Below are positions 1-64,000 of a DNA stretch of 64,000 nt, piece by piece. The position numbers were made by a program, and so were the translations under genes. The stretch's first letter is position 1. Every line of letters begins with the position of its first letter. Origin of the DNA: Bacteroidota bacterium (GTDB lineage: Bacteria > Bacteroidota > Ignavibacteria > Ignavibacteriales > Melioribacteraceae); contig JAEXUB010000108.1 of the NCBI GenBank assembly GCA_023453125.1, positions 4,694 to 68,693 of the forward strand, in the 5' to 3' direction. The notes below the pieces were generated by a model, which worked only from the letters and a program-made list of their open reading frames with translations, was not told the DNA's origin and ran no database searches.

Positions 1-1131
1 ATTCCCAATAAACTTTAGAATATTTGTGCCGCTCCCTGAGTGATATAAAAATTTCTTGCTTCCTGCAATTACTGAGGGGGAACCTTCCACGGTAACTTTT
101 TCGTCAATGTATAGAGTAATTACAGTCCCCTCAATTTTAAATTTAATTATAGATGGGCCGGCAAGTTTTTCCGGATCCCATCTCCCGCCGTAAACCGAAG
201 ATGCATTAACAATACCATTGCTGTTAAGTTTGATAATTCCCGGCAAGTTATTTATCAGCCAGTCCGGATTTCCCCCTTCCCTGCTGCAATTCAAAAAGTA
301 ATATCTTTCCCCCCAGTTGAATGGCCTGTCTCTTTCAGGCTGGTCAGGATAAGTAACCCTGTAAATAGGTCGATCGCTCATTGTCTTTGAAAATTTGCAA
401 TCCAGCAGAATAAACTGAGCATCGTAATGATGCCTGCCCAATTCCCATCCTTCCACTCCGCCGAAACGGCAATTCTGAAGAACAAATTTCTGATTTATAT
501 TTTCTCCCCCTGCGTGCCAAAGGGCCGCGCTCTTTTTTACTTCATAGAATTCCGAATCCCTTATGTAACACCAGCCTCTTGGACATACAAAATCGACTGC
601 ACCCTCAAAATAGCAGTTCCAGCAATAATAAAGTCCGGTTTTATGATCCCACAAGGAAACCGTATCTCCCCCTTTGCTTATGAAACGGCTTTGCAGTAGA
701 ATTGTCCTTGTTCCGGTTCCGTATATAGTGAATGCATGAGGGCCTATCTGCGGCTGTGTATTTTCAACTGTTATTCCCTCAATTATAATATCATCGGCAA
801 AAATATTAATAATTCCGGGTCCTATTGAATCCTTGCTTGCATCCCAGTCGCTGCGGAGCTGCGGATATTTAATAAATGTCCTATCCGGGCTTTCTCCCAA
901 AAGAGTAATATAGTCTCTGTCTATTCTGATTTTCTCTTCATATAAACCGGCTTTAATTAGAATTATCACTCTTTCATAATTAAACTGGGGAATTGACCTG
1001 ACTGCTTCTGATATTGTTTTGAAATCCGCCTCTCCCTTTTGCGAAACCGTAAGCACCATCTTTCTTTCTGCCTTCAGGCTTACCGGGAATGAGCAGATTA
1101 TAAAAAGGAATATTATCAGAGACTTTTTCAT
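1..1131 (-). CDS. Pectin methylesterase-like protein (CE8-like); 3' end runs off the window
   Basis: Absent from the ORF track because there is no stop inside the window. My own minus-strand translation from ATG 1131..1129 stays open to nt 1 (377 codons). It begins with a signal-like MKKSLIIFLFIICSFPVSLKA. It then shows QKGEADFKTISEAV, RFISKGGDTVSLWD, FEGAVDFVCPRGW and ELGRHHY, resembling the CE8 xDT, DFIFG and LGRxW blocks. The ATG overlaps the upstream TGA (ATGA at 1128..1131). Confidence 0.7.
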   Translation of the reverse strand, partial: MKKSLIIFLFIICSFPVSLKAERKMVLTVSQKGEADFKTISEAVRSIPQFNYERVIILIKAGLYEEKIRIDRDYITLLGESPDRTFIKYPQLRSDWDASKDSIGPGIINIFADDIIIEGITVENTQPQIGPHAFTIYGTGTRTILLQSRFISKGGDTVSLWDHKTGLYYCWNCYFEGAVDFVCPRGWCYIRDSEFYEVKKSAALWHAGGENINQKFVLQNCRFGGVEGWELGRHHYDAQFILLDCKFSKTMSDRPIYRVTYPDQPERDRPFNWGERYYFLNCSREGGNPDWLINNLPGIIKLNSNGIVNASSVYGGRWDPEKLAGPSIIKFKIEGTVITLYIDEKVTVEGSPSVIAGSKKFLYHSGSGTNILKFIGN

Positions 1132-2816
1132 TCTTTCATTATCCTTAAAGCATCTTTTGATGCACCGGGAGCAAATTCTACTCTGGCAACAACCAAACCG
1201 GCATTTTTGCCCTTCACGGAAATATTTCTACTCTTCTCCCCTTCAATCCTGATTATTTTCGAAACTCCCTCCGCAGCATCAATACCATCAATCGCAACAC
1301 CTGCCGTCTGGTTAATAAGCAGCAATGGAGAAGCGGCAATAATATTCATTCTTTTAAGTGAAATATTAAATGCATTGTAAACGGATATTCCTCTATCCGA
1401 TTTGAAGAATACCTTATCGAAACTTATTCCGGCAACAGGCATCTCTGGAAGCCCCTGAATTAAAATAGCATCCTTCGCACCATCGCAAATAATATTTGTA
1501 AAAGATATATTCCTGAATTGAGGAGTAGTTTCATCTGCTTTTACCTCTTTAAGCTCTTTATTCTTATCTGAGGCCGATTTATCTTCCATCGGCGCAACAC
1601 CCCCGTAAAGCAGATTAAAGCTTACAGCCTCGGCGGGGATATCTTTCATATAAATATTGCTTACCCAAATATTTTCAACAATTCCCCCTCTCCCCCGTGC
1701 GCTCTTAAAACGAAGCCCTACATCTGTACCGATGAAATTGCAGTTATCCACTTTAATATTGCGAACACCGCCTGACATTTCGCTGCCGACAGTAAATCCA
1801 CCGTGCCCGTGGTAAACAACACATCCGCTTATTATTAATTTCTCTGCGGGCATACCTCTCCTGCGCCCTTCGTCATCACGTCCCGATTTAATGCAGATTG
1901 CATCATCCCCTACATCGAACCTGCAGTTATAGATTATTGTGTTAGCGCAAGATTCAACATCTATTCCGTCTCCGTTTTGAGAATACCAGGGATTCCTCAC
2001 ATTTACATCAACAGCTATTATATTTTTACATCTGAGCGGATGCAGATTCCATGCCGGCGAGTTCTGGAAAGTTACTCCGTCAAGAAGAATACCTTCGCAG
2101 TCAATAAGACTCAATAGTACAGGCCTGAAAAAGAGTTTGTATCTTTCCGCATCCTGCTTTGAAAGGTTCCTTCCTTCGGTTTTCATTTTTGGTACCAGAA
2201 CAGAAGCTTCTAGCGCTTCCTTCGACGGCCACCACGTTTCCCCTTTCAGGTCAAGGACTCCCCCCGATGATGTAAGGTCTTTCCATTGGCTTGCCGTAAG
2301 CTTGAATTTTTTGACGGGACGCCATACTTCTCCGGCGCCGTCAATTATTCCTTTACCGGTAATAGCAATATTTTTCAGATTCCGCCCCATAATCGGAGAA
2401 GCACACCGGTACTGATCGTAACCTTCCCAATTGCTTTCAATTATCGGATAGAGGGAGACATCGCGGCTGAATTGTAAATGAGCCCCCTGCTCAAGATGAA
2501 GATTAACATTATTTTTAAGAAAAAGGGGCCCGGTAATCCATATGCCGGAAGGTATTATTACTTTCCCCCCGCCGCTATTTGAACATTCATCAATTGCTTT
2601 TTGAATTGCAGCGGTATTTAATGACTGCCCCTCCCCCTTTGCACCATATTTAGTAATATTAAACTTTCTATCCGGAAATCCGGGAACCGGAATAGTCTTC
2701 ATTTTGAAAGGAAGATTTTTATAAAGAGGGGAAAGAAAAGAATAATCCGTTTGTCCCTGTACAAAAGCTGCAGAAACAATAATAGAGACGAATACAATTA
2801 AAATCTTTTTCAGCAT
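1128..2816 (-). CDS. GH28 polygalacturonase / exo-poly-alpha-galacturonosidase, secreted
   Basis: 562-aa ORF with an N-terminal signal peptide. All four GH28 blocks are present: SQNGDGIDV, GDDAICIKSG, GHGGFTVGSE, RFKSARGRGG. Confidence 0.9.
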   Translation of the reverse strand: MLKKILIVFVSIIVSAAFVQGQTDYSFLSPLYKNLPFKMKTIPVPGFPDRKFNITKYGAKGEGQSLNTAAIQKAIDECSNSGGGKVIIPSGIWITGPLFLKNNVNLHLEQGAHLQFSRDVSLYPIIESNWEGYDQYRCASPIMGRNLKNIAITGKGIIDGAGEVWRPVKKFKLTASQWKDLTSSGGVLDLKGETWWPSKEALEASVLVPKMKTEGRNLSKQDAERYKLFFRPVLLSLIDCEGILLDGVTFQNSPAWNLHPLRCKNIIAVDVNVRNPWYSQNGDGIDVESCANTIIYNCRFDVGDDAICIKSGRDDEGRRRGMPAEKLIISGCVVYHGHGGFTVGSEMSGGVRNIKVDNCNFIGTDVGLRFKSARGRGGIVENIWVSNIYMKDIPAEAVSFNLLYGGVAPMEDKSASDKNKELKEVKADETTPQFRNISFTNIICDGAKDAILIQGLPEMPVAGISFDKVFFKSDRGISVYNAFNISLKRMNIIAASPLLLINQTAGVAIDGIDAAEGVSKIIRIEGEKSRNISVKGKNAGLVVARVEFAPGASKDALRIMKE

Positions 2817-2838
2817 AATTTATCTTTCCGGAATTTTA

Positions 2839-4344
2839 TTACTTATTTCCTTTCTTAAGAAGCCATTCAAAGAGATTTACGGCAGCCTCATAATTCTGGT
2901 ATTCAGCCGTGAGGCGCCTGTGGTCAATATACTCATTATAAATCCATGGATCGCCTACCGCAAAAACATACCCTTTACCGAAACTTGCTTCTGCCATTAC
3001 TACATTCCCTTTATCGGTAAGAACCGGGAGAGCATTTCCATCGAGAGAAAGGGTAGATATTTCCTTAAGGTAAATATTTGCAATTCCCTTAAAGAGAGGG
3101 TGACCGGGGAATGAATTAATTTTGCCCATTTCCCATTTGGTTCCTTCAACTTTGTTCAGGCTAACTTCATTAAATTTAATTCCGAATCGGGAGGCAAGCC
3201 GGTTGAAATTTTCAAATTCGCAGTTGCCGTAGTCATTCCCCATTAAAAGAAGCACTCCCCCGTTTTCTACATATTTCACAATTTCATTTATATCCTTCTC
3301 CGATATATAGTTCGGGGAAGGAGACTCTTTGGGGGTGTCAGGATCAACAATTATATATAAAGAGTAATTCTTCAATTCTTTAAACAAGGGAGCGGATTTT
3401 ATGCAGGCAACCCGGGCCCCCAGGTTTTCAATTGCATTGGCTAAAATGCTGAATCCCGAATTTTCCTTGTCCTCCCAGGTATAATGGAACTGTACTTCGG
3501 TACCAAGAGGATTTTTTTTCTTTTCGCAATTGAAATAATAGTCGAGTGCGGCAATCTTACCATTTTCCTCATTCGGAAAAACAGGTTCTGCAATTATCTT
3601 ATCGGCAAAGGGGAGCTTCAATTCGGCAATGCCGCCTGCTACCATTTTTGCAATTTCAATTGCGCCTTTGCGAGTAAAGTGAGTATTGTCCTCTTTCCCC
3701 TCTGGAAATGATTTATATTTCCCCGGCTTTATATGAAGAAATAACTCCTTTGTTTTTTCTTCCCCAAGCTGCGTAAAAAATTCAAGGCTCTTTTTGTGAA
3801 TGTCAATCAGGTATGTATTTGCAGCGGCAGCAACTTCTCTTACAACTGCCGGATAATCACCGTGCTGATCGATAAATTTTCCGTTTGAATCAAACTTCCT
3901 TCTGTTTACGGGAGTAAGCAGTACCGGGGTAGCCCCCTTTTCTTTTATTTCTTTAATGTAACGGAGGAGATTGATCCTGTAATCTGTGTTTGCTTCGGCA
4001 TACCTGGACGTGTCTGAAATCTTTGAGTCATTATGCCCGAACTGAATAAATACAAAATCCCCCTGTTTAAGTTTATTATAAACAACCTGCCAGTGCCCAA
4101 GAGTGCGGAAACTCCTAGTGCTTCTTCCGTTAACGGCGTGGTTTTCAATAACTACATCATCTGTAAAAAAGTTTGGCAGAAGCTGCCCCCATCCCCTTTC
4201 CGGATTGTCATCCATCTGTTTATCGGCGCATGTTGAATCGCCGATTAAGTAAATAACCGGCTTTGATTCAAAAAGAAAGAATGCAGTAAAAACAAATAAC
4301 GCCGGAATAAACAGAGGAAATAATTTTCTTTTTGTGTAATTCAT
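2839..4344 (-). CDS. Rhamnogalacturonan acetylesterase (CE12, SGNH) fused to a C-terminal GATase1-like/DUF4350-like domain
   Basis: SGNH blocks are IYLIGDSTC, IQFGHNDS and DNTHF. The ~230-aa C-terminal half (YIIVDPDTP..., GGVLLLMGND..., FAVGDPWIYNEY) looks like a class-I glutamine-amidotransferase-like fold. I place the start at Met34 of the tracked ORF (ATG 4344..4342, MNYTKRKLFPLFIP... signal peptide). The longer form would overlap the upstream gene. Confidence 0.8.
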   Translation of the reverse strand: MNYTKRKLFPLFIPALFVFTAFFLFESKPVIYLIGDSTCADKQMDDNPERGWGQLLPNFFTDDVVIENHAVNGRSTRSFRTLGHWQVVYNKLKQGDFVFIQFGHNDSKISDTSRYAEANTDYRINLLRYIKEIKEKGATPVLLTPVNRRKFDSNGKFIDQHGDYPAVVREVAAAANTYLIDIHKKSLEFFTQLGEEKTKELFLHIKPGKYKSFPEGKEDNTHFTRKGAIEIAKMVAGGIAELKLPFADKIIAEPVFPNEENGKIAALDYYFNCEKKKNPLGTEVQFHYTWEDKENSGFSILANAIENLGARVACIKSAPLFKELKNYSLYIIVDPDTPKESPSPNYISEKDINEIVKYVENGGVLLLMGNDYGNCEFENFNRLASRFGIKFNEVSLNKVEGTKWEMGKINSFPGHPLFKGIANIYLKEISTLSLDGNALPVLTDKGNVVMAEASFGKGYVFAVGDPWIYNEYIDHRRLTAEYQNYEAAVNLFEWLLKKGNK

Positions 4345-4357
4345 TCTTCTTTCCTTA

Positions 4358-5611
4358 TTAAATCGCTCCGGCCTTTTCAAGTTCAACCGCCCCCATAATA
4401 AAAGGCCCGTATCCCTTAAGGTCGTTGGTCTTTTTAGGCTCACTTATATAGTATTCAAAACTCCCGTCCCTGTAAGGAGTTCCGCCAAGGCCTGCGCTTC
4501 TGCAGGTATTGTGAAGATCTATTCTCTCTCCGTCAATAGTTACCAGATTTTCAATTATTCCCTTAAACGCCTTCTCTGCATTCTTCAGAAATTCTTTTTT
4601 TATATAGCCTTTATTCACCCCTTTTGCCAGAGCATATGTAAACATGCACGATGCCGAGGCTTCGAGATAATTTCCTTCCCTTCCCGGCATATTGGTAACC
4701 TGATACCACAATCCGGTTTTCTCATCCTGCACCTTAACCAGAGCAGCGGCGAGCCGGTTGAGAATATTAATGATTTCTTTTCTCTCTTTTTGATTGCGCG
4801 GGAAGTAATCGAGTACATCTACTAATGCCATTGCGTACCATCCCATAGCACGGCTCCAGAAATTCGGAGACCGTCCGGTAACCTGATCGGCCCATTTCAT
4901 CTGCCTGCTTTCATCCCAGGCATGGTATAATAAGCCTGTTCTTTCATCCCTCGTCATTTTTTCTATATGTATGAACTGATGCGCTATGTCGCTGAAATCT
5001 TTTGAATTATTGAACATCTTTGAATACTGAGCATAAAAGGGAGATCCCATATACAATCCGTCTAGCCACATCTGGAAAGGATATATTTTCTTGTGCCAGA
5101 AACCGCCGCTCTTTGTCCTGGGCTGGAGTGCAAGCTGTTTTCTTAATGTATCGGCCGCGGTTTTGTACTTCCTTTCTTTTGTAGCAGAATATAGAAAAAG
5201 GAGGGACTTTCCCTGGTTTACATTGTCTATGTTGAAATCATTGAACTTATAAGTGGCAATCCTGCCGTCGGGCTGAATAAAAAGGTCAACTGATTTCTTA
5301 ATGTAGTCATAATATTTTTTATCGCCTGTGGATTTATAAACCTGTCTTAAAGCCTCCTGAAGAACTCCCTGGTCGTATGTCCACTTGTTATTATAGATGG
5401 TGTCGTTTACTTTGTCTGAGGGATACCGGTTCATAAATGACTCTGCAATTCTGACCGACCATTTTTTCCCCTTGTCACTTCCATTAGTAATATCTGCCTT
5501 CATTACAGATGCAGAAAAGCTAATAATGAAAGTGAATAATAAAACAGGTAAAATATGTTTTTTCATAGCGGCAGCCCTCTTGGGATTTAAAATTAATAAA
5601 TTCTTTCTCAT
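4358..5611 (-). CDS. GH105 unsaturated rhamnogalacturonyl hydrolase (YteR-like)
   Basis: Typical GH105/GH88 blocks: WTYDQGVLQEAL, WLDGLYMGSPFYAQY, FWSRAMGWYAMALVD, EASASCMFTYAL. The start at 5611 forms an ATGA overlap with the upstream stop. An alternative start is Met16 (5566), which gives a cleaner signal peptide MKKHILPVLLF. Confidence 0.88.
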   Translation of the reverse strand: MRKNLLILNPKRAAAMKKHILPVLLFTFIISFSASVMKADITNGSDKGKKWSVRIAESFMNRYPSDKVNDTIYNNKWTYDQGVLQEALRQVYKSTGDKKYYDYIKKSVDLFIQPDGRIATYKFNDFNIDNVNQGKSLLFLYSATKERKYKTAADTLRKQLALQPRTKSGGFWHKKIYPFQMWLDGLYMGSPFYAQYSKMFNNSKDFSDIAHQFIHIEKMTRDERTGLLYHAWDESRQMKWADQVTGRSPNFWSRAMGWYAMALVDVLDYFPRNQKERKEIINILNRLAAALVKVQDEKTGLWYQVTNMPGREGNYLEASASCMFTYALAKGVNKGYIKKEFLKNAEKAFKGIIENLVTIDGERIDLHNTCRSAGLGGTPYRDGSFEYYISEPKKTNDLKGYGPFIMGAVELEKAGAI

Positions 5612-7335
5612 TTAAGGAGCATCATTTTTAGGCTTTTCTGCTGACTATTAAATACTATATTGCACAGGTAAACGCCTGAGGAGCAAAAATTGCCGAGCGA
5701 ATCTTTGCCGTTCCAGACCAGCTCCGACTCTCCGGCCTGCTTTTCCCCCTTAAAAAGAGTATTCACAAGTTTTCCCTGAATATCAAAAATATTTACCGCA
5801 ACAAATCCTCTTTCCCCGGTATAGAATTTAATAATTGTACTTGGATTAAATGGATTCGGATAATTCTGCTCAATCTGAAATCCAACAGGCAGACGTTTAT
5901 TTTCGGCAGCCGAGACAACCGAACCGTCTGCCAATCCGTTAAGATAAACCTCAAGATTTGTATAACCTGAACTCTGAACATTATTTCTGTCTGAGGCATC
6001 TGACGGATTCAGTCCGTTTGCGGTCTCCCAATAGTCAGGCATACCATCATGGTCGGAATCGGCCGGAGGAGAAACGGTATTGAGCTGCGGCCAGCCCCCT
6101 GCATTTGTCTGCGAATCTATAATACCTGTCTTTTTAGATGGATCAGGCACGGAAAAGACCTGTTTATAATAGTTGCCTTCAAAATTTGAAATGCCGGTTC
6201 TTGCCTCCTGCAACAGCCTTGTATCAACAGCGTCTCTTTTGGGCCGGTTTGCTCCCGCATCATTCAGAACTGCGTCAAATGCTTCCTGTGCTGTCTGCAT
6301 GGAAATATCATTTACAGCAAAGGGAATTTCGGATTTAATTCTTGCCGCTGTTGTATCTGCAACACCGTGGATTCCTTTCCCCCAGTTGTCTGCAGTTACT
6401 TCGGGAAATCCTTCAACATAATTATCTGCAATGTAAAAAGTACCGTATCCGGCTGCCGGGTCGGCCGAAACTGTCGGATGAAATATGCAGTCCCTCATAG
6501 AAGATATTGTAGCGGGTCCCGGCTTAAAATAATTATTTCTAATATTCTGCTGTCCCAGTTCCCCTCCGTAAATACTCTCAAATCCCCAGTTGTAAATTAC
6601 ATTATTAACGAAATCAACAACTTCAGTTGAGGCAGTCGGAATATGATACCTGGCCCCGCAGAAACGCGGATTGCGGCTGGTATTATTTATATAAAGATTA
6701 TGATGGAAAGTAGCTTTCATTCCCCCCTGAATGCCGCCGTACCCATGTTCTCCTTTAGGATGGACCGAATGGAAAAGGCTTTCACCTATTATGCACCACT
6801 GCAAAGTAAAATTTTCATTATCATAGAAGCTTGCACACTCATCCACAGACCAGGTCATAGAACAGTGGTCAATTATTATATTCTTCTGGTTTCTCCCCCA
6901 GAATGAATCTTCCGCAGTGCTGTTCAAATCGCCAAGCCTGAAACGGAGATATCTTACAATAACATTGTCAGTCTTAATTACTGTCGGATATCCAGCAATG
7001 CAGATTCCGTCCCCCGGCGCCGACTGTCCTGCAATTGTTATATTCCCGTTTTTAATTTCGAGAGTAGAGCCTAGATAAATTGTTCCCGAAACCTTGAAGA
7101 CAATAGTTCTGGCTCCTGACTGATTGACAGCATACCTGAGAGAACCGGGGGAGTTATTATCTAATAAGGTAGTAACTTCATAAACCGCGCCTCCTCTCCC
7201 CCCCGATGTAAATCTGCCCCCCCCTTCGGCAGTAGGAAAAGCAGGCTGCTGGGAGAATAAATTAATGGGGGTAACAAGGAAAATAAAAAGGGGAAACAGG
7301 GAGCCCAATAGGGTATAATGATTTATCTTTTTCAT
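5608..7335 (-). CDS. Pectate lyase (PL1-like) with C-terminal T9SS (Por) sorting domain
   Basis: Signal peptide followed by AEGGGRFTSGGRGGAVYEVT, IIIDHCSMTWSVDE and SRNPRFCGARYH (the RxPxxR block). There is a calcium-type DSDHDGMPDYWE linker. The C-terminal ~80 aa (EQNYPNPFNPSTIIKFY...VYLCNIVF...LKMMLLK) look like a T9SS type-A CTD. Confidence 0.85.
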   Translation of the reverse strand: MKKINHYTLLGSLFPLFIFLVTPINLFSQQPAFPTAEGGGRFTSGGRGGAVYEVTTLLDNNSPGSLRYAVNQSGARTIVFKVSGTIYLGSTLEIKNGNITIAGQSAPGDGICIAGYPTVIKTDNVIVRYLRFRLGDLNSTAEDSFWGRNQKNIIIDHCSMTWSVDECASFYDNENFTLQWCIIGESLFHSVHPKGEHGYGGIQGGMKATFHHNLYINNTSRNPRFCGARYHIPTASTEVVDFVNNVIYNWGFESIYGGELGQQNIRNNYFKPGPATISSMRDCIFHPTVSADPAAGYGTFYIADNYVEGFPEVTADNWGKGIHGVADTTAARIKSEIPFAVNDISMQTAQEAFDAVLNDAGANRPKRDAVDTRLLQEARTGISNFEGNYYKQVFSVPDPSKKTGIIDSQTNAGGWPQLNTVSPPADSDHDGMPDYWETANGLNPSDASDRNNVQSSGYTNLEVYLNGLADGSVVSAAENKRLPVGFQIEQNYPNPFNPSTIIKFYTGERGFVAVNIFDIQGKLVNTLFKGEKQAGESELVWNGKDSLGNFCSSGVYLCNIVFNSQQKSLKMMLLK

Positions 7336-7411
7336 AAAATCTAAATTGTTTACTTAAACGATAACTTAATTTGATGAAAAATTTAGAGTTTGTCAAGATG
7401 TTCACGCGGAA

Positions 7412-8419
7412 TTAATTTGAAATGAATTTAATGAAGGAGGCTGCCTTTAACATAACTTTTTCGAACCAGGGATTGAAAAGCCAGAAAGTATGAGGGGAGG
7501 AAGGGATTTCAATTACCTCTGAAAATATATTATGTAAGTGTAATTCAGAAATCACCCTCTCCCTGCCTGCACGAAAACGGGGTATGGAACTATTTATAAA
7601 GAGAACGGGGGGAGAACTTCTGCCAACGTGATTCACCGGCGATGCGATACGCCATAGTTCCGGATTATCGGCATACTTAACTCCAAGCCATTGTTTAACC
7701 GCAGATGGTTTTGAAGGAATTGTATCTTTACCGCTCTCCTCCGGAGTAGTCAGATCGGGTACTCCATCGATATTTATTACTCCTTTAACATTTGTTCCGT
7801 GTAATCTTTTCCCGTCAACTGTATCAAAGAAATCATTCCCGGCAGTAACTGCAGCAAGAAGGGCAAGATGTCCTCCGGCCGAGCCCCCCATAAGGAAAAT
7901 ATTATTTGAATCCAATTGGAATTCTTTCCCAACTTCCTTAATCCATCTGATTGCCGACTTAATATTATGAACCGATGCCGGATATAACATCTCCCCCGAG
8001 AGAGTATATTCAACAGCCGCAGCCGCTATTCCCATTTCCGCCATATACAATGATGACTGTTCTTCCATTTCCTTATTACCGGAGCGCCAGCCCCCGCCGT
8101 GAATAATTACTGCAACCGGATATTTTTTATCTTTACTGCCTGCCGGAAGGAATAAATCAAGATGAAGTTCTATTTCCCCTGATTTAAAATACACAAGGTT
8201 CCTGTTAATTTTAATTCCGCCTGAGGGAGACTTGCTTACCATTCTGGTTTCAGGAAATTCTTTAACAGCCTTAACATATGCAGAACTGAGAGTGAACGAG
8301 GTGTCTCTTTTAATATTTGACTGCGCAATGGCAGTACTATTGAAAATAAATAATAATACTGCAGCAGTGTGAATAATAAATAACATTTTTACAATGCGGA
8401 GATTCTTTTTCATAACCAT
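7412..8419 (-). CDS. Secreted alpha/beta-hydrolase carbohydrate esterase (CE10/BD-FAE-like)
   Basis: Oxyanion-hole motif IIHGGGW and nucleophile elbow GGSAGGHLA. It has a signal peptide and sits at the head of the pectin gene string. Confidence 0.75.
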   Translation of the reverse strand: MVMKKNLRIVKMLFIIHTAAVLLFIFNSTAIAQSNIKRDTSFTLSSAYVKAVKEFPETRMVSKSPSGGIKINRNLVYFKSGEIELHLDLFLPAGSKDKKYPVAVIIHGGGWRSGNKEMEEQSSLYMAEMGIAAAAVEYTLSGEMLYPASVHNIKSAIRWIKEVGKEFQLDSNNIFLMGGSAGGHLALLAAVTAGNDFFDTVDGKRLHGTNVKGVINIDGVPDLTTPEESGKDTIPSKPSAVKQWLGVKYADNPELWRIASPVNHVGRSSPPVLFINSSIPRFRAGRERVISELHLHNIFSEVIEIPSSPHTFWLFNPWFEKVMLKAASFIKFISN

Positions 8420-8469
8420 TAATAATTTTCACGGCAACATAGCAATATATATTAGAATAAGAAAGGAAT

Positions 8470-8497
8470 AAAAAAGCCGGAATGAATTTTCCGGCTT
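8470..8497 (-). terminator. Rho-independent terminator after the DUF5916 gene
   Basis: On the minus strand, stem AGCCGGAA / TTCCGGCT with a 6-nt loop is followed by a T5 run. It lies 23 nt downstream of the stop at 8520. Confidence 0.7.
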
Positions 8498-8519
8498 TGT
8501 ATAAACAGGGAGAATTATT

Positions 8520-10700
8520 TTATAGCCTGTATAAATAAGAAGCCTTAAAGAATAAACCGCGCCTTGTTTCAAGAAAATTATTTGCAGGGCGGTAGTTTGC
8601 GCCGTCCCATTCAACCCTTTCAAACATCGATCCGTATCCGACGTGAATAACCGTCCCCGGTATGTAAGTGAATGAAACCAGAAAGTCAGCAAGCATCCTT
8701 TCTCTATAGTCATTATATTCAAGAATTCCCCTCAAAAACAAATACTGGTTCAGCTGATATGATACCTTGGTCCTGACAATCGGGTAATTATAAATCAGGG
8801 AGCCGTCGGAATCTTTTGTAAAATCGCTGTAAGTAAAAGTAACATTTGCATTCAGCTTATCGGATGGCTGGTAAATAACCCCGGCGGAAACAAGGTTAGA
8901 ATAGCCCTGGAAAGGAGAATTGGAATAATAAATTGCATCGAGTCTTCTGTATAAGAGAGACAGATAGAAAGTTTTATGCAGCCAGCCTACAAACTGAGCC
9001 TGAATTCCTCCCGTATTAAATCTTTCCCCAAGAAAAATCTCTGTACCCAGAGAATATTTTACTTTAAACTGAAAACTCCCCGGCAGGTAAGTCAGCAGGG
9101 AAACTGTATTGTAAGTTTCCCACATACCGAAAAATGCATCTCTCGTTTGGGCAGAGAAAATTTCCAGGTCAATTCTTCTGAAAAAATCAGACTCCGGATA
9201 AAACTTAGGCCTTAACAGTCCCGAAGCAATAAAGACGCCTGTCCTTGTTAAATACCCCATATCGGCTCTGAAATCTTCCGATACATTTTTAACATTGACG
9301 AAATAATCCAGGTCGCGCGTGCCGTACCCGTATTTAAGGCTTAAGTTATGCCCGTAGAGTGTTTCATCTGCAAAAGGGTTCTTAGACATCGAAAGAGTTC
9401 CTCCGAAGTCTATCATACCCGATTTTGAGACTCTTATTAATCCGTCAATTCCCCCCAGCCTGTTATAACTATCAGACTCCGCCCGCACAGGTATATCTGT
9501 CTCGACCAAATCTTCGCGGGATGCAGCCAAAAGTCCAATATAGCTGTCATCATTAAGAGCATATTTAAATCTTACTATCGGAAAATGTGCATACTTTCCT
9601 CTATCGGCCGGCGATTGAATTTTTTCATCCATTGCATAAAGAGCCGATAATGTACCCCGTGAAGAAAGCTTTCCTGTAAGTTTAAGCCCGATAAGCGGAT
9701 CTACAATAGTTCTGGTATGAACAAGGGAAACAACCGGATCGGCTTCGCTCTGTCCTGTTCCGCCGAAGACAAAATTCTCTCTTCCCTCAAGAAAGAAGGG
9801 GCGCTTTTCCGGAAAATATAATCCGTATCTTAAATTTATATCCACCTGGCCGGCATCCGATTCAATCTGGCTGAAATCGGGATTATAAGCACCGTCGAGT
9901 ATAAGGTCGCTTGTAATTCCGTATTTCATATTAAATCCGAAATCTCTTCTTATGTCCTTTATGCCAAGAGAACCATTTTCGTGTGCCGACTGCTGATTAA
10001 AAGTAACTGCAGGCATAATTTCGAATAGTGTATAATGCTCAACATTTTCATAGAACATCGGTTTCAGCTGGGTAGTAAAAGCATACCCCTTGGCAGGATC
10101 CATTGGAGGGTATGCACCCTGTTCGGCCTTGCGCGATATTCTTCGTTCAAAGAATACAGCCATTTCCACAGGATTGGTGTTTGCATACCGGATGCTCTTT
10201 AACGGTATCTGCATTTCAATTGTATAGCCGTCGCTGTCTATTTTACCGGCACTGTACCATACAAAATCAATTCCTGTATCCTCGCTGTCCCCTACCATCT
10301 TACTGTCCGATTGAATACCGAATGGATTCACATAAAAAGCGCAGAGAGACTGCTGGTCGTTAAATGTATCAAGGTTAAGGCAAATCCAGTCGTCAGGTCT
10401 GGTGTTATCCCTGTTGGTCATCGTTGCCTTAATTTTATCAGGTTCGCTGTCGTAGCATTTATATGCGAAATAAATATTCTCCTTGTCGTAGCACATATAT
10501 ACAACGGTTTTTTCCGACTGGTCTTTACCGAAATCGGGAATAAAGGTTTTAAATCCTGTAACCGAAGGGGCCGTTTTCCATATTTCATCGTCAAGCACGC
10601 CGTCAATCTTCGGAGGCGCATTCGTAAACTTCGGGCGCAATGGATCAGTTGCGGTAATAACCGCCGTTAACATAAAAAAGAAGAGAAGGTATGCTTTCAT
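8520..10700 (-). CDS. Exported CBM9/DOMON-like domain plus DUF5916-like putative outer-membrane beta-barrel protein
   Basis: The signal peptide is followed by PKIDGVLDDEIWKTAPSVTGF...ENIYFAYKCYD, a CBM9_2/DOMON-like signature. About 550 aa rich in alternating aromatic/Gly beta-strand patterns follow. The family call is from memory of DUF5916 proteins. Confidence 0.6.
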   Translation of the reverse strand: MKAYLLFFFMLTAVITATDPLRPKFTNAPPKIDGVLDDEIWKTAPSVTGFKTFIPDFGKDQSEKTVVYMCYDKENIYFAYKCYDSEPDKIKATMTNRDNTRPDDWICLNLDTFNDQQSLCAFYVNPFGIQSDSKMVGDSEDTGIDFVWYSAGKIDSDGYTIEMQIPLKSIRYANTNPVEMAVFFERRISRKAEQGAYPPMDPAKGYAFTTQLKPMFYENVEHYTLFEIMPAVTFNQQSAHENGSLGIKDIRRDFGFNMKYGITSDLILDGAYNPDFSQIESDAGQVDINLRYGLYFPEKRPFFLEGRENFVFGGTGQSEADPVVSLVHTRTIVDPLIGLKLTGKLSSRGTLSALYAMDEKIQSPADRGKYAHFPIVRFKYALNDDSYIGLLAASREDLVETDIPVRAESDSYNRLGGIDGLIRVSKSGMIDFGGTLSMSKNPFADETLYGHNLSLKYGYGTRDLDYFVNVKNVSEDFRADMGYLTRTGVFIASGLLRPKFYPESDFFRRIDLEIFSAQTRDAFFGMWETYNTVSLLTYLPGSFQFKVKYSLGTEIFLGERFNTGGIQAQFVGWLHKTFYLSLLYRRLDAIYYSNSPFQGYSNLVSAGVIYQPSDKLNANVTFTYSDFTKDSDGSLIYNYPIVRTKVSYQLNQYLFLRGILEYNDYRERMLADFLVSFTYIPGTVIHVGYGSMFERVEWDGANYRPANNFLETRRGLFFKASYLYRL

Positions 10701-10729
10701 ATTATCCTCGTATTACTTAGTCCCCGTTT

Positions 10730-12217
10730 TTAAATTCCAAGTTGTTTTAAATACCCCTCAACATCAAGGGTTTTTCCTGTTGCCCGTTTCAGTATCTGCT
10801 GCCATTCAAGAAGCATTCCGTCTTTGTATAAATTATCCGCCATAAATTCCCCAACGTGCTTATCGAATAGATAATTGCCGCCGAACCTGTTTTTGAGTGC
10901 ATCATGAACCTGCCATGCAATTATATCGGCCAGAAAATAGTTGTGAAGGTAACAGGGATAATCAACATACAATGTATTCACCATTGAAAATGGATACTTT
11001 ATATTTTCGAGCAGGAGATATTTTTCAATAAGCGAGGAGAATAATTCTCCCGGATCCCTGTCGGGATTTTTGTAGAGCTCAATTTCAAGCATAAAATTTA
11101 TCAGGTTAAATCTTATTTTGACTGCCTCGTTGAATTTATCAACTGAAGTATACCCTTTAATCTTTTCATCCGTAAAGCGGGCATATTTTTTGTACCATTC
11201 CGGGTGTTTGCTGAACCCTGCCAGTGTCTGTGCCATTCCTTCATAAAATGCGGGAGCAGTTCCCCCCATGCACCATTCATATCCTTCAAGCAGGGGACTC
11301 TCGATTGCGGTTTTCATCCATTGGAGGCCGTGGCCAAGTTCATGAAGATAGACAGAAACCGGCATGTTCGGTACCATAACAACTCTCATATCCTCAGGTA
11401 TTCTAACTCCGATGCAATTTCCCCCGAAATCTGCCTCTTTTATTACGAATCTAATTGGAAGTTTGCCGTAGTCTATTCCAATATCGGCAAGAGTTTCGCT
11501 CATTACAAGAAAAAGACTGTCTTTCGAAAAAGAGGGGGCCGGCAGATTCTTCTGAAACCGGGCTATATCACCGATACTTACAGCCCCTTTTTCATTCTTA
11601 ATTTTATCGAAGAGTTCTTTATATACCGGCAGAGTTTTTTTGTCAACGGATTCCACAAATTCGTAAAACCATTTTGCTCCCAGTCCGGTAGATTCCAAAA
11701 CAAATTCCGCATAATTATTATATCCGTTCACTAAAGCTAGTTCATTCCTCTTCTTTATCAGTTCAATAACTCTCGCCTGCAGTTCTTTTGTCTTCGCCGC
11801 ATCTTTCGTATCACGGTTTCTAACATCTTCAAGCAGGGAGGAGGATAATTTTATAATTTCCGGAGAGTATTCAATTGAAGCAGCATCAAGTATTTTTTTC
11901 CATACATCAATTCTTCTTTTCAATGATTGGTCGCCCATTATCTCCGGCTCACTGCCCCAGCCTTTGATATTCTTTTTCAGTTCTTCATCGGTGAATAATT
12001 TTCTGAATTTCTCTTTTGCAGATTGAATATCGGCCGGACCTTCAAGAGAATAAAGATTCCAGGTCTGAAGCCCGAAGTTATTGCATATCTCTTCGTAAAC
12101 TTTTTCCTTATCGTCAAGATATTTCTTAATTGTGCCCTTCTGCTGGGGAGCAGCAGAGGCAACAAAAAGAATTAAAATAATGAATGTTTTAATGACTAAA
12201 AATGAATGCTTTTTCAT
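10730..12217 (-). CDS. Secreted gluzincin metallopeptidase (M2/M3/M32-like, HEXXH)
   Basis: Signal peptide and zinc motif YLHELGHGLQ. It is a helical ~500-aa protein with an ACE/M3-like C-terminal block (LEWQQILKRATGKTLDVEGYLKQLG). Confidence 0.6.
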   Translation of the reverse strand: MKKHSFLVIKTFIILILFVASAAPQQKGTIKKYLDDKEKVYEEICNNFGLQTWNLYSLEGPADIQSAKEKFRKLFTDEELKKNIKGWGSEPEIMGDQSLKRRIDVWKKILDAASIEYSPEIIKLSSSLLEDVRNRDTKDAAKTKELQARVIELIKKRNELALVNGYNNYAEFVLESTGLGAKWFYEFVESVDKKTLPVYKELFDKIKNEKGAVSIGDIARFQKNLPAPSFSKDSLFLVMSETLADIGIDYGKLPIRFVIKEADFGGNCIGVRIPEDMRVVMVPNMPVSVYLHELGHGLQWMKTAIESPLLEGYEWCMGGTAPAFYEGMAQTLAGFSKHPEWYKKYARFTDEKIKGYTSVDKFNEAVKIRFNLINFMLEIELYKNPDRDPGELFSSLIEKYLLLENIKYPFSMVNTLYVDYPCYLHNYFLADIIAWQVHDALKNRFGGNYLFDKHVGEFMADNLYKDGMLLEWQQILKRATGKTLDVEGYLKQLGI

Positions 12218-12239
12218 ATCACACTCCGGGGGAAAATAA

Positions 12240-13316
12240 TTAATTCATTTTTTGATACAGCTTTTTGACGGTGCTTTCAGATAATGGTTCCAGAAAGAGC
12301 ATTTGGGACTTGTCAATTCCTCTTTTAAGAAAGCTCCATCCCCTTGTTTTTACATTCTCCCTGTCATAAACTGCAAAATCTGCTGTAATGGAACTCTTCC
12401 AGTCCTCAGGCACGGGGATAACTCCTTTTGTATTCATAATTGTCCCCTTCTCCCCGTTCCAGTAGGTGAGTATTATTTTCTTTGTCTTCATATAATTTGT
12501 AACAACCGCATTTCCGTGGCAGTCGCGGCACTTTCTCCCCTCTTTGCTGATTGTATGTGCTTTATAAGGGCCAATGGCAAGAAATGTCTTGTCCTTGAAT
12601 GTAAGCCCCATAAAATTAGCCGCCTGAATTTTCTTTGTAAAAGTATTCCTGGCAAGAAGAACAAATCCGTGAAGTCCGGCATTTATTCTGCCCGATTCAA
12701 AATGGCAGCTGAAACAGGAAACCTGTGTCTGAACGTGGCATGCGCTGCAATCCAGCTTATCGTAATGAATGGAATGAGACCGTGAAGAATTAATTTGTTT
12801 ATGGCACGATTCACAGTTTTTTTCAACCGCCCCCTCGTAAATGGAGCGGAGCTCCCTGCCGTCCCCGTGCATATCCGATGCCGTATGACAGTCGGTACAA
12901 ACCATTCCTTTATCCCTGTGAACATCCCCCGAAACTCCAATTTCGGCAGTCTGATGCGTATGGCAGTTTCTGCATGCTGTCAGGTTTACACTTTTAGAAT
13001 TTGGTGTATCGTGGCAGTCGGAACAGGAAGGAGAATATTTATCATGAATTATTCTGCTCCCGAGAGCATTCTCTTCAGCGTGGCAATTCATACAGTCGGG
13101 AGATATTTTCATTCTTGTAATAGATTCAAATCCGCCATTCTCTTCACAGTACCAGTATTCGGCTCCTGCACGGGTATAATGAAGACTTTTTTCAAAATTG
13201 GCAGGGCTTTGCGGCTTAACAACTCCTGCTGCCTGAAGCATAAAAAACAGGAATGCGAAAAAAGAGTATTTCAGGGGCATATTATTTCCATAAATTTTCA
13301 ATTCAAATTTACGCAT
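12240..13316 (-). CDS. Periplasmic octaheme c-type cytochrome
   Basis: Eight CXXCH motifs: CMNCH, CSDCH, CRNCH, CTDCH, CESCH, CSACH, CFSCH, CRDCH. A signal peptide is present. The start may be Met13 (13280, MPLKYSFFAFLFFML). Confidence 0.9.
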   Translation of the reverse strand: MRKFELKIYGNNMPLKYSFFAFLFFMLQAAGVVKPQSPANFEKSLHYTRAGAEYWYCEENGGFESITRMKISPDCMNCHAEENALGSRIIHDKYSPSCSDCHDTPNSKSVNLTACRNCHTHQTAEIGVSGDVHRDKGMVCTDCHTASDMHGDGRELRSIYEGAVEKNCESCHKQINSSRSHSIHYDKLDCSACHVQTQVSCFSCHFESGRINAGLHGFVLLARNTFTKKIQAANFMGLTFKDKTFLAIGPYKAHTISKEGRKCRDCHGNAVVTNYMKTKKIILTYWNGEKGTIMNTKGVIPVPEDWKSSITADFAVYDRENVKTRGWSFLKRGIDKSQMLFLEPLSESTVKKLYQKMN

Positions 13317-13466
13317 TCACTCTTTATAACAGTAATCAATTTTAATTCTTCAATTAAAACAGGGAGTACCAGGCTTAAGATTAACGCAATAGGATTTAAA
13401 ATTCAGGAAGATAATTACAGGAGGCAGAATAGTTATACGGCAGGCTAATAAAAAGGAGGATAGGAT

Positions 13467-13712
13467 TTAGTTTGAATTTGAATCTTTTCCTTTACGGCTG
13501 ATATACTTTAGAAAAATGGAGAGAAGAAAATCCAGCAGGGCTACCAGAATAAATACGCCCCCCGCCAGTCCGGTTACTGTGTAGGTAAGCAACTCAGTCC
13601 TTGTACTGGATGCATCTGCATTCATCAGCCCGGCAGCTGAGTAAAACACGCAGATGAGTCCTATAAAAAAGGAAATGTAACTTAAAATTCTTTTCATACC
13701 CAAAAATATCAA
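13467..13712 (-). CDS. Small two-TM membrane protein, unknown function
   Basis: 81-aa ORF with two clear hydrophobic helices and a charged C-terminus. It is divergent from the LytS-type kinase gene. Confidence 0.45.
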   Translation of the reverse strand: MIFLGMKRILSYISFFIGLICVFYSAAGLMNADASSTRTELLTYTVTGLAGGVFILVALLDFLLSIFLKYISRKGKDSNSN

Positions 13713-13829
13713 AAAAAAAGGAAAATGAAATAAGCCGTTAAAACCATCTATTAACCGTTCATAATAAATTATTTACTTTAGGCTTTAAATAGCCGATTTT
13801 TGTGTGTCAGGAATAATCAAATTAGAGCA

Positions 13830-14939
13830 ATGGCATTTTCGGCAAGAACAAGAAATTTTTTCAATAGGTTACTCTTCAGCGGAGTCACCCTTTCCTTCTA
13901 CAAGCTGAATCTTATAGGGTGGGGACTTGTAATTGCAGCCGATACAATAATTGTAAGCCCTAAGGATCTCCTTTCAAGTTTTCCCCTGTTTCTGCAGAAC
14001 ACAATAGCATGGGGTACCGGATATCCACTAACCCTATACCTGAGAACATTTTATAAGAAATTCGATTATAAAAGCCACTCCATAGGGAGTTTGATTACTC
14101 TGATTCTGCTCGGCTCACTTGTCTGCTCTCTTATTCTCTATTCTTCGGCCGCTGCAATATACATTATTTCAGGAACCACCTCCCGCTCCATGCCTTACGA
14201 TTATTTTTTAAGACTCTGGGTAGTAGCCGACAGGATGACCCGCTTTTTCCCATTAATGACCACCTGGAGCCTGATGTATTTCGGAATTAAAATCTGGATC
14301 GATTTTACAATCGAAAGGGAAAAAGTAATTAAAGCAGAACTATTCGCACAGCAGGCACAGCTTCAAATGCTGCGGTACCAGATAAATCCCCACTTTCTTT
14401 TCAATTCATTCAGTTCTTTGAGAGCTTTAACCAGAAGCGCACCAAAAAAAGCCGAGGAAATGATTTCCAAGCTATCTGAATTTTACCGCTATTCCCTTGT
14501 CTCAAGAAATCATGAAGTCTCGCTTAATGATGAGATAGAGGCAATTACACTCTACTCCGAAATAGAAAAAATCCGCTTTGAAGAAAATCTTCAGTTTGAA
14601 TTCCATATTGATCCGGTCGCAGAAGTATATCCCATCCCCTCTTTTCTTATTCACCCTCTTGTAGACAACGCAATAAAGTACGGGATGAAAACCAGCACAA
14701 TGCCTCTGCGTGTAATTATAAATGCCGAGGTGGTTAACGGTCATCTGATTATTGAGGTCAAAAACTCCGGTAAGTGGATACCTTTAAATGAAAAAAATGA
14801 ATATTACAGCACCGGGACAGGAATTAATAATATAAAGGAAAGGCTCGCATTTTCATATCCGAACAAGCATTCAATCGAAGTAACAGAAAAAGAGGGTTTT
14901 GTAAGCGTTAGAATAGAAATATTCAAGGAATTAAAATGA
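13830..14939 (+). CDS. LytS/YehU-family sensor histidine kinase
   Basis: Multi-TM N-terminus, the His_kinase block INPHFLFNSFSSLRAL and an HATPase block NAIKYG. The tracked ORF begins at TTG 13800. I prefer ATG 13830 (MAFSARTRNFF). Confidence 0.85.
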   Translation: MAFSARTRNFFNRLLFSGVTLSFYKLNLIGWGLVIAADTIIVSPKDLLSSFPLFLQNTIAWGTGYPLTLYLRTFYKKFDYKSHSIGSLITLILLGSLVCSLILYSSAAAIYIISGTTSRSMPYDYFLRLWVVADRMTRFFPLMTTWSLMYFGIKIWIDFTIEREKVIKAELFAQQAQLQMLRYQINPHFLFNSFSSLRALTRSAPKKAEEMISKLSEFYRYSLVSRNHEVSLNDEIEAITLYSEIEKIRFEENLQFEFHIDPVAEVYPIPSFLIHPLVDNAIKYGMKTSTMPLRVIINAEVVNGHLIIEVKNSGKWIPLNEKNEYYSTGTGINNIKERLAFSYPNKHSIEVTEKEGFVSVRIEIFKELK

Positions 14940-15661
14940 AAAAAGTATTTAAAGCAGTAATTATAGATGATGAAAAACTTGCTCGGGAAGACCTGCGCTC
15001 TCTCCTTGAGGAATTCCAGGAAGTCCAGATAATCGGAGAAGCTGGAAATGCCGATGAGGCTAAAAAGATAGTTGCAGAACTCGATCCCGACCTTATATTC
15101 CTCGATATCCAGATGCCGGGGAAAAACGGCTTTGAACTGCTCAGCGAATTAAATACCAGAGCCAAGATAATTTTTGTAACCGCATATGATGAGTATGCAA
15201 TTAAAGCATTCGAAGTAAATGCGCAGGACTACCTTCTCAAACCGGTAAACTCAAAAAGGCTCCAATCCTCCCTTGAGCACCTTAAAACAGCACGGATAGA
15301 AAAAACGTCGGATGCCAAGACTTTTGAATACGGCGACAGCTTCTTTCTTATGATAAATAATGCATACCAGTTTATCAAGATAAGCAGCATTATATGTATA
15401 ACTGCGGCAGGGAATTATTCCGAAATTACAACAAACAGCAAAATAAAGGGACTCGTTCTTAAATCGATGATAGAATGGGAGAACAAACTGCCGGCAGGTA
15501 CTTTCGTCAGGATTCACAGGAACGCAATCATTAATCTTGAATATATTGACCACGTAGAAGAATGGTTTAATTATTCTTACCAGATTTATTTGAAGGGACT
15601 CGAGAAACCTGTTCTGATGAGCAGGCGCTATGCAGCCAAACTGAAAGAAATTCTCTCCTAA
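14936..15661 (+). CDS. LytTR-family response regulator (REC + LytTR DNA-binding domain)
   Basis: REC motifs (IIDDE..., FLDIQMPG, KP). The C-terminal LytTR block is FVRIHRNAIINLEYI. The start overlaps the kinase gene stop by 4 nt (ATGA). Confidence 0.9.
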   Translation: MKKVFKAVIIDDEKLAREDLRSLLEEFQEVQIIGEAGNADEAKKIVAELDPDLIFLDIQMPGKNGFELLSELNTRAKIIFVTAYDEYAIKAFEVNAQDYLLKPVNSKRLQSSLEHLKTARIEKTSDAKTFEYGDSFFLMINNAYQFIKISSIICITAAGNYSEITTNSKIKGLVLKSMIEWENKLPAGTFVRIHRNAIINLEYIDHVEEWFNYSYQIYLKGLEKPVLMSRRYAAKLKEILS

Positions 15662-15901
15662 GATATAAACGCAGAAAGGTTTAAAAGGGGCAACGGCCGG
15701 CTTTGGGGGAACCGACCGTTGTTATGGGGTAATGAAAAGACAATGCAATTCTAATTATTAATCCCTTCACTTCAACGGGAAACTCAATTAACGGCTTAAG
15801 AATTATTCGGACGGTAATTAAAAGGCGCCGGACGGCAGTCTGCTTTACAAGACGGGGCGCCTCCTAAATGGAAAACGCCCGTATCCTGATGTGAGAACGA
15901 A

Positions 15902-17440
15902 TTATTTTACGACTGTAATTTTAACAATTGATTTGGAGGGCATTTCAAGCATTATGCTTCTGCCGGACTGCTTAAATCCATTGAACGGTTTAATATTTAC
16001 CTCTTCAGGCTTTCCGAAATCGTTAAACGATGAAATCTTTTCACCGGTGATAATTTCTCCGGAGATTTTATTGCTGTATAAATCGTCAAGTTCAATTTCA
16101 ACTCGGTGCATATTCTCCGCATCCAAATTGCAGACTGTTACATTTATTTCCCCTTTCTTATTCAGCGATGCAGAGGCATTAATGAGAGGAAGCTTTTCAT
16201 TGTATTTATTGTAGACCGGGACTCCCGATAGGGCAGCGGGTATCATATCTGCATCCTGATGCACTTTATACATCTTGAAAACATAATAAGTAGGGGTGAG
16301 CACCATTTTTTCTTCTTTTGTAAGTACAATTGCCTGAAGTACATTAACAGTCTGTGCAATGTTGGCCATTTTAACGCGCGCGGCATTATTATTAAAAATA
16401 TTAAGGTTCATTCCCGCGGTCATGGCGTCCCTGAGAGCATTCTGCTGAAACAGGAATCCGGGATTAGTCCCCTTTTCAACATCCCACCAGGTTCCCCATT
16501 CGTCAACCATAAGTCCTATTCTTTTATCTTTATCATACTTATCCATAATGGCTGAATGTTTCTTAACAAGTTCTTCCATTTGTGATGCAAAACTAAGCTG
16601 TGCATACCACTGGTTTTCGTCAAACTGTGTTGCAGCTCCTTTCTTAGACCAGTTCTGGACAGAATAAAAGTGGAGAGAAACCCCCTGCATCTGCCAGCCG
16701 GGAATGTTTTTCATTAGCACTTCAGTCCAGTTATAATCAAATGCATTTGCCCCGGAGGCAATCTTAAAAAGCCTGTTGTCATTATAATTGAAACAAAAAC
16801 TTGCAAACTGCCTGTAGAGGTCGGCATAATATTCGGGCCTCATTTCACCGCCACATCCCCAGGATTCATTACCCACTCCCCAGTATTTAACTTTCCAGGG
16901 TTCTATTCTGCCATTTGCCCTTCTAAGATTGGCCATCGGCACATCTTCGGCGCTTGTAAGATATTCGACCCATTCCTGCATTTCCTGCACAGTACCGCTC
17001 CCGACATTAGCGGATATATACGGTTCGGCACCGATTAATTCGCACAGGTCCATAAATTCGTGGGTTCCGAAGCTGTTGTCTTCAACCACTTTTCCCCAAT
17101 GGATATTCATCATTTTCGGGCGCTTCTCCTTTGGGCCGATTCCGTCTTTCCAGTGGTAAGTATCGGCAAAACATCCGCCGGGCCAGCGCAGCACCGGAAT
17201 ACTTATCTCTTTAAGTGCGCTGATTACATCATTCCTTATTCCGCGAGTATTGGGAATTGATGATTTTTCACCCACATAAATTCCGCCGTAGATACAGTTG
17301 CCCAGGTGTTCTGCAAAATGCCCGTAGAGCTCTTTATTGATTTTCGCCTTAGCATTCTTAACTTCAAGCGAAATCTTTGTCTGTCCAAGACAGAATGAAA
17401 CCGTTAAAAAAACAAAAAGAAGTAATAAATATTTTTTCAT
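15902..17440 (-). CDS. GH51 alpha-L-arabinofuranosidase, secreted
   Basis: [20 protein letters not shown] and [12 protein letters not shown] (the acid/base Glu block). It has a signal peptide and is 512 aa, typical for GH51. Confidence 0.9.
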
Positions 17441-17452
17441 TTGTCCCCCGTG

Positions 17453-17481
17453 AAAAAAAATGCGGGGAATTAATTCCCCGC
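17453..17481 (-). terminator. Intercistronic rho-independent terminator between the isomerase gene and GH51
   Basis: Minus strand GCGGGGAATTAATTCCCCGC (8-bp stem, 4-nt AATT loop) followed by T8. It lies 7 nt after the isomerase stop and 12 nt before the GH51 ATG. Confidence 0.75.
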
Positions 17482-17488
17482 TAAATAA

Positions 17489-18967
17489 TTAAAACGGATT
17501 TTCGGATGGATAGAGCATTCCTTTCGGCCTGTTGAAATAAACATCTTCAACACCGAGCATCCTGCTTGCAGCAAACAAATACTTGCCCGAATGTTTGAAT
17601 GCAATTGCCGTATGGTGCGGGAAGTGTTTTTCAATTAATACGTGCCGGTAGAAACGCCCCATTTCGTTAACAGCGAATACCCCAATAGAGCCGAATGATT
17701 TGGGATTAACATTAAGCACTTCGCCGTTTGCCACATAGGCAAGAATTTTTGCGTCGGCATTGGACTGCATTCTGAAAATTGAAATCGGGCCCGATTTAAT
17801 CTGCCCTTCCAGAGTTCCCCTTGTAATATTCGGCTCCTGTCCCGGTTCCTGAAGACGGTGCATTATAAGCTGATACTGCATAATAGGATTGACGATGCAT
17901 GCCGATGATGTATTGCCGCAATGGAATCCCATAAATAAATCTTCAAGCTTATAATCCCCAATTATTTTCTTGCTTTCTTCATACATATCCTTAGGAACCG
18001 AATTGTTAATATCCAGGATAGCGGGGGGAAGTTCAGTAGCGCAGATTGCCATATATTCACTCAATGTCCCGTAAATATCGGTTTCGCAGGCAACAGGAAT
18101 ACCTTTGGCTGCAAGGCGTGAATTGAGAAAACAGGGTACGTGTCCGAAATATTTTTCAAAAGCAGGCCAGCATTTGTTTGCAAAAGCGGCATACTGCGAA
18201 GCACCAAGATTTGCATTCATAAATTTCTCAAGCGCAAGCTCATACTGAGCAAGCTTATTAAGAAGATCGGGATAAGTATTCCCCTTTCCCAGTTCAGCGG
18301 CCATTTCCTTTGCAATTTCTTTAACCTGCGGATTATCCTTCTCGGACTGGACAATATCATAAAGATCCAGCTCGCTGTTCTCCATTATTTCAACACCGAG
18401 ATCGTAAAGAGGCTGGATAGGGGCATTGCATGCAAGAAAATCGAACGGACGCGGCCCGAATGAAAAGATTTTAAGATTGCGCACGCCGAGAACAATTCTG
18501 GAAATTACGATAAACTCTTCTATAAGCTTTACAGAATCCTCTGCATCCGCAACGGGATACTCCGGAATATAAGGATTAAGCCTGCGCATTCCGAAATTAT
18601 AGGAGGCATTCAGCATACCGCAATATGCATCTCCTCTCCCATTAATCAAATCTTTGCCCGAATCTTCGGCAGCCGCGAGAAGCATTACCGGTCCCCCGAA
18701 CAGTTTTGCCAGTTTGGATGTAGGGCCTTCCGGTCCGAAATTCCCCAGATAGATTACAAGGGCATTAATCCCTTTACTCTTAATCTCATCCAGAGCCGGG
18801 GCAATATCATATTCGTTTTCAATTATTTTTTCAATTTCAATAACCGTAACATTTTTCTTGCCGCATTCGGCAATAACTTTTTCTCTTCTCCTGCGCGACA
18901 GATCAATAGGGAAACAATCGCGGCTGACGGCAATTACGCCCATTTTAATTTTTGGAATATTCTGCAT
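17489..18967 (-). CDS. FucI-like sugar isomerase (L-fucose/L-arabinose isomerase superfamily); candidate non-canonical L-arabinose isomerase
   Basis: 492 aa counted from ATG 18967 (MQNIPKIKMGVIAVSRDCFP...). It lacks the canonical AraA N-terminal WFVxGSQxLYG block and resembles short FucI-family proteins. It sits immediately downstream of araB-araD, with a 1-nt gap to the araD stop. Confidence 0.65.
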   Translation of the reverse strand: MQNIPKIKMGVIAVSRDCFPIDLSRRRREKVIAECGKKNVTVIEIEKIIENEYDIAPALDEIKSKGINALVIYLGNFGPEGPTSKLAKLFGGPVMLLAAAEDSGKDLINGRGDAYCGMLNASYNFGMRRLNPYIPEYPVADAEDSVKLIEEFIVISRIVLGVRNLKIFSFGPRPFDFLACNAPIQPLYDLGVEIMENSELDLYDIVQSEKDNPQVKEIAKEMAAELGKGNTYPDLLNKLAQYELALEKFMNANLGASQYAAFANKCWPAFEKYFGHVPCFLNSRLAAKGIPVACETDIYGTLSEYMAICATELPPAILDINNSVPKDMYEESKKIIGDYKLEDLFMGFHCGNTSSACIVNPIMQYQLIMHRLQEPGQEPNITRGTLEGQIKSGPISIFRMQSNADAKILAYVANGEVLNVNPKSFGSIGVFAVNEMGRFYRHVLIEKHFPHHTAIAFKHSGKYLFAASRMLGVEDVYFNRPKGMLYPSENPF

Positions 18968-18968
18968 T

Positions 18969-19673
18969 TCAATTCTCCTTGTTATATTTCTGGCCGTAGT
19001 ATGCATTAGGCCCGTGTTTTCTGTTAAAATGTTTTTGAGCTATATAGTCATTTAATTCTTTTAGTTCCGGATTAAGCTGAACAGAAAGCAGAGCCATTAA
19101 GGCAGTCTGTTCCAGAATCTGGCTATTATTTACTGAATCCAGCGCATTTTTGCCCCAGGTAAATGGAGCATGCCCGGCAACCAGAACGGCAGGCGTGTGA
19201 ACCGGATTGAGGTCCCGGAATCTTTCAACAATAATTTTTCCGGTATTTTTTTCATAATTTATTTCGCATTCATCTTTTGAAAGGAATCGGGTAACTGGAA
19301 CCGGACCGTGAAAATGATCGGCATGCGTTGTCCCGAAACAGGGAATTTCCATGCAGGCCTGAGCATATACAGTTGCATATGTACTATGAGTATGCGAAAT
19401 ACCGCCGATCTCCGGAAAGGCTTTATATAGTTCAATGTGTGTCGGAGTATCTGAAGAAGGGCGCTTATTGCCGTGCACTACATTCCCTTCAAGGTCAACA
19501 ACTACAATATCCTCAGCGGTCAATTCAGTATATACAATACCGCTTGGCTTAATTGCAATTAAACCTTCGGCGCGGCTTATTCCGCTTACATTTCCCCACG
19601 TCTGAATAACAAGCCCCGATCTAACAAGCTTTAAATTAGCAGCAAATACTTCTTTAATAAGATCTTCCATCAT
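18969..19673 (-). CDS. araD: L-ribulose-5-phosphate 4-epimerase
   Basis: Near-collinear similarity to E. coli AraD as I recall it: TWGNVSG, IKPSG, PSSDTPTH, GGISHTHS, GTTHADHF. Confidence 0.95.
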   Translation of the reverse strand: MMEDLIKEVFAANLKLVRSGLVIQTWGNVSGISRAEGLIAIKPSGIVYTELTAEDIVVVDLEGNVVHGNKRPSSDTPTHIELYKAFPEIGGISHTHSTYATVYAQACMEIPCFGTTHADHFHGPVPVTRFLSKDECEINYEKNTGKIIVERFRDLNPVHTPAVLVAGHAPFTWGKNALDSVNNSQILEQTALMALLSVQLNPELKELNDYIAQKHFNRKHGPNAYYGQKYNKEN

Positions 19674-21373
19674 TGTTTTTCCCTCCTCACTTTGTCCCTT
19701 ATGTCCAGGAGTTCTTTCATAACATTATACATCGAAGAGTTGTCCTGCTTTAATCCAAAGGAATCGTGAATCTGCCTGTAAAGGCGGTATAGTTCTTTAT
19801 ACACTTTAGTCCTTGCCTCATCGGGAAAATATGTTTTGCTGATGGAGGTCATCTTCTCCCTGGCTTCAAGAACCGAATCATATCCTCCTTTGGCCGACCC
19901 TGCAGCGACAGAGCCGAATATGGAAGCTCCGAGGGCAGGAGTCTGTTCGCTCTTTGAGATTTTCATCGGGCGCCCTGTAACATCGGCATAGATTTGCATC
20001 ATTAGGCTGTTCTTAATGGCAAGCCCGCCGCAGTTTACTACCTCCTTAATCTCAACTCCGTATTCTTCAATACGGTCAATTATGGCAAGGGCGCCAAATG
20101 CAGTTGCTTCAATTAATGCCCGGTATATTTCACGCGGAGTTGTATGGAGTGTCTGCCCGAGAATCAATCCGGTTAAACGTACATCAACAAGAATTGTCCT
20201 GTTGCCGTTATTCCAGTCGAGCGCCAGAAGCCCCGATTCACCCGGAAATAAACTGGCGGCTTCCTCTTCGAGGTTCTTGAATTTCTCTGCTTGAGTTAAA
20301 CCATACTTTTCAGGAACCAGATTATTAACAAACCAGAGGAAGATATCGCCTACAGCCGATTGTCCGGCTTCAATCCCAAAATAACCATTCATTACTGAAC
20401 CGTCCACAATACCGCAGACTCCCGGTATATCCTTTAACTGTTTCCTGTCTGACGAAACCATTATGTCGCAAGTGCTGGTTCCTACAATTTTTACAAGAGT
20501 ACCCTCATCAATACCGGCGCCAACCGCTCCCATATGGGCATCGAATGCTCCGACTGCAACTGCAACATCCCCATTAAGCCCCAGTTTCTTTCCCCATTCC
20601 CCGCATAAAGTACCTATTGATTCTTCGGCAGAATAGGCATCGTTAAAGAGCCTTGTTCTCAAACTACCAAGTCCTTTTGAAAGGGAATCGAGAAATTCGC
20701 TGTCGGGCAGCCCATTCCACTGCTTACTGAACATTGCTTTATGCCCGGCAGCGCAAATGCTCCTTTTTATTTTGGACACATCATTTATGCCGGCAAGTAC
20801 CGAAGGTATCCAGTCGCATATTTCAACAAAAGAATATGCATTTTCGTAAACATCATTATCAATTTTTTTAAGGCGTAAAATCTTGCTCCAGAACCATTCC
20901 GATGAATAAGTTCCTCCAATTTTCGCAAGATACTGGGGACGTATACGTGCGGCTGTTTCAGTAACAGCAGCCGCTTCGGCAAATGAGGTGTGATCTTTCC
21001 AAAGCCAAACCATTGCATTCGGATTGTTTCTGTATTTTTCCCTGAAGCAGAGAGGTTTATTATGTCTGTCAACCGGCATTGGACTGCTACCGGTGGTATC
21101 CACTCCAATCCCGATTACATTATCGGGATTGAAAGAGGGGTCTGCTTTCTTTGCTTTAATGATTGCATCGTTAACCGTTACCTCAATACCAATAAGATAA
21201 TCGGCAGGATTCTGGCGTGCGAGATTCGGATCTGCAGAATCAATTATTACCCCCTCAAATCCGGAAGGATAATTAAACACACTTCCCGCAAGTTCCCTGC
21301 CGTCTTTACAGCTTACAATTAAGGCGCGGCAGGAGTTTGTACCGAAATCAAGGCCAATAACATATTTCTCCAT
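19670..21373 (-). CDS. araB: Ribulokinase (FGGY family)
   Basis: GLDFGTNSCRALIV, NPNAMVWLWKDHT, GGTYSSEWFWSKIL and EICDWIPSVLAG match AraB blocks. I place the start at Met14 (21373), which avoids overlapping the symporter gene. There is an ATGA overlap with araD. Confidence 0.93.
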   Translation of the reverse strand: MEKYVIGLDFGTNSCRALIVSCKDGRELAGSVFNYPSGFEGVIIDSADPNLARQNPADYLIGIEVTVNDAIIKAKKADPSFNPDNVIGIGVDTTGSSPMPVDRHNKPLCFREKYRNNPNAMVWLWKDHTSFAEAAAVTETAARIRPQYLAKIGGTYSSEWFWSKILRLKKIDNDVYENAYSFVEICDWIPSVLAGINDVSKIKRSICAAGHKAMFSKQWNGLPDSEFLDSLSKGLGSLRTRLFNDAYSAEESIGTLCGEWGKKLGLNGDVAVAVGAFDAHMGAVGAGIDEGTLVKIVGTSTCDIMVSSDRKQLKDIPGVCGIVDGSVMNGYFGIEAGQSAVGDIFLWFVNNLVPEKYGLTQAEKFKNLEEEAASLFPGESGLLALDWNNGNRTILVDVRLTGLILGQTLHTTPREIYRALIEATAFGALAIIDRIEEYGVEIKEVVNCGGLAIKNSLMMQIYADVTGRPMKISKSEQTPALGASIFGSVAAGSAKGGYDSVLEAREKMTSISKTYFPDEARTKVYKELYRLYRQIHDSFGLKQDNSSMYNVMKELLDIRDKVRREKQ

Positions 21374-21386
21374 TAGTCGCGCCCCC

Positions 21387-23141
21387 TTATCCGGTAAAGT
21401 AGACATATGCAATTAGAATTAATACAACAACTATTACTGAAGTAATCACGTCTATTTTATTCCAGCTTGCACGGGATTCTTTTTTATGCTCCTCGGTTAC
21501 TGTACCGTATGTAAGGCCGCTTATCTGCTCATACGAAGGAGCTTCGGTTGCATAGCTTACACCAACCATAACTGCAGCGCATACTATAAGGATTAGAATA
21601 CTGTAATACTGGAAAAAGATATTATTTACAATCCAGAAGAAAGAACCTTCGGCATATTTAAAGCCGCTAATTAATTTAACAGGCGTATCAACAGCCAGGC
21701 GGAATAAGCCAAGAGCAAATCCAACAATAAGAGCGGACAGGCATCCTTTTGCGTTTAATCTTTTATTGAACACACCAAAGAAGAAGACTACGAAAATCGG
21801 CGGAGCAAGATATGCCTGAATTCCCTGCAGATAATCATATAATCCCCTTCCCCCCTGTATAACGGGAATCCATAGAAGACCGATTATAACCATTACGAAT
21901 GTTGCAACTCTTCCCATCCATACTAGCTTTTCCTGTGTGACATTCTTCTTGATTCTTGAGTAGAAATCTATTGTAAATAGTGTTGCGCAGGCATTGAATA
22001 CTCCTGCCAGCGAGCTCATTAAAGCAGCCAGGAGTCCTGCAACTACCATTCCCCTTACTCCTGCAGGAAGTACATTTGCAACCATCAGCGGGAATGCCTG
22101 CTGCGCGTTTTCCCTGATTATATTCCCGTCAGGACCTATAAGCTGATTCTGAAGAGCCGGTACGGTACCGCTCTTTGCAATTGCAAAACAGATTATACCA
22201 GGAATAATAAAAATGAAAACCGGAAGAAGTTTGAAGAAAGATGCAGCAATTGATCCTCTTCTGGCTTCTCTTTCATTAGGCGCAGAGAGCACTCTTTGAA
22301 CTATATACTGGTCGGTACACCAGTACCAGAGCCCAATTATAGGAGCGCAAAAAAGCATCCCTATCCAGGGATAATTATCGTTAAAATACCAGGCCATTCT
22401 TCCTGCTTCTTTAACAGGGGCCCAGGTGCTTTCAACTCCTGCAGGTACAAGAGGCTTCCACAAATTAAACATTTCTGTGCCTACAATTGCCTTTAATTGA
22501 TCCCATCCACCTAGTGCCTGGAGTCCGAAAATGGTTACTAGTGCAGAACCGATTATAAGAATAATTGTCTGGAGGGCTTCTGTATATGCTACGGCTTTCA
22601 TACCTCCCAATATTGTATATAAACCGGTAATTAGGATTACTAAAATAGACCCTACCCAGAAGCTGTCCATTCCCATAAAATTTATTTCCGGAAGCAGCAC
22701 CGCAAAAACTACACCGCCTGCAAAAATGCCGACTGCAATTTTTGTAAGCACATATGCAATAAGGGAAATGAGTGAAAGCACAGTCCGCGATGCGGGGGAA
22801 AACCTTTTTTCAAGAAATTCAGGCATTGTAAAAACTTTCGATCTCATATAGAAAGGAACGAGGACCCATCCGAGAATAAGAAGACACCAGGCGTGCAGCT
22901 CATAATGCGCCATTGCAACGCCGTCTGTAGCCCCGGATCCTGCGAGCCCGACAAGATGTTCCGAGCCAATATTGGATGCAAAGATTGACGCGCCGACAAT
23001 GAACCATCCAAGATGCCTTCCCGCCAGAAAGTAATCATCCGATGTCTTTTTTTGTTTCCTGATTACCCACCACGCTAACCCGGCGATGATCAGAAAGTAA
23101 ATAAATATAATAAACCAGTCTAATGTTGTTAAAACACTCAT
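21387..23141 (-). CDS. Sodium:solute symporter (SSS/SGLT family), likely sugar (arabinose) uptake
   Basis: 584-aa polytopic membrane protein with the SSS-type N-terminus (DYFLAGRHLGWF..., GSEHLVGLAGSG). It lies inside the arabinose operon. Confidence 0.85.
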   Translation of the reverse strand: MSVLTTLDWFIIFIYFLIIAGLAWWVIRKQKKTSDDYFLAGRHLGWFIVGASIFASNIGSEHLVGLAGSGATDGVAMAHYELHAWCLLILGWVLVPFYMRSKVFTMPEFLEKRFSPASRTVLSLISLIAYVLTKIAVGIFAGGVVFAVLLPEINFMGMDSFWVGSILVILITGLYTILGGMKAVAYTEALQTIILIIGSALVTIFGLQALGGWDQLKAIVGTEMFNLWKPLVPAGVESTWAPVKEAGRMAWYFNDNYPWIGMLFCAPIIGLWYWCTDQYIVQRVLSAPNEREARRGSIAASFFKLLPVFIFIIPGIICFAIAKSGTVPALQNQLIGPDGNIIRENAQQAFPLMVANVLPAGVRGMVVAGLLAALMSSLAGVFNACATLFTIDFYSRIKKNVTQEKLVWMGRVATFVMVIIGLLWIPVIQGGRGLYDYLQGIQAYLAPPIFVVFFFGVFNKRLNAKGCLSALIVGFALGLFRLAVDTPVKLISGFKYAEGSFFWIVNNIFFQYYSILILIVCAAVMVGVSYATEAPSYEQISGLTYGTVTEEHKKESRASWNKIDVITSVIVVVLILIAYVYFTG

Positions 23142-23167
23142 TTTTCCCTCAGTAAATTTTTGTTCAA

Positions 23168-24304
23168 TTACTTAATTGAGAATTTGTAAATAGTTGTATG
23201 CTTATAGGTATCCCCCGGATTCAGCCTCACGGAGGGGAATTCAGGTTTGTTTGGAGAATCGGGAAAATGCTGAGTCTCAAGACAGAAGCCGGTGCGGTGC
23301 TGGTACGGCTTGCCATTTTTTCCGGAACCCGTTCCGTCAAGAAAATTTCCTGCATAGAACTGAATACCCGGCTGATCGGTTAATACTTCCATAAATCTTC
23401 CGCTTACCGGCTCATATGCTGTTGCGGCAAGCTTTACTGTTTTATCCCAGTTTCTCAAAACCCAGTTATGGTCATATCCTTTTCCAAACTTAAGCTGTTC
23501 AAAATCCTTATCAATACCGGCACCTATTTTAACCGGTTTGCGGAAATCCATCGGAGTATTTTCCACATTCTCCAGTTTGCCTGTTGTTATAAGCCCTGCG
23601 TCAACAGGAGTATATTGGTCAGCATTCAGCATCAGCTCATGATCAAGAATTTTGTTTTCTGTATTCCCTGTCAGGTTAAAATAGGAATGATGGGTCGGAT
23701 TGAATACTGTCGGCTTATCTGTTGTAGCGCTGTATTCAATTTTAAGTTCGTTGTTGTTTGTAAGAGTATAAACAACTTCAAGCTTTACATTACCCGGATA
23801 CCCTTCTTCTCCATCCCTGCTTAAATAAGTAAGCTTTAATGAAGGGCCGTTTTCTGTTTCTAGAGGTTCTGCATTCCACATTACTTTATTATAACCGATA
23901 TTGCCCCCGTGCAGATGGTTTTCGCCGTTGTTTACAGCAAGTTTGTATTCAGTTCCGTCAATTGAGAATTTTCCTTTTCCAATTCTGTTTCCATAGCGCC
24001 CTACAATTGCTCCGAAGTAGCTGGTTCCTTTGGAATAATCCTGCGGGTTGTCGTATCCGAGAACAATATCTTCAAATTTTCCGTTTTTATCCGGAATCAT
24101 AAGAGAAACAACAGTTGCACCGTAATTAGTAATTTTGGCAGATGCCCCCGTTTTGTTTGTGAGGATGTAAAGACCGGCTTCGGTGCCCTCCTCCAATTTC
24201 CCGAAAGATGATTTTTCTATCATTGATTTCTCCTTGTTATTCGACTGGCAGGCAGCTAAAAGAAAAATAAAAAGCAGGCAAAGCATTAGGTTTAATGTTC
24301 TCAT
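23168..24304 (-). CDS. galM: Aldose 1-epimerase (mutarotase), lipoprotein-type signal
   Basis: Blocks GRYGNRI, NHLHGG and THHSYFNL. The signal peptide has an LLAAC lipobox. Confidence 0.88.
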   Translation of the reverse strand: MRTLNLMLCLLFIFLLAACQSNNKEKSMIEKSSFGKLEEGTEAGLYILTNKTGASAKITNYGATVVSLMIPDKNGKFEDIVLGYDNPQDYSKGTSYFGAIVGRYGNRIGKGKFSIDGTEYKLAVNNGENHLHGGNIGYNKVMWNAEPLETENGPSLKLTYLSRDGEEGYPGNVKLEVVYTLTNNNELKIEYSATTDKPTVFNPTHHSYFNLTGNTENKILDHELMLNADQYTPVDAGLITTGKLENVENTPMDFRKPVKIGAGIDKDFEQLKFGKGYDHNWVLRNWDKTVKLAATAYEPVSGRFMEVLTDQPGIQFYAGNFLDGTGSGKNGKPYQHRTGFCLETQHFPDSPNKPEFPSVRLNPGDTYKHTTIYKFSIK

Positions 24305-24443
24305 TTTTCCACTCCTTGATTTTGGTACTACATATTACGTGAAAGGGAGCCATAAAAAAAAGCCCATTTACGCCAATTATTAACCAGTTTGCGCAAAAGG
24401 ACTTTAATTTCGGACAATAAAACGGTTTTTAATTAAAATGACT

Positions 24444-25589
24444 TCAACACTTGCGGCAGAGTTTCCTGAAGTCCCGCAGTGCTACTCCTTTTTCTTTTTT
24501 AAAGTAGCGGGCTATGTGTTCAACATCGGTAAAATTGAACATTGAGGTAATTTCTGATATGGAGAGATTTGTTTCAATGAGCATTCGCGTTATGAGTTCG
24601 GTTCTCGTCTTTCTTATTTCTTCCTGAATAGAGCGGTGAATTAGTTTGCGGAAGCGGGACTCGAGACTGCGTCTGCTAAGGCAAGTCTGCTTAACAACAT
24701 CATCAACTTTAATCTTGTTCCTGGCATTTTCCCTTATGAATCTGATAGCCTGCGATACCGCCTCGTCTTCAACAAAAAGAATATCGGTAGACTGCCTTCT
24801 GACAATATGCGTAGGGGTTACAACAATCTCCTGCCCCGCCATATTTCCACCGTTCATAAGCTTGTCCAGAAGTTCCGCAATGGCATATCCGGCATATTCG
24901 GTATTAAGCGCAATGCTGGTAAGAGGGGGATCACAAAAACCGCAGATTATCGGATCGTTATCAACCCCCACAACAGCTACTTCCCCCGGCACATTAATGC
25001 CTGCTGATTTACAAGCTTCAAGTATCTGCTGTCCCCTGTCGTCGTTACAGGCAAGAATTCCCACCGGTTTTGGAAGCTTTAACAGCCATTTTTGAAGCTG
25101 CGACTGTTCCTTATCCCACGAAAGCTTTCTCTTTCCCTGCTCATAAACTTTAACATTATATCCGGCTTCTGCAAGATAGTTCTTAAAATGTTCTTCCCTT
25201 CCGAGCGACCATTCAAGATTATCGAATCCGCAATATGCAAAATTTTTCATACCTCTGTTAAGCAAATGTTCCGAAGCCAGCTTCGCAATAGCCGCGCTGT
25301 CAGTTGTAACTACAGGGAGATGTTTTAACCTTCTTGTTTCATGAAGGCATAAAATTGTAGGGAGCTTCAAATTGAGAAGGTCGTTCGAGATTACGGAATT
25401 GCGCATAATAATACCGTCCGCATTCCAGTTCTTTATCCTGGGAATGGAAGACTTAAGTGCGCGGGGCTCAAGATAAAACGACCAGGGGCCGTGCAGCTTG
25501 GCATAACGGGCTATTCCATTGAGCAATTCCCTTCCGAATTCCCTCGATGTTTCAATAAGCAGTATTATTTTTTTTAAGTTACCCGACAT
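24444..25589 (-). CDS. XylR-type regulator (periplasmic-binding-protein-like sugar sensor + AraC-family HTH)
   Basis: The N-terminal half is LacI/PBP-like (KKIILLIETSREFGRELLNGI..., GILACNDDRGQQILEA). The C-terminus is an AraC-type HTH. I place the start at Met47 (25589). The longer ORF would overlap the divergent gene. Confidence 0.8.
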   Translation of the reverse strand: MSGNLKKIILLIETSREFGRELLNGIARYAKLHGPWSFYLEPRALKSSIPRIKNWNADGIIMRNSVISNDLLNLKLPTILCLHETRRLKHLPVVTTDSAAIAKLASEHLLNRGMKNFAYCGFDNLEWSLGREEHFKNYLAEAGYNVKVYEQGKRKLSWDKEQSQLQKWLLKLPKPVGILACNDDRGQQILEACKSAGINVPGEVAVVGVDNDPIICGFCDPPLTSIALNTEYAGYAIAELLDKLMNGGNMAGQEIVVTPTHIVRRQSTDILFVEDEAVSQAIRFIRENARNKIKVDDVVKQTCLSRRSLESRFRKLIHRSIQEEIRKTRTELITRMLIETNLSISEITSMFNFTDVEHIARYFKKEKGVALRDFRKLCRKC

Positions 25590-25712
25590 ACCAATATTTT
25601 TTATCAACAGGGATAAAATAGAAAATATTCTCTTTTTAATTAACCAAATTTTTATCAAGTTAGTAAAAATCCATATGTAAATTATTGCGCTAAATTTTTT
25701 CGGGGGACAATA

Positions 25713-28103
25713 ATGAGCTTCAAACAATTCATCGAGGCATATTTAATGCTGATTTTATTAACGTTTCTTTCTCTCTGCACCGCATCAACGGCACAGGAAA
25801 AACCGAACAATTCACGATATTTCGAAACCATTAGCGAAGACGGTGCCTGGTGCTGGTTTTCCGACCCGAGAAGCATATTTCTTGAAGGGGCAAAAAAGCA
25901 GATAATTGCAGGGTACGTTACAAGCTCCGGATCTATTGCCGTTAGCTCGGTTAATACCGAAACAGGTGAAAAGCGGGAAACGATTATTCATAAGGATTTC
26001 CTAAAGGACGACCACGCAAATCCGAGTTTTCTAATTCTTCCTGACAGAAGGATTATGATATTTTATGCACCCCACGGAGGAAATGGGAGCAAGATCTATT
26101 ACAGGACAACATTAAAATCGGAAGATATTTCCGACTGGGGAGAACTGGGAACAATATCAGCAAATACACCGGGCAATTCGGGTATTACTTATACCAATCC
26201 GGTTATGCTATCAGGAGAAAACAACAGGATTTATCTATTCTGGCGCGGAGGGAATTACCAGCCTTCGTTTGCCTATTCCGATAATTTCGGCAGCACCTGG
26301 TCATCTCCTCAGACACTAATTCAGTCTTCACGGCTTGATTTGAAACGTCCTTATATTAAAATAATTTCAGACAATAAAGATGAAATCCACTTCGCATTTA
26401 CCGACGGGCATCCCCGCAACGAACCCCTTAACAGCATTTATTATATGAAATACAGGAAAGGCTTTTTTTACAGCGCCGGGGGGAAAAAAATCGGTTCAAT
26501 TACCAAACTCCCGATTGAACATAAATCCGCCGACGTAGTTTTTAACGCTGCAGAGAATTACAAAAAGACCGGCAACGGTACCAGAGGATGGATCTGGGAT
26601 ATTGCTATAAATAAGTCTGGAAATCCAGTACTTGCCTATACTCTTCTCCCCGAAGAAACTTCGCACCGGTATTATTATGCCCTTTACAATGGAAAAGAAT
26701 GGGTAAATAATTTTGTTGCAAAGGCTGGCAAGGCTTTTCCACGAATTAACCTTCTGAAATCGGAAAGAGATCCGGAGCCCCATTATTCAGGTGGAATTGC
26801 AATTGACCATAGCGATCCTTCAATATTATATCTCTCCCGCCCGGAAAAGGACATATTCGAAATTGAAAAATGGACAACATCAAACGGCGGAAAGGATTGG
26901 AGCAGAGAGGCAATTACATCAAACTCCCTTAAAGATAATGTGAGGCCTTTTGTAGTTAGGTATGCACCGGCTGAAATTAAAGGGAGAGTTATCTGGATGT
27001 ACGGCGACTATAAACACTATACAGATTATTCCACTGCAGTTAAATCAAGCACCGCAAGGCAGAAACCATTGGATGCGTTTACAAAAGAATCTATTTTCAA
27101 TGCTATGAAATCGGTTGCTGATTGGCAGATTCAGGAGCCGCTAAGATATGATCTAACGGAGTGGACAACAGGAGCCCTTTTTGCCGGAATGGTTGAATGG
27201 GCAAAGATTGCAGGAACAGAAAAATATTTTAACTGGCTTATGGAAAAGGGAAATCAGGCCAGATGGCGACTCGGCAACAGGATCTATATGGCAGACGACC
27301 ACTGTGTGGGACAAATGTATATTGAAATGTTCCGCAAATACGGGGACAAAAAGATGATAGGCAATCTTCAATCCCGTTTCGACTGGATTTTGGGGAACAG
27401 GCAACATATAAGCCTCCGGTTCCAATCCGATTCTGTTACATCCTGTACTGACAGATGGAGCTGGTGCGATGCTATTTTTATGGGTCCTACAGTCTGGACC
27501 AAACTTGCAGCAATTACCGGAAAGAAAAAGTATCTCGATTTTATGGAGCAGGAATTTAAAGCTACTACCGACTACCTGTACGATAAAGAAGAACATCTTT
27601 ATTACAGGGACGACAGATATATCAGTCCCAGGGAGTCAAACGGCAAGAAAGTATTCTGGGGAAGAGGAAACGGATGGGTTCTTGCAGGGCTATCTATAAT
27701 TCTAAACGAACTTCCAAAGGATTATCCGAATAGGAAGATGTTTGAGCAGATTTTTATAGATATGTGCCGAAGGATTGCATCGCTTCAGGATGCAAACGGT
27801 TATTGGCACGCCAGTCTTCTGGATCCCGACAGTTACCCGCAGCCTGAAACCAGCGCAAGCAGTTTCTACGTATTTGCAATTGCCCGGGGTATTAATAATG
27901 GCCTTCTTTCTTCCTGGGAATATAAACCGGTTGTTGAAAAAGGGTGGCGGGCATTAGTAAAAACAATACACCCCGAAGGGAAATTGGGTTTTGTTCAGCC
28001 GGTTGGAGAATCTCCTAAAAATGTAACGGAAGATATGACTGAAATTTACGGTGTTGGTGCTTTTCTTCTTGCAGGAACCGAGGTAATAAAATTGGTCAAA
28101 TAA
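25713..28103 (+). CDS. Secreted two-domain enzyme: N-terminal BNR_4-like beta-propeller fused to C-terminal GH105 unsaturated uronyl hydrolase
   Basis: Signal peptide. The N-terminal ~440 aa carry DGAWCWFSDPRSIF, YSDNFGSTWS and FAFTDGHPRN, which are beta-propeller/BNR_4-like. The C-terminal ~350 aa carry RWSWCDAIFMGP, FWGRGNGWVLAG, ETSASSFYVFAIARG and GVGAFLLAG (GH105/GH88). Confidence 0.75.
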   Translation: MSFKQFIEAYLMLILLTFLSLCTASTAQEKPNNSRYFETISEDGAWCWFSDPRSIFLEGAKKQIIAGYVTSSGSIAVSSVNTETGEKRETIIHKDFLKDDHANPSFLILPDRRIMIFYAPHGGNGSKIYYRTTLKSEDISDWGELGTISANTPGNSGITYTNPVMLSGENNRIYLFWRGGNYQPSFAYSDNFGSTWSSPQTLIQSSRLDLKRPYIKIISDNKDEIHFAFTDGHPRNEPLNSIYYMKYRKGFFYSAGGKKIGSITKLPIEHKSADVVFNAAENYKKTGNGTRGWIWDIAINKSGNPVLAYTLLPEETSHRYYYALYNGKEWVNNFVAKAGKAFPRINLLKSERDPEPHYSGGIAIDHSDPSILYLSRPEKDIFEIEKWTTSNGGKDWSREAITSNSLKDNVRPFVVRYAPAEIKGRVIWMYGDYKHYTDYSTAVKSSTARQKPLDAFTKESIFNAMKSVADWQIQEPLRYDLTEWTTGALFAGMVEWAKIAGTEKYFNWLMEKGNQARWRLGNRIYMADDHCVGQMYIEMFRKYGDKKMIGNLQSRFDWILGNRQHISLRFQSDSVTSCTDRWSWCDAIFMGPTVWTKLAAITGKKKYLDFMEQEFKATTDYLYDKEEHLYYRDDRYISPRESNGKKVFWGRGNGWVLAGLSIILNELPKDYPNRKMFEQIFIDMCRRIASLQDANGYWHASLLDPDSYPQPETSASSFYVFAIARGINNGLLSSWEYKPVVEKGWRALVKTIHPEGKLGFVQPVGESPKNVTEDMTEIYGVGAFLLAGTEVIKLVK

Positions 28104-28126
28104 AAACCGACCTTAATTTTCGAATA

Positions 28127-28158
28127 AACCCTGAAACTAAAGCTTCAGGGTTTTTAAT
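28127..28158 (+). terminator. Terminator hairpin overlapping the 3' end of the convergent MFS gene
   Basis: AACCCTGAA / TTCAGGGTT, a 9-bp stem with an 8-nt loop, followed by TTTAATTT on the plus strand. Confidence 0.6.
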
Positions 28159-29378
28159 TTAGGCGCAAGCTTATATACCGCCCCTACCACGCCCAGTGTC
28201 ATACTCCCTCCGAAAATTACAGAGGGCACAAGTCCCAGCAATTTGGCTGCCACCCCCGATTCGAAGGAACCAAGTTCATTTGATGAACCGATGAATATGC
28301 TGTTTACCGATGAAACCCGTCCGCGCATTTCATCCGGAGTAAAAAGCTGAATAATCGTACTTCTTATAATTACACTCACATTATCAAACATTCCCCCTAT
28401 CAACAGCATCATAAAAGAAAGAATAAAATTCTGCGATACTGCAAATAGAATTATAGTAACACCAAAACCTGCCACGCATATAAGGAGATTCCTTCCGGCA
28501 TTACGGAACTGCGGCTTATGCGCCTGATAGAAAGACATTATTATGGCGCCAATTGCCGGGGCGGCTCTTAATATTCCCAGACCTTCTGCACCGGTCTTTA
28601 GAACCTGGTCGGCAAAAATGGGAAGAACAGAAACAGCACCGCCGAAGAATACAGCAAACATATCCAGGCTTATTGCGCTAAGGATTATCTGATTATTAAA
28701 CACAAATTTTATCCCCGCAGTAAGACTCTGGAAAATTGTTTCCTTCTTTTCCTTTGCGGGAACCGGCCTGCTTTTAACTCGAAACAGGAATACGAGTCCC
28801 AGCATTATAAAGAAAATCACGAGACCGTATGCGCTGCTGAATCCAAGGAATCCGCATACAAGCCCTCCAATGGCAGGCCCGGCTACGGCTGCTATCTGCC
28901 AGGCTACGCTGTTCCAGGTGGAGGCGTTTCCCATCAGCTCCCTTGGAATAAGCTGGGCAAAGAGGGCGCTCTGAGCCGGAGACATTAAACCGCGCGCCAG
29001 TCCCGTAAAAAATATTATTACAAATATGGGAAAAGTGCCGCCGCCTAATACTTCCCGGTTAAAAAAAGTAGTTACTGAAAAAAGCACAATAATACAGATA
29101 AAATAGAGGAATACGGCATTTATTATTATTGTTTTTCTGTTTTTAATATCTGCCAGATGCCCCGCAAAGAGAGCCACAAAAAGAAACGGGACAGCTTCGG
29201 TCAGCCCTATCATGCCTAAAGAGAGTGCGTCCCGGGTAAGATGATAAATGTGCCATCCAACAACGACCGACTGCATCTGAATTGCAATCGTAAAAAGGAA
29301 GCGGGCATAAATAAATCTTCTGAAATCGGCAATTTTTATAGCGGCGTAGGCATCGCCTGTATTTAGCTGAGGCTCCAT
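28137..29378 (-). CDS. MFS transporter (EntS/MFS_3-like)
   Basis: 413-aa protein with ~12 predicted TM helices and an MFS_3-like N-terminus (FRRFIYARFLFTIAIQMQSVVVGW). Confidence 0.8.
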   Translation of the reverse strand: MEPQLNTGDAYAAIKIADFRRFIYARFLFTIAIQMQSVVVGWHIYHLTRDALSLGMIGLTEAVPFLFVALFAGHLADIKNRKTIIINAVFLYFICIIVLFSVTTFFNREVLGGGTFPIFVIIFFTGLARGLMSPAQSALFAQLIPRELMGNASTWNSVAWQIAAVAGPAIGGLVCGFLGFSSAYGLVIFFIMLGLVFLFRVKSRPVPAKEKKETIFQSLTAGIKFVFNNQIILSAISLDMFAVFFGGAVSVLPIFADQVLKTGAEGLGILRAAPAIGAIIMSFYQAHKPQFRNAGRNLLICVAGFGVTIILFAVSQNFILSFMMLLIGGMFDNVSVIIRSTIIQLFTPDEMRGRVSSVNSIFIGSSNELGSFESGVAAKLLGLVPSVIFGGSMTLGVVGAVYKLAPKLKTLKL

Positions 29379-29379
29379 A

Positions 29380-29886
29380 TTAAATCTCTATTTCCATTGG
29401 ATCTTTTTCCGTGGGCACAATTCTCCACTCATTTTCATCTTTATCGAAATCCGTAATTTTTTCCAGGGGTACTTTCAGATATTTGCCCGAAGCGGTAACC
29501 GCAACTTCGCCGCTGCCAAGTACAATTTCCCCGGTTCCTTCAAAAAACCGGCTGTTCTCCGATGTAATTCTCCCGATTACTTTAAGCTCTTCATTTAGGG
29601 GAACAGGCTTTTTGTAATTTACATTCAGTTCAATTGTAACCCCCCAAACCTCAGTTTCATATTTATTAAGAATTGCCCTCCCAATAGTTTCATCCAATAT
29701 TGCCGAGGCAATTCCGCCGTGAAGCCGTCCCGGATAACTCTGATGCTCTTCCGAAGGGGTAAAAACCGCAATAAGCTCATTTTCCTTTGTAATATAAAAG
29801 TGCGCTTTTATGCCGAATCTGTTTTTTAGTCCGCATACAAAACAGAGTTTGGAATTATGCTGCTTTCCTACTATATGGTGAATCAT
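29380..29886 (-). CDS. Hotdog-fold (PaaI/4HBT-like) acyl-CoA thioesterase
   Basis: Contains CFVCG...GRLHGGIASAILDETIGRA. There is a 1-nt gap to the MFS gene. Confidence 0.7.
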   Translation of the reverse strand: MIHHIVGKQHNSKLCFVCGLKNRFGIKAHFYITKENELIAVFTPSEEHQSYPGRLHGGIASAILDETIGRAILNKYETEVWGVTIELNVNYKKPVPLNEELKVIGRITSENSRFFEGTGEIVLGSGEVAVTASGKYLKVPLEKITDFDKDENEWRIVPTEKDPMEIEI

Positions 29887-30164
29887 TTATCCCTCATCAT
29901 TTACTCTGCAAAAATAAGAATAACGCCCAATTAAGATGAATTTTTTCCATTATTTTTTATTAATGAGAAAACGGGAAATGCATCAGCATTACTTCCAATT
30001 CTAATAATTTAACAGTTAATTTAATTTCCGGTTGCTGCCTAAATTTTGAATCAACATTTTTCTTCTAAATTGCTTTTTTAATTGTGGAATTATCTATTTT
30101 ATATATCATCAAATAATTCATTGCGCCTTATAACGTTATAACATAACAATAAATAATTACAACA

Positions 30165-32306
30165 ATGGAGGGCTGTACATTGAAAAGGATTACAAAATTG
30201 TTAACGGGCATTGCCGCAATTTCGGCATTATTGCTTTCATTAACTGCCGCGCCGGTTCACGGGCAGGACAGACTAAAAAAAATGCCCGGCTACGAGCAGT
30301 ATCAGAAAATGGCTTCGCAGATTCCCGGCTCAGTCAAATACGGAACTATTATGCCCAACTGGAAAGAGGATGGCAAATCATTCGATTATATGTTCGGAGG
30401 CAAAAAATTCACTTATGATCTTTCAAAGAAGAAAGCCATAGAAGCAGGGGATGCCCCTGCAGGACAGGGAGACCGTCCGGCAATGAGGCCCGGAGGCAGA
30501 AGAGGTAATGTTGCCGGTATGGGACCGCGCCCTGAAAGAGGCCGCCAGTGGACTGTTGCATTAAGCCCGGACAAAAAATTAAAAGCTTTCTATCAGGATA
30601 GAAACCTTTGGATTTCGGACAGCGCAGGTACAAATAAATACGCTGTTACAACCGAAGGAAACGAGAAAGAGAGAATTAAATTCGGTACAGCAAGCTGGAC
30701 CTACGGAGAGGAACTTGCTCAAACTACGGCAATGTGGTGGTCCCCCGACAGCAGAAAGATTGCTTACTATAAATTTAACGAAGCCGGAATGCCCGATTAC
30801 TATCTGCAGTATCATCAGCTCAGACTGTATGATTCCTGCGAAGTTGAACCATACACTAAAGTGGGTGCTAAAAATCCGGTTGTTGACATTTTCATTTATG
30901 ACGTCAATACCAAATCAAAAATTCAGGTTGATGTAAGAGACGGAAAACCATTCGACGACCACGTAACAGGGCATTATATTTATGATATATTCTGGACAGA
31001 TGACGGAAAGGAATTAGTATTCCACCGCACAAACAGACTCCAGAACGTAATGGAATTATGCGCTGCAGACCCGGCTACAGGAAAAGTAAGGGTAATAATA
31101 AGGGAAGAACAGCCGCAGAGTTTTACCGAAAATTCCCCTACGATGCAGTTTCTGCAGGATAAAAAAAGATTTATCTGGGAATCTGAAAGAACCGGATTTA
31201 AGAATTATTATCTTTATGATCTAAGCGGAAAACTTTTAGCGACTTTGACAAACCATCCATTTGAAGTTTCAGGCATTGTTAAAGTTGACGAAGAGAGCAA
31301 GACATTATACTACTATGCCCGCAGCGGCGAAAACCATATGAAGGTTCAGTTCCACAAAGTGGGCTTGGACGGCAAAGGGGATAAACGCCTTACTGATCCT
31401 AACTTTAATCATTCCGTTAATATTTCTCCCGATAATAAATATTTTATTGATGTAGCCCAGACACACGATAATCCTCCTTTCTCACAGCTTGTTGATATGA
31501 AAGGAAAAGTAATTGAAGTACTGGCTAAGAGCGATATGACCAAATTCGAACAGCTCGGCATTAAAAAGACCGAATTAATTAAATTCAAATCTGCCGACGG
31601 TGAATGGGATTTATACGGAATGCTTAATTTCCCTTCGAATTTTGATCCTTCCAAAAAATATCCGGTACTTGTAAGTGTCTACGGAGGCCCGGGCACAAAT
31701 GCTGCAAGCGAGCAGTTCAGAACACCAAGTGCGCTGACCGAATACGGATTTATTGTCGCCTCTTTCGATTCACGCGGCTGCGCACAAAGGGGAAAGAAAA
31801 TTGCTGATGAATTATACGGCTGGATGGGTACAGTTGAAATGGAAGACCAGGCTGAAGGAGTTAAATCTCTTTACAGCAGACCTTACATCGATAAAGAAAG
31901 AGTCGGAATTTTCGGGACTTCATACGGCGGTGCCTCTTCTGCAACCTGCCTCCTCAAATTCCCCGATATATTCCAGGCTGCCTGTGCAAATTCAGGAGTA
32001 TACGACTGGCGCAATTATGACAATATTTATACCGAGCGCACAAACGGCACAATCGAAACCAACAAAGCAGGTTACGATAAAGGCAATCCCATGAACTATG
32101 CCCAGAACCTTAAAGGAAGATTAATGCTTTTCTACGGGACTTCCGATAACAACGTGCACCCGGCCAATACAATGCAGCTTATTGCAGCGCTTCAGAAAGC
32201 CGGCAAGAGCTTCGAGGTTCAGGTCGGACCCGATATGGGGCATACGGCTCTTAACACTGCCAGAATGATGGAATTCTTTATTGAAAACCTTGTCCTGAAT
32301 AAGTAA
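30165..32306 (+). CDS. Dipeptidyl-peptidase IV (S9B prolyl oligopeptidase family), secreted
   Basis: DPPIV_N-like propeller region (WSPDSRKIAYY). The catalytic triad context is FGTSYGG, GTSDNNVHP and GHT. Confidence 0.88.
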   Translation: MEGCTLKRITKLLTGIAAISALLLSLTAAPVHGQDRLKKMPGYEQYQKMASQIPGSVKYGTIMPNWKEDGKSFDYMFGGKKFTYDLSKKKAIEAGDAPAGQGDRPAMRPGGRRGNVAGMGPRPERGRQWTVALSPDKKLKAFYQDRNLWISDSAGTNKYAVTTEGNEKERIKFGTASWTYGEELAQTTAMWWSPDSRKIAYYKFNEAGMPDYYLQYHQLRLYDSCEVEPYTKVGAKNPVVDIFIYDVNTKSKIQVDVRDGKPFDDHVTGHYIYDIFWTDDGKELVFHRTNRLQNVMELCAADPATGKVRVIIREEQPQSFTENSPTMQFLQDKKRFIWESERTGFKNYYLYDLSGKLLATLTNHPFEVSGIVKVDEESKTLYYYARSGENHMKVQFHKVGLDGKGDKRLTDPNFNHSVNISPDNKYFIDVAQTHDNPPFSQLVDMKGKVIEVLAKSDMTKFEQLGIKKTELIKFKSADGEWDLYGMLNFPSNFDPSKKYPVLVSVYGGPGTNAASEQFRTPSALTEYGFIVASFDSRGCAQRGKKIADELYGWMGTVEMEDQAEGVKSLYSRPYIDKERVGIFGTSYGGASSATCLLKFPDIFQAACANSGVYDWRNYDNIYTERTNGTIETNKAGYDKGNPMNYAQNLKGRLMLFYGTSDNNVHPANTMQLIAALQKAGKSFEVQVGPDMGHTALNTARMMEFFIENLVLNK

Positions 32307-32320
32307 AATATTTTAGGAAA

Positions 32321-32347
32321 AAGCCCGTCAGCTGACGGGCTTTTTTA
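32321..32347 (+). terminator. Rho-independent terminator after the DPP-IV gene
   Basis: GCCCGTCAGCTGACGGGC, a perfect 7-bp stem with a 4-nt AGCT loop at 32323..32340, followed by T6. Confidence 0.85.
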
Positions 32348-32506
32348 ATTCATACATTGACTCCTATTTTCCCCCGAATAAATTAAACTCCTCCCCTTTT
32401 TTTTCGATATTATAGTCTATATCTTCTAATGTTGGTTTGGGATGCTCAGGCACTCTTTCAGCTCTTAATTTAATGGTCGTTTTTTTCATTTAAATAGAAA
32501 TATGCC

Positions 32507-34573
32507 ATGAATATTTTATTTACAAAGGTGAAAAATATAATTGCGCAGGGAACAGGATTTCTTTCAGCCGCAAAATTAAAGAGCTTATTCTTTTTATTAA
32601 TAATCATTATTAACGCCTCCCCTTTATTGAGGGCCCAGGATAGGGATACTCTAACCCTTGATAATGTGATGAAACTTTCACTTGAAGATCTTCTTGACGT
32701 AAAAGTTAAGGTTTCCACTTCCCTTCCCACCAGGCTTTACGGTTCACCGTCAACCGTAACTGTTATTGACAGAAATATTATCGAAAAATATAATTTTCTT
32801 TCGGTAGCCGAGGCAATTAGGACAATTGCCGGCGTTGAGATTCTGCAATCGAATCTTGATGTCAATATTCCAACCTTCAGAGGCGTTCTTCAGAATTTTT
32901 ATGCAAACAAGCTTCTCCTGATGGTTAACAACATCCCAACCTGGCAGCCTCTTTACGGCAATGGCACAATTGACAGAATAAGCATTAATGATATTGAAAG
33001 GATAGAAGTCCTTAAAGGACCAGCTTCAGTGCTATACGGCACCAACGCATTCAACGGAGTAATAAACATTATAACCCGCGAAGCTGGAGAAAACAGCATT
33101 TATGCCAGAATTACAGGCGGAATTCCATACACCGGATCAGCATCAGTAAATTTAAACTATTTCAGCGAGGGGTTTCATCTCTTTTTATCCGGCAGCAGCG
33201 AATATGAAACCAGCGAGCCTTACAAGATTAAACTTGCTCCCGATATTACCAGCTATGGGCAAACCTCCAGATACGGAAACGACACTCTTATTAATTTCTC
33301 AGAAGACACAAGAAAGTTTTCTTTTAGTCTTTTTTCCAAATATGAAGGACATTCGTTATTCCTTAATTTCTTCGGCCATACTTATAATTTCCCGGGAGTT
33401 TCTCTCTCCTATGCTACGGGGGGAGGGCATCCTCTTTTCAACAAAGGTACCATGGCAGGATATAAATTTGAGGCAGACCTAAATAACGAGGTTAAGTTCC
33501 TGCTGGATCTAAATTATGATTATTTCTGGCGTTATTATACTCAGAATGCCGATGAAACAAGCGGAATCCGTCTATCAGGCGACAGGTTTATGGGAGCATT
33601 AAAAACAATATACTCCTTTAGCGAGACTATAAGCAGTGAATTTGGCGCCGATATACAGTACGGGCGCTGCTTAGGGCACTATAACCTAGATCCGAGAACC
33701 GACTTTATTACAAATATTAATCTGGACAACTCAAAGAATATGACAGAATGGTCTATGTTCCTTCAGACTTATTTTGATTACAGATGGATTACTTTCTCGG
33801 GGGGAATTAGATATACAGGCAATGAAACATTCGGCAGCAACATATCGGGACGGCTTTCGGCAAACATCAACATAAACAAATTCAACACATTAAAGTTTAA
33901 TTTTGGACAGTCATTCAGAACACCCAATCTCTTAGAACTCTATTTCAACCATTGGACCATAGTCGGAAATCCAAACCTGAAACCGGAACTAAATAATACA
34001 TTTGAAATTTCATATCTCTTTGGCTTAGACAATTTACTCGCTCAAATTACGGGATATTATTCCTCCTACAGCAGCCTGATACAGAGAATACGCACTTCCG
34101 ACAACCTCTCTGTGCCTGCGACATACCGGAACGTTTCCGATTTTGATGCCAAGGGACTGGAAGTGGAAATTAAGTATGACAATCCTTCTTTTATTAACTG
34201 CTTCCTTAATTACAGTTATGTGAGCGGAGAGGGTCCTGCCGCATATTCAAATTTCCGGTTTGTTCCAGCTCATACTGTTTCGGCCGGAATCAACAAATCA
34301 TTTAATGCATTCTTCATTTCGGCCAATCTGCATGCTTATTCAGAAACAGACGGACTGCTGGGTACAATATCCGGGCAGATGCTTGCCGACCTTCATTTAG
34401 GATATAAGCATAAATTCGGCGGAGTTAGTTTAATTCATACAATTTCAATTAAAAATCTTACCGAAAGCGATATGCTGATTCCGGAGTACATAAGACAGCG
34501 CCCCACAATTAACACCTTACCTACAGCCGGGGCCGGAAGAAGATTAGTCTATACTGTAAATCTAAATATATAA
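32507..34573 (+). CDS. TonB-dependent outer-membrane receptor
   Basis: Signal peptide, the plug block IERIEVLKGPASVLYGTNAFNGVINIITR, and a long beta-barrel with aromatic/Gly repeats. Confidence 0.85.
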   Translation: MNILFTKVKNIIAQGTGFLSAAKLKSLFFLLIIIINASPLLRAQDRDTLTLDNVMKLSLEDLLDVKVKVSTSLPTRLYGSPSTVTVIDRNIIEKYNFLSVAEAIRTIAGVEILQSNLDVNIPTFRGVLQNFYANKLLLMVNNIPTWQPLYGNGTIDRISINDIERIEVLKGPASVLYGTNAFNGVINIITREAGENSIYARITGGIPYTGSASVNLNYFSEGFHLFLSGSSEYETSEPYKIKLAPDITSYGQTSRYGNDTLINFSEDTRKFSFSLFSKYEGHSLFLNFFGHTYNFPGVSLSYATGGGHPLFNKGTMAGYKFEADLNNEVKFLLDLNYDYFWRYYTQNADETSGIRLSGDRFMGALKTIYSFSETISSEFGADIQYGRCLGHYNLDPRTDFITNINLDNSKNMTEWSMFLQTYFDYRWITFSGGIRYTGNETFGSNISGRLSANININKFNTLKFNFGQSFRTPNLLELYFNHWTIVGNPNLKPELNNTFEISYLFGLDNLLAQITGYYSSYSSLIQRIRTSDNLSVPATYRNVSDFDAKGLEVEIKYDNPSFINCFLNYSYVSGEGPAAYSNFRFVPAHTVSAGINKSFNAFFISANLHAYSETDGLLGTISGQMLADLHLGYKHKFGGVSLIHTISIKNLTESDMLIPEYIRQRPTINTLPTAGAGRRLVYTVNLNI

Positions 34574-34599
34574 TTTGGTTCAATACAGGTTATCATACT

Positions 34600-35145
34600 A
34601 TGGCATTTAATAAAAAACCGGCCTTTGCAAAAAGCACCTTTATAACAATGATTCTATTAATTGTTTTTACGGGACGCTCATTTTCGCAAAGCAATGAATA
34701 TCTTGTAAAAGCGGCTTACATAGAAAAATTTGCCCGATTTACCGAATGGCCGGCCAGGGCGCTGGAAGGGAAATTTATAATTGCCATCCTGGGCAAAGAT
34801 CCTTTTAACGGGGCTCTTAAAGATATAGCCGGAAAAGAAAAAATTAAAGGGCTCCCGGTAGAGGTACAGATTATCAATGACATATCGGAGCTTGGAAGAT
34901 GCCATATACTTTTCATTGCCAAAGAAAGGGGGAACTCCCTTAATCAAATTCTTTCTCATCTGGGCTCACGGCACATTCTTACCGTAAGCGACTCAAAAGA
35001 TTATTCCGAAAAAGGAGTGCATTTTAACTTTTACTTTACCGATAAAAGCACGATTCATTTTGAAGTTAATCCGTCAAGCTTAAAAAAATCGGGATTAAAT
35101 ACTGATATGTATCTTCTTCAGTTCGGCAAAAAGGTTGGAGGCTGA
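34600..35145 (+). CDS. YfiR-like periplasmic protein (DUF4154)
   Basis: The signal peptide is followed by YLVKAAYIEKFARFTEWP, CHILFI and VHFNFY...IHFEVN, the pattern I associate with DUF4154/YfiR. Confidence 0.75.
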   Translation: MAFNKKPAFAKSTFITMILLIVFTGRSFSQSNEYLVKAAYIEKFARFTEWPARALEGKFIIAILGKDPFNGALKDIAGKEKIKGLPVEVQIINDISELGRCHILFIAKERGNSLNQILSHLGSRHILTVSDSKDYSEKGVHFNFYFTDKSTIHFEVNPSSLKKSGLNTDMYLLQFGKKVGG

Positions 35146-35146
35146 T

Positions 35147-38100
35147 GTGTTGAATTCTTTTTCAAACTTTTCAATCCGCAACAAAATAATCCTGATAGTA
35201 ATGATGATAAGCATCATTACCACCTCTATCAGCATTTTTATGAGTCTTAAACTTGAAATTGCCGATTATAAGGATAAAGCCGCAGACGAAGCCGTTACTA
35301 ATGCGCGCCTGATTGGACAGTATTGTGTAATGCCTCTTGAATTTAATTACCCGGCAAATGCAATTGAAACCCTGGAAAAATTAAGCACCGTCCCTTTCAT
35401 AACAGACTGTCTGCTTTACGATGCCGGAAACAATCTTTTTGCCGAGTATCGCAAGGATGCCGGCAACAGGGCCGAAATTCCGGATGAACTGACTGAGGAA
35501 GGATATATCTTTGAAGACGATTTCATATACGTTCTGTACAAAATAGAATACAAAGGAGTTCATTACGGAAAACTTTACCTCAAAGCCCATGCGGGCATAA
35601 GCGAAATTGTATCCGGCAAGGTTTACACCGGATTATTACTTGTAGCCGGAATTCTTTTCCTTTCATTTATCCTTACTACCCTTTTACAAGGCTACATAAC
35701 TGCCCCAATTTTAAAATTAAAGAAATTCACGGCCAAGATATCCGAGACAAAAGATTATTCTCTCAGGATTCAGCCTTATGGAACTGATGAAATAAGCAAT
35801 CTTTATACTGAATTCAATTTACTTTTGAACACACTCCAGAAAAGCGAAACAGATATAAATGAGGCTCATATTTCCTTAAAATCAAGCGAGGAATTATTGA
35901 GGCAGAACCGTAATATGCTTCTTAATATTATGGATACAATTCCACAGTCTGTTTTCTGGAAAGATATAAATTGTGTTTATAAAGGATGCAATAAAAATTT
36001 TGCCTATTCTCTGGGCTATTCAAGTCCTGCGGAAATTATTGGCAAAAACGACTTTGAACTATCCCCTCCTGAACTTGCCGTAAATTATATAGCTGACGAC
36101 AAGGAGGTAATGGAATCAGGAATAATTAAGCATCATATTCTTGAAGAAGTTGTGAGCCGGAACAAAACCAGTATGTGGGTTACAACTACTAAAGCGCCAT
36201 TATATGATTCAGAGGGAAAGGTAACAGGTATTCTCGGCATGCTTGAGGATATCAGCGAGCGGAAAAAAGCCGATGATGCATTAAAAGAAAGCGAAGCATA
36301 TAATAAGGTGCTTTTCCGCGATTCTAACATACCTCTTGTTGTAATGGATTCCGAAAGCCTCCGGTTTACCGATTGCAACGATGCCGCAACGAGAATTTTC
36401 GGATTCGGTTCCAGGGAAGAGCTTTTGGGGCTTTCAATCGAGGATGTGTCTCCCCCTCTTCAAAAAGAAAAAAAATCATCGTCCGATGCAATTGCCGGAA
36501 TGATTGATATTGCATTAACTAAGGGGGCGGTGCTCTTTGAATGGCAGCATTTAAAGCGTTCGGGAGAAATCTGGGACGCCGAAGTGCATCTTATGTCATT
36601 TACTTATAAAAATAAGCAATGGCTTAAATTCAGTCTGATGGATATAACCGAGAGAAAAAAAGCAAATGAGAGTTTAAAAGAGAGTGAATGGTTTTTAAGC
36701 AAGGCACAGGAAATTGCCCGCTTCGGAGCATATAAACTAGATTTTGCAACCGGATACTGGACAAGCTCCAAATTACTTAACGAAATATTCGGAATCGATG
36801 AATCTTTTGAGACTAATTTGGAAGGATGGATTAGGATTGTTCATCCTGAATGCAAAGAAGAAATGAGTGAATATCTGGTACGTGAGGTTATTAAAGGGAA
36901 AAAACCATTCGATTACCAGTACAGAATATTAAGGATTAATGACTGCGCGGAAAGATGGGTCCACGGAAGGGGAACTCTTGAATTTGACGAATCGGGAAAT
37001 CCCATAACAATGATAGGAACCATTCAGGATATAACTGACAGGAAACAGGCCGAAGAGGCAATCAGGCAAAGCGAAATTAAGTACAGGCTACTTTTTGAGA
37101 ATATGACAGCCGGTTTTGCCCTTCACGAAATGCTGTGGGATGATAAGGGAAATCCGGTTGATTACATATTTATTGAAGCCAACCCGGCGTACGAAAAACT
37201 TACCGGCATTAAAATTGCCGACATAACCGGCAAAAGAGTGAAAGAGCTAATACCAAATCTTGAACAGGAGTGGATAGATAAATTCGGTAATGTTACGGCA
37301 ACAGGAGAACCAATTTCCTATGTAAATTTTGTAGGCGCTATTGGAAAGTATTACGACACATATGCTTTTAGGCCTGGTACTAATCAATTTGCTGTTGTAT
37401 TCACCGATATAACAGAAAGAGTGCTGTCCGAGGAAAAGCTTCAGAAGAGCGAAGCGCGTTTAAATGAAGCCCAGAGGATTGCCCATATTGGCAACTGGGA
37501 ACTGGATCTTTCCACTAACATACTTACCTGGTCCGACGAAGTGTATAGAATATTAGGAATTGAAAAAACTGATGAAGAGCTTACATATGAAGGGTTTATA
37601 AATCTTATTCATCCCGATGACCGCCAAATGGTTATTACCGCCTATTCCGATTCCCTAAAAAACAGAACTCCATATGACTTTATTCATAGAATCCTATTTG
37701 GAGAGGGCAACGTAAAATTTGTTCATGAACAGTGCGAAACAAATTATGATGAATCGGGGAATCCAATTCATTCTTTCGGAACTATTCAGGATATTACCGA
37801 TTATATTAATGCTCAGGAAGCGCTGAGGGACCGGGAAGAGAAGCTGAAATTCTTCTTTGACACAATGGCTCAGGGAGTGGTTATTCAGGATACTTCCGGG
37901 AAAATAATTGAAGCGAATGATGCAGCATGCCGGATATTGGGATTGACTATGGACCAGATGCTGGGCAAGACGATTTACGATCCGGAGTGGAAACTAATTA
38001 AAGAAGACGGAACTCCTATGGGGCCGGATGATATGCCTTCAACATTGGCTCTTACCGGAGGCAGGCCGGTTGAAAATATATTCTTCGGGGTCTACATACC

Positions 38101-39748
38101 CGCACTTAAGAGACACAACTGGCTCCTTACAAGCTCCGTACCGAAATTCAAACCGGGGGAAAACAAGCCTTATATTACAATTACCACCTTTACCGATGTG
38201 ACCGAGAGAAGGGAAATTGAAGAGGAACTTAGAAAGCACAGGGAGAACCTTGAAGAGCTTGTAAAAGAAAGAACGCGCGAACTCGCCGATTCAAATGCAC
38301 TTCTTCAAAGCGCAAAGGAAAATGCCGAAGCTGCAAACAGGGCAAAATCTGTTTTCCTTGCTAATATGAGTCACGAGTTGAGAACTCCGATGAATGCAAT
38401 TATCGGTTTTTCTGAAATTCTTGAAAAACTGGTTACCGAACCAAAACAGAAGAATTATCTCACTAAAATTCAGTCGGGAGGCAATACTCTCCTCTCTTTA
38501 ATAAATGATATTCTAGATCTTTCGAAAATTGAGGCAGGGAAACTTGCAATTACTTACCGGCCCGTATCCGTGCACAAAGTATTTGACGAAACATTTCAGA
38601 TATTCACACAGAGAATGGCAGAAAAAAGCATTGAGCCTACAATTGAAATCTCTCCCGACATACCCCGCTCCGTAATTATGGACGAAACAAGGCTGAGGCA
38701 AATACTTTTAAATTTAATCGGGAACGCAGTAAAATTCACAAAAGGGGGTTCTGTATCTCTTAAAGTATGGAGTAAATTCGATATTGACTCAACACGCAGC
38801 TGTTTTGACCTCTGCTTTTCTGTAGAAGATACAGGCATTGGAATTCCTGAAGACCAGTATGATCTTATATTTGAACCTTTCGAACAGCAGAAGGGAAGAG
38901 CCGGGTTTGATTTCGGCGGCACAGGACTTGGGCTTTCAATTACTAAAAACCTTGTAACGGCACTAAATGGGGAGATTAAGGTAAAATCGGCAATTGATAA
39001 GGGTGCAACCTTTACAGTAATACTTCGCGAGGTTGAAGTCTGTATTACAGAAACCGATGAATCGGCTGAAAATATGAAAAGCATTTTTAATTTCGAAGCA
39101 GTGGATTTTGATAAGGCAACTATTCTGGTTGTGGATGATATTGATTACAACAGAGACCTGATACGGGGTTTTCTTGCAGGATACAACTTCACTATCCTTG
39201 ATGCTGAAAACGGAAGCAAGGCTCTTGATCTGGCAAACAAATATAAACCGGATATGATTCTTCTTGACATGAAAATGCCCGTAATGAACGGATACGAAGC
39301 GGCTTCTATTCTGAAAAACGACCCTGCGATGAAGAATATTCCGATTATATCAATTACCGCATCTGCGCTTACTGAAGATGAGATGAAAATCTCGAGCCTG
39401 TGCGACGGATATCTCCGCAAACCGATGCACCGGCACGAGCTTGTTGAAATGCTGATGAAGTATCTCTCTCATAAAGTTAACGATGAATTTATTACCGCCG
39501 CCGGAACTGCAGAGGAACCGGTTTATACTTTAGATCAATACATAGGTAAACTTGATCCTATGGTTATAGGCGAAATGATAAAATCAGCCGATATGGCCGA
39601 TGTTTTTAAACTCCGGGCACAAATTGAAAAATTTGAAAGTTCACTACCCGGACTGGCACGTCTTCTATATTCATTAATTGATAAGTTCGACTATGATAAA
39701 TTGAAAGAAACCCTTAAATTGCTTGGACGGAAAGATGGAAGAAAGTAA
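35147..39748 (+). CDS. Hybrid sensor histidine kinase: TM-periplasmic (CHASE8-like)-TM-HAMP, six PAS/PAC, HisKA, HATPase, REC, ~100-aa tail
   Basis: H-box ANMSHELRTPMNAIIGF. The N/G boxes are NLIGNAVKFT and GTGLGLSI. REC motifs are VVDDIDYN, LLDMKMP and RKP. PAC linkers of the DITERKKA type recur six times. The tracked ORF starts at TTG 35135. I prefer GTG 35147, which lies 5 nt after GGAGG (35137..35141) and right after the yfiR-like stop. Confidence 0.9.
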   Translation: MLNSFSNFSIRNKIILIVMMISIITTSISIFMSLKLEIADYKDKAADEAVTNARLIGQYCVMPLEFNYPANAIETLEKLSTVPFITDCLLYDAGNNLFAEYRKDAGNRAEIPDELTEEGYIFEDDFIYVLYKIEYKGVHYGKLYLKAHAGISEIVSGKVYTGLLLVAGILFLSFILTTLLQGYITAPILKLKKFTAKISETKDYSLRIQPYGTDEISNLYTEFNLLLNTLQKSETDINEAHISLKSSEELLRQNRNMLLNIMDTIPQSVFWKDINCVYKGCNKNFAYSLGYSSPAEIIGKNDFELSPPELAVNYIADDKEVMESGIIKHHILEEVVSRNKTSMWVTTTKAPLYDSEGKVTGILGMLEDISERKKADDALKESEAYNKVLFRDSNIPLVVMDSESLRFTDCNDAATRIFGFGSREELLGLSIEDVSPPLQKEKKSSSDAIAGMIDIALTKGAVLFEWQHLKRSGEIWDAEVHLMSFTYKNKQWLKFSLMDITERKKANESLKESEWFLSKAQEIARFGAYKLDFATGYWTSSKLLNEIFGIDESFETNLEGWIRIVHPECKEEMSEYLVREVIKGKKPFDYQYRILRINDCAERWVHGRGTLEFDESGNPITMIGTIQDITDRKQAEEAIRQSEIKYRLLFENMTAGFALHEMLWDDKGNPVDYIFIEANPAYEKLTGIKIADITGKRVKELIPNLEQEWIDKFGNVTATGEPISYVNFVGAIGKYYDTYAFRPGTNQFAVVFTDITERVLSEEKLQKSEARLNEAQRIAHIGNWELDLSTNILTWSDEVYRILGIEKTDEELTYEGFINLIHPDDRQMVITAYSDSLKNRTPYDFIHRILFGEGNVKFVHEQCETNYDESGNPIHSFGTIQDITDYINAQEALRDREEKLKFFFDTMAQGVVIQDTSGKIIEANDAACRILGLTMDQMLGKTIYDPEWKLIKEDGTPMGPDDMPSTLALTGGRPVENIFFGVYIPALKRHNWLLTSSVPKFKPGENKPYITITTFTDVTERREIEEELRKHRENLEELVKERTRELADSNALLQSAKENAEAANRAKSVFLANMSHELRTPMNAIIGFSEILEKLVTEPKQKNYLTKIQSGGNTLLSLINDILDLSKIEAGKLAITYRPVSVHKVFDETFQIFTQRMAEKSIEPTIEISPDIPRSVIMDETRLRQILLNLIGNAVKFTKGGSVSLKVWSKFDIDSTRSCFDLCFSVEDTGIGIPEDQYDLIFEPFEQQKGRAGFDFGGTGLGLSITKNLVTALNGEIKVKSAIDKGATFTVILREVEVCITETDESAENMKSIFNFEAVDFDKATILVVDDIDYNRDLIRGFLAGYNFTILDAENGSKALDLANKYKPDMILLDMKMPVMNGYEAASILKNDPAMKNIPIISITASALTEDEMKISSLCDGYLRKPMHRHELVEMLMKYLSHKVNDEFITAAGTAEEPVYTLDQYIGKLDPMVIGEMIKSADMADVFKLRAQIEKFESSLPGLARLLYSLIDKFDYDKLKETLKLLGRKDGRK

Positions 39749-40715
39749 AAAGAACATATTGATAATCGATGATATTCCGGACAATCTAACCGTATTATCG
39801 GAGCTGCTCATTGCAGAGGGTTATACGGTACGCCCGGTTACTAGCGGCTCTGCCGCACTCAAAACAATTGCCAATGCAATTCCGGATCTCATCCTTCTCG
39901 ATATTAAAATGCCCGAAATGGACGGCTTTCAGGTCTGCAGAAGAATTAAAGCCGACGAAAAACTGAAAGACATTCCGGTTATTTTTATTAGCGCTTACGG
40001 GGAAGAAACCGAGAAAATCAAGGCATTCGAAGCAGGAGGAGTTGATTATATACTGAAACCGTTCCATTCCGGAGAAATTTATGCCCGCGTGAAAACCCAT
40101 TTATCACTTGCCGAAGCAAAAAAAAATCTTGAGAATCTTAATTATAATCTTGAAAAAATGGTTTTTCAGAGAACAATGCAGCTTGAAGAAAGCAACGCGA
40201 AATTCAAAAAATCGGAGGAAATGTTTTCAAAGACATTCCATCTTAATCCCCTTTCAATGATTATTTGCACCATTAAAGAGCACAGAATATTGGAAGTGAA
40301 CAAGGCCTTTGAAAAGAACATTGGATACTCATCTGCAGAGGCAATTGGAAAAACTATGGATTCGCTGAAAATATTAAGCGATATTGACTCGGTTGAATCG
40401 GCAATCAACCGGGAAACTGGAAATAAATTCAGGAATATTGAAACCTTATTTACAGCAAATGGGAATGAAACAAGGACCGGACTTATTTACTGCGAAAGAA
40501 TAGATTTTGCCGATGAAGAATGCAATTTGATGGTAATTGAAGATATTACCGGATTAAAACAGAACGAAGCAAAAATAAAGGACCAGCTCGAAGAACTTCA
40601 AAAATGGTTCAGCGTTACTGTTGACAGGGAAGAAAGGGTAATGGAATTGAAATCCGAGGTTAATGCCCTTCTTTCAAGGCTTAATGAACCGCCTAAATAT
40701 ACTACCACAAAATGA
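39735..40715 (+). CDS. Response regulator REC + coiled coil + PAS, no recognisable output domain
   Basis: MEESKKNILIIDD, LLDIKMPEMDG and LKPF define the REC. A PAS-like region follows (PLSMIICTIKEHRILEVNKAFEKNIGYS). The start overlaps the kinase gene end by 14 nt. Confidence 0.85.
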   Translation: MEESKKNILIIDDIPDNLTVLSELLIAEGYTVRPVTSGSAALKTIANAIPDLILLDIKMPEMDGFQVCRRIKADEKLKDIPVIFISAYGEETEKIKAFEAGGVDYILKPFHSGEIYARVKTHLSLAEAKKNLENLNYNLEKMVFQRTMQLEESNAKFKKSEEMFSKTFHLNPLSMIICTIKEHRILEVNKAFEKNIGYSSAEAIGKTMDSLKILSDIDSVESAINRETGNKFRNIETLFTANGNETRTGLIYCERIDFADEECNLMVIEDITGLKQNEAKIKDQLEELQKWFSVTVDREERVMELKSEVNALLSRLNEPPKYTTTK

Positions 40716-40718
40716 ACA

Positions 40719-41801
40719 TTAAGCTTTTTTACATGGGAGCTTTACCCTAACAATGGTGTGGCTCTTCTTTTTGCTTTCAATCTCCAGGCTTCCTCCGTGC
40801 ATCTGAACAATATTTTTCACTATTGCGAGTCCGAGACCATTCCCCTGCTGACTGAAATCCTCCCTGCTGAACTGCTGGAATAATCCGATCTGCTCAATTT
40901 CCGAGTCAGTCATTCCTATTCCGGAATCTTTAATTTCGATTGTATATAATTCATCCGAACAGGTGCCGTTAACTTCAACACTGCTCCCCGCCTCGGAATA
41001 TTTTGCGCTATTTTCAAGTATCTCTTTCAGCATTCTGACCATTTGCAGGTCGTCTACTTCAATTTCTGCAGGTAAGACTGAAATCTTTATATCGTCCGAA
41101 CGTTCCCTCAGCATATAATGATTTTCTATTATGCTGTCTATTAACATCTTATCAAAAAGCACTTCATCAGTATTTTTTCTTTCTGACGGTTTGGAACGGG
41201 CAACATTCAACTCTGCATAGGCTATAAATTTTTCTATCCTGTTATGAAGTCTGTTTGCAGACCAGAGAATTCTCTCTACCATTTCCTTTAATTGAGTCTT
41301 TTCCATCTCCTCAATTCCTTCAAGCACCAGATGAGAATAGCCGATTATTGAAACAAGGGGAGTCCTTAATTCGTGAGGTATATACATATTGATATTCTTG
41401 ATAAGAGAATTGAACTGGTCCCTGACTTCTTTCTGTTTTTCCATTCTGATTTCAATAGCCTTAAGAAGATCGGACGACGAAAAAGGTTTTGTAATATAAT
41501 CATCAACTCCCAGATTGAGGCCGGCCCTAATTGATGAAAGATCAGAATGCGCCGTAAGGAAAATAAATGGAATGAACTTTGTATCGAAATCGGATTTAAC
41601 ATATTTATGGAACTCATATCCGTTCATCTTAGGCATCATAATATCGCAGATTATGAGATCCGGTTTAGTCTGTTTAAGCAGAGCAACCCCTTCGGTACCG
41701 TCACTGCCGCACATAACCTCATATCCTTCAGAAGAAAGAAGTTCGGTTAAATTATTCATAATATTTTCATCATCTTCAACTACAAGTATTACCTTTTTCA
41801 T
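40719..41801 (-). CDS. REC-HisKA-HATPase fusion (response regulator / histidine kinase)
   Basis: The N-terminal REC has VVEDDE, ICDIMMPKMNG and TKPF. The H-box is IPHELRTPLVSIIGYS. The HATPase region has GNGLGLAIV. Confidence 0.88.
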   Translation of the reverse strand: MKKVILVVEDDENIMNNLTELLSSEGYEVMCGSDGTEGVALLKQTKPDLIICDIMMPKMNGYEFHKYVKSDFDTKFIPFIFLTAHSDLSSIRAGLNLGVDDYITKPFSSSDLLKAIEIRMEKQKEVRDQFNSLIKNINMYIPHELRTPLVSIIGYSHLVLEGIEEMEKTQLKEMVERILWSANRLHNRIEKFIAYAELNVARSKPSERKNTDEVLFDKMLIDSIIENHYMLRERSDDIKISVLPAEIEVDDLQMVRMLKEILENSAKYSEAGSSVEVNGTCSDELYTIEIKDSGIGMTDSEIEQIGLFQQFSREDFSQQGNGLGLAIVKNIVQMHGGSLEIESKKKSHTIVRVKLPCKKA

Positions 41802-41809
41802 TACGACCT

Positions 41810-43663
41810 CTAATTAAGATTAGTATTGAGAGGCAGTTCAACTGTAAACCGGCTCCCTTCCCCTGTTTTACTCTCCAGTTTTATAGTGCCCCGATGCAGT
41901 TCTACAGATCTTTTAACTATAGACATACCGAGTCCGGTACCCCTTATGGCTCCGATATTGCTCCCCCTGTCAAACGGGTCAAAGATTCTTTTCTGATCTT
42001 CTTCCGGTATTCCTATTCCGTTATCGGAGACTTCAAATATAATTGTTCCATCACCGTCTTTCGCTTCAAAACTAACCAGGCCTCTTTCTCCGGAAAACTT
42101 AATGGCATTGGAAAGAAGATTGTTAAGAATATGTTTTAAAAGCTTTTCGTCAATTTCATAAATTTTTCCTGCAAGCCTGTAATGGAAATCGAGTATGTTG
42201 TTTTCATTTGTAAGTGTTTTTGCCTCATCAACAATAACTGAACATAGATTTTCAAGATCTACCGGCTGGGGGTCAAAACTTATTTTTCTTGCCTCGGCCC
42301 TGCTTACCGTAAGAACGTCATCCATTAATCCGGTTAGATATTTTATGGCTTTTTTAATCCTGTCCGTGTGCACAAAAAATCTTTCTTTGTCTCTGTTTTC
42401 CCAATGTTTTTCAGAAAGCTCAGTGGAAGAAAGAATAGTTGCAAGCGGAGTTCTGAATTCGTGGGAGGCGGTTGAAATAAATTCCGATTTAAGCGCATTT
42501 AATTCCTTTTCTTTCTCCAGAGCCGCAATTACCTTTTCTTCAGCTTCTTTCTGCTTAAGAATTTCTTTTTGCAGAAGATGATTTAGTTCTTCAAGACTCC
42601 TGGTTCTCTCCGAGACTATGTTCTCCAAATGAAGCCTGTAATCGGCAAGTTCCTTTTCTATCTTCTTTCTTTCCGAAATGTCTTTTGCAATTCCAATTAC
42701 TCCTTTTGGTGAGCCGTCCTCTTTGTAAAGCAGCGAGAGACTTAGTTCTGCATAGAACCTGTCCCCGTTCTTTTTAACAAATATATATTCATCATTTGAA
42801 TGAGTTCCTTCAACAATGGCTTTTTCAAGATTTCTGTATATCTTATCCAATTCCCCCTGTTCAATAATTTCTCTGGCACTATGGCTCATCAATTCCATTT
42901 TTGATGAATAACCATGCATTTTGGCTGCGGCACCGTTAGCAAGAATTATATCCCCCTCAATGCTGAGAAGCAAAATAGCATCCGGCGAAGTTTCAATAAG
43001 TGTACGGTACTTCTCTTCGCTTTCTTTCAATAAAGCTTCCGCCTTCTTCCTTTCGGTAATATCAATACTTGCGCCCCGGTATCCAACGAGTTCATTCTTT
43101 GAAGATATAACAGGGGAAGCGTTCGATTCAAGAATAACATCGTTTCCGTTTTTATGCGAGAATACTGCCACATAACTTTTCAAAGAGTTTCTATTTAAAA
43201 ATGCCTGTTCAAGATCCAATCTTAAAGTGGGATTCTTTTCAAGATTAAGCAGGTCGTAAATTGTTTTATTTTCTATTACCTCTTCAGGGCTATATCCAAG
43301 TATCACCTTAACGACCGGATTAACGTATGCAAATTTACCGCCTATCCCTATTTCCCAGATTATTTCACCCGAATTTTCTGCAATCTGCTTAAAACGGTCT
43401 TCGGATCTCCTGAGAAGTTTTTCCGAACCGATAATCTGTTTAACCCTTCGGGCAATCAGAAAATATAGGAGAGTTGAGGTAAAAAGAATAAAGAAAAACC
43501 CCTTTAGCATTGCGATTTTAATAATTACAGAAGGATTTGAAGTAAATAACTCTACAACCGAGTCGGATAGAAAAATCCAGAGACTGCCGAAAAAGACGTA
43601 AACAGCAACAATTTTTACAACTGCCAGCCGGTCTTTATACTTAAGTGTAGCATTCTTATTCAA
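41810..43663 (-). CDS. Membrane PAS sensor histidine kinase (2 TM, 2 PAS, HisKA, HATPase)
   Basis: Two N-terminal hydrophobic helices, two PAS/PAC modules ending in DITERKKAE and DISERKKIE, the H-box STASHEFRTPLATI, and GTGLGMSIV. Confidence 0.9.
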   Translation of the reverse strand: MNKNATLKYKDRLAVVKIVAVYVFFGSLWIFLSDSVVELFTSNPSVIIKIAMLKGFFFILFTSTLLYFLIARRVKQIIGSEKLLRRSEDRFKQIAENSGEIIWEIGIGGKFAYVNPVVKVILGYSPEEVIENKTIYDLLNLEKNPTLRLDLEQAFLNRNSLKSYVAVFSHKNGNDVILESNASPVISSKNELVGYRGASIDITERKKAEALLKESEEKYRTLIETSPDAILLLSIEGDIILANGAAAKMHGYSSKMELMSHSAREIIEQGELDKIYRNLEKAIVEGTHSNDEYIFVKKNGDRFYAELSLSLLYKEDGSPKGVIGIAKDISERKKIEKELADYRLHLENIVSERTRSLEELNHLLQKEILKQKEAEEKVIAALEKEKELNALKSEFISTASHEFRTPLATILSSTELSEKHWENRDKERFFVHTDRIKKAIKYLTGLMDDVLTVSRAEARKISFDPQPVDLENLCSVIVDEAKTLTNENNILDFHYRLAGKIYEIDEKLLKHILNNLLSNAIKFSGERGLVSFEAKDGDGTIIFEVSDNGIGIPEEDQKRIFDPFDRGSNIGAIRGTGLGMSIVKRSVELHRGTIKLESKTGEGSRFTVELPLNTNLN

Positions 43664-43753
43664 GCAAAATATTCCGCCGATTAAAACTATGAAATTAAAA
43701 ATTTACCCTTTAAAATCAAAGACATTACCATCCCGATATTTACTTCTCTATTT

Positions 43754-46700
43754 CTATTCAGCCGCCTGGAATCTGAGGGTGAAAATTGTACCGATTCCTA
43801 TTTCGCTTTCAACAGAAATTGAACCGTTAAGCAGCTCGGTATATTTTTTTGCAATCGAAAGTCCAAGCCCGGTCCCCTGGAATTCCCTATTAATTCCTTC
43901 ACTCACCTGTCTGAATTCCTCAAATATTATTCCCAGGTTGTCTTTGTCAATTCCAATTCCGGTATCTTTAATCCTTATAAATACATTATTTCCTTCTTTA
44001 CCAGCTTCAATTGAAACCGAACCCCGTTCAGTAAATTTGATTGCGTTATTAACGAGATTCTCCAGAATTACCGCAAAGAATGATGGATCGGAGTTTATAT
44101 ACATCCCGTCGGGACACTGTAAAACCATTTCAATGTGCTTATCAATGGCAGCACCGCGGAACATTTTCTCTATTGTTTCAAGTTCATCTTTTACATCGAG
44201 CCGTTTTAAAACTATCTGATATTTCTCCGATTCTATCTTTGTGAAATTTAAAATCATATTGAGTGTATTAAGAAGCCTTTTGCCGGATCTTTTAATTCCC
44301 TTAGACATTTCGACAAGCTCTTCATCTTTCAGGATTTCCGAAAGCAGATCGGAATAGCCGAGAATTCCAATTAATGGAGTTCTAAGTTCGTGGCTCATAT
44401 TGGCAAGAAAGAGATCCTTGGTTTTATTGGCTTCTTCTGCCTTATTCTTTGCATCCATTAACTGTTCAAGAATCATTTTCCTGTCTGTTATATCTTCTTT
44501 TACGGCAATAAAATGCGTTATCCTGTTCAGGTCATCCTTAATTGCTGATATAGAAGCCGATTCCCAGTAATATGTTCCGTCCTTTTTTCTGTTCCGGAAT
44601 TGCCCTTTCCATAGTTTTCCGTCAAGAATTGTATTCCAAAGCTCCTTATATTCTTCGCTGGTTTTATTCCCCGAACTAAAAATTCTAGGATTTTTTCCAA
44701 TCACTTCATCATAAGAAAATCCGGTAATCTCCAGCAGGTAAGGATTAACATATTCAATAGTTCCTTTGACATCGGTAATAACTATTGAAACCGGGCTCTG
44801 TTCCGTGGCTTTAAATAATTTTTTTAAGTTTTCCTCATAGAGTTTCCTGGCAGTAACATCATGGGCTACTCCCTGTAAACCGCATACTTTACCGTTTTTA
44901 TAAACCGGATATTCAAAAACCTCTAAAAGTATTTTAGATCCGGATGCGTGTTTTACTTCAAGCACCATGGAGTTCTCTGTAAAGTCCCCGTTAAGGTGCC
45001 TGTGAGTCAATAATTTGGCGTTTTCATTAATTATACTATCCGTCAGGAACCAGCCCTTTTCCATAAGCCATAATTCAACCGGATAGCCTGTAATTTTTTC
45101 AACTGTAGAAGAGACGTAAGTAGTATTTGCATTCTCATCCTGCGTGTAAAAGAATAAATTGGGAGTGCCTTCAATTATAGCCCTCATCCTCTCTTCACTT
45201 CTTAGAAGCGATTCCTGAGAGGCTCTTTCTTCCGTCTGGTCCCTGAATACAAGAACAACGCCGGTAATGTTTCCGTCCTTATCTCTGATAGGGGCTCCGC
45301 TGTCTGCAATAGGTCTTCTGCTCCCGTCTTTTGAAATAAGTATTGTGTGGTTTGCAAGTCCAACTACAACCCCTTCGTTAAGAACTCTGCTTACAGGGCT
45401 TTCAACTTTATTTCCGTTATCTTCGCAGATAATGTTAAATACTTCATCAAGGTATTTACCCTTTGCCTCTTCCTCTTTCCATCCGGTCAATCCCTCGGCA
45501 ATTGGATTAATCTGCCTTATGAGTCCCGATTTATCAGTGCTGATAACTGCATCACCTATACTGTAAAGAGTTGTATGCAGTTCCTCCTTCAGCTCCCACT
45601 GCAGTTTTTCTGCTTCTTTTCTCTCGGTAATATCTCTTGTAATGTTCAGTATATGGTTTACCCCTTCGAGCTGAATGATGGAAGCAGACATTAGCCCGTA
45701 TTTTATGGACCCATCCTTCATCCGGAAGCGTGCCTCAAGGTTATTAACCTGCCCCGATTTTGAAAGCCCTTCAATCAGTTTACTCCTGGATTCGGCATCG
45801 GCCCATATGCTGATTTCTGCTGAAGTGCGCCCAACCACTTCTTCTTCGGTATAACCTGTAAGCTGTGTAAAGCCGTTGTTAACTGAAACGTATAGCCCGT
45901 CCGATAAGCGGTTAATATTAACCGAATCGGGACTTGTATAGAAAGCTGTTCTGAATTTCTGTTCGCTCTGCAGAATATTCTGTTCCGCTTTTTTTCTTTC
46001 TGTAATGTCCCTTATAACCGAAAGAAGGTATTTTTTTTCATTCAGATTTATTAAAGTGACGGAAATTGAACCGGTAAAAACAGATCCGTCTTTTTTCCTA
46101 AAATCGGACTCGTAATCATAAACCGAACCGGAACGGTTGATTGCATCAACAATTTTGTTTCTCCCCTCTTTCTCAATCCATAAACCGGCATCAACCGTAG
46201 TCCTGCCAATCAGTTCAGATGCCTTGAAGCCGAAAATCTGCTCGTTGCATTCTATAATCATTCCGGTTTCAATTTCAGTTATAAAAATAGCATCCCCGAT
46301 TGTTGCAAAAATTGACCTGTAAATCTCTTCCCGAATTTTTAATTCTTTTGCGGTTTTTTTCGAATCGGATATATCTTCAACAGTGCCCTCGTAATAAAGA
46401 GTAACACCGAATTCATCCTTAACGGATTTTGAACTTTCCCTAATAAAAAGTTCCGTACCGTCTTTTTTATACCAGACATCTTCCCAACCCCTGAGAGTCC
46501 CTTTTTCTTCAACCAGCTTTTTAAAATCAACCCTGCGGTAATTTGGTTCATACCCGTCTTCTTCCAGGTTGCGGTTAGAAAAATCCTCAAATGAATCATA
46601 ACCGAGCATTTTTATGAGGGTAGGATTTGCCAGCAGAATCCTCCCGTCGGGTGTGGTTCGGTAAAATCCGATATTATCATTTTCATAAAGGCTTCTGAAA

Positions 46701-47176
46701 GTTCTCTCTCTTTCGAGGAGCAGCTGTTCATCCTTTTTCTGTTTCGTTATATCTTCAACATTGCTTAAAATCAGGTCTTCATCATTTTGATTTATCAATA
46801 CGCCTGATACTTTTACTGTAATTGTATCCCCCCCGGCGGTAATTATCTTTCTCTCATAAGGGCCGTAAGAACCGTTTTCTTTGAGATTTTTCATCTGCTC
46901 GTTATCCGATTCATCGAAGCCTTCCGGGCTGACTCCCTTATAATTTAATTTGCGCAGCTCAGATAAATCATAACCCAGCATTTTAATTAGAGCTTTATTG
47001 GCATCAACAAATGCCCCGTCCAAACGGTTTATGGAAATTCCTATGGGAGATTTTTCGAAAAGCAGCCTATTGAATTTTTCACTCTCGCGCAGTTTGGCTA
47101 TAGTCATCTGCTGATCTTCCAGAAGATTAAGAAAAGCAGACTTGAGGTTTTCTGAATCCATGTTGTTTTTTGCCAT
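43754..47176 (-). CDS. Soluble multi-PAS sensor histidine kinase (about seven PAS/PAC, HisKA, HATPase)
   Basis: No TM segment. About seven PAS/PAC modules have recurrent DIT(E/D)RK linkers. The H-box is ANMSHELRTPLIGILGYS, with GTGLGLSIA in the HATPase region. Confidence 0.9.
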   Translation of the reverse strand: MAKNNMDSENLKSAFLNLLEDQQMTIAKLRESEKFNRLLFEKSPIGISINRLDGAFVDANKALIKMLGYDLSELRKLNYKGVSPEGFDESDNEQMKNLKENGSYGPYERKIITAGGDTITVKVSGVLINQNDEDLILSNVEDITKQKKDEQLLLERERTFRSLYENDNIGFYRTTPDGRILLANPTLIKMLGYDSFEDFSNRNLEEDGYEPNYRRVDFKKLVEEKGTLRGWEDVWYKKDGTELFIRESSKSVKDEFGVTLYYEGTVEDISDSKKTAKELKIREEIYRSIFATIGDAIFITEIETGMIIECNEQIFGFKASELIGRTTVDAGLWIEKEGRNKIVDAINRSGSVYDYESDFRKKDGSVFTGSISVTLINLNEKKYLLSVIRDITERKKAEQNILQSEQKFRTAFYTSPDSVNINRLSDGLYVSVNNGFTQLTGYTEEEVVGRTSAEISIWADAESRSKLIEGLSKSGQVNNLEARFRMKDGSIKYGLMSASIIQLEGVNHILNITRDITERKEAEKLQWELKEELHTTLYSIGDAVISTDKSGLIRQINPIAEGLTGWKEEEAKGKYLDEVFNIICEDNGNKVESPVSRVLNEGVVVGLANHTILISKDGSRRPIADSGAPIRDKDGNITGVVLVFRDQTEERASQESLLRSEERMRAIIEGTPNLFFYTQDENANTTYVSSTVEKITGYPVELWLMEKGWFLTDSIINENAKLLTHRHLNGDFTENSMVLEVKHASGSKILLEVFEYPVYKNGKVCGLQGVAHDVTARKLYEENLKKLFKATEQSPVSIVITDVKGTIEYVNPYLLEITGFSYDEVIGKNPRIFSSGNKTSEEYKELWNTILDGKLWKGQFRNRKKDGTYYWESASISAIKDDLNRITHFIAVKEDITDRKMILEQLMDAKNKAEEANKTKDLFLANMSHELRTPLIGILGYSDLLSEILKDEELVEMSKGIKRSGKRLLNTLNMILNFTKIESEKYQIVLKRLDVKDELETIEKMFRGAAIDKHIEMVLQCPDGMYINSDPSFFAVILENLVNNAIKFTERGSVSIEAGKEGNNVFIRIKDTGIGIDKDNLGIIFEEFRQVSEGINREFQGTGLGLSIAKKYTELLNGSISVESEIGIGTIFTLRFQAAE

Positions 47177-47335
47177 TATCCGCCTGTCAGAACTATATTT
47201 ACTGACTATCTCTTCCCTTACGGGAAGGAGCCGAAACTAATCATTATATTATCGCAAATAAATCCCCATTTATTAGGGATTTATTGAAAAATGCCCTTTA
47301 AAATTCTAATTACTTGGCCGGCCGGAATCGGGAAC

Positions 47336-47950
47336 TCAAATGGATTTCCCCCCAAGCTCCTTACCGCAATAGCGGCATATCTTTGCCTTGGCTTTAATTT
47401 TTTCTGCGCAGAAGGGGCATTCAATTGTGTCCCCGCTCTCCCCCGGAACAGCCGATTGATTGTTATTAGAGAAGTGGGCCGAATAAAGATTCTGTTTGTA
47501 GTTTTCCTGAACTGTGGTTAATGCCTGGCTCAATTCCTTTGGCCTTGCAATTCCGTTGTATACAGTCGCTCCCTGCTCTGCCGCGGTTTGAATTTCAACA
47601 TTTCCGAATCCAAGCATCCTTCCCAAAAAAGATTGTACATAGGTAACATTATTAATTTTATCAATCGGGCTTTCTTTCACTTTTACAGTGAATACCCCTT
47701 CTTCGTCAATTAAACGAAGGTTGGTTATTACCCAGATATTGAATTTTCTTTCGTATACTTTATAGAGCAGGTATCCAAGGGCAATTAAGATTATTATTGC
47801 GGGAATAAACAATCCAACGGACGTGGCAAATAATATATAAAAGGCTAATATGAGCAGCAAACAAGTTATAGTATATGGCATAACCAGAAAATACCAATGC
47901 TGAGTTGTTTGAAAAATTACGGCTTCTTTATCCTTTAGTGTAGTCCTCAT
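47336..47950 (-). CDS. Membrane bPH (YdbS/YdbT-like, DUF304) protein with C-terminal zinc ribbon
   Basis: Two TM helices are followed by a PH-like region (NIWVITNLRLIDEEG...GNVEIQTA). The C-terminus carries CPFCAEKIKAKAKICRYCG. Confidence 0.6.
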   Translation of the reverse strand: MRTTLKDKEAVIFQTTQHWYFLVMPYTITCLLLILAFYILFATSVGLFIPAIIILIALGYLLYKVYERKFNIWVITNLRLIDEEGVFTVKVKESPIDKINNVTYVQSFLGRMLGFGNVEIQTAAEQGATVYNGIARPKELSQALTTVQENYKQNLYSAHFSNNNQSAVPGESGDTIECPFCAEKIKAKAKICRYCGKELGGKSI

Positions 47951-48082
47951 ACTCTCCTCAATATGATTCTTTCCATTCTTAATTTAATGAAGATGAATAC
48001 AAATATCTATATTTTCCCCCGAGCCCACCATCCAAAAATGAGATTAATCTCATTGCACTACTAATTCTGAGTAAAAATTAAT

Positions 48083-48111
48083 TTGACAGGTCTATATTAT
48101 ATTGATATATT
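48083..48111 (+). promoter_or_regulatory. Candidate sigma-70-type promoter of the rex-hyd operon
   Basis: TTGACA (48083..48088), a 17-nt spacer, then TATATT (48106..48111). This is about 30 nt upstream of the rex ATG at 48142. Confidence 0.5.
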
Positions 48112-48141
48112 TATATCGATAAATAATTAGCGGTATAAACC

Positions 48142-48801
48142 ATGAAAAACGACGAAAAAAGCATAGTCAGGGTTCCAGAACCCACATTAAGAAGACTTCC
48201 AAAGTATATTAACTTACTTGAAAAGTTAAAAAGAGAATCTGTCCAGTTTGTTTCAAGCAATCTGATATCGGAAGAACTGGGGCTGGATTCGATTCAGGTA
48301 AGAAAAGATTTGGCATTAACCGGAATTTCGGGTAAACCAAAACTCGGATTTAATCTTGGCGAACTCTTGCAGGCTTTATACCACACCCTTAACTGGGATA
48401 ATTCCAACGATGCTTTCCTGGCAGGAGCCGGAAGTCTTGGCTCTGCCCTTTTGGGTTATAAAACTTTCAAAGACTACGGGCTGAATATTATTGCCGCATT
48501 TGATGTCAATCCATCCCTAACCGGGACGAAGATTAATGAGACGGAGATTCTTCCGATTGATAAACTTGCTGAAATGATAACCCGGATGCATGTTAATATC
48601 GGGGTAATATGCGTACCTGCCGATGAAGCCCAGCAAATAGCTGACTTAATGGTCCAGGGGGGAATAAAGGCAATATGGAATTTTGCCCCGGTTCACCTTA
48701 AAGTACCCGCAGGCATTATTGTCGAGAATGCGCAACTCTCACAATCGCTTGGGGTTCTTACACATAAATTAGCCGAAAGACTAAAACCAAATACAAAATA
48801 A
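48142..48801 (+). CDS. rex: Redox-sensing transcriptional repressor Rex
   Basis: The N-terminal winged helix has PEPTLRRLPKYINLL. The Rossmann block is LAGAGSLGSALLGY. At 219 aa the length is typical for Rex. Confidence 0.9.
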   Translation: MKNDEKSIVRVPEPTLRRLPKYINLLEKLKRESVQFVSSNLISEELGLDSIQVRKDLALTGISGKPKLGFNLGELLQALYHTLNWDNSNDAFLAGAGSLGSALLGYKTFKDYGLNIIAAFDVNPSLTGTKINETEILPIDKLAEMITRMHVNIGVICVPADEAQQIADLMVQGGIKAIWNFAPVHLKVPAGIIVENAQLSQSLGVLTHKLAERLKPNTK

Positions 48802-48824
48802 AAGCTATAAACTACGGAGATAAT

Positions 48825-49346
48825 ATGAACAGAAATGATGTTAGTGATTCCGGAATGGCGAGGAAGTTTGACAGAGTATGTGCTATACTTGAACAGAACA
48901 ATTACTCCCCTTCAAAACTTATTCCCATTCTTCAGGCAATTCAGGAAGAATACCGATACCTGCCCGAGAAAATTCTCACTTTCGTTGCTACTTCTCTCGG
49001 GATTCCCCCGGCAAAGGTTTACGGCGTTGCCACATTCTATTCCCATTTTGCACTTAAAGCCAAAGGAAAATATGTAATTAAAATATGCGACGGCACAGCA
49101 TGCCATGTGCGCAATTCTATTCCTATTGTTGAAGCACTAAGAAAACGGCTTGAATTATCGGAAACAAAAAACACTACTGATGATATGATGTTTACAATCG
49201 AGACTGTTTCCTGCCTCGGTGCCTGCGGCCTGGCCCCCGTTGTAGTAATTAATGACGACGTTCATTCTCTTATGACCCCCGAAAAGGCTCTTGTTGTGAT
49301 TGAAAATATTGTAAAAGAAGAGGAGAGTGAATATGCACACAATTAA
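48825..49346 (+). CDS. hydC: [FeFe] hydrogenase subunit HydC (NuoE-like, [2Fe-2S])
   Basis: NuoE/24-kDa pattern: LIPILQAIQEEYRYLP, CDGTACHV, SCLGACGLAP. Confidence 0.88.
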   Translation: MNRNDVSDSGMARKFDRVCAILEQNNYSPSKLIPILQAIQEEYRYLPEKILTFVATSLGIPPAKVYGVATFYSHFALKAKGKYVIKICDGTACHVRNSIPIVEALRKRLELSETKNTTDDMMFTIETVSCLGACGLAPVVVINDDVHSLMTPEKALVVIENIVKEEESEYAHN

Positions 49347-51228
49347 CCTGGAACAAATAAAAAACGATTATCAGTCCGCCGTTAAGGTGACTAAGAGAAG
49401 GATAATAATATGCGCCGGAACTGGCTGCGTTGCCAACGGTTCACTTAAAATATTTTCCGAATTCAGCCGCCAGATTGAGCTTAAGGGACTGAATCATCTT
49501 GTCGAAATCTCACTTAAGGAAGAGCCTGTTGATCATATACATCTTTCGGGAAGCGGATGTCAGGGCTTCTGCCAGATGGGACCCCTTGTTTCTATTGAAC
49601 CGGACAGCATACTCTACGTAAGAGTGAAAATTGAAGATGTTAAAAGAATTGTCGAAGAGACTCTGTGCAGCAACAAGGTAATTGAAGAACTCCTGTATAC
49701 CGACCCGACAAACGGGAGGAAATGCAAAGGGACAAATGAAATTCCTTTCTATAAAAGACAAAGCAGAATTGTTCTGAATAACTGCGGCAGAATAAATCCA
49801 GAAGATATAAACGAATATATCGCCCTGAGCGGATACAGCGCCGCACAGAGAGCATATCTGGAGATGAGCCCTTTGGATATCTGCGAAGAAATTGCATTCA
49901 GCGGATTGCGCGGCAGAGGGGGCGGCGGATTTCCTACAGGAAAAAAATGGGAACTTACCAGAATTCAGAAATCGGAAAAGAAATTTGTTATATGCAACGG
50001 GGATGAAGGGGACCCGGGGGCTTTTATGGACAGAAGCGTTATGGAGGGGAACCCCCATTCCGTTATTGAAGGAATGATGATAGCGGCCCGGGCAATAGGA
50101 GCCGATGAAGGATATATCTACGTAAGAGCGGAATATCCGCTCGCAGTAAAGCGTGTAAGAAAAGCAGTTGAACAAGCCGAAAAGCTTAACCTTCTGGGGA
50201 ATAATATCTTCGGATCGGGGCTCAATTTCACCATTCAGGTTATGGAAGGCGCCGGCGCATTTGTATGCGGCGAGGAGACTGCTTTAATGGCTTCCATAAT
50301 GGGTGAAAGAGGAATGCCTAATCCAAAACCTCCTTTCCCTGCTCAATCGGGATTATTCGAAAAACCGACCGTTATAAATAATGTTGAGACGCTTAGCACA
50401 GTTCCTTTGATTATTCTTAAAGGGGCAAACAGCTTTTCATCACTTGGCACTCAGAAGTCCGCCGGCACAAAAACTTTTGCGCTCACCGGGCACGTAGCTA
50501 ATACCGGGCTTATTGAAGTACCATTCGGAACTACTCTGAGAGAGATTATTTACAATATCGGCGGAGGCATTCTGGATGAAAAAGGAAACATTACTCACGA
50601 AGGATTTAAATCAGTCCAGATTGGAGGGCCTTCCGGCGGATGCCTGACCGAAGAGCATCTCGATATGCCTCTCGATTTCGATTCACTAACCGGAATTGGA
50701 GCGATGGTTGGTTCGGGCGGGCTTGTTGTAATGAACAAACAGACTTGCATGGTTTCAATTGCGCGCTACTTTATGCAGTTCACTCAGAATGAATCGTGCG
50801 GCAAATGCGTACTCTGCCGCGAAGGAACTAAACAGATGCTTGCACTTCTTGATGACATTATCGAAGGAAGAGGTTCCGAAGAAACGATTATGCTTCTGGA
50901 GGACCTGGCACACGCTGTTAAGAAAGGCTCACTGTGCGGGCTCGGAAAGACTGCGCCGAATCCGGTTCTTTCAACACTCCATCATTTCCGCGAAGAATAT
51001 GATGCTCACGTCCTGCAGCACAGATGCCCATCCAAAAAGTGCAAAGCACTAATGGCTTACGAAATTGACCCGGTTAAGTGCAAAGGATGCGGAGTATGCC
51101 TTAAGAAATGCCCGGTAGATGCTATAAGCGGTAACAGGAAAGAACCCCATTATATAAATGAACAACTATGCATTAAGTGCGGCGCATGCATTGAAGCCTG
51201 CAGATTGAATGCGGTTATAGGAGGATAA
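49333..51228 (+). CDS. hydB: [FeFe] hydrogenase subunit HydB (NuoF-like NAD(H)/FMN subunit with extra Fe-S domains)
   Basis: N-terminal thioredoxin-like 2Fe-2S (CAGTGC...CQGFCQMGP). The NuoF blocks are GLRGRGGGGFPTGKKW, NGDEGDPGAF and ESCGKCVLCREG. The C-terminus has 2x[4Fe-4S] (CKGCGVCLKKCP, CIKCGACIEAC). ATG 49333 is preceded by GGAG. Confidence 0.9.
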   Translation: MHTINLEQIKNDYQSAVKVTKRRIIICAGTGCVANGSLKIFSEFSRQIELKGLNHLVEISLKEEPVDHIHLSGSGCQGFCQMGPLVSIEPDSILYVRVKIEDVKRIVEETLCSNKVIEELLYTDPTNGRKCKGTNEIPFYKRQSRIVLNNCGRINPEDINEYIALSGYSAAQRAYLEMSPLDICEEIAFSGLRGRGGGGFPTGKKWELTRIQKSEKKFVICNGDEGDPGAFMDRSVMEGNPHSVIEGMMIAARAIGADEGYIYVRAEYPLAVKRVRKAVEQAEKLNLLGNNIFGSGLNFTIQVMEGAGAFVCGEETALMASIMGERGMPNPKPPFPAQSGLFEKPTVINNVETLSTVPLIILKGANSFSSLGTQKSAGTKTFALTGHVANTGLIEVPFGTTLREIIYNIGGGILDEKGNITHEGFKSVQIGGPSGGCLTEEHLDMPLDFDSLTGIGAMVGSGGLVVMNKQTCMVSIARYFMQFTQNESCGKCVLCREGTKQMLALLDDIIEGRGSEETIMLLEDLAHAVKKGSLCGLGKTAPNPVLSTLHHFREEYDAHVLQHRCPSKKCKALMAYEIDPVKCKGCGVCLKKCPVDAISGNRKEPHYINEQLCIKCGACIEACRLNAVIGG

Positions 51229-51229
51229 A

Positions 51230-53260
51230 GTGAAAAATAAAACGATGATGATTAATGGCAGAGAGGTTTCATTTAAAGATGAAAGAAACCTCCTTGAAGT
51301 AATTAGAAAAGCAAACATAGAAATTCCCACTTTCTGCTACCATTCCGAACTTAGCACTTACGGGGCATGCCGAATGTGCATTGTTGATATTGAAGGAAGA
51401 GGCATAATTACATCCTGTACTACCATTCCCGAAGAAGGAATGGTGGTTAAAACACATACAAAAGAAGTAAGAGACGTTAGAAAAATTGCCCTGGAACTGC
51501 TTCTTGCAAATCACGAGCAGAAATGCACTTCGTGCATTAAAAGCGCTAACTGCAAACTTCAGGATCTGGCTAATAAATTAGGAATTGACAAGGTAAGATA
51601 TAAGAAAACAGAGAACCATATTCCGCCGGATTTATCGTCAGACGCTCTTATGAGAGATCCGAATAAATGCATTCTATGCGGCGACTGCGTAAGGGCATGC
51701 TACGAAATACAGGGAATCGGCGCAATCGACTTTACCAACAGAGGCTCTCAGGTTACTGTATCGCCGGCTTTCGGCAAAGATCTTGCATCGGTTGAATGCG
51801 TTGACTGCGGCCAGTGCGCGCGCGTATGCCCTACGGGAGCCATTACTCCCAAATTCGATATTGAAAGAGTCTGGAAGGAAATTGATAATCCGAAGAAAAC
51901 AGTTGTTGCACAGATAGCACCAGCCGTGAGAGTCGCTATTGGAGAAATGTTCGGATTAAAGCCGGGAACCCAGTCCATAGGGCAAATAGTGGCCGCGCTA
52001 AAAATGTTAGGTTTCGATAGAGTGTTCGATACTTCATTCGCTGCAGATTTAACGGTACTTGAAGAGACATCGGAATTTCTTGAAAGGAAATCTAACAGCG
52101 AAAAACTTCCTTTATTTACATCCTGCTGCCCCGGCTGGGTTAAGTTTGCCGAACAGCACTATTCGGAGTTTCTGCCTAATCTATCAACCTGCAAGTCGCC
52201 GCAGCAGATGTTCGGCGCCGTAGCAAAAGAAATTCTTCCTGAACAGCTCAATGTAAAAAAAGAAAACCTGGTTGTAGTTTCCATTATGCCCTGTACTGCG
52301 AAGAAGAGCGAAGCAGCACGCCCTGAATTTTCCGAAGGGGATATTAAGGAAGTTGACATTGTTTTGACCACGCAGGAACTTGCCTCTATGATTAAACAGG
52401 CAGGCATCCGTTTTGAAAATTTGACTCCTGAATCTCTCGACCTCCCTATGGGATTTAAAACAGGGGCCGGGGTTATCTTCGGTAACAGCGGCGGCGTGAG
52501 CGAAGCGGTTTTGAGATACGCTTACGAAAAGGTAAACGAAGTTAAACTTGATTCTTTTGAATTTACCGAAACCAGAGGGGAGGATTCAATCCGCGAGCTG
52601 GAAGTAAATTTGAACGGCACTAAGGTAAAACTCGCAATTGTAAGCGGTCTCAAAAATGCGAAAAATCTGCTCGATAAGATCCGTAAAAAAGAGGCCGCGT
52701 ATGATATTATTGAGGTTATGGCCTGCCCCGGCGGATGCATTGGAGGTGCCGGACAGCCTTATATTTTCGAGGCAAATGCAAAAGAAGAAAGAACAAAAGG
52801 GCTATATGACTCGGATAAAACGCTCCAGCTTCATAAATCGCAGGAAAATCCATACATAGCAAGTTTATATAAGACCCTTCTCGTTGAGCCGGGAAGTCAC
52901 AAGGCACACAAATTGCTTCATACTAATTACAAAAACAGAAAGCGCATATTCGAATCGGAATTAAGCTTTATTGGATGCCAGGATTCCCATAAATTGGAAA
53001 TCAAAGTATGCGTGGGTACCAACTGTTATTTGAAAAACTCTCAAAAACTGATATCGCGTCTTTTGAAATATGTTGATGAGAAAGGGTTAAAAAACGCGGT
53101 GGATGTAAGCGCAACTTTCTGTATGGAAAAATGCGGAGAGGGACCCAATGTACTAATCGGAGGGGAGCATATTCCCCAGTGCACATTTGAAAAAGCAATT
53201 GATGCGCTTAACAGGAAAATGACTCCCGATTTGAAAGCAATAAAAATGGAAGCAAAATAA
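51230..53260 (+). CDS. hydA: [FeFe] hydrogenase catalytic subunit HydA (group A3-type, with C-terminal NuoE-like 2Fe-2S domain)
   Basis: H-cluster motifs are intact: TSCCPGW, MPCTAKKSEA, EVMACPGGCIGGAGQP. The N-terminus has 2Fe-2S and 4Fe-4S domains. The C-terminus carries CVGTNC...CMEKCGEGP. GTG 51230 lies 5 nt after AGGAGGA. Confidence 0.92.
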   Translation: MKNKTMMINGREVSFKDERNLLEVIRKANIEIPTFCYHSELSTYGACRMCIVDIEGRGIITSCTTIPEEGMVVKTHTKEVRDVRKIALELLLANHEQKCTSCIKSANCKLQDLANKLGIDKVRYKKTENHIPPDLSSDALMRDPNKCILCGDCVRACYEIQGIGAIDFTNRGSQVTVSPAFGKDLASVECVDCGQCARVCPTGAITPKFDIERVWKEIDNPKKTVVAQIAPAVRVAIGEMFGLKPGTQSIGQIVAALKMLGFDRVFDTSFAADLTVLEETSEFLERKSNSEKLPLFTSCCPGWVKFAEQHYSEFLPNLSTCKSPQQMFGAVAKEILPEQLNVKKENLVVVSIMPCTAKKSEAARPEFSEGDIKEVDIVLTTQELASMIKQAGIRFENLTPESLDLPMGFKTGAGVIFGNSGGVSEAVLRYAYEKVNEVKLDSFEFTETRGEDSIRELEVNLNGTKVKLAIVSGLKNAKNLLDKIRKKEAAYDIIEVMACPGGCIGGAGQPYIFEANAKEERTKGLYDSDKTLQLHKSQENPYIASLYKTLLVEPGSHKAHKLLHTNYKNRKRIFESELSFIGCQDSHKLEIKVCVGTNCYLKNSQKLISRLLKYVDEKGLKNAVDVSATFCMEKCGEGPNVLIGGEHIPQCTFEKAIDALNRKMTPDLKAIKMEAK

Positions 53261-53263
53261 AAA

Positions 53264-55036
53264 ATGTCCCCGAAATCATTCGACAGACAGATAATATTTA
53301 CAAACAAGGCACGGTGCCGCGACTGTTACAGATGCTTGAGAAACTGTCCGGTAAACGCTATAAAGCTGAAAGATCATCAGGCATCTGTTGATCCTGAAAG
53401 ATGCATCTTATGCGGTACTTGCTTAAAGGAATGCCCGCAGGAAGCAAAACAGTTCAGACGCGACCTCGACCTGGTAAAATCCCTAATCGGGGAAAACGAA
53501 AGGGTTGCGGTTAGCATTGCCCCCTCATTTCCCGCGTTATTTGAAGATTGGCAGTCTGAAAGAATTCCTTCTGTATTGAGAAAACTCGGATTCGATTATG
53601 TAAGTGAAACCGCAGAGGCCGCTTTCTATGTCGCGGGAGAAACATGTTCTCATTATTTGAATGATAAGAGTATTTCCTGTTATGCAACCGCATGTCCGGC
53701 GTTTGTAAATTACATCGAAAAATTTCAGCCGGCGCACGTAAAAAATCTCGCGCCTGTTGTATCCCCGATGATTGCGCACGCAAAGAGGCTAAAGAAAAAA
53801 CTTGCCCCCGATGCAAAAGTGGTTTTCATTGGCCCGTGCCTTGCAAAAAAAGGGGAGGCTGAAAGACCTGAATATTACGGATTGGTTGACGGAGTATTAA
53901 CTTTTACTGAATTGTTGGAATGGATAGAAGAAGAAAAAATCGACTTTAAGATGCTTGAAGCAGGTGATTTCGATGACAAAGTGGCAGGCGACTCCCGTCT
54001 TTTCCCACTGGCGGGAGGCCTGTCAAAGACAGGAGACCTTAATCCGGATAATCTTAACAGCAATGTTTTCTCGATTACCGGAGTGAATGAAATCTCAGAC
54101 ATAATAGATTCGCGCGCCAATTCAAAATCGCGCGTTCTGATTGAGCCCCTCGTTTGCGCTTCGGGATGCGTTAACGGCCCGGGGATGCCCAAGCATCAGA
54201 GCATTTTCGCAAATAAGGAAAATGTAATTAATTATGCCCTAAAGAGAGAATACGAAATGAACGCACCGGCAAATGATGTGAGCCTGAGAACAACATTTTC
54301 CAATTCTTCTGCTATATCAGAACCCGAATTCCCGGAAGAGGAAATAAGAAGAATACTCGAGCAGACAGGAAAGCTTTCGGAAGAAAATCAGCTTAACTGC
54401 GGAGCCTGCGGCTATTCATCATGCATTGAAAACGCAAGGGCAATTCTTATGGGAATGGCAGATAACGACATGTGCATCCCCCATATGAGAAGGCTTGCCG
54501 AGCAGAGAACAGACCGCATAATTGAAACAAGCCCCAACGGCATTGTGATTTTAGATTCGGAAATGTGTATACTTCATATGAATCCCGCATTTAAAAAATT
54601 CTTCAAATGCACTAACTCCATTATCGGGAAGAGAATCTCATACCTTATGGACCCGGAGCCTTTTATACGGCTTACCGGTGATGAGGAGGAAAAAATTGAG
54701 CTGATTTTAAAACATGAGAATTATCATATTACATGCCATCAGCTTCTTTACAAATTAAAAGAAGAGAAACAGTATGTCGGAATATTTGTTAACATCACCA
54801 AGAATATGGCTGATGCAGAAAAACTGGATTTATTACGAGAAAAAACAATCCACAAAGCAGAAGAGTTGCTCCAGCACCAGCTCGAAATGGCCCAGCAGCT
54901 CGCAAAACTCCTCGGTGAAAATACAGCCCGCGGAGAAGAGTTAGTTGAAAATCTTCTAACCCTTACACAGGATGAAAAAACAAAAAAGACCTCTAACAAG
55001 AATAACTGGCTATGGGATATCTACACCTCGAAGTAA
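53264..55036 (+). CDS. hydS: Sensory [FeFe] hydrogenase-like protein HydS (group C): ferredoxin + degenerate H-domain + Cx2Cx4Cx16C + PAS
   Basis: There are 2x[4Fe-4S] motifs (CRDCYRCLRNCP, CILCGTCLKECP). The H-cluster motifs are altered as in sensory enzymes: ATACPAF (proton-relay Cys to Ala), IGPCLAKKGEA (Met to Gly) and EPLVCASGCVNGPGMP. These are followed by CGACGYSSC-x16-C, then a PAS (NGIVILDSEMCILHMNPAFKKFF) and a coiled-coil tail. Confidence 0.85.
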   Translation: MSPKSFDRQIIFTNKARCRDCYRCLRNCPVNAIKLKDHQASVDPERCILCGTCLKECPQEAKQFRRDLDLVKSLIGENERVAVSIAPSFPALFEDWQSERIPSVLRKLGFDYVSETAEAAFYVAGETCSHYLNDKSISCYATACPAFVNYIEKFQPAHVKNLAPVVSPMIAHAKRLKKKLAPDAKVVFIGPCLAKKGEAERPEYYGLVDGVLTFTELLEWIEEEKIDFKMLEAGDFDDKVAGDSRLFPLAGGLSKTGDLNPDNLNSNVFSITGVNEISDIIDSRANSKSRVLIEPLVCASGCVNGPGMPKHQSIFANKENVINYALKREYEMNAPANDVSLRTTFSNSSAISEPEFPEEEIRRILEQTGKLSEENQLNCGACGYSSCIENARAILMGMADNDMCIPHMRRLAEQRTDRIIETSPNGIVILDSEMCILHMNPAFKKFFKCTNSIIGKRISYLMDPEPFIRLTGDEEEKIELILKHENYHITCHQLLYKLKEEKQYVGIFVNITKNMADAEKLDLLREKTIHKAEELLQHQLEMAQQLAKLLGENTARGEELVENLLTLTQDEKTKKTSNKNNWLWDIYTSK

Positions 55037-56160
55037 TAACAGAACAGATAGCTAAGAAGCCGGAACATCCAAGCGGCGACGTTATAAGCACAGAAAGGGA
55101 TAATAATTCCATTATTCACATTCTGTGCGACGGCGCCGGCTCGGGCATTAAAGCCAATATTACGGCAACAATGTATGTCTCGAGAATAAAAGAATTAATC
55201 AGACGCGGTTTTTCAAAGCGAGAAGCATTTGCCAAAATTGTAAACTCGGTTGAAGAAAGCAAAAAGAAGGAACTCCCCTGTGCTTTCTTTACTCTGGTGC
55301 GGATTCTCAACGACGGCGTTGCTTCTATTCTGATGTATGATATGCCCGAACCTCTTTTTGTATGTCAGCGTTATTCAACCCCGTTAAAGAGCAGCAGCCA
55401 GATGCTGTTCGGAGGGCTTGTACGGGAATCTAACTGTTCTCTTAATCTGGGAGAAGGAATTCTGATATTCAGCGATGGTATTACACAGGCAGGCATTGGA
55501 AAAGGAATAAATAACGGATGGGGCATTGAAGGTTTAAATAAATTTGTGAATGAATGCCTCCGCGGCGGTGCAAATATAACTGAGCTGCCTAAATTAATCA
55601 TAAGCGAAACGAAGAAGCTATGGAAACATAAATGCGAGGATGACTGCTCCGTTTCCCTTATCTACTGCCGTAAAGGAAGAGTAATTAATATCCTCAGCGG
55701 CCCCCCTGCCAATCCAGACGATGACCATGCAGTTGTGAACAAATTCCTTGGTATGGATGGATTAAAAATTATCTGCGGGGCAACAACGGCAAAAATTGCC
55801 GCCCGGGTAATGAACAAACAACTCGAAATTAATGATGAATTTGCAAGCATAATTTCTCCGCCGAATTATGAGATTGAAGGAATCGGGCTCGTTACCGAAG
55901 GAGCAGTAACATTAAACCAGCTTTATAATGTAATGGGAGAAGACCTTTCCCTTCTTGAAAAAGGGAGCCCTGTAACAGCACTTTCGGCCTGGCTCAATGT
56001 TGCTGACAGAATTAACTTCTTTGTCGGGACTGCCGAGAATCCTGCCGGCTCAGACATAAGTTTTAAACAAAGCGGCATTCTTCTGCGCAAAAAAATCATT
56101 AAGCTTATTATTGAGAAATTGAGAGAGGAAGGAAAATTTGTTTATCTGGAAGAATTTTAG
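55012..56160 (+). CDS. PP2C/SpoIIE-type serine phosphatase with unassigned ~160-aa C-terminal domain
   Basis: The N-terminal ~215 aa carry HPSGDVIS...ILCDGAGSGIKAN...IFSDGITQAG...DDCSVSLI (PP2C/SpoIIE-like metal-binding Asp pattern). The gene overlaps hydS by 25 nt in another frame. Confidence 0.7.
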   Translation: MGYLHLEVITEQIAKKPEHPSGDVISTERDNNSIIHILCDGAGSGIKANITATMYVSRIKELIRRGFSKREAFAKIVNSVEESKKKELPCAFFTLVRILNDGVASILMYDMPEPLFVCQRYSTPLKSSSQMLFGGLVRESNCSLNLGEGILIFSDGITQAGIGKGINNGWGIEGLNKFVNECLRGGANITELPKLIISETKKLWKHKCEDDCSVSLIYCRKGRVINILSGPPANPDDDHAVVNKFLGMDGLKIICGATTAKIAARVMNKQLEINDEFASIISPPNYEIEGIGLVTEGAVTLNQLYNVMGEDLSLLEKGSPVTALSAWLNVADRINFFVGTAENPAGSDISFKQSGILLRKKIIKLIIEKLREEGKFVYLEEF

Positions 56161-56190
56161 CTTTCTTCATAAGATATTACTAAAGCATAC

Positions 56191-56220
56191 AAAAAAGTCC
56201 GGCCTATAGCCGGACTTTTA
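56191..56220. terminator. Bidirectional rho-independent terminator between the convergent PP2C and REC-CheW genes
   Basis: A6, then GTCCGGC, a CTATA loop, GCCGGAC, then T4. The stem is flanked by an A-run and a T-run, so it can act on either strand. Confidence 0.8.
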
Positions 56221-56223
56221 ATT

Positions 56224-58167
56224 TCAGCCGTTTAGCTTATGTAACGGGGTTGCAAGGACTTCAACGTCAAGAAGTATATAAACGGAATCTTCGAGCCTTA
56301 CCACCGCCTTAATAAAATTGGCTTTCTGCTCCTGCCCGAACGAAGGGGCCATATCAATATCATCTGCTTTTACATCACATACAACATCAACCTCGTCAAC
56401 TATAAAGCCGACTCTCATTTTAACGCCGTCCAATTCCTCCTCAAGAATTACGATTCTGGTCTTTGACCCATATTCTGTATCCGGCATACCAATCTTAAGC
56501 CTAAGGTCAATAACAGGAACCACTGTTCCGCGCAGGTTTATTACCCCCCTTACAAAATCGGGAGTGTTAGGCACTTTTGTTATCGGAACAAGTTTAATAA
56601 TCTCAATAATCTTTAGAATTTCAATTCCGAATTTTTCTTTTCCTAAAGAGAATCTCAGATATTTCCCTTCCATATTGAGTAGTTCTTTAGTCTTAATATC
56701 TCCAAAGGCTTCCTCGCTTCTTCCGGCAAGTTTTTCAATATTCTGGGCAATATACTGCTCGCTTACCCTGCTTTTTGCAGCAGCCTTATCCTGATCCGAA
56801 CAGGCTTCATCCGCAAAGCGGCTGTCGACAAATTCATTCAGATTAATTATTGAACCAATACCCATTTTATCGTGCATATAATGCTGAATAAAATTGAGGT
56901 CTTCTTTAACCGGATAAAGGTTATTTGTCTTAATCCCCTTCGGCTCAGTAAGAACATTTTTTAGAATAGGTACTTTAAGCCCGAGTTCTTTTTTAGGGTC
57001 GAGGAATTCAACCGCAATTTCAGCTGCGTATCCCGGTTTCTGTTCAATTATTTTTCCCGCCTGAACAAGGTATTTAACAAATTCGTTAACAGCCTGAGGA
57101 TAATTATTTACAAAATCCTCCTGAACGGCGAGAACACAGCAGGGATGGTTTTCCCAAATTTCACTCGAAAGGAACTGCAGCTCTGCATTTCCCTGAGCAA
57201 TGGATTTTGTTCCGAGAGGCTCTGCAACCATAAATCCGCTTGCATCCGGATTTCCGGCCATAAATTCCCCCATTTTAATCGGCGCAACGACCTCGAACGG
57301 AACATCCACACCGCTCTGCCCGGTTACTCCCGGATTCAAACCCTGATTCTTAAAATATAAATGTCCGAGCATATTATGTATTGACATAGTGTGAGGGATA
57401 TAGAATGATTTATTTTTAAAATACTCAATCCCCTTTGTATCGTTTCCCATTTTATTTTTAACGCAGATGCTTCCGTTCCTGTGCGCAAAAAGAATCATCT
57501 TTAAGGGCACGCCGTAATTAAAAAGATCCATAGCCAGCGGTGCAAGAATAAATGCCGCATCTGCAGTTCCCTGCTCAAGCGATTTTGCAACGGCGTTCCA
57601 GCTTGGGAGGCATTCGGTTTCAAGTTCAAAATGTTTTGTTGTAATTTCATTCCTTTTAATAAGGTTTTTAAGAACGCCGAGTGTAAGATGGTCTGTGATT
57701 TGAATATGAATAGCCTTTATAATTACCTTACCGGAAGGGGCGATTCTTGATTCGCGTGAAATCGGCTTTTTCTCTTCTCCTTTTATTCCAAACGCCTCAT
57801 TTATTTTCTCATTAAGCTCATCTTTATTGAACGGCTTTGATATAAAACTGCTTACGCCGGCTTCAATAGCCTTCTCTACCTCTTTTTTCTCTCCTCTTCC
57901 GGTAGCCATTAAAAAAGGAATTTTACCCGTGCCCGTATTTTCCCTTACAAAACGGAGCAACTCAAAGCCATCCATAACCGGCATATTCCAGTCGCTTATA
58001 ATCAAATCATAATTCGGGTCCTTCTTAAGAATTTCTACCGCCTCACTCCCATGCTCTGCTTCGGTAACATTATTAAAGTCGAGCGAATTTAATGTTTTGA
58101 TTTCCATCTTCCTCATAACGGAAGCGTCTTCTACCAAAAGAATTTTCATATTCTTATTGAGTGCCAT
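56224..58167 (-). CDS. REC / NrtA-NasS-like (NitT/TauT-type) solute-binding domain / CheW fusion protein
   Basis: aa ~7-125 form a CheY-like REC (MKILLVED, IISDWNMPVMDG, SKPF). aa ~145-470 are NrtA-like (GFMVAEPLGTKSIAQG, ENHPCCVLAV). aa ~497-640 are CheW (VPNTPDFVRGVINLRGTVVPVIDLR). There is no signal peptide or TM segment. The start is either 58167 or Met7 (58149). Confidence 0.8.
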   Translation of the reverse strand: MALNKNMKILLVEDASVMRKMEIKTLNSLDFNNVTEAEHGSEAVEILKKDPNYDLIISDWNMPVMDGFELLRFVRENTGTGKIPFLMATGRGEKKEVEKAIEAGVSSFISKPFNKDELNEKINEAFGIKGEEKKPISRESRIAPSGKVIIKAIHIQITDHLTLGVLKNLIKRNEITTKHFELETECLPSWNAVAKSLEQGTADAAFILAPLAMDLFNYGVPLKMILFAHRNGSICVKNKMGNDTKGIEYFKNKSFYIPHTMSIHNMLGHLYFKNQGLNPGVTGQSGVDVPFEVVAPIKMGEFMAGNPDASGFMVAEPLGTKSIAQGNAELQFLSSEIWENHPCCVLAVQEDFVNNYPQAVNEFVKYLVQAGKIIEQKPGYAAEIAVEFLDPKKELGLKVPILKNVLTEPKGIKTNNLYPVKEDLNFIQHYMHDKMGIGSIINLNEFVDSRFADEACSDQDKAAAKSRVSEQYIAQNIEKLAGRSEEAFGDIKTKELLNMEGKYLRFSLGKEKFGIEILKIIEIIKLVPITKVPNTPDFVRGVINLRGTVVPVIDLRLKIGMPDTEYGSKTRIVILEEELDGVKMRVGFIVDEVDVVCDVKADDIDMAPSFGQEQKANFIKAVVRLEDSVYILLDVEVLATPLHKLNG

Positions 58168-58344
58168 TTTAACCCGCTTATATAAATGTTGTAATTATTG
58201 AATTGATTATGAACATATCTCATCAAGAATATTATCGTCAGAAAATTCATTTTTTTTAACTGAATTGGAGGAATAATTGGTTAAAAAATCCCTTAAAAAA
58301 GGGTAAAAATCAACTTTTACGGTTTCTTTATTCCCACCAATAAA

Positions 58345-58376
58345 TAAAAAAGGGACCCCTTCCCGGAGGTCCCTTA
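58345..58376 (-). terminator. Rho-independent terminator after pepP
   Basis: On the minus strand, AAGGGACC / GGTCCCTT (8-bp stem, 10-nt loop) is followed by T6. It lies about 20 nt downstream of the stop at 58398. Confidence 0.7.
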
Positions 58377-58397
58377 AAAAACTGGCAATTGGATTGG

Positions 58398-59789
58398 CTA
58401 AAATGCTTTTTCCCGTTCCGCTTCAATCTTTTCAACAGTCTTCGGCAATTCTTTTCCCAACAGGCGGGCTCCATCGGAAGTAATAAGATAATCTTCTTCG
58501 TTGCGGCATCCGCCAAAGTTTTTATACTCTTCAAGACGGTCGTAATTTAGAAACTCCATGAATTTCTTTTCACTGCGCCACTTGTCCATAAGCTCGGGAA
58601 TAAAATATATACCCGGTTCAATGGTAATTACAAATCCGGGCTGAAGTTCCCTTCCGAGCCTGAGTGATTTCAGACCGAACAGAGTGCTCTTCGCTTCCCC
58701 GCCGTAACCTACATACACCTCTCCCAGGTTTTCCATATCGTGCACATCCAGTCCCATCATATGTCCGAGTCCGCACGGAAAGAACATTGCATGTGCCCCT
58801 TCGTGAACAGCATCATCAAGGTTCCCTTTCATAAATCCCATTCCCTTCATTCCTTCTGCAATGAATCGGCAGGTGGAAAGATGAATGTCGCGGAATTTTA
58901 CTCCCGGCTTTAAGAGAGAAACTGCGTGATTATGGGCGCCTAAAGAGATATTATATACTTCCTTCTGCCTCTCGGTAAATTTTTTGCCGACGGGGAAAGT
59001 GCTTGAAAGGTCTCCGCAGTAATGGGATTCAACTTCCGCTCCCGAATCCAGGAGAAACATCTGCCCCTCTTCAAGAGTATTCCCGTAATAATGATTATGG
59101 AGAGTCTGTCCGTTCTTTGTTGCTATTATAGGGAATGAAAGATTCCCGCCTCCCGCCAATGCAGTCTGATGTACTTTTGCCATTACTTCATTTTCAGTCA
59201 TACCCGGCCTTGCATAGCGCATTGCTGCCAGATGCATCTCTGCGCTTAATACTGCAGCTTTGTTAATCTCTTCTACTTCCTCTTCCGTCTTTATATTCCT
59301 CTGGGAAACGACGCACTTAACAAGCTCAACCGAATAATTTTTATAAACTTCTGCAGGCGATATTCCCAGCCATTGATGCAGCTTAATAACATTATCCCCT
59401 CTGTATTGAGGCAGATAATGAATTTTTCTTCCTTTGGATAAAGCAGCGGCGATAAATGAGTCCGCTTCTTTTACAGGAGCGGAATTCTCAATACCGGCAA
59501 GTGACGAGCGGTATTTGATTGTGGGCTGAGGTCCCATCCACACTATATCGTCAATTGTGTAATCATTGCCGAAGATATAATCTTTTCCTTCATCGGCGTC
59601 TATTATTCCAACCAGCCCCGGAAAATCAATGCCGAAATAATAAAGAAAAGAACTGTCCTGCCGGTAATGGTATGTGTTATCGGTATAATTCATAGGGCTC
59701 TCATCATTCCCCGGAATAAGCACAATACCCGTTTTAATAAGCTCTCTTAATTTTTTTCTTCTTTCAACATAGGTTGATGCTTTAAACAT
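58398..59789 (-). CDS. pepP: Xaa-Pro aminopeptidase (M24B)
   Basis: Creatinase-like N-domain plus pita-bread metal ligand blocks (DSGAEVESHYCGDLSSTF, GLGHMMGLDVHD, TIEPGIY, RNEED). Confidence 0.85.
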   Translation of the reverse strand: MFKASTYVERRKKLRELIKTGIVLIPGNDESPMNYTDNTYHYRQDSSFLYYFGIDFPGLVGIIDADEGKDYIFGNDYTIDDIVWMGPQPTIKYRSSLAGIENSAPVKEADSFIAAALSKGRKIHYLPQYRGDNVIKLHQWLGISPAEVYKNYSVELVKCVVSQRNIKTEEEVEEINKAAVLSAEMHLAAMRYARPGMTENEVMAKVHQTALAGGGNLSFPIIATKNGQTLHNHYYGNTLEEGQMFLLDSGAEVESHYCGDLSSTFPVGKKFTERQKEVYNISLGAHNHAVSLLKPGVKFRDIHLSTCRFIAEGMKGMGFMKGNLDDAVHEGAHAMFFPCGLGHMMGLDVHDMENLGEVYVGYGGEAKSTLFGLKSLRLGRELQPGFVITIEPGIYFIPELMDKWRSEKKFMEFLNYDRLEEYKNFGGCRNEEDYLITSDGARLLGKELPKTVEKIEAEREKAF

Positions 59790-59804
59790 AACATTCCTCT
59801 TCTA

Positions 59805-61478
59805 TTATTGATTTGTCTGTTCCGGTTTCAGCTGCTGTACCTTAATATAAAAATTCGGGTCGGCTTTTATTTCCGCATTCACCTCCGCATTAATCTTTTT
59901 CCATTCCGCTGACGGAGTAAGCCATTTTTCTTTTCCGTTCAATGTTATTTTAACAGGCATTTTAAATCCGTCTACTACATTATTCCACCTATACTCGAGC
60001 ACATTTCCATCTGACCTGTATTCAAGCGCCGGTATTTTAACCGTGCGCAGATACTGATTAAAGAAGGGTTTTAAGTTCATTCCCGTTTCTTTGGCCATCA
60101 GGTTCTCAATCTGTTCCGTTGTTACTGTTTTATGATAAAAGACGGAACAGATTTTATTAATCATATTCCTGAATTTTTTATCGTCATTTACAATCTGTCT
60201 TAGTGTATGGAGCATATTTGCCCCTTTGGTATACATATCGCCGGAGCCTTCATAGTTCACATTATAAATTCCTACAACCGACCTGTCGTTGCGTATGCTT
60301 CTTCGGGTGCCTATGATATACTGGTTTCCCGCCTCTTTGCCGAAATGGAAATCGGTAAAAAGTGTTTCAGAATAGGCGCCGAAACTTTCGTGTATCCACA
60401 TATCTGCAATATCTTTGCTTGTAACGCTGTTGCCGAACCATTCGTGCGCCGATTCGTGGATAATTATAAAATCGAATTTCATTCCCCACCCCGAACCGGA
60501 TCCGTCACGGCCCCTGTAACCGTTCTTATATCCGTTGCCGTAAGTAACAGAACTCTGATGCTCCATCCCGGTATAAGACACATCTACCAGCTTGTAGCCG
60601 TCTTCATAAAACGGATAAGGGCCGAACCAGAATTCAAATGCATCCAGCATCCTTTTAACATCCTTAAACTGCTCCTTTGCTTTTTCAAGGTTTTCTTTAA
60701 GCACATAATAATCGCAGTCAAGAATCCCCTTTTTCCCCTTATATTTTTCGGAGAAATGAACATACGCGCCTATGTTCATATTAACGCAATAGTTGTTTAT
60801 TGGATTAGATACGAACCAGTTATACGTAGTAGTGTTATCGGAATTCTTTTCTATGGAGCGGAGCCTCCCATTGGAAACATCCATTAGATTGGAGGGCACA
60901 GTAATGCTGATAAGCATACTGTCCGGCTCGTCATACTGATGGTCTTTGCAGGGCCACCATAGACTCGCTCCGTCCCCCTGGCAGGTGGTGGTAATGTAAT
61001 GATTTCCCTCTGAATCCTTTTTCCAGGAGAGCCCGCCGCTCCAGGGAGGATTCTTGCTCACCTGAGGCTTGCCCGAAAATTCTACAGTTAGATTTTCAAT
61101 CTTTCCTTTCTTTCTTGCAGCCGGAAAATCAATAAACCAGGCATTGCCCTCCTTCCGGAAAGGAAGGTTTTTCCCCTCCTGTGTGATTTTGGTAATTGAC
61201 ATAGGGGCTTGCAGGTCTATCTGCATTACTTTATAAGAATCGAGCACCTTGTATTGGATTTTGTTTGTCCCCTTTATTGTGCTGTCATCGGGATTAACTT
61301 TAATGCTGAGGTGATAATACTTAAGGTCCCACCATACTCTTTCTTTTGTAATGGAACCTCTGAGAGTATCCTGCCGGTTAAAAGATTTTTTCTGCGGCTG
61401 AGCCAAAACAGAGCCGCCCGCAATAATAAAGGACATTAAAAAGAACGCCGGTAACCGGCGTAAAAATATATTTTTCAT
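59805..61478 (-). CDS. M1-family zinc metallopeptidase (aminopeptidase N-like), secreted
   Basis: HESAHEWFGN with the downstream Glu exactly 18 residues later (WIHESF). A GxMEN-like TGMEHQS motif and a signal peptide are present. Confidence 0.85.
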   Translation of the reverse strand: MKNIFLRRLPAFFLMSFIIAGGSVLAQPQKKSFNRQDTLRGSITKERVWWDLKYYHLSIKVNPDDSTIKGTNKIQYKVLDSYKVMQIDLQAPMSITKITQEGKNLPFRKEGNAWFIDFPAARKKGKIENLTVEFSGKPQVSKNPPWSGGLSWKKDSEGNHYITTTCQGDGASLWWPCKDHQYDEPDSMLISITVPSNLMDVSNGRLRSIEKNSDNTTTYNWFVSNPINNYCVNMNIGAYVHFSEKYKGKKGILDCDYYVLKENLEKAKEQFKDVKRMLDAFEFWFGPYPFYEDGYKLVDVSYTGMEHQSSVTYGNGYKNGYRGRDGSGSGWGMKFDFIIIHESAHEWFGNSVTSKDIADMWIHESFGAYSETLFTDFHFGKEAGNQYIIGTRRSIRNDRSVVGIYNVNYEGSGDMYTKGANMLHTLRQIVNDDKKFRNMINKICSVFYHKTVTTEQIENLMAKETGMNLKPFFNQYLRTVKIPALEYRSDGNVLEYRWNNVVDGFKMPVKITLNGKEKWLTPSAEWKKINAEVNAEIKADPNFYIKVQQLKPEQTNQ

Positions 61479-61536
61479 TCTGCCTTCCAGCCTTAATAAA
61501 AAAATCCAACTTAATTATGTTTAATAAGAACCGTTA

Positions 61537-62385
61537 TTATTTTATTTTTTCAGAAATCAGATTCAGATATTTCAATGCGGTATTATCATCGCCGCAATTA
61601 ATTATGCCGAAAATGTAATTATTCTTGACTGATAGATTTATTTTCCCGTCGAGGGGATTATTTAATACGAATTTTCCCTTTTGCGGTTCCGATACAGCTT
61701 CTCTGCCGGCTTCTTTTTTCCACTGCTCAAAAACAGCCCCGGCTTCGGCTGGTGAGATACACTTTATAATGAATGCCGAAAACTGAGTTTCGGTTCCGTA
61801 GCGAACAGTTGCAGCATTCTTAAGAAACGAGTGCCCCATAAAATTCTGCGATACATATTTTTCGCTGTTCTTCATTATAGCTTCTTCAGGAAAAAAGGAA
61901 AAAAGCTCCGGCATCGAATTCTTTTTAGCCAATCCAGCGCTTATTCTCGTGGCAATGGTTTCAAGTGCCTTTTGAGCATCTGCCCCTTTTGCGTGGGTTG
62001 TCATCTTTATATAATATTCCCCGTCAAGAAAATTGAGCACTCCTTCCTCGGAATACCCCTGGAGTCCCATATTAATAAATTTAAATCCCGGATCTCTTTC
62101 CTGAGAATACATTCCGAAAGCTTCATCCGGTCCGGCGTGCCGGTATAGCTCGGCCTTAACTTCAATCCCCTTATCATTTGTGTAACGGGCAAGATGCAAA
62201 TCAATAAAGGAATACTCAAGAAACAAGTCAGCCGCGCCGTTTATAAGATCCCATAAATTATTTGCGTCGTACACCTGTTCTTCAATCTTAAGGTCCCATC
62301 CGTCAACAGGGGGGAACAACGGTTTTTGAGCGTAAATGCCTGCCGCAAAAAAAACAATTAGTAAAAAAGGGAGAACATACTTCAT
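61537..62385 (-). CDS. Secreted protein of unknown function
   Basis: 282-aa ORF with a signal peptide (MKYVLPFLLIVFFAAGIYAQ). Coding-like composition, no motif I can assign. Confidence 0.5.
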   Translation of the reverse strand: MKYVLPFLLIVFFAAGIYAQKPLFPPVDGWDLKIEEQVYDANNLWDLINGAADLFLEYSFIDLHLARYTNDKGIEVKAELYRHAGPDEAFGMYSQERDPGFKFINMGLQGYSEEGVLNFLDGEYYIKMTTHAKGADAQKALETIATRISAGLAKKNSMPELFSFFPEEAIMKNSEKYVSQNFMGHSFLKNAATVRYGTETQFSAFIIKCISPAEAGAVFEQWKKEAGREAVSEPQKGKFVLNNPLDGKINLSVKNNYIFGIINCGDDNTALKYLNLISEKIK

Positions 62386-62394
62386 ATTAGGCTC

Positions 62395-63603
62395 CTATGC
62401 TAAAAATTCGGCCGGGACCGAGGTTATTCTTGACACATCTGCAATTCTTTCGGCGACTGAGAAACTCTTAGCACATTCAACAGTACAGCTGCTGCATCCA
62501 TCGCAAGGATTGCCTTTAATGCCGAGCGACACCAGTAATTCCTGAGCCTGCGCGGCATTTGCATAGCCGTAGGTATACATATACGCGCGCATTAATTCCG
62601 GTATGGGAAGGTTTTTGGAACACATCGGGAGGCAGGTCTGGCAAGCCTGACAGTAGAGTCCTTCCGGTTTCTGTTCAAGGTATACAATGTCTGCCTTTTC
62701 TGCATCGGTCATTGCAAGATCGAAATTAACGCTCATATTCTCTTTTAAATGGTCGAAATTGGTTATGCCGGGAATTGATGTACATACATTCTCATCCTGC
62801 ATTACAAATTTCAAAGCTGCTTTGCAGTTGATTGGCATTTTTCTTTCTTTATCGTGAAATCCACCGGCCATTGTTTTCATTGCCACAATACCAACTCCTG
62901 CCTGGGCGGCTTCTGCGATTGCCTTCTTTACTTCAGCATAATGTGCCTGCTTAAAATTCACCGATGTAAGCACAACTTCAAATATTTTACTTTCTATTAC
63001 CGCTCTTATAACCTCCGGCTCGTTCTTATGGGTGGATACTCCTATAAGTTTCGCTTTCCCCTCTTTCTTTGCCCTGGTTACGGCATTTAGAAGCTCAGGG
63101 TAAAGAACTCCATCCCTGTTGCTGAGAGCGTGGACATATAAAATATCTACATAGTCCTTTTTAAGCCTTTTAAGGCTTATATCTAGTCTGTCGAGGAATG
63201 CTTTTTCTGTAGTACCGGGTCCCACTTTACCGCTTCCCCTGTCCATATCTTCCGGCTGCACCTTAGTTGATAGAACTATCGAATCGCGCGGAACATCCTT
63301 AAAAATTTCCCCTATCATCTCCTCGTTCCTGCCGTTCTGGTATCCGTGCGCGGTATCAAAATGAACCATTCCTTCATTATAGGCGGCCTGCAGCAATGCC
63401 GGGCTGTCTGCACGCATAACACCAAAACTCACAATCGGAAGCTCAATACCTGTTTTCCCCAGTTTTCTTCTTATTATCTTCTTATCTTCCTTTGCCGTTG
63501 CAGCTGCAGCTGCCGAAGCAATTGAAGAAGAAAAGATAACTCCCGCACTGCTGAAAATAGTTTTTTGTATAAAATTTCTACGGTTATAGGTATTGCTGCC
63601 CAT
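62395..63603 (-). CDS. Aldo/keto reductase with Tat-type signal and C-terminal Cys-rich (Fe-S) region
   Basis: Twin-arginine motif NRRNFIQKT plus an Ala-rich h-region. The AKR core has FDTAHGYQNGRNEE, LKKDYVDILYVHA and IGVSTH. The C-terminus carries CQACQTCLPMC and CDGCSSCTVEC. Confidence 0.8.
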   Translation of the reverse strand: MGSNTYNRRNFIQKTIFSSAGVIFSSSIASAAAAATAKEDKKIIRRKLGKTGIELPIVSFGVMRADSPALLQAAYNEGMVHFDTAHGYQNGRNEEMIGEIFKDVPRDSIVLSTKVQPEDMDRGSGKVGPGTTEKAFLDRLDISLKRLKKDYVDILYVHALSNRDGVLYPELLNAVTRAKKEGKAKLIGVSTHKNEPEVIRAVIESKIFEVVLTSVNFKQAHYAEVKKAIAEAAQAGVGIVAMKTMAGGFHDKERKMPINCKAALKFVMQDENVCTSIPGITNFDHLKENMSVNFDLAMTDAEKADIVYLEQKPEGLYCQACQTCLPMCSKNLPIPELMRAYMYTYGYANAAQAQELLVSLGIKGNPCDGCSSCTVECAKSFSVAERIADVSRITSVPAEFLA

Positions 63604-63725
63604 ATTGCGCTCCCGATTTTTTAATAAATCATACTATAGAGGAAATAATTGTTAAAAATAGAATTTTTTTCGTTTAATGGAAACAGAGCAGTAAGATTTT
63701 GGAAGGGGGCACTCTTTAAGTTTGA

Positions 63726-63768
63726 AACAAAAAACGCGCTGAAAGGATATTGCATCCTTTTAGCGCGC
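63726..63768 (-). terminator. Rho-independent terminator after the bacterioferritin-like gene
   Basis: A ~13-bp stem (GCGCTGAAAGGAT / ATCCTTTTAGCGC, one non-Watson-Crick pair) with a 5-nt loop. It is followed on the minus strand by T6GTTT. Confidence 0.65.
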
Positions 63769-63799
63769 CGTAAAAATTCAATTCATATTTGTATATAGA

Positions 63800-64000
63800 T
63801 TAGGCCTGAGGAGGCATTGGCATTCCGGCGGCTTTGCTTCTTTCCATTGACTGGAGAGCCAGATACTGATCGCCGTAATTCTGAAGGTTTTCCATTTCTT
63901 TATCAAATTGGTCAAAATGTCTTTCTTCATCTTCAACCAAAAGCTCAAACAGTTTTTTTGTAGCAGAATCTGCATTCTGTGCGCATTCGTTAGCCCACAT
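63800..64000 (-). CDS. Bacterioferritin/ferritin-like protein, C-terminal fragment (5' end outside the window)
   Basis: ELLVEDEERHFDQFDKEMENLQNYGDQYL resembles the last helix pair of bacterioferritin (ExxH iron ligand block). The reading frame is open to the window edge. Confidence 0.5.
   Translation of the reverse strand: MWANECAQNADSATKKLFELLVEDEERHFDQFDKEMENLQNYGDQYLALQSMERSKAAGMPMPPQA

Follow-up and report, generated by a model that had tools for sequence, protein, structure and literature searches.

In current descriptions, all chemosensory sensing takes place in chemoreceptors and CheW is a passive scaffold. CheV, which combines CheW with a receiver domain (REC), is an established phosphorylatable coupling protein. 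A survey of CheA states that this kinase 'lacks a sensor (input) domain' (PMC10542144). A precedent for ligand sensing by cytoplasmic NrtA-like domains is found in CmpC and NrtC (PMC13287603). In the regulatory domain of CmpC (CmpC-CRD) the nitrate ligands are Trp319, His408, Gly452 and Lys481, and the residue that determines specificity is Lys269 in NrtA, Lys481 in CmpC and a Glu in CmpA (PMC13287603). Here we describe a gene whose product joins a CheY-like receiver, a domain resembling transporter binding proteins and CheW in a single polypeptide. The gene lies in a stretch of 64,000 nucleotides that was analysed as a whole and is referred to below as the window. The results support the view that its product of 647 residues is an uncharacterised CheW-family adaptor, distinct from CheV.

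Domain architecture and transcription unit

The features of the locus are as follows, with the evidence for each in brackets.

56224..58167, minus strand: whole gene, REC / Cys-Cys-cleft SBP-like / CheW (ORF, Pfam, full-length homologues, AlphaFold2 model)
57802..58143, minus strand: CheY-like receiver, aa 9-122, with DWNMP (Pfam, NCBIfam, structure match)
57727..57801, minus strand: REC-SBP linker, aa 123-147, variable and predicted to be partly disordered (pLDDT, conservation)
56770..57726, minus strand: cytoplasmic type-II binding-protein-like (SBP-like) domain, aa 148-466, 3UN6-like Cys-Cys clade (Pfam, fold match, clade profile)
56668..56769, minus strand: SBP-CheW linker, aa 467-500, helical and poorly conserved (AlphaFold2, orthologue alignment)
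56248..56667, minus strand: CheW domain, aa 501-640, with the NLRG arginine R546 (Pfam, structure match, conservation)
58168..58397, minus strand: upstream region of 230 nt, with the terminator of an M24 peptidase gene and weak sigma-70-like hexamers (sequence scan)
56197..56215, no strand assigned: hairpin GTCCGGC-CTATA-GCCGGAC with A-run and T-run flanks (direct reading; absent from the pattern scan)

The gene is an uninterrupted ORF with an ATG start, and Pfam places Response_reg, NMT1_2 and CheW in this order along its product, each above the gathering threshold. The AlphaFold2 model of the full protein has a mean pLDDT of 86.3 and a pTM of 0.78. Judged by its sequence the protein is cytoplasmic: the maximal Kyte-Doolittle mean over 19 residues is 1.41, under the usual value for a membrane helix, and a signal peptide is absent because the receiver begins at residue 9. 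An earlier note on this DNA had proposed a cytoplasmic protein with these three domains in this order, and this is upheld. Its reading of the ORF as uninterrupted also holds, and an assembly chimera or frameshift is ruled out by full-length orthologues on many independent contigs. These homologues, on contigs from NCBI, JGI, ENA and Logan, show 55-95% identity with about 100% of the length aligned and carry the identical three Pfam domains, and the exact 647-residue protein was found on five contigs.

The gene stands alone, bracketed by two terminators. A strong hairpin followed by a T run (58375-58350, minus strand) ends the M24 peptidase gene upstream, and the hairpin at 56197-56215 lies between the convergent stop codons of a PP2C gene and the gene studied here, where it is terminator-like on both strands. 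This agrees with the monocistronic organisation and the shared bidirectional terminator given in the earlier note. Promoter-like matches in the upstream region did not exceed the expectation from shuffled sequence, although the sigma-70-like consensus may not fit Ignavibacteriota. A functional tie to the adjacent operon, which encodes a HydS-like sensor and PP2C, was considered and rejected, as this operon is convergent and was not found at any of the other 30 loci with the three-domain gene; we take the adjacency to be coincidental. In agreement with the earlier note that the window holds no che gene, tblastn searches of the window with the CheA core and the MCP signalling motif returned only generic HATPase and receiver matches.

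The receiver (Response_reg, aa 9-122, 2.8e-25) has an intact pocket consisting of E13, D14, D59, T89 and K111, as had been claimed; F108 was also noted, and D59 is the predicted phospho-acceptor. The five pocket residues and the DWNMP motif are invariant in 30 orthologues. The best NCBIfam match of the domain is CheY (1.2e-30), and the comparison with E. coli CheY (3chy) gave 41% identity and a TM score of 0.94. The fold and the hallmark DWNMP are those of CheY, but the score of 106.3 bits lies below the equivalog cut-off of 189 (NCBIfam), and for this reason we assign the receiver to the CheY family and not to CheY proper. A NasT-type receiver, as had been suggested before, does not agree with these matches, and neither Pfam nor NCBIfam detected an ANTAR domain anywhere in the protein.

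The CheW match (PF01584) covers aa 503-638 with an E-value of 5.3e-37 and 127 bits, compared to a gathering cut-off of 23.5. Comparison with the E. coli CheW chains of the core signalling units 8c5v_E and 6s1k_C gave 35-36% identity and TM scores of 0.82-0.85, and G514, G541, R546, P551, G587, V590 and D591 are invariant among orthologues. The CheW equivalog level was not reached (93.6 bits versus a cut-off of 260, NCBIfam), and the protein has three domains instead of one. The linker between receiver and SBP-like domain is poorly conserved, with pLDDT values below 50 at residues 131-137. The linker preceding CheW contains helices at 470-481 and 489-495, has mean pLDDT values of 58 (residues 481-490) and 74 (residues 491-500), and varies among orthologues in both sequence and length. 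Tight allostery onto CheW is therefore not evident, because both linkers are variable and one is predicted to be disordered.

The middle domain and its cleft

The middle domain matches NMT1_2 (Pfam, aa 180-385, 3.5e-24) and contains the motifs GFMVAEPLGTKSIAQG and ENHPCCVLAV, which the earlier note had quoted as solute-binding signatures. Its closest fold match is 3un6 (TM 0.89, rmsd 2.5 Å). The profile of its clade matches 3UN6, a protein of S. aureus with bound zinc, at 3.8e-69, as compared to about 2e-29 for the regulatory domains of NrtC and CmpC and 3e-24 for NrtA, and C343-C344 align with the CC of 3UN6. Curated NCBIfam names for relatives of the domain were limited to sub-threshold SsuA-family and SaoX matches. 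The pocket residues D159, H160, W190, H229, H259, H264, A315, E316, H341, C343 and C344 are invariant among orthologues and conserved across the clade. Furthermore, a set consisting of D159, H160, W190, H229, S262, H264, A315, E316, P317, H341, C343 and C344 is common to REC-fused domains, cytoplasmic stand-alone proteins and the secreted binding proteins of transporters. Because the fused domain and the transporter binding proteins have this pocket in common, the fused domain most likely binds the same ligand as the related transporters, that is, their cargo.

The earlier note proposed that the protein is a NasS/NrtA-type sensor of nitrate, nitrite or bicarbonate, combined with a NasT-type receiver and with CheW replacing ANTAR. 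In favour of this, the domain has the Pfam family and the fold class of NrtA, CmpA and the regulatory domains of NrtC and CmpC, and when the nitrate ligands are mapped onto its pocket, W190 and H264 correspond to the Trp and the His. However, the Gly corresponds to Ala315, and the specificity-determining Lys (K269 in NrtA, K481 in CmpC; Glu in CmpA) corresponds to Cys344. This residue is preceded by Cys343, so that in the alignment a Cys-Cys pair occupies the nitrate-specificity Gly-Lys position of CmpC, NrtC and NrtA. In addition, the clade profile favours 3UN6 over the nitrate binders by forty orders of magnitude, and the receiver is of the CheY type. We consider this proposal highly improbable, and an assignment to the 3UN6-like clade should take its place. 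With the specificity Lys replaced by Cys344 and Cys343 alongside, nitrate or bicarbonate is an unlikely ligand of the domain; more likely candidates would be a thiophilic metal, a ligand bound to a metal, or a sulfur ligand. In models of related binding proteins, two Cys and one or two His hold a metal (PMC13592312), and the cleft of SaoX contains a Cys-Cys pair that is a proposed metal binder. The zinc with which 3UN6 was deposited is possibly a crystallisation artefact or purely structural.

Distribution, gene neighbourhoods and the REC+SBP cassette

The same three-domain protein was found in at least 120 clusters at 90% identity and in at least 31 species, belonging to the Ignavibacteriota, Bacteroidota, KSB1 and many Desulfobacterota. 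Cultured hosts are Desulfonema magnum, Desulfatibacillum alkenivorans, Desulfacinum hydrothermale, Rosettibacter primus and a Melioribacter sp. All of these homologues are labelled simply 'CheW' in the databases. No paper was found in a literature search for NMT1_2 combined with Response_reg, systematic surveys of CheW architectures omitted rare architectures, and the companion CheW paper and the CheA survey (PMC10542144), searched by terms, do not mention the combination. The architecture had been called undescribed, and as regards the literature this description stands; the rarity that it implied does not. This protein type is widespread in anaerobes, and it is not rare in databases but only unstudied.

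All-against-all clustering of the ORFs of 43 loci revealed no universal neighbour gene, and che genes are not conserved next to the three-domain gene. Among the 31 loci with the three-domain gene, partial neighbours encode a two-domain rhodanese (6 loci), Aminotran_5 (2 loci), DUF169 (1 locus), for which no function was found in the literature, and an adjacent ABC importer (1 locus). A sulfur theme in these neighbourhoods is suggestive but weak. The locus with the importer is that of Desulfonema (L003), where an ABC transporter of the same family comes next after the three-domain gene; the binding protein of this transporter also has HPCC. Genes for ABC ATPases, mostly weakly related, occur at most seven genes away in 5 of the 31 loci.

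The receiver and the SBP-like domain also occur together in other proteins. The SBP-like domain starts at about residue 140-150 in most REC-fused relatives, and at about residue 140 in nearly all strong matches, and is followed by CheW, SpoIIE, H-kinase_dim+HATPase_c+CheW, HATPase_c_2+STAS or NIR_SIR. The fusion partners include PP2C phosphatases, RsbW-STAS modules, a CheA kinase core without Hpt and a NIR_SIR domain. PP2C, which is also encoded by the convergent neighbour in the window, is one of the outputs fused to REC+SBP in these other proteins. In 26 sampled members the phospho-acceptor quintet and DWNMP are invariant regardless of the output domain. The parts also exist unfused, as separate genes of one operon that encodes REC, DUF169, SBP-like, PAS-MCP, Hpt, REC-PP2C and RsbW-STAS. 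This evidence points to REC+SBP being a reusable input cassette, with CheW as one output among several as judged from the domain combinations; an ANTAR output exchanged for CheW, as previously envisaged, does not describe this pattern.

The outputs bear on the possibility that the protein is only a CheV-like adaptor or phosphate sink, in which CheW tethers the receiver to the array, either for adaptation or as a sink, and the middle domain is a structural zinc spacer or an oligomerisation module that senses nothing. The precedent of CheV, the fully CheY-like receiver, the argument that CheA-fused receivers are phosphate sinks (PMC10542144) and the fact that the Cys/His site could serve to hold a structural zinc all fit this explanation. 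It would nevertheless be unexpected for an inert spacer to conserve the whole ligand pocket, including Trp and His, as in secreted binding proteins, and in other proteins the cassette controls enzymes (PP2C, kinases), outputs for which a signal is required. We therefore regard a role as adaptor or sink alone as unlikely.

In some relatives, namely REC-SBP and the HK-REC-SBP protein P0137, the SBP-like domain is terminal, an arrangement that agrees equally with an effector and a sensor role. Two-domain REC-SBP genes without a further output close ABC importer operons in Desulfobacterales. Applied to the protein studied here, an effector role would mean that phosphorylation of the receiver by CheA causes the SBP-like domain to bind and gate a NitT/TauT ABC importer, and that CheW only localises the protein; uptake would in this way be tied to chemotactic signalling. 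Such gating is modelled on the C-terminal domains of NrtC and CmpC, of which CmpC-CRD locks the transporter nucleotide-binding domains (PMC13287603), and the Desulfonema gene does adjoin a transporter of this kind. Direct adjacency to a same-family ABC operon is, however, confined to that one locus among the 31, a domain tethered at a polar array would be ill-placed for gating dispersed transporters, and most cassette proteins have a recognised output domain after the SBP-like domain. An effector role of this protein thus seems doubtful to us.

A possible role at the array and comparison with known systems

For the protein as a whole we see about an even chance that it is a CheV-like coupling protein of the chemoreceptor array which responds both to phosphorylation and to a ligand in the cytoplasm. 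By homology, the C-terminal CheW would dock between the receptor tips and CheA P5. As in CheV, D59 would receive its phosphate from a kinase of the CheA type with an Hpt domain, which is suggested by the receiver residues and by gene contexts: Hpt-containing kinases adjoin other cassette or related proteins at two loci (L088 and L095). A partner array has to be assumed, as the three-domain gene lacks conserved che neighbours and the window lacks CheA and MCP. The middle domain would be a copy, located in the cytoplasm, of a binding protein of NitT/TauT-family transporters, in which the NrtA-type Trp and His are kept and Cys343-Cys344 and extra histidines stand where nitrate binders have Gly-Lys. 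Given the conservation of the pocket, the cleft may close on a thiophilic metal ion or a metal-held small ligand; a sulfur species is a weak guess. Ligand occupancy and phosphorylation would then jointly alter the coupling of receptors to CheA by CheW, and no dedicated chemoreceptor would be needed for the intracellular ligand level to bias taxis or adapt it.

More tentatively, REC and the Cys-Cys-cleft domain might form a cytoplasmic sensor cassette that has so far gone unrecognised in the Che-type pathways of anaerobes and that conveys an intracellular metal or reduced-sulfur signal to arrays via CheW and, in sister proteins, to an Hpt-less CheA core and to partner-switching phosphatases and kinases. 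If this is true, chemosensory sensing is not limited to chemoreceptors: signals would have a second way in, through a conserved coupling protein that binds a ligand itself and through the sister proteins with a CheA core, and movement could be steered by how much of a transported substrate the cytoplasm contains. The protein also offers an approach to the orphan 3UN6-like Cys-Cys binding proteins, among them those beside clade B CODH, since a copy that is soluble and cytoplasmic can readily be expressed and screened.

Compared to known systems, the protein is like CheV of Bacillus, Helicobacter and Salmonella in that CheW and a CheY-like phosphorylatable receiver are present in one polypeptide that is expected to be an array member and a CheA substrate. 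CheV, however, has an N-terminal CheW followed by the receiver, whereas here REC comes first, CheW last, and a binding-protein-like domain of 320 residues lies between them; moreover, the protein matched no sequence-level CheV model. With single-domain CheW it has in common the canonical fold of the C-terminal 140 residues and the NLRG arginine, but it has 500 extra N-terminal residues with two signalling domains. As in NasS and the C-terminal domains of NrtC and CmpC, a transporter binding-protein fold would serve as a cytoplasmic sensor, and the pocket location, the Trp and the His are alike. Their Gly-Lys pocket is Cys-Cys here, and the partners are a receiver and CheW instead of an ABC ATPase (NrtC/CmpC) or the REC-ANTAR protein NasT. 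Closest in sequence and structure are the 3UN6-like and SaoX-like binding proteins of NitT/TauT importers, some of which lie beside clade B CODH; the HPCC/CC motif, H229, H264 and the AEP loop are common to both. As parts of transport systems, the latter proteins are secreted or anchored by a lipid, whereas the present domain is cytoplasmic, fused between REC and CheW, and has the extra invariant residues H154, H160, H259 and H341. Finally, in REC-PAS-GGDEF and REC-GAF-HD-GYP proteins phosphorylation and a small-molecule sensor domain jointly govern a C-terminal output, as would be the case here, but in the present protein the sensor would be a Venus-flytrap binding-protein domain and the CheW output is non-catalytic and scaffolding.

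Domains and distribution of the three-domain protein

The target gene is a single uninterrupted reading frame, and its product carries Response_reg (residues 9-122, 2.8e-25), NMT1_2 (residues 180-385, 3.5e-24) and CheW (residues 503-638, 5.3e-37), each exceeding its Pfam gathering score; the order of receiver (REC), binding-protein-like (SBP-like) and CheW domains is the one proposed in the earlier note. A confident AlphaFold2 model built from 30 orthologues (mean pLDDT 86.3, pTM 0.78) has three folded domains; of the linkers between them, that at 131-137 is disordered and that at about 470-495 is helical. Because the N-terminus is the receiver's first strand there is no signal peptide, and hydrophobicity peaks at a mean of 1.41 over a 19-residue window, under the usual membrane-helix value, in agreement with the claimed absence of signal peptide and transmembrane segment.

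Features in and around the target gene (window coordinates)
56224-58167 (-): target gene, 647 aa
58375-58350: strong hairpin with T run, terminating the upstream M24 aminopeptidase gene
56197-56215: hairpin GTCCGGC-CTATA-GCCGGAC, A and T runs flanking both sides, between the target gene and the convergent PP2C gene
56318-56794 (+): antisense ORF of 158 aa within the CheW-coding part
48142-56160 (+): co-directional block of Rex-like regulator, NuoE-like, NuoF-like and HydA-like [FeFe] hydrogenase subunits, HydS-like sensory hydrogenase with PAS domain, and PP2C (SpoIIE) phosphatase
35135-47176: large two-component genes in a dense cluster (among them a 1537-aa ORF and a multi-PAS histidine kinase of 1140 aa), several with receiver or HATPase matches; distance to the target gene 9-20 kb

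Given the two hairpins, the target gene looks monocistronic, as the earlier note had it. The antisense ORF is almost certainly not a gene, since its composition is Ser/Thr/Ile-rich and of low complexity. No CheA or MCP gene is encoded within the window, as had been stated. The block at 48142-56160 is an electron-bifurcating hydrogenase with a putative H2-sensing module; adjacency of its HydS-like sensor/PP2C operon, convergent with the target gene, is not conserved at other loci.

The receiver had been described as NasT-type with an intact pocket. The pocket stands, E13, D14, D59, T89 and K111 being invariant in 30 orthologues together with D-W-N-M-P, a CheY hallmark. The best curated match is CheY (1.2e-30, under the equivalog cut-off), and against E. 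coli CheY the model reaches a TM-score of 0.94 at 41% identity. This argues for a CheY-type rather than a NasT-like receiver, and for a CheA-type kinase as its probable phosphorylator. As for the CheW domain, it is canonical, sharing 35-36% identity with the CheW chains of E. coli core signalling unit structures (8c5v_E, 6s1k_C; TM 0.82-0.85); across the 30 orthologues the glycines never change, nor does the NLRG arginine.

Searching 5.8 billion proteins gave at least 120 homologues. Of the 120 matches listed, all but 3 repeat the Pfam trio, and almost every one spans the full length at 55-95% identity. Their origin in NCBI, JGI, ENA and Logan assemblies rules out a chimeric ORF. The identical protein is present on a 115-kb metagenome scaffold, and its nearest relatives with a name suggest an Ignavibacteriota genome. 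Carriers include Ignavibacteriaceae, Melioribacteraceae, Bacteroidota, Rhodothermaceae, candidate division KSB1 and Desulfobacterota, among the latter the cultured Desulfonema magnum. With each GTDB species represented by a single genome, the gene was recovered at 31 loci, including those of Rosettibacter primus, Desulfacinum hydrothermale DSM 13146 and Desulfatibacillum alkenivorans DSM 16219. The three-domain protein is real and widespread, annotated solely as 'chemotaxis protein CheW', 'response regulator' or 'ABC transporter substrate-binding protein'. Such abundance means that the architecture is not exotic; it was called undescribed, and indeed we found no paper describing it. Papers on CheW architectures excluded rare ones, the literature search returned no paper joining NMT1_2 with Response_reg, and searching the companion CheW paper and the CheA survey (PMC10542144) by term turned up nothing on the REC plus SBP-like unit.

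A Cys-Cys pocket in the middle domain

The best structural match of the middle domain is 3UN6 (TM 0.89, rmsd 2.5 A), an ABC binding protein of Staphylococcus aureus whose deposited structure contains bound zinc; NrtA, the regulatory domains of NrtC/CmpC, TauA, SsuA and Thi5 rank below. The clade profile gives the same preference (3UN6, 3.8e-69; NrtC/CmpC domains, about 2e-29; NrtA, 3e-24; SsuA, 1e-18). In CmpC, nitrate is bound by Trp319, His408, Gly452 and Lys481, and specificity is set by the lysine (Lys269 in NrtA), which is Glu in the bicarbonate binder CmpA (PMC13287603). HMMER alignments place W190, H264, A315 and C344 of the target protein at the four CmpC positions, and C343 at Gly480. 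The pocket therefore lies at the canonical place, with W190 and H264 kept, but the charge-complementing lysine is swapped for a Cys-Cys pair. The nitrate or bicarbonate sensor of NasS/NrtA type proposed earlier thus keeps the pocket's position and loses its lysine, and we consider it very improbable.

H154, H160, H229, H259, H264, H269, H341, C343 and C344 are invariant in 30 orthologues. NitT/TauT binding proteins encoded beside clade B CODH have been likened to 3UN6 (PMC6344411, PMC13592312); their metal site was modelled as two Cys and one or two His (PMC13592312). SaoX, a relative whose cleft has a Cys-Cys pair, was proposed to bind a metal or organometallic ligand (Haft preprint). Most economically, the cleft of the middle domain is predicted to form a site for a thiophilic metal, and the physiological ligand would be this metal itself or a small molecule attached by way of it. 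The target protein is a cytoplasmic branch of the 3UN6-like Cys-Cys binding proteins.

The receiver and binding-protein cassette and its neighbours

An exhaustive HMMER search with residues 135-490 against 1.84 billion cluster representatives returned only 632 relatives, 79 of them below 1e-30. In nearly all strong matches the domain begins at about residue 140, directly behind a receiver. Besides REC-SBP-CheW and a receiverless SBP-CheW, Pfam scans revealed REC-SBP-SpoIIE (PP2C), REC-SBP-HATPase_c_2-STAS, HATPase_c_2-REC-SBP-STAS, REC-SBP-[H-kinase_dim, HATPase_c, CheW] with or without a C-terminal receiver, REC-SBP-NIR_SIR, HisKA-HATPase-REC-SBP, REC-REC-SBP, tandem (REC-SBP)x2 and plain REC-SBP. 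REC plus SBP-like domain thus forms a mobile cassette, and the H-kinase_dim form is a CheA core lacking Hpt and carrying this cassette.

Relatives of the cassette (L, loci; P, proteins)
P0129, P0130, P0132 (L094 861-4457): REC and Cys-Cys domain ahead of H-kinase_dim, HATPase_c, CheW; no Hpt
L095 3187-5871 (P0139): cassette, nitrite/sulfite reductase ferredoxin-like half domain, 4Fe-4S/sirohaem domain; next gene an Hpt-HATPase_c kinase
L088 1-7683: unfused parts in one operon, namely REC-SpoIIE (PP2C), HATPase_c_2-STAS (RsbW-STAS), Hpt protein, single receiver, DUF169, cytoplasmic SBP-like P0163
L089 1-4473: same SBP-like gene on a second contig, flanked by DUF169 and PAS-MCP genes
L092 8001-13240; L038-L045: Desulfobacterales operon of cytoplasmic SBP-like protein, ABC ATPase, TAT-signal secreted SBP, permease, then REC-SBP without CheW
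L007 11985-12857; L093 5989-7943; L088 4647-5546: DUF169 directly beside cytoplasmic clade members in three independent contexts
L017, L021, L031, L033: rhodanese upstream of the three-domain gene, divergent
L029, L036: rhodanese downstream, convergent

Together, the unfused operon, the PAS-MCP neighbour and the NIR_SIR/kinase pair link the cassette to Che-type and partner-switching signalling. DWNMP and the phospho-acceptor are kept in 26 of 26 members sampled and the pocket constellation in nearly all; the pocket residues are common to the cassette, to cytoplasmic stand-alone forms (~310 aa) and to secreted binding proteins of ABC importers. A simple adaptor or phosphate sink of the CheV kind, its middle domain no more than an inert spacer, would account for the receiver and CheW domains; set beside this retained pocket, it seems unlikely.

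Clustering of ORFs from 43 loci yielded no universal neighbour. At 6 of 31 loci the three-domain gene has a two-domain rhodanese (about 280 aa, 44-73% identity across loci) as its immediate neighbour, the pair being divergent where the locus is of Desulfobulbales type and convergent in Geopsychrobacteraceae. An Aminotran_5 gene lies 3' in two distant lineages, and DUF169 is associated in one; for Desulfovibrio, one paper gives a TauE/SafE-like permease as the neighbour of a DUF169 gene. A link to sulfur chemistry is a guess on thin evidence, prompted by the rhodanese and aminotransferase-class-V neighbours, the NIR_SIR fusion and the anaerobic nature of the hosts. In Desulfonema, a same-family ABC importer lies directly 3', and its TAT-signal binding protein also has the HPCC (Cys-Cys) motif. 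The Desulfobacterales operon has acyl-CoA dehydrogenase-like and ABC1/UbiB kinase genes upstream and, in L039 and L045, a PP-loop ATPase-like gene at most two genes after it; the two REC-SBP representatives of its type, P0159 and P0160, have lost the Cys-Cys pair (G-E and G-C). Action of the SBP-like domain on an ABC importer in the fashion of NrtC/CmpC would suit these importers; given the many signalling outputs, we regard it as doubtful.

Proposed mechanism and known systems

Domain identities, the intact phospho-acceptor, the canonical CheW domain, a conserved Cys/His pocket that transport proteins also have, and the many outputs are the firm ground for the following mechanism, to which as a whole we give even chances. 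The CheW domain would enter chemoreceptor arrays, D59 would be phosphorylated by a CheA-type kinase as in CheV, the flytrap (middle) domain would shut on the cognate importer's substrate or on metal, and phosphorylation and closure would change receptor-CheA coupling. A sensor-bearing CheW, with sister CheA cores carrying the same sensor, would run counter to the usual view that sensing is the chemoreceptors' job, and the soluble middle domain offers a way to the substrate of a whole transport-protein clade. The target protein fails the defining architecture of CheV, misses the equivalog thresholds of both CheW and CheY and, unlike the NrtA family, lacks the ligand determinant in its middle domain; it would work like a CheV and a REC-sensor-output regulator combined.
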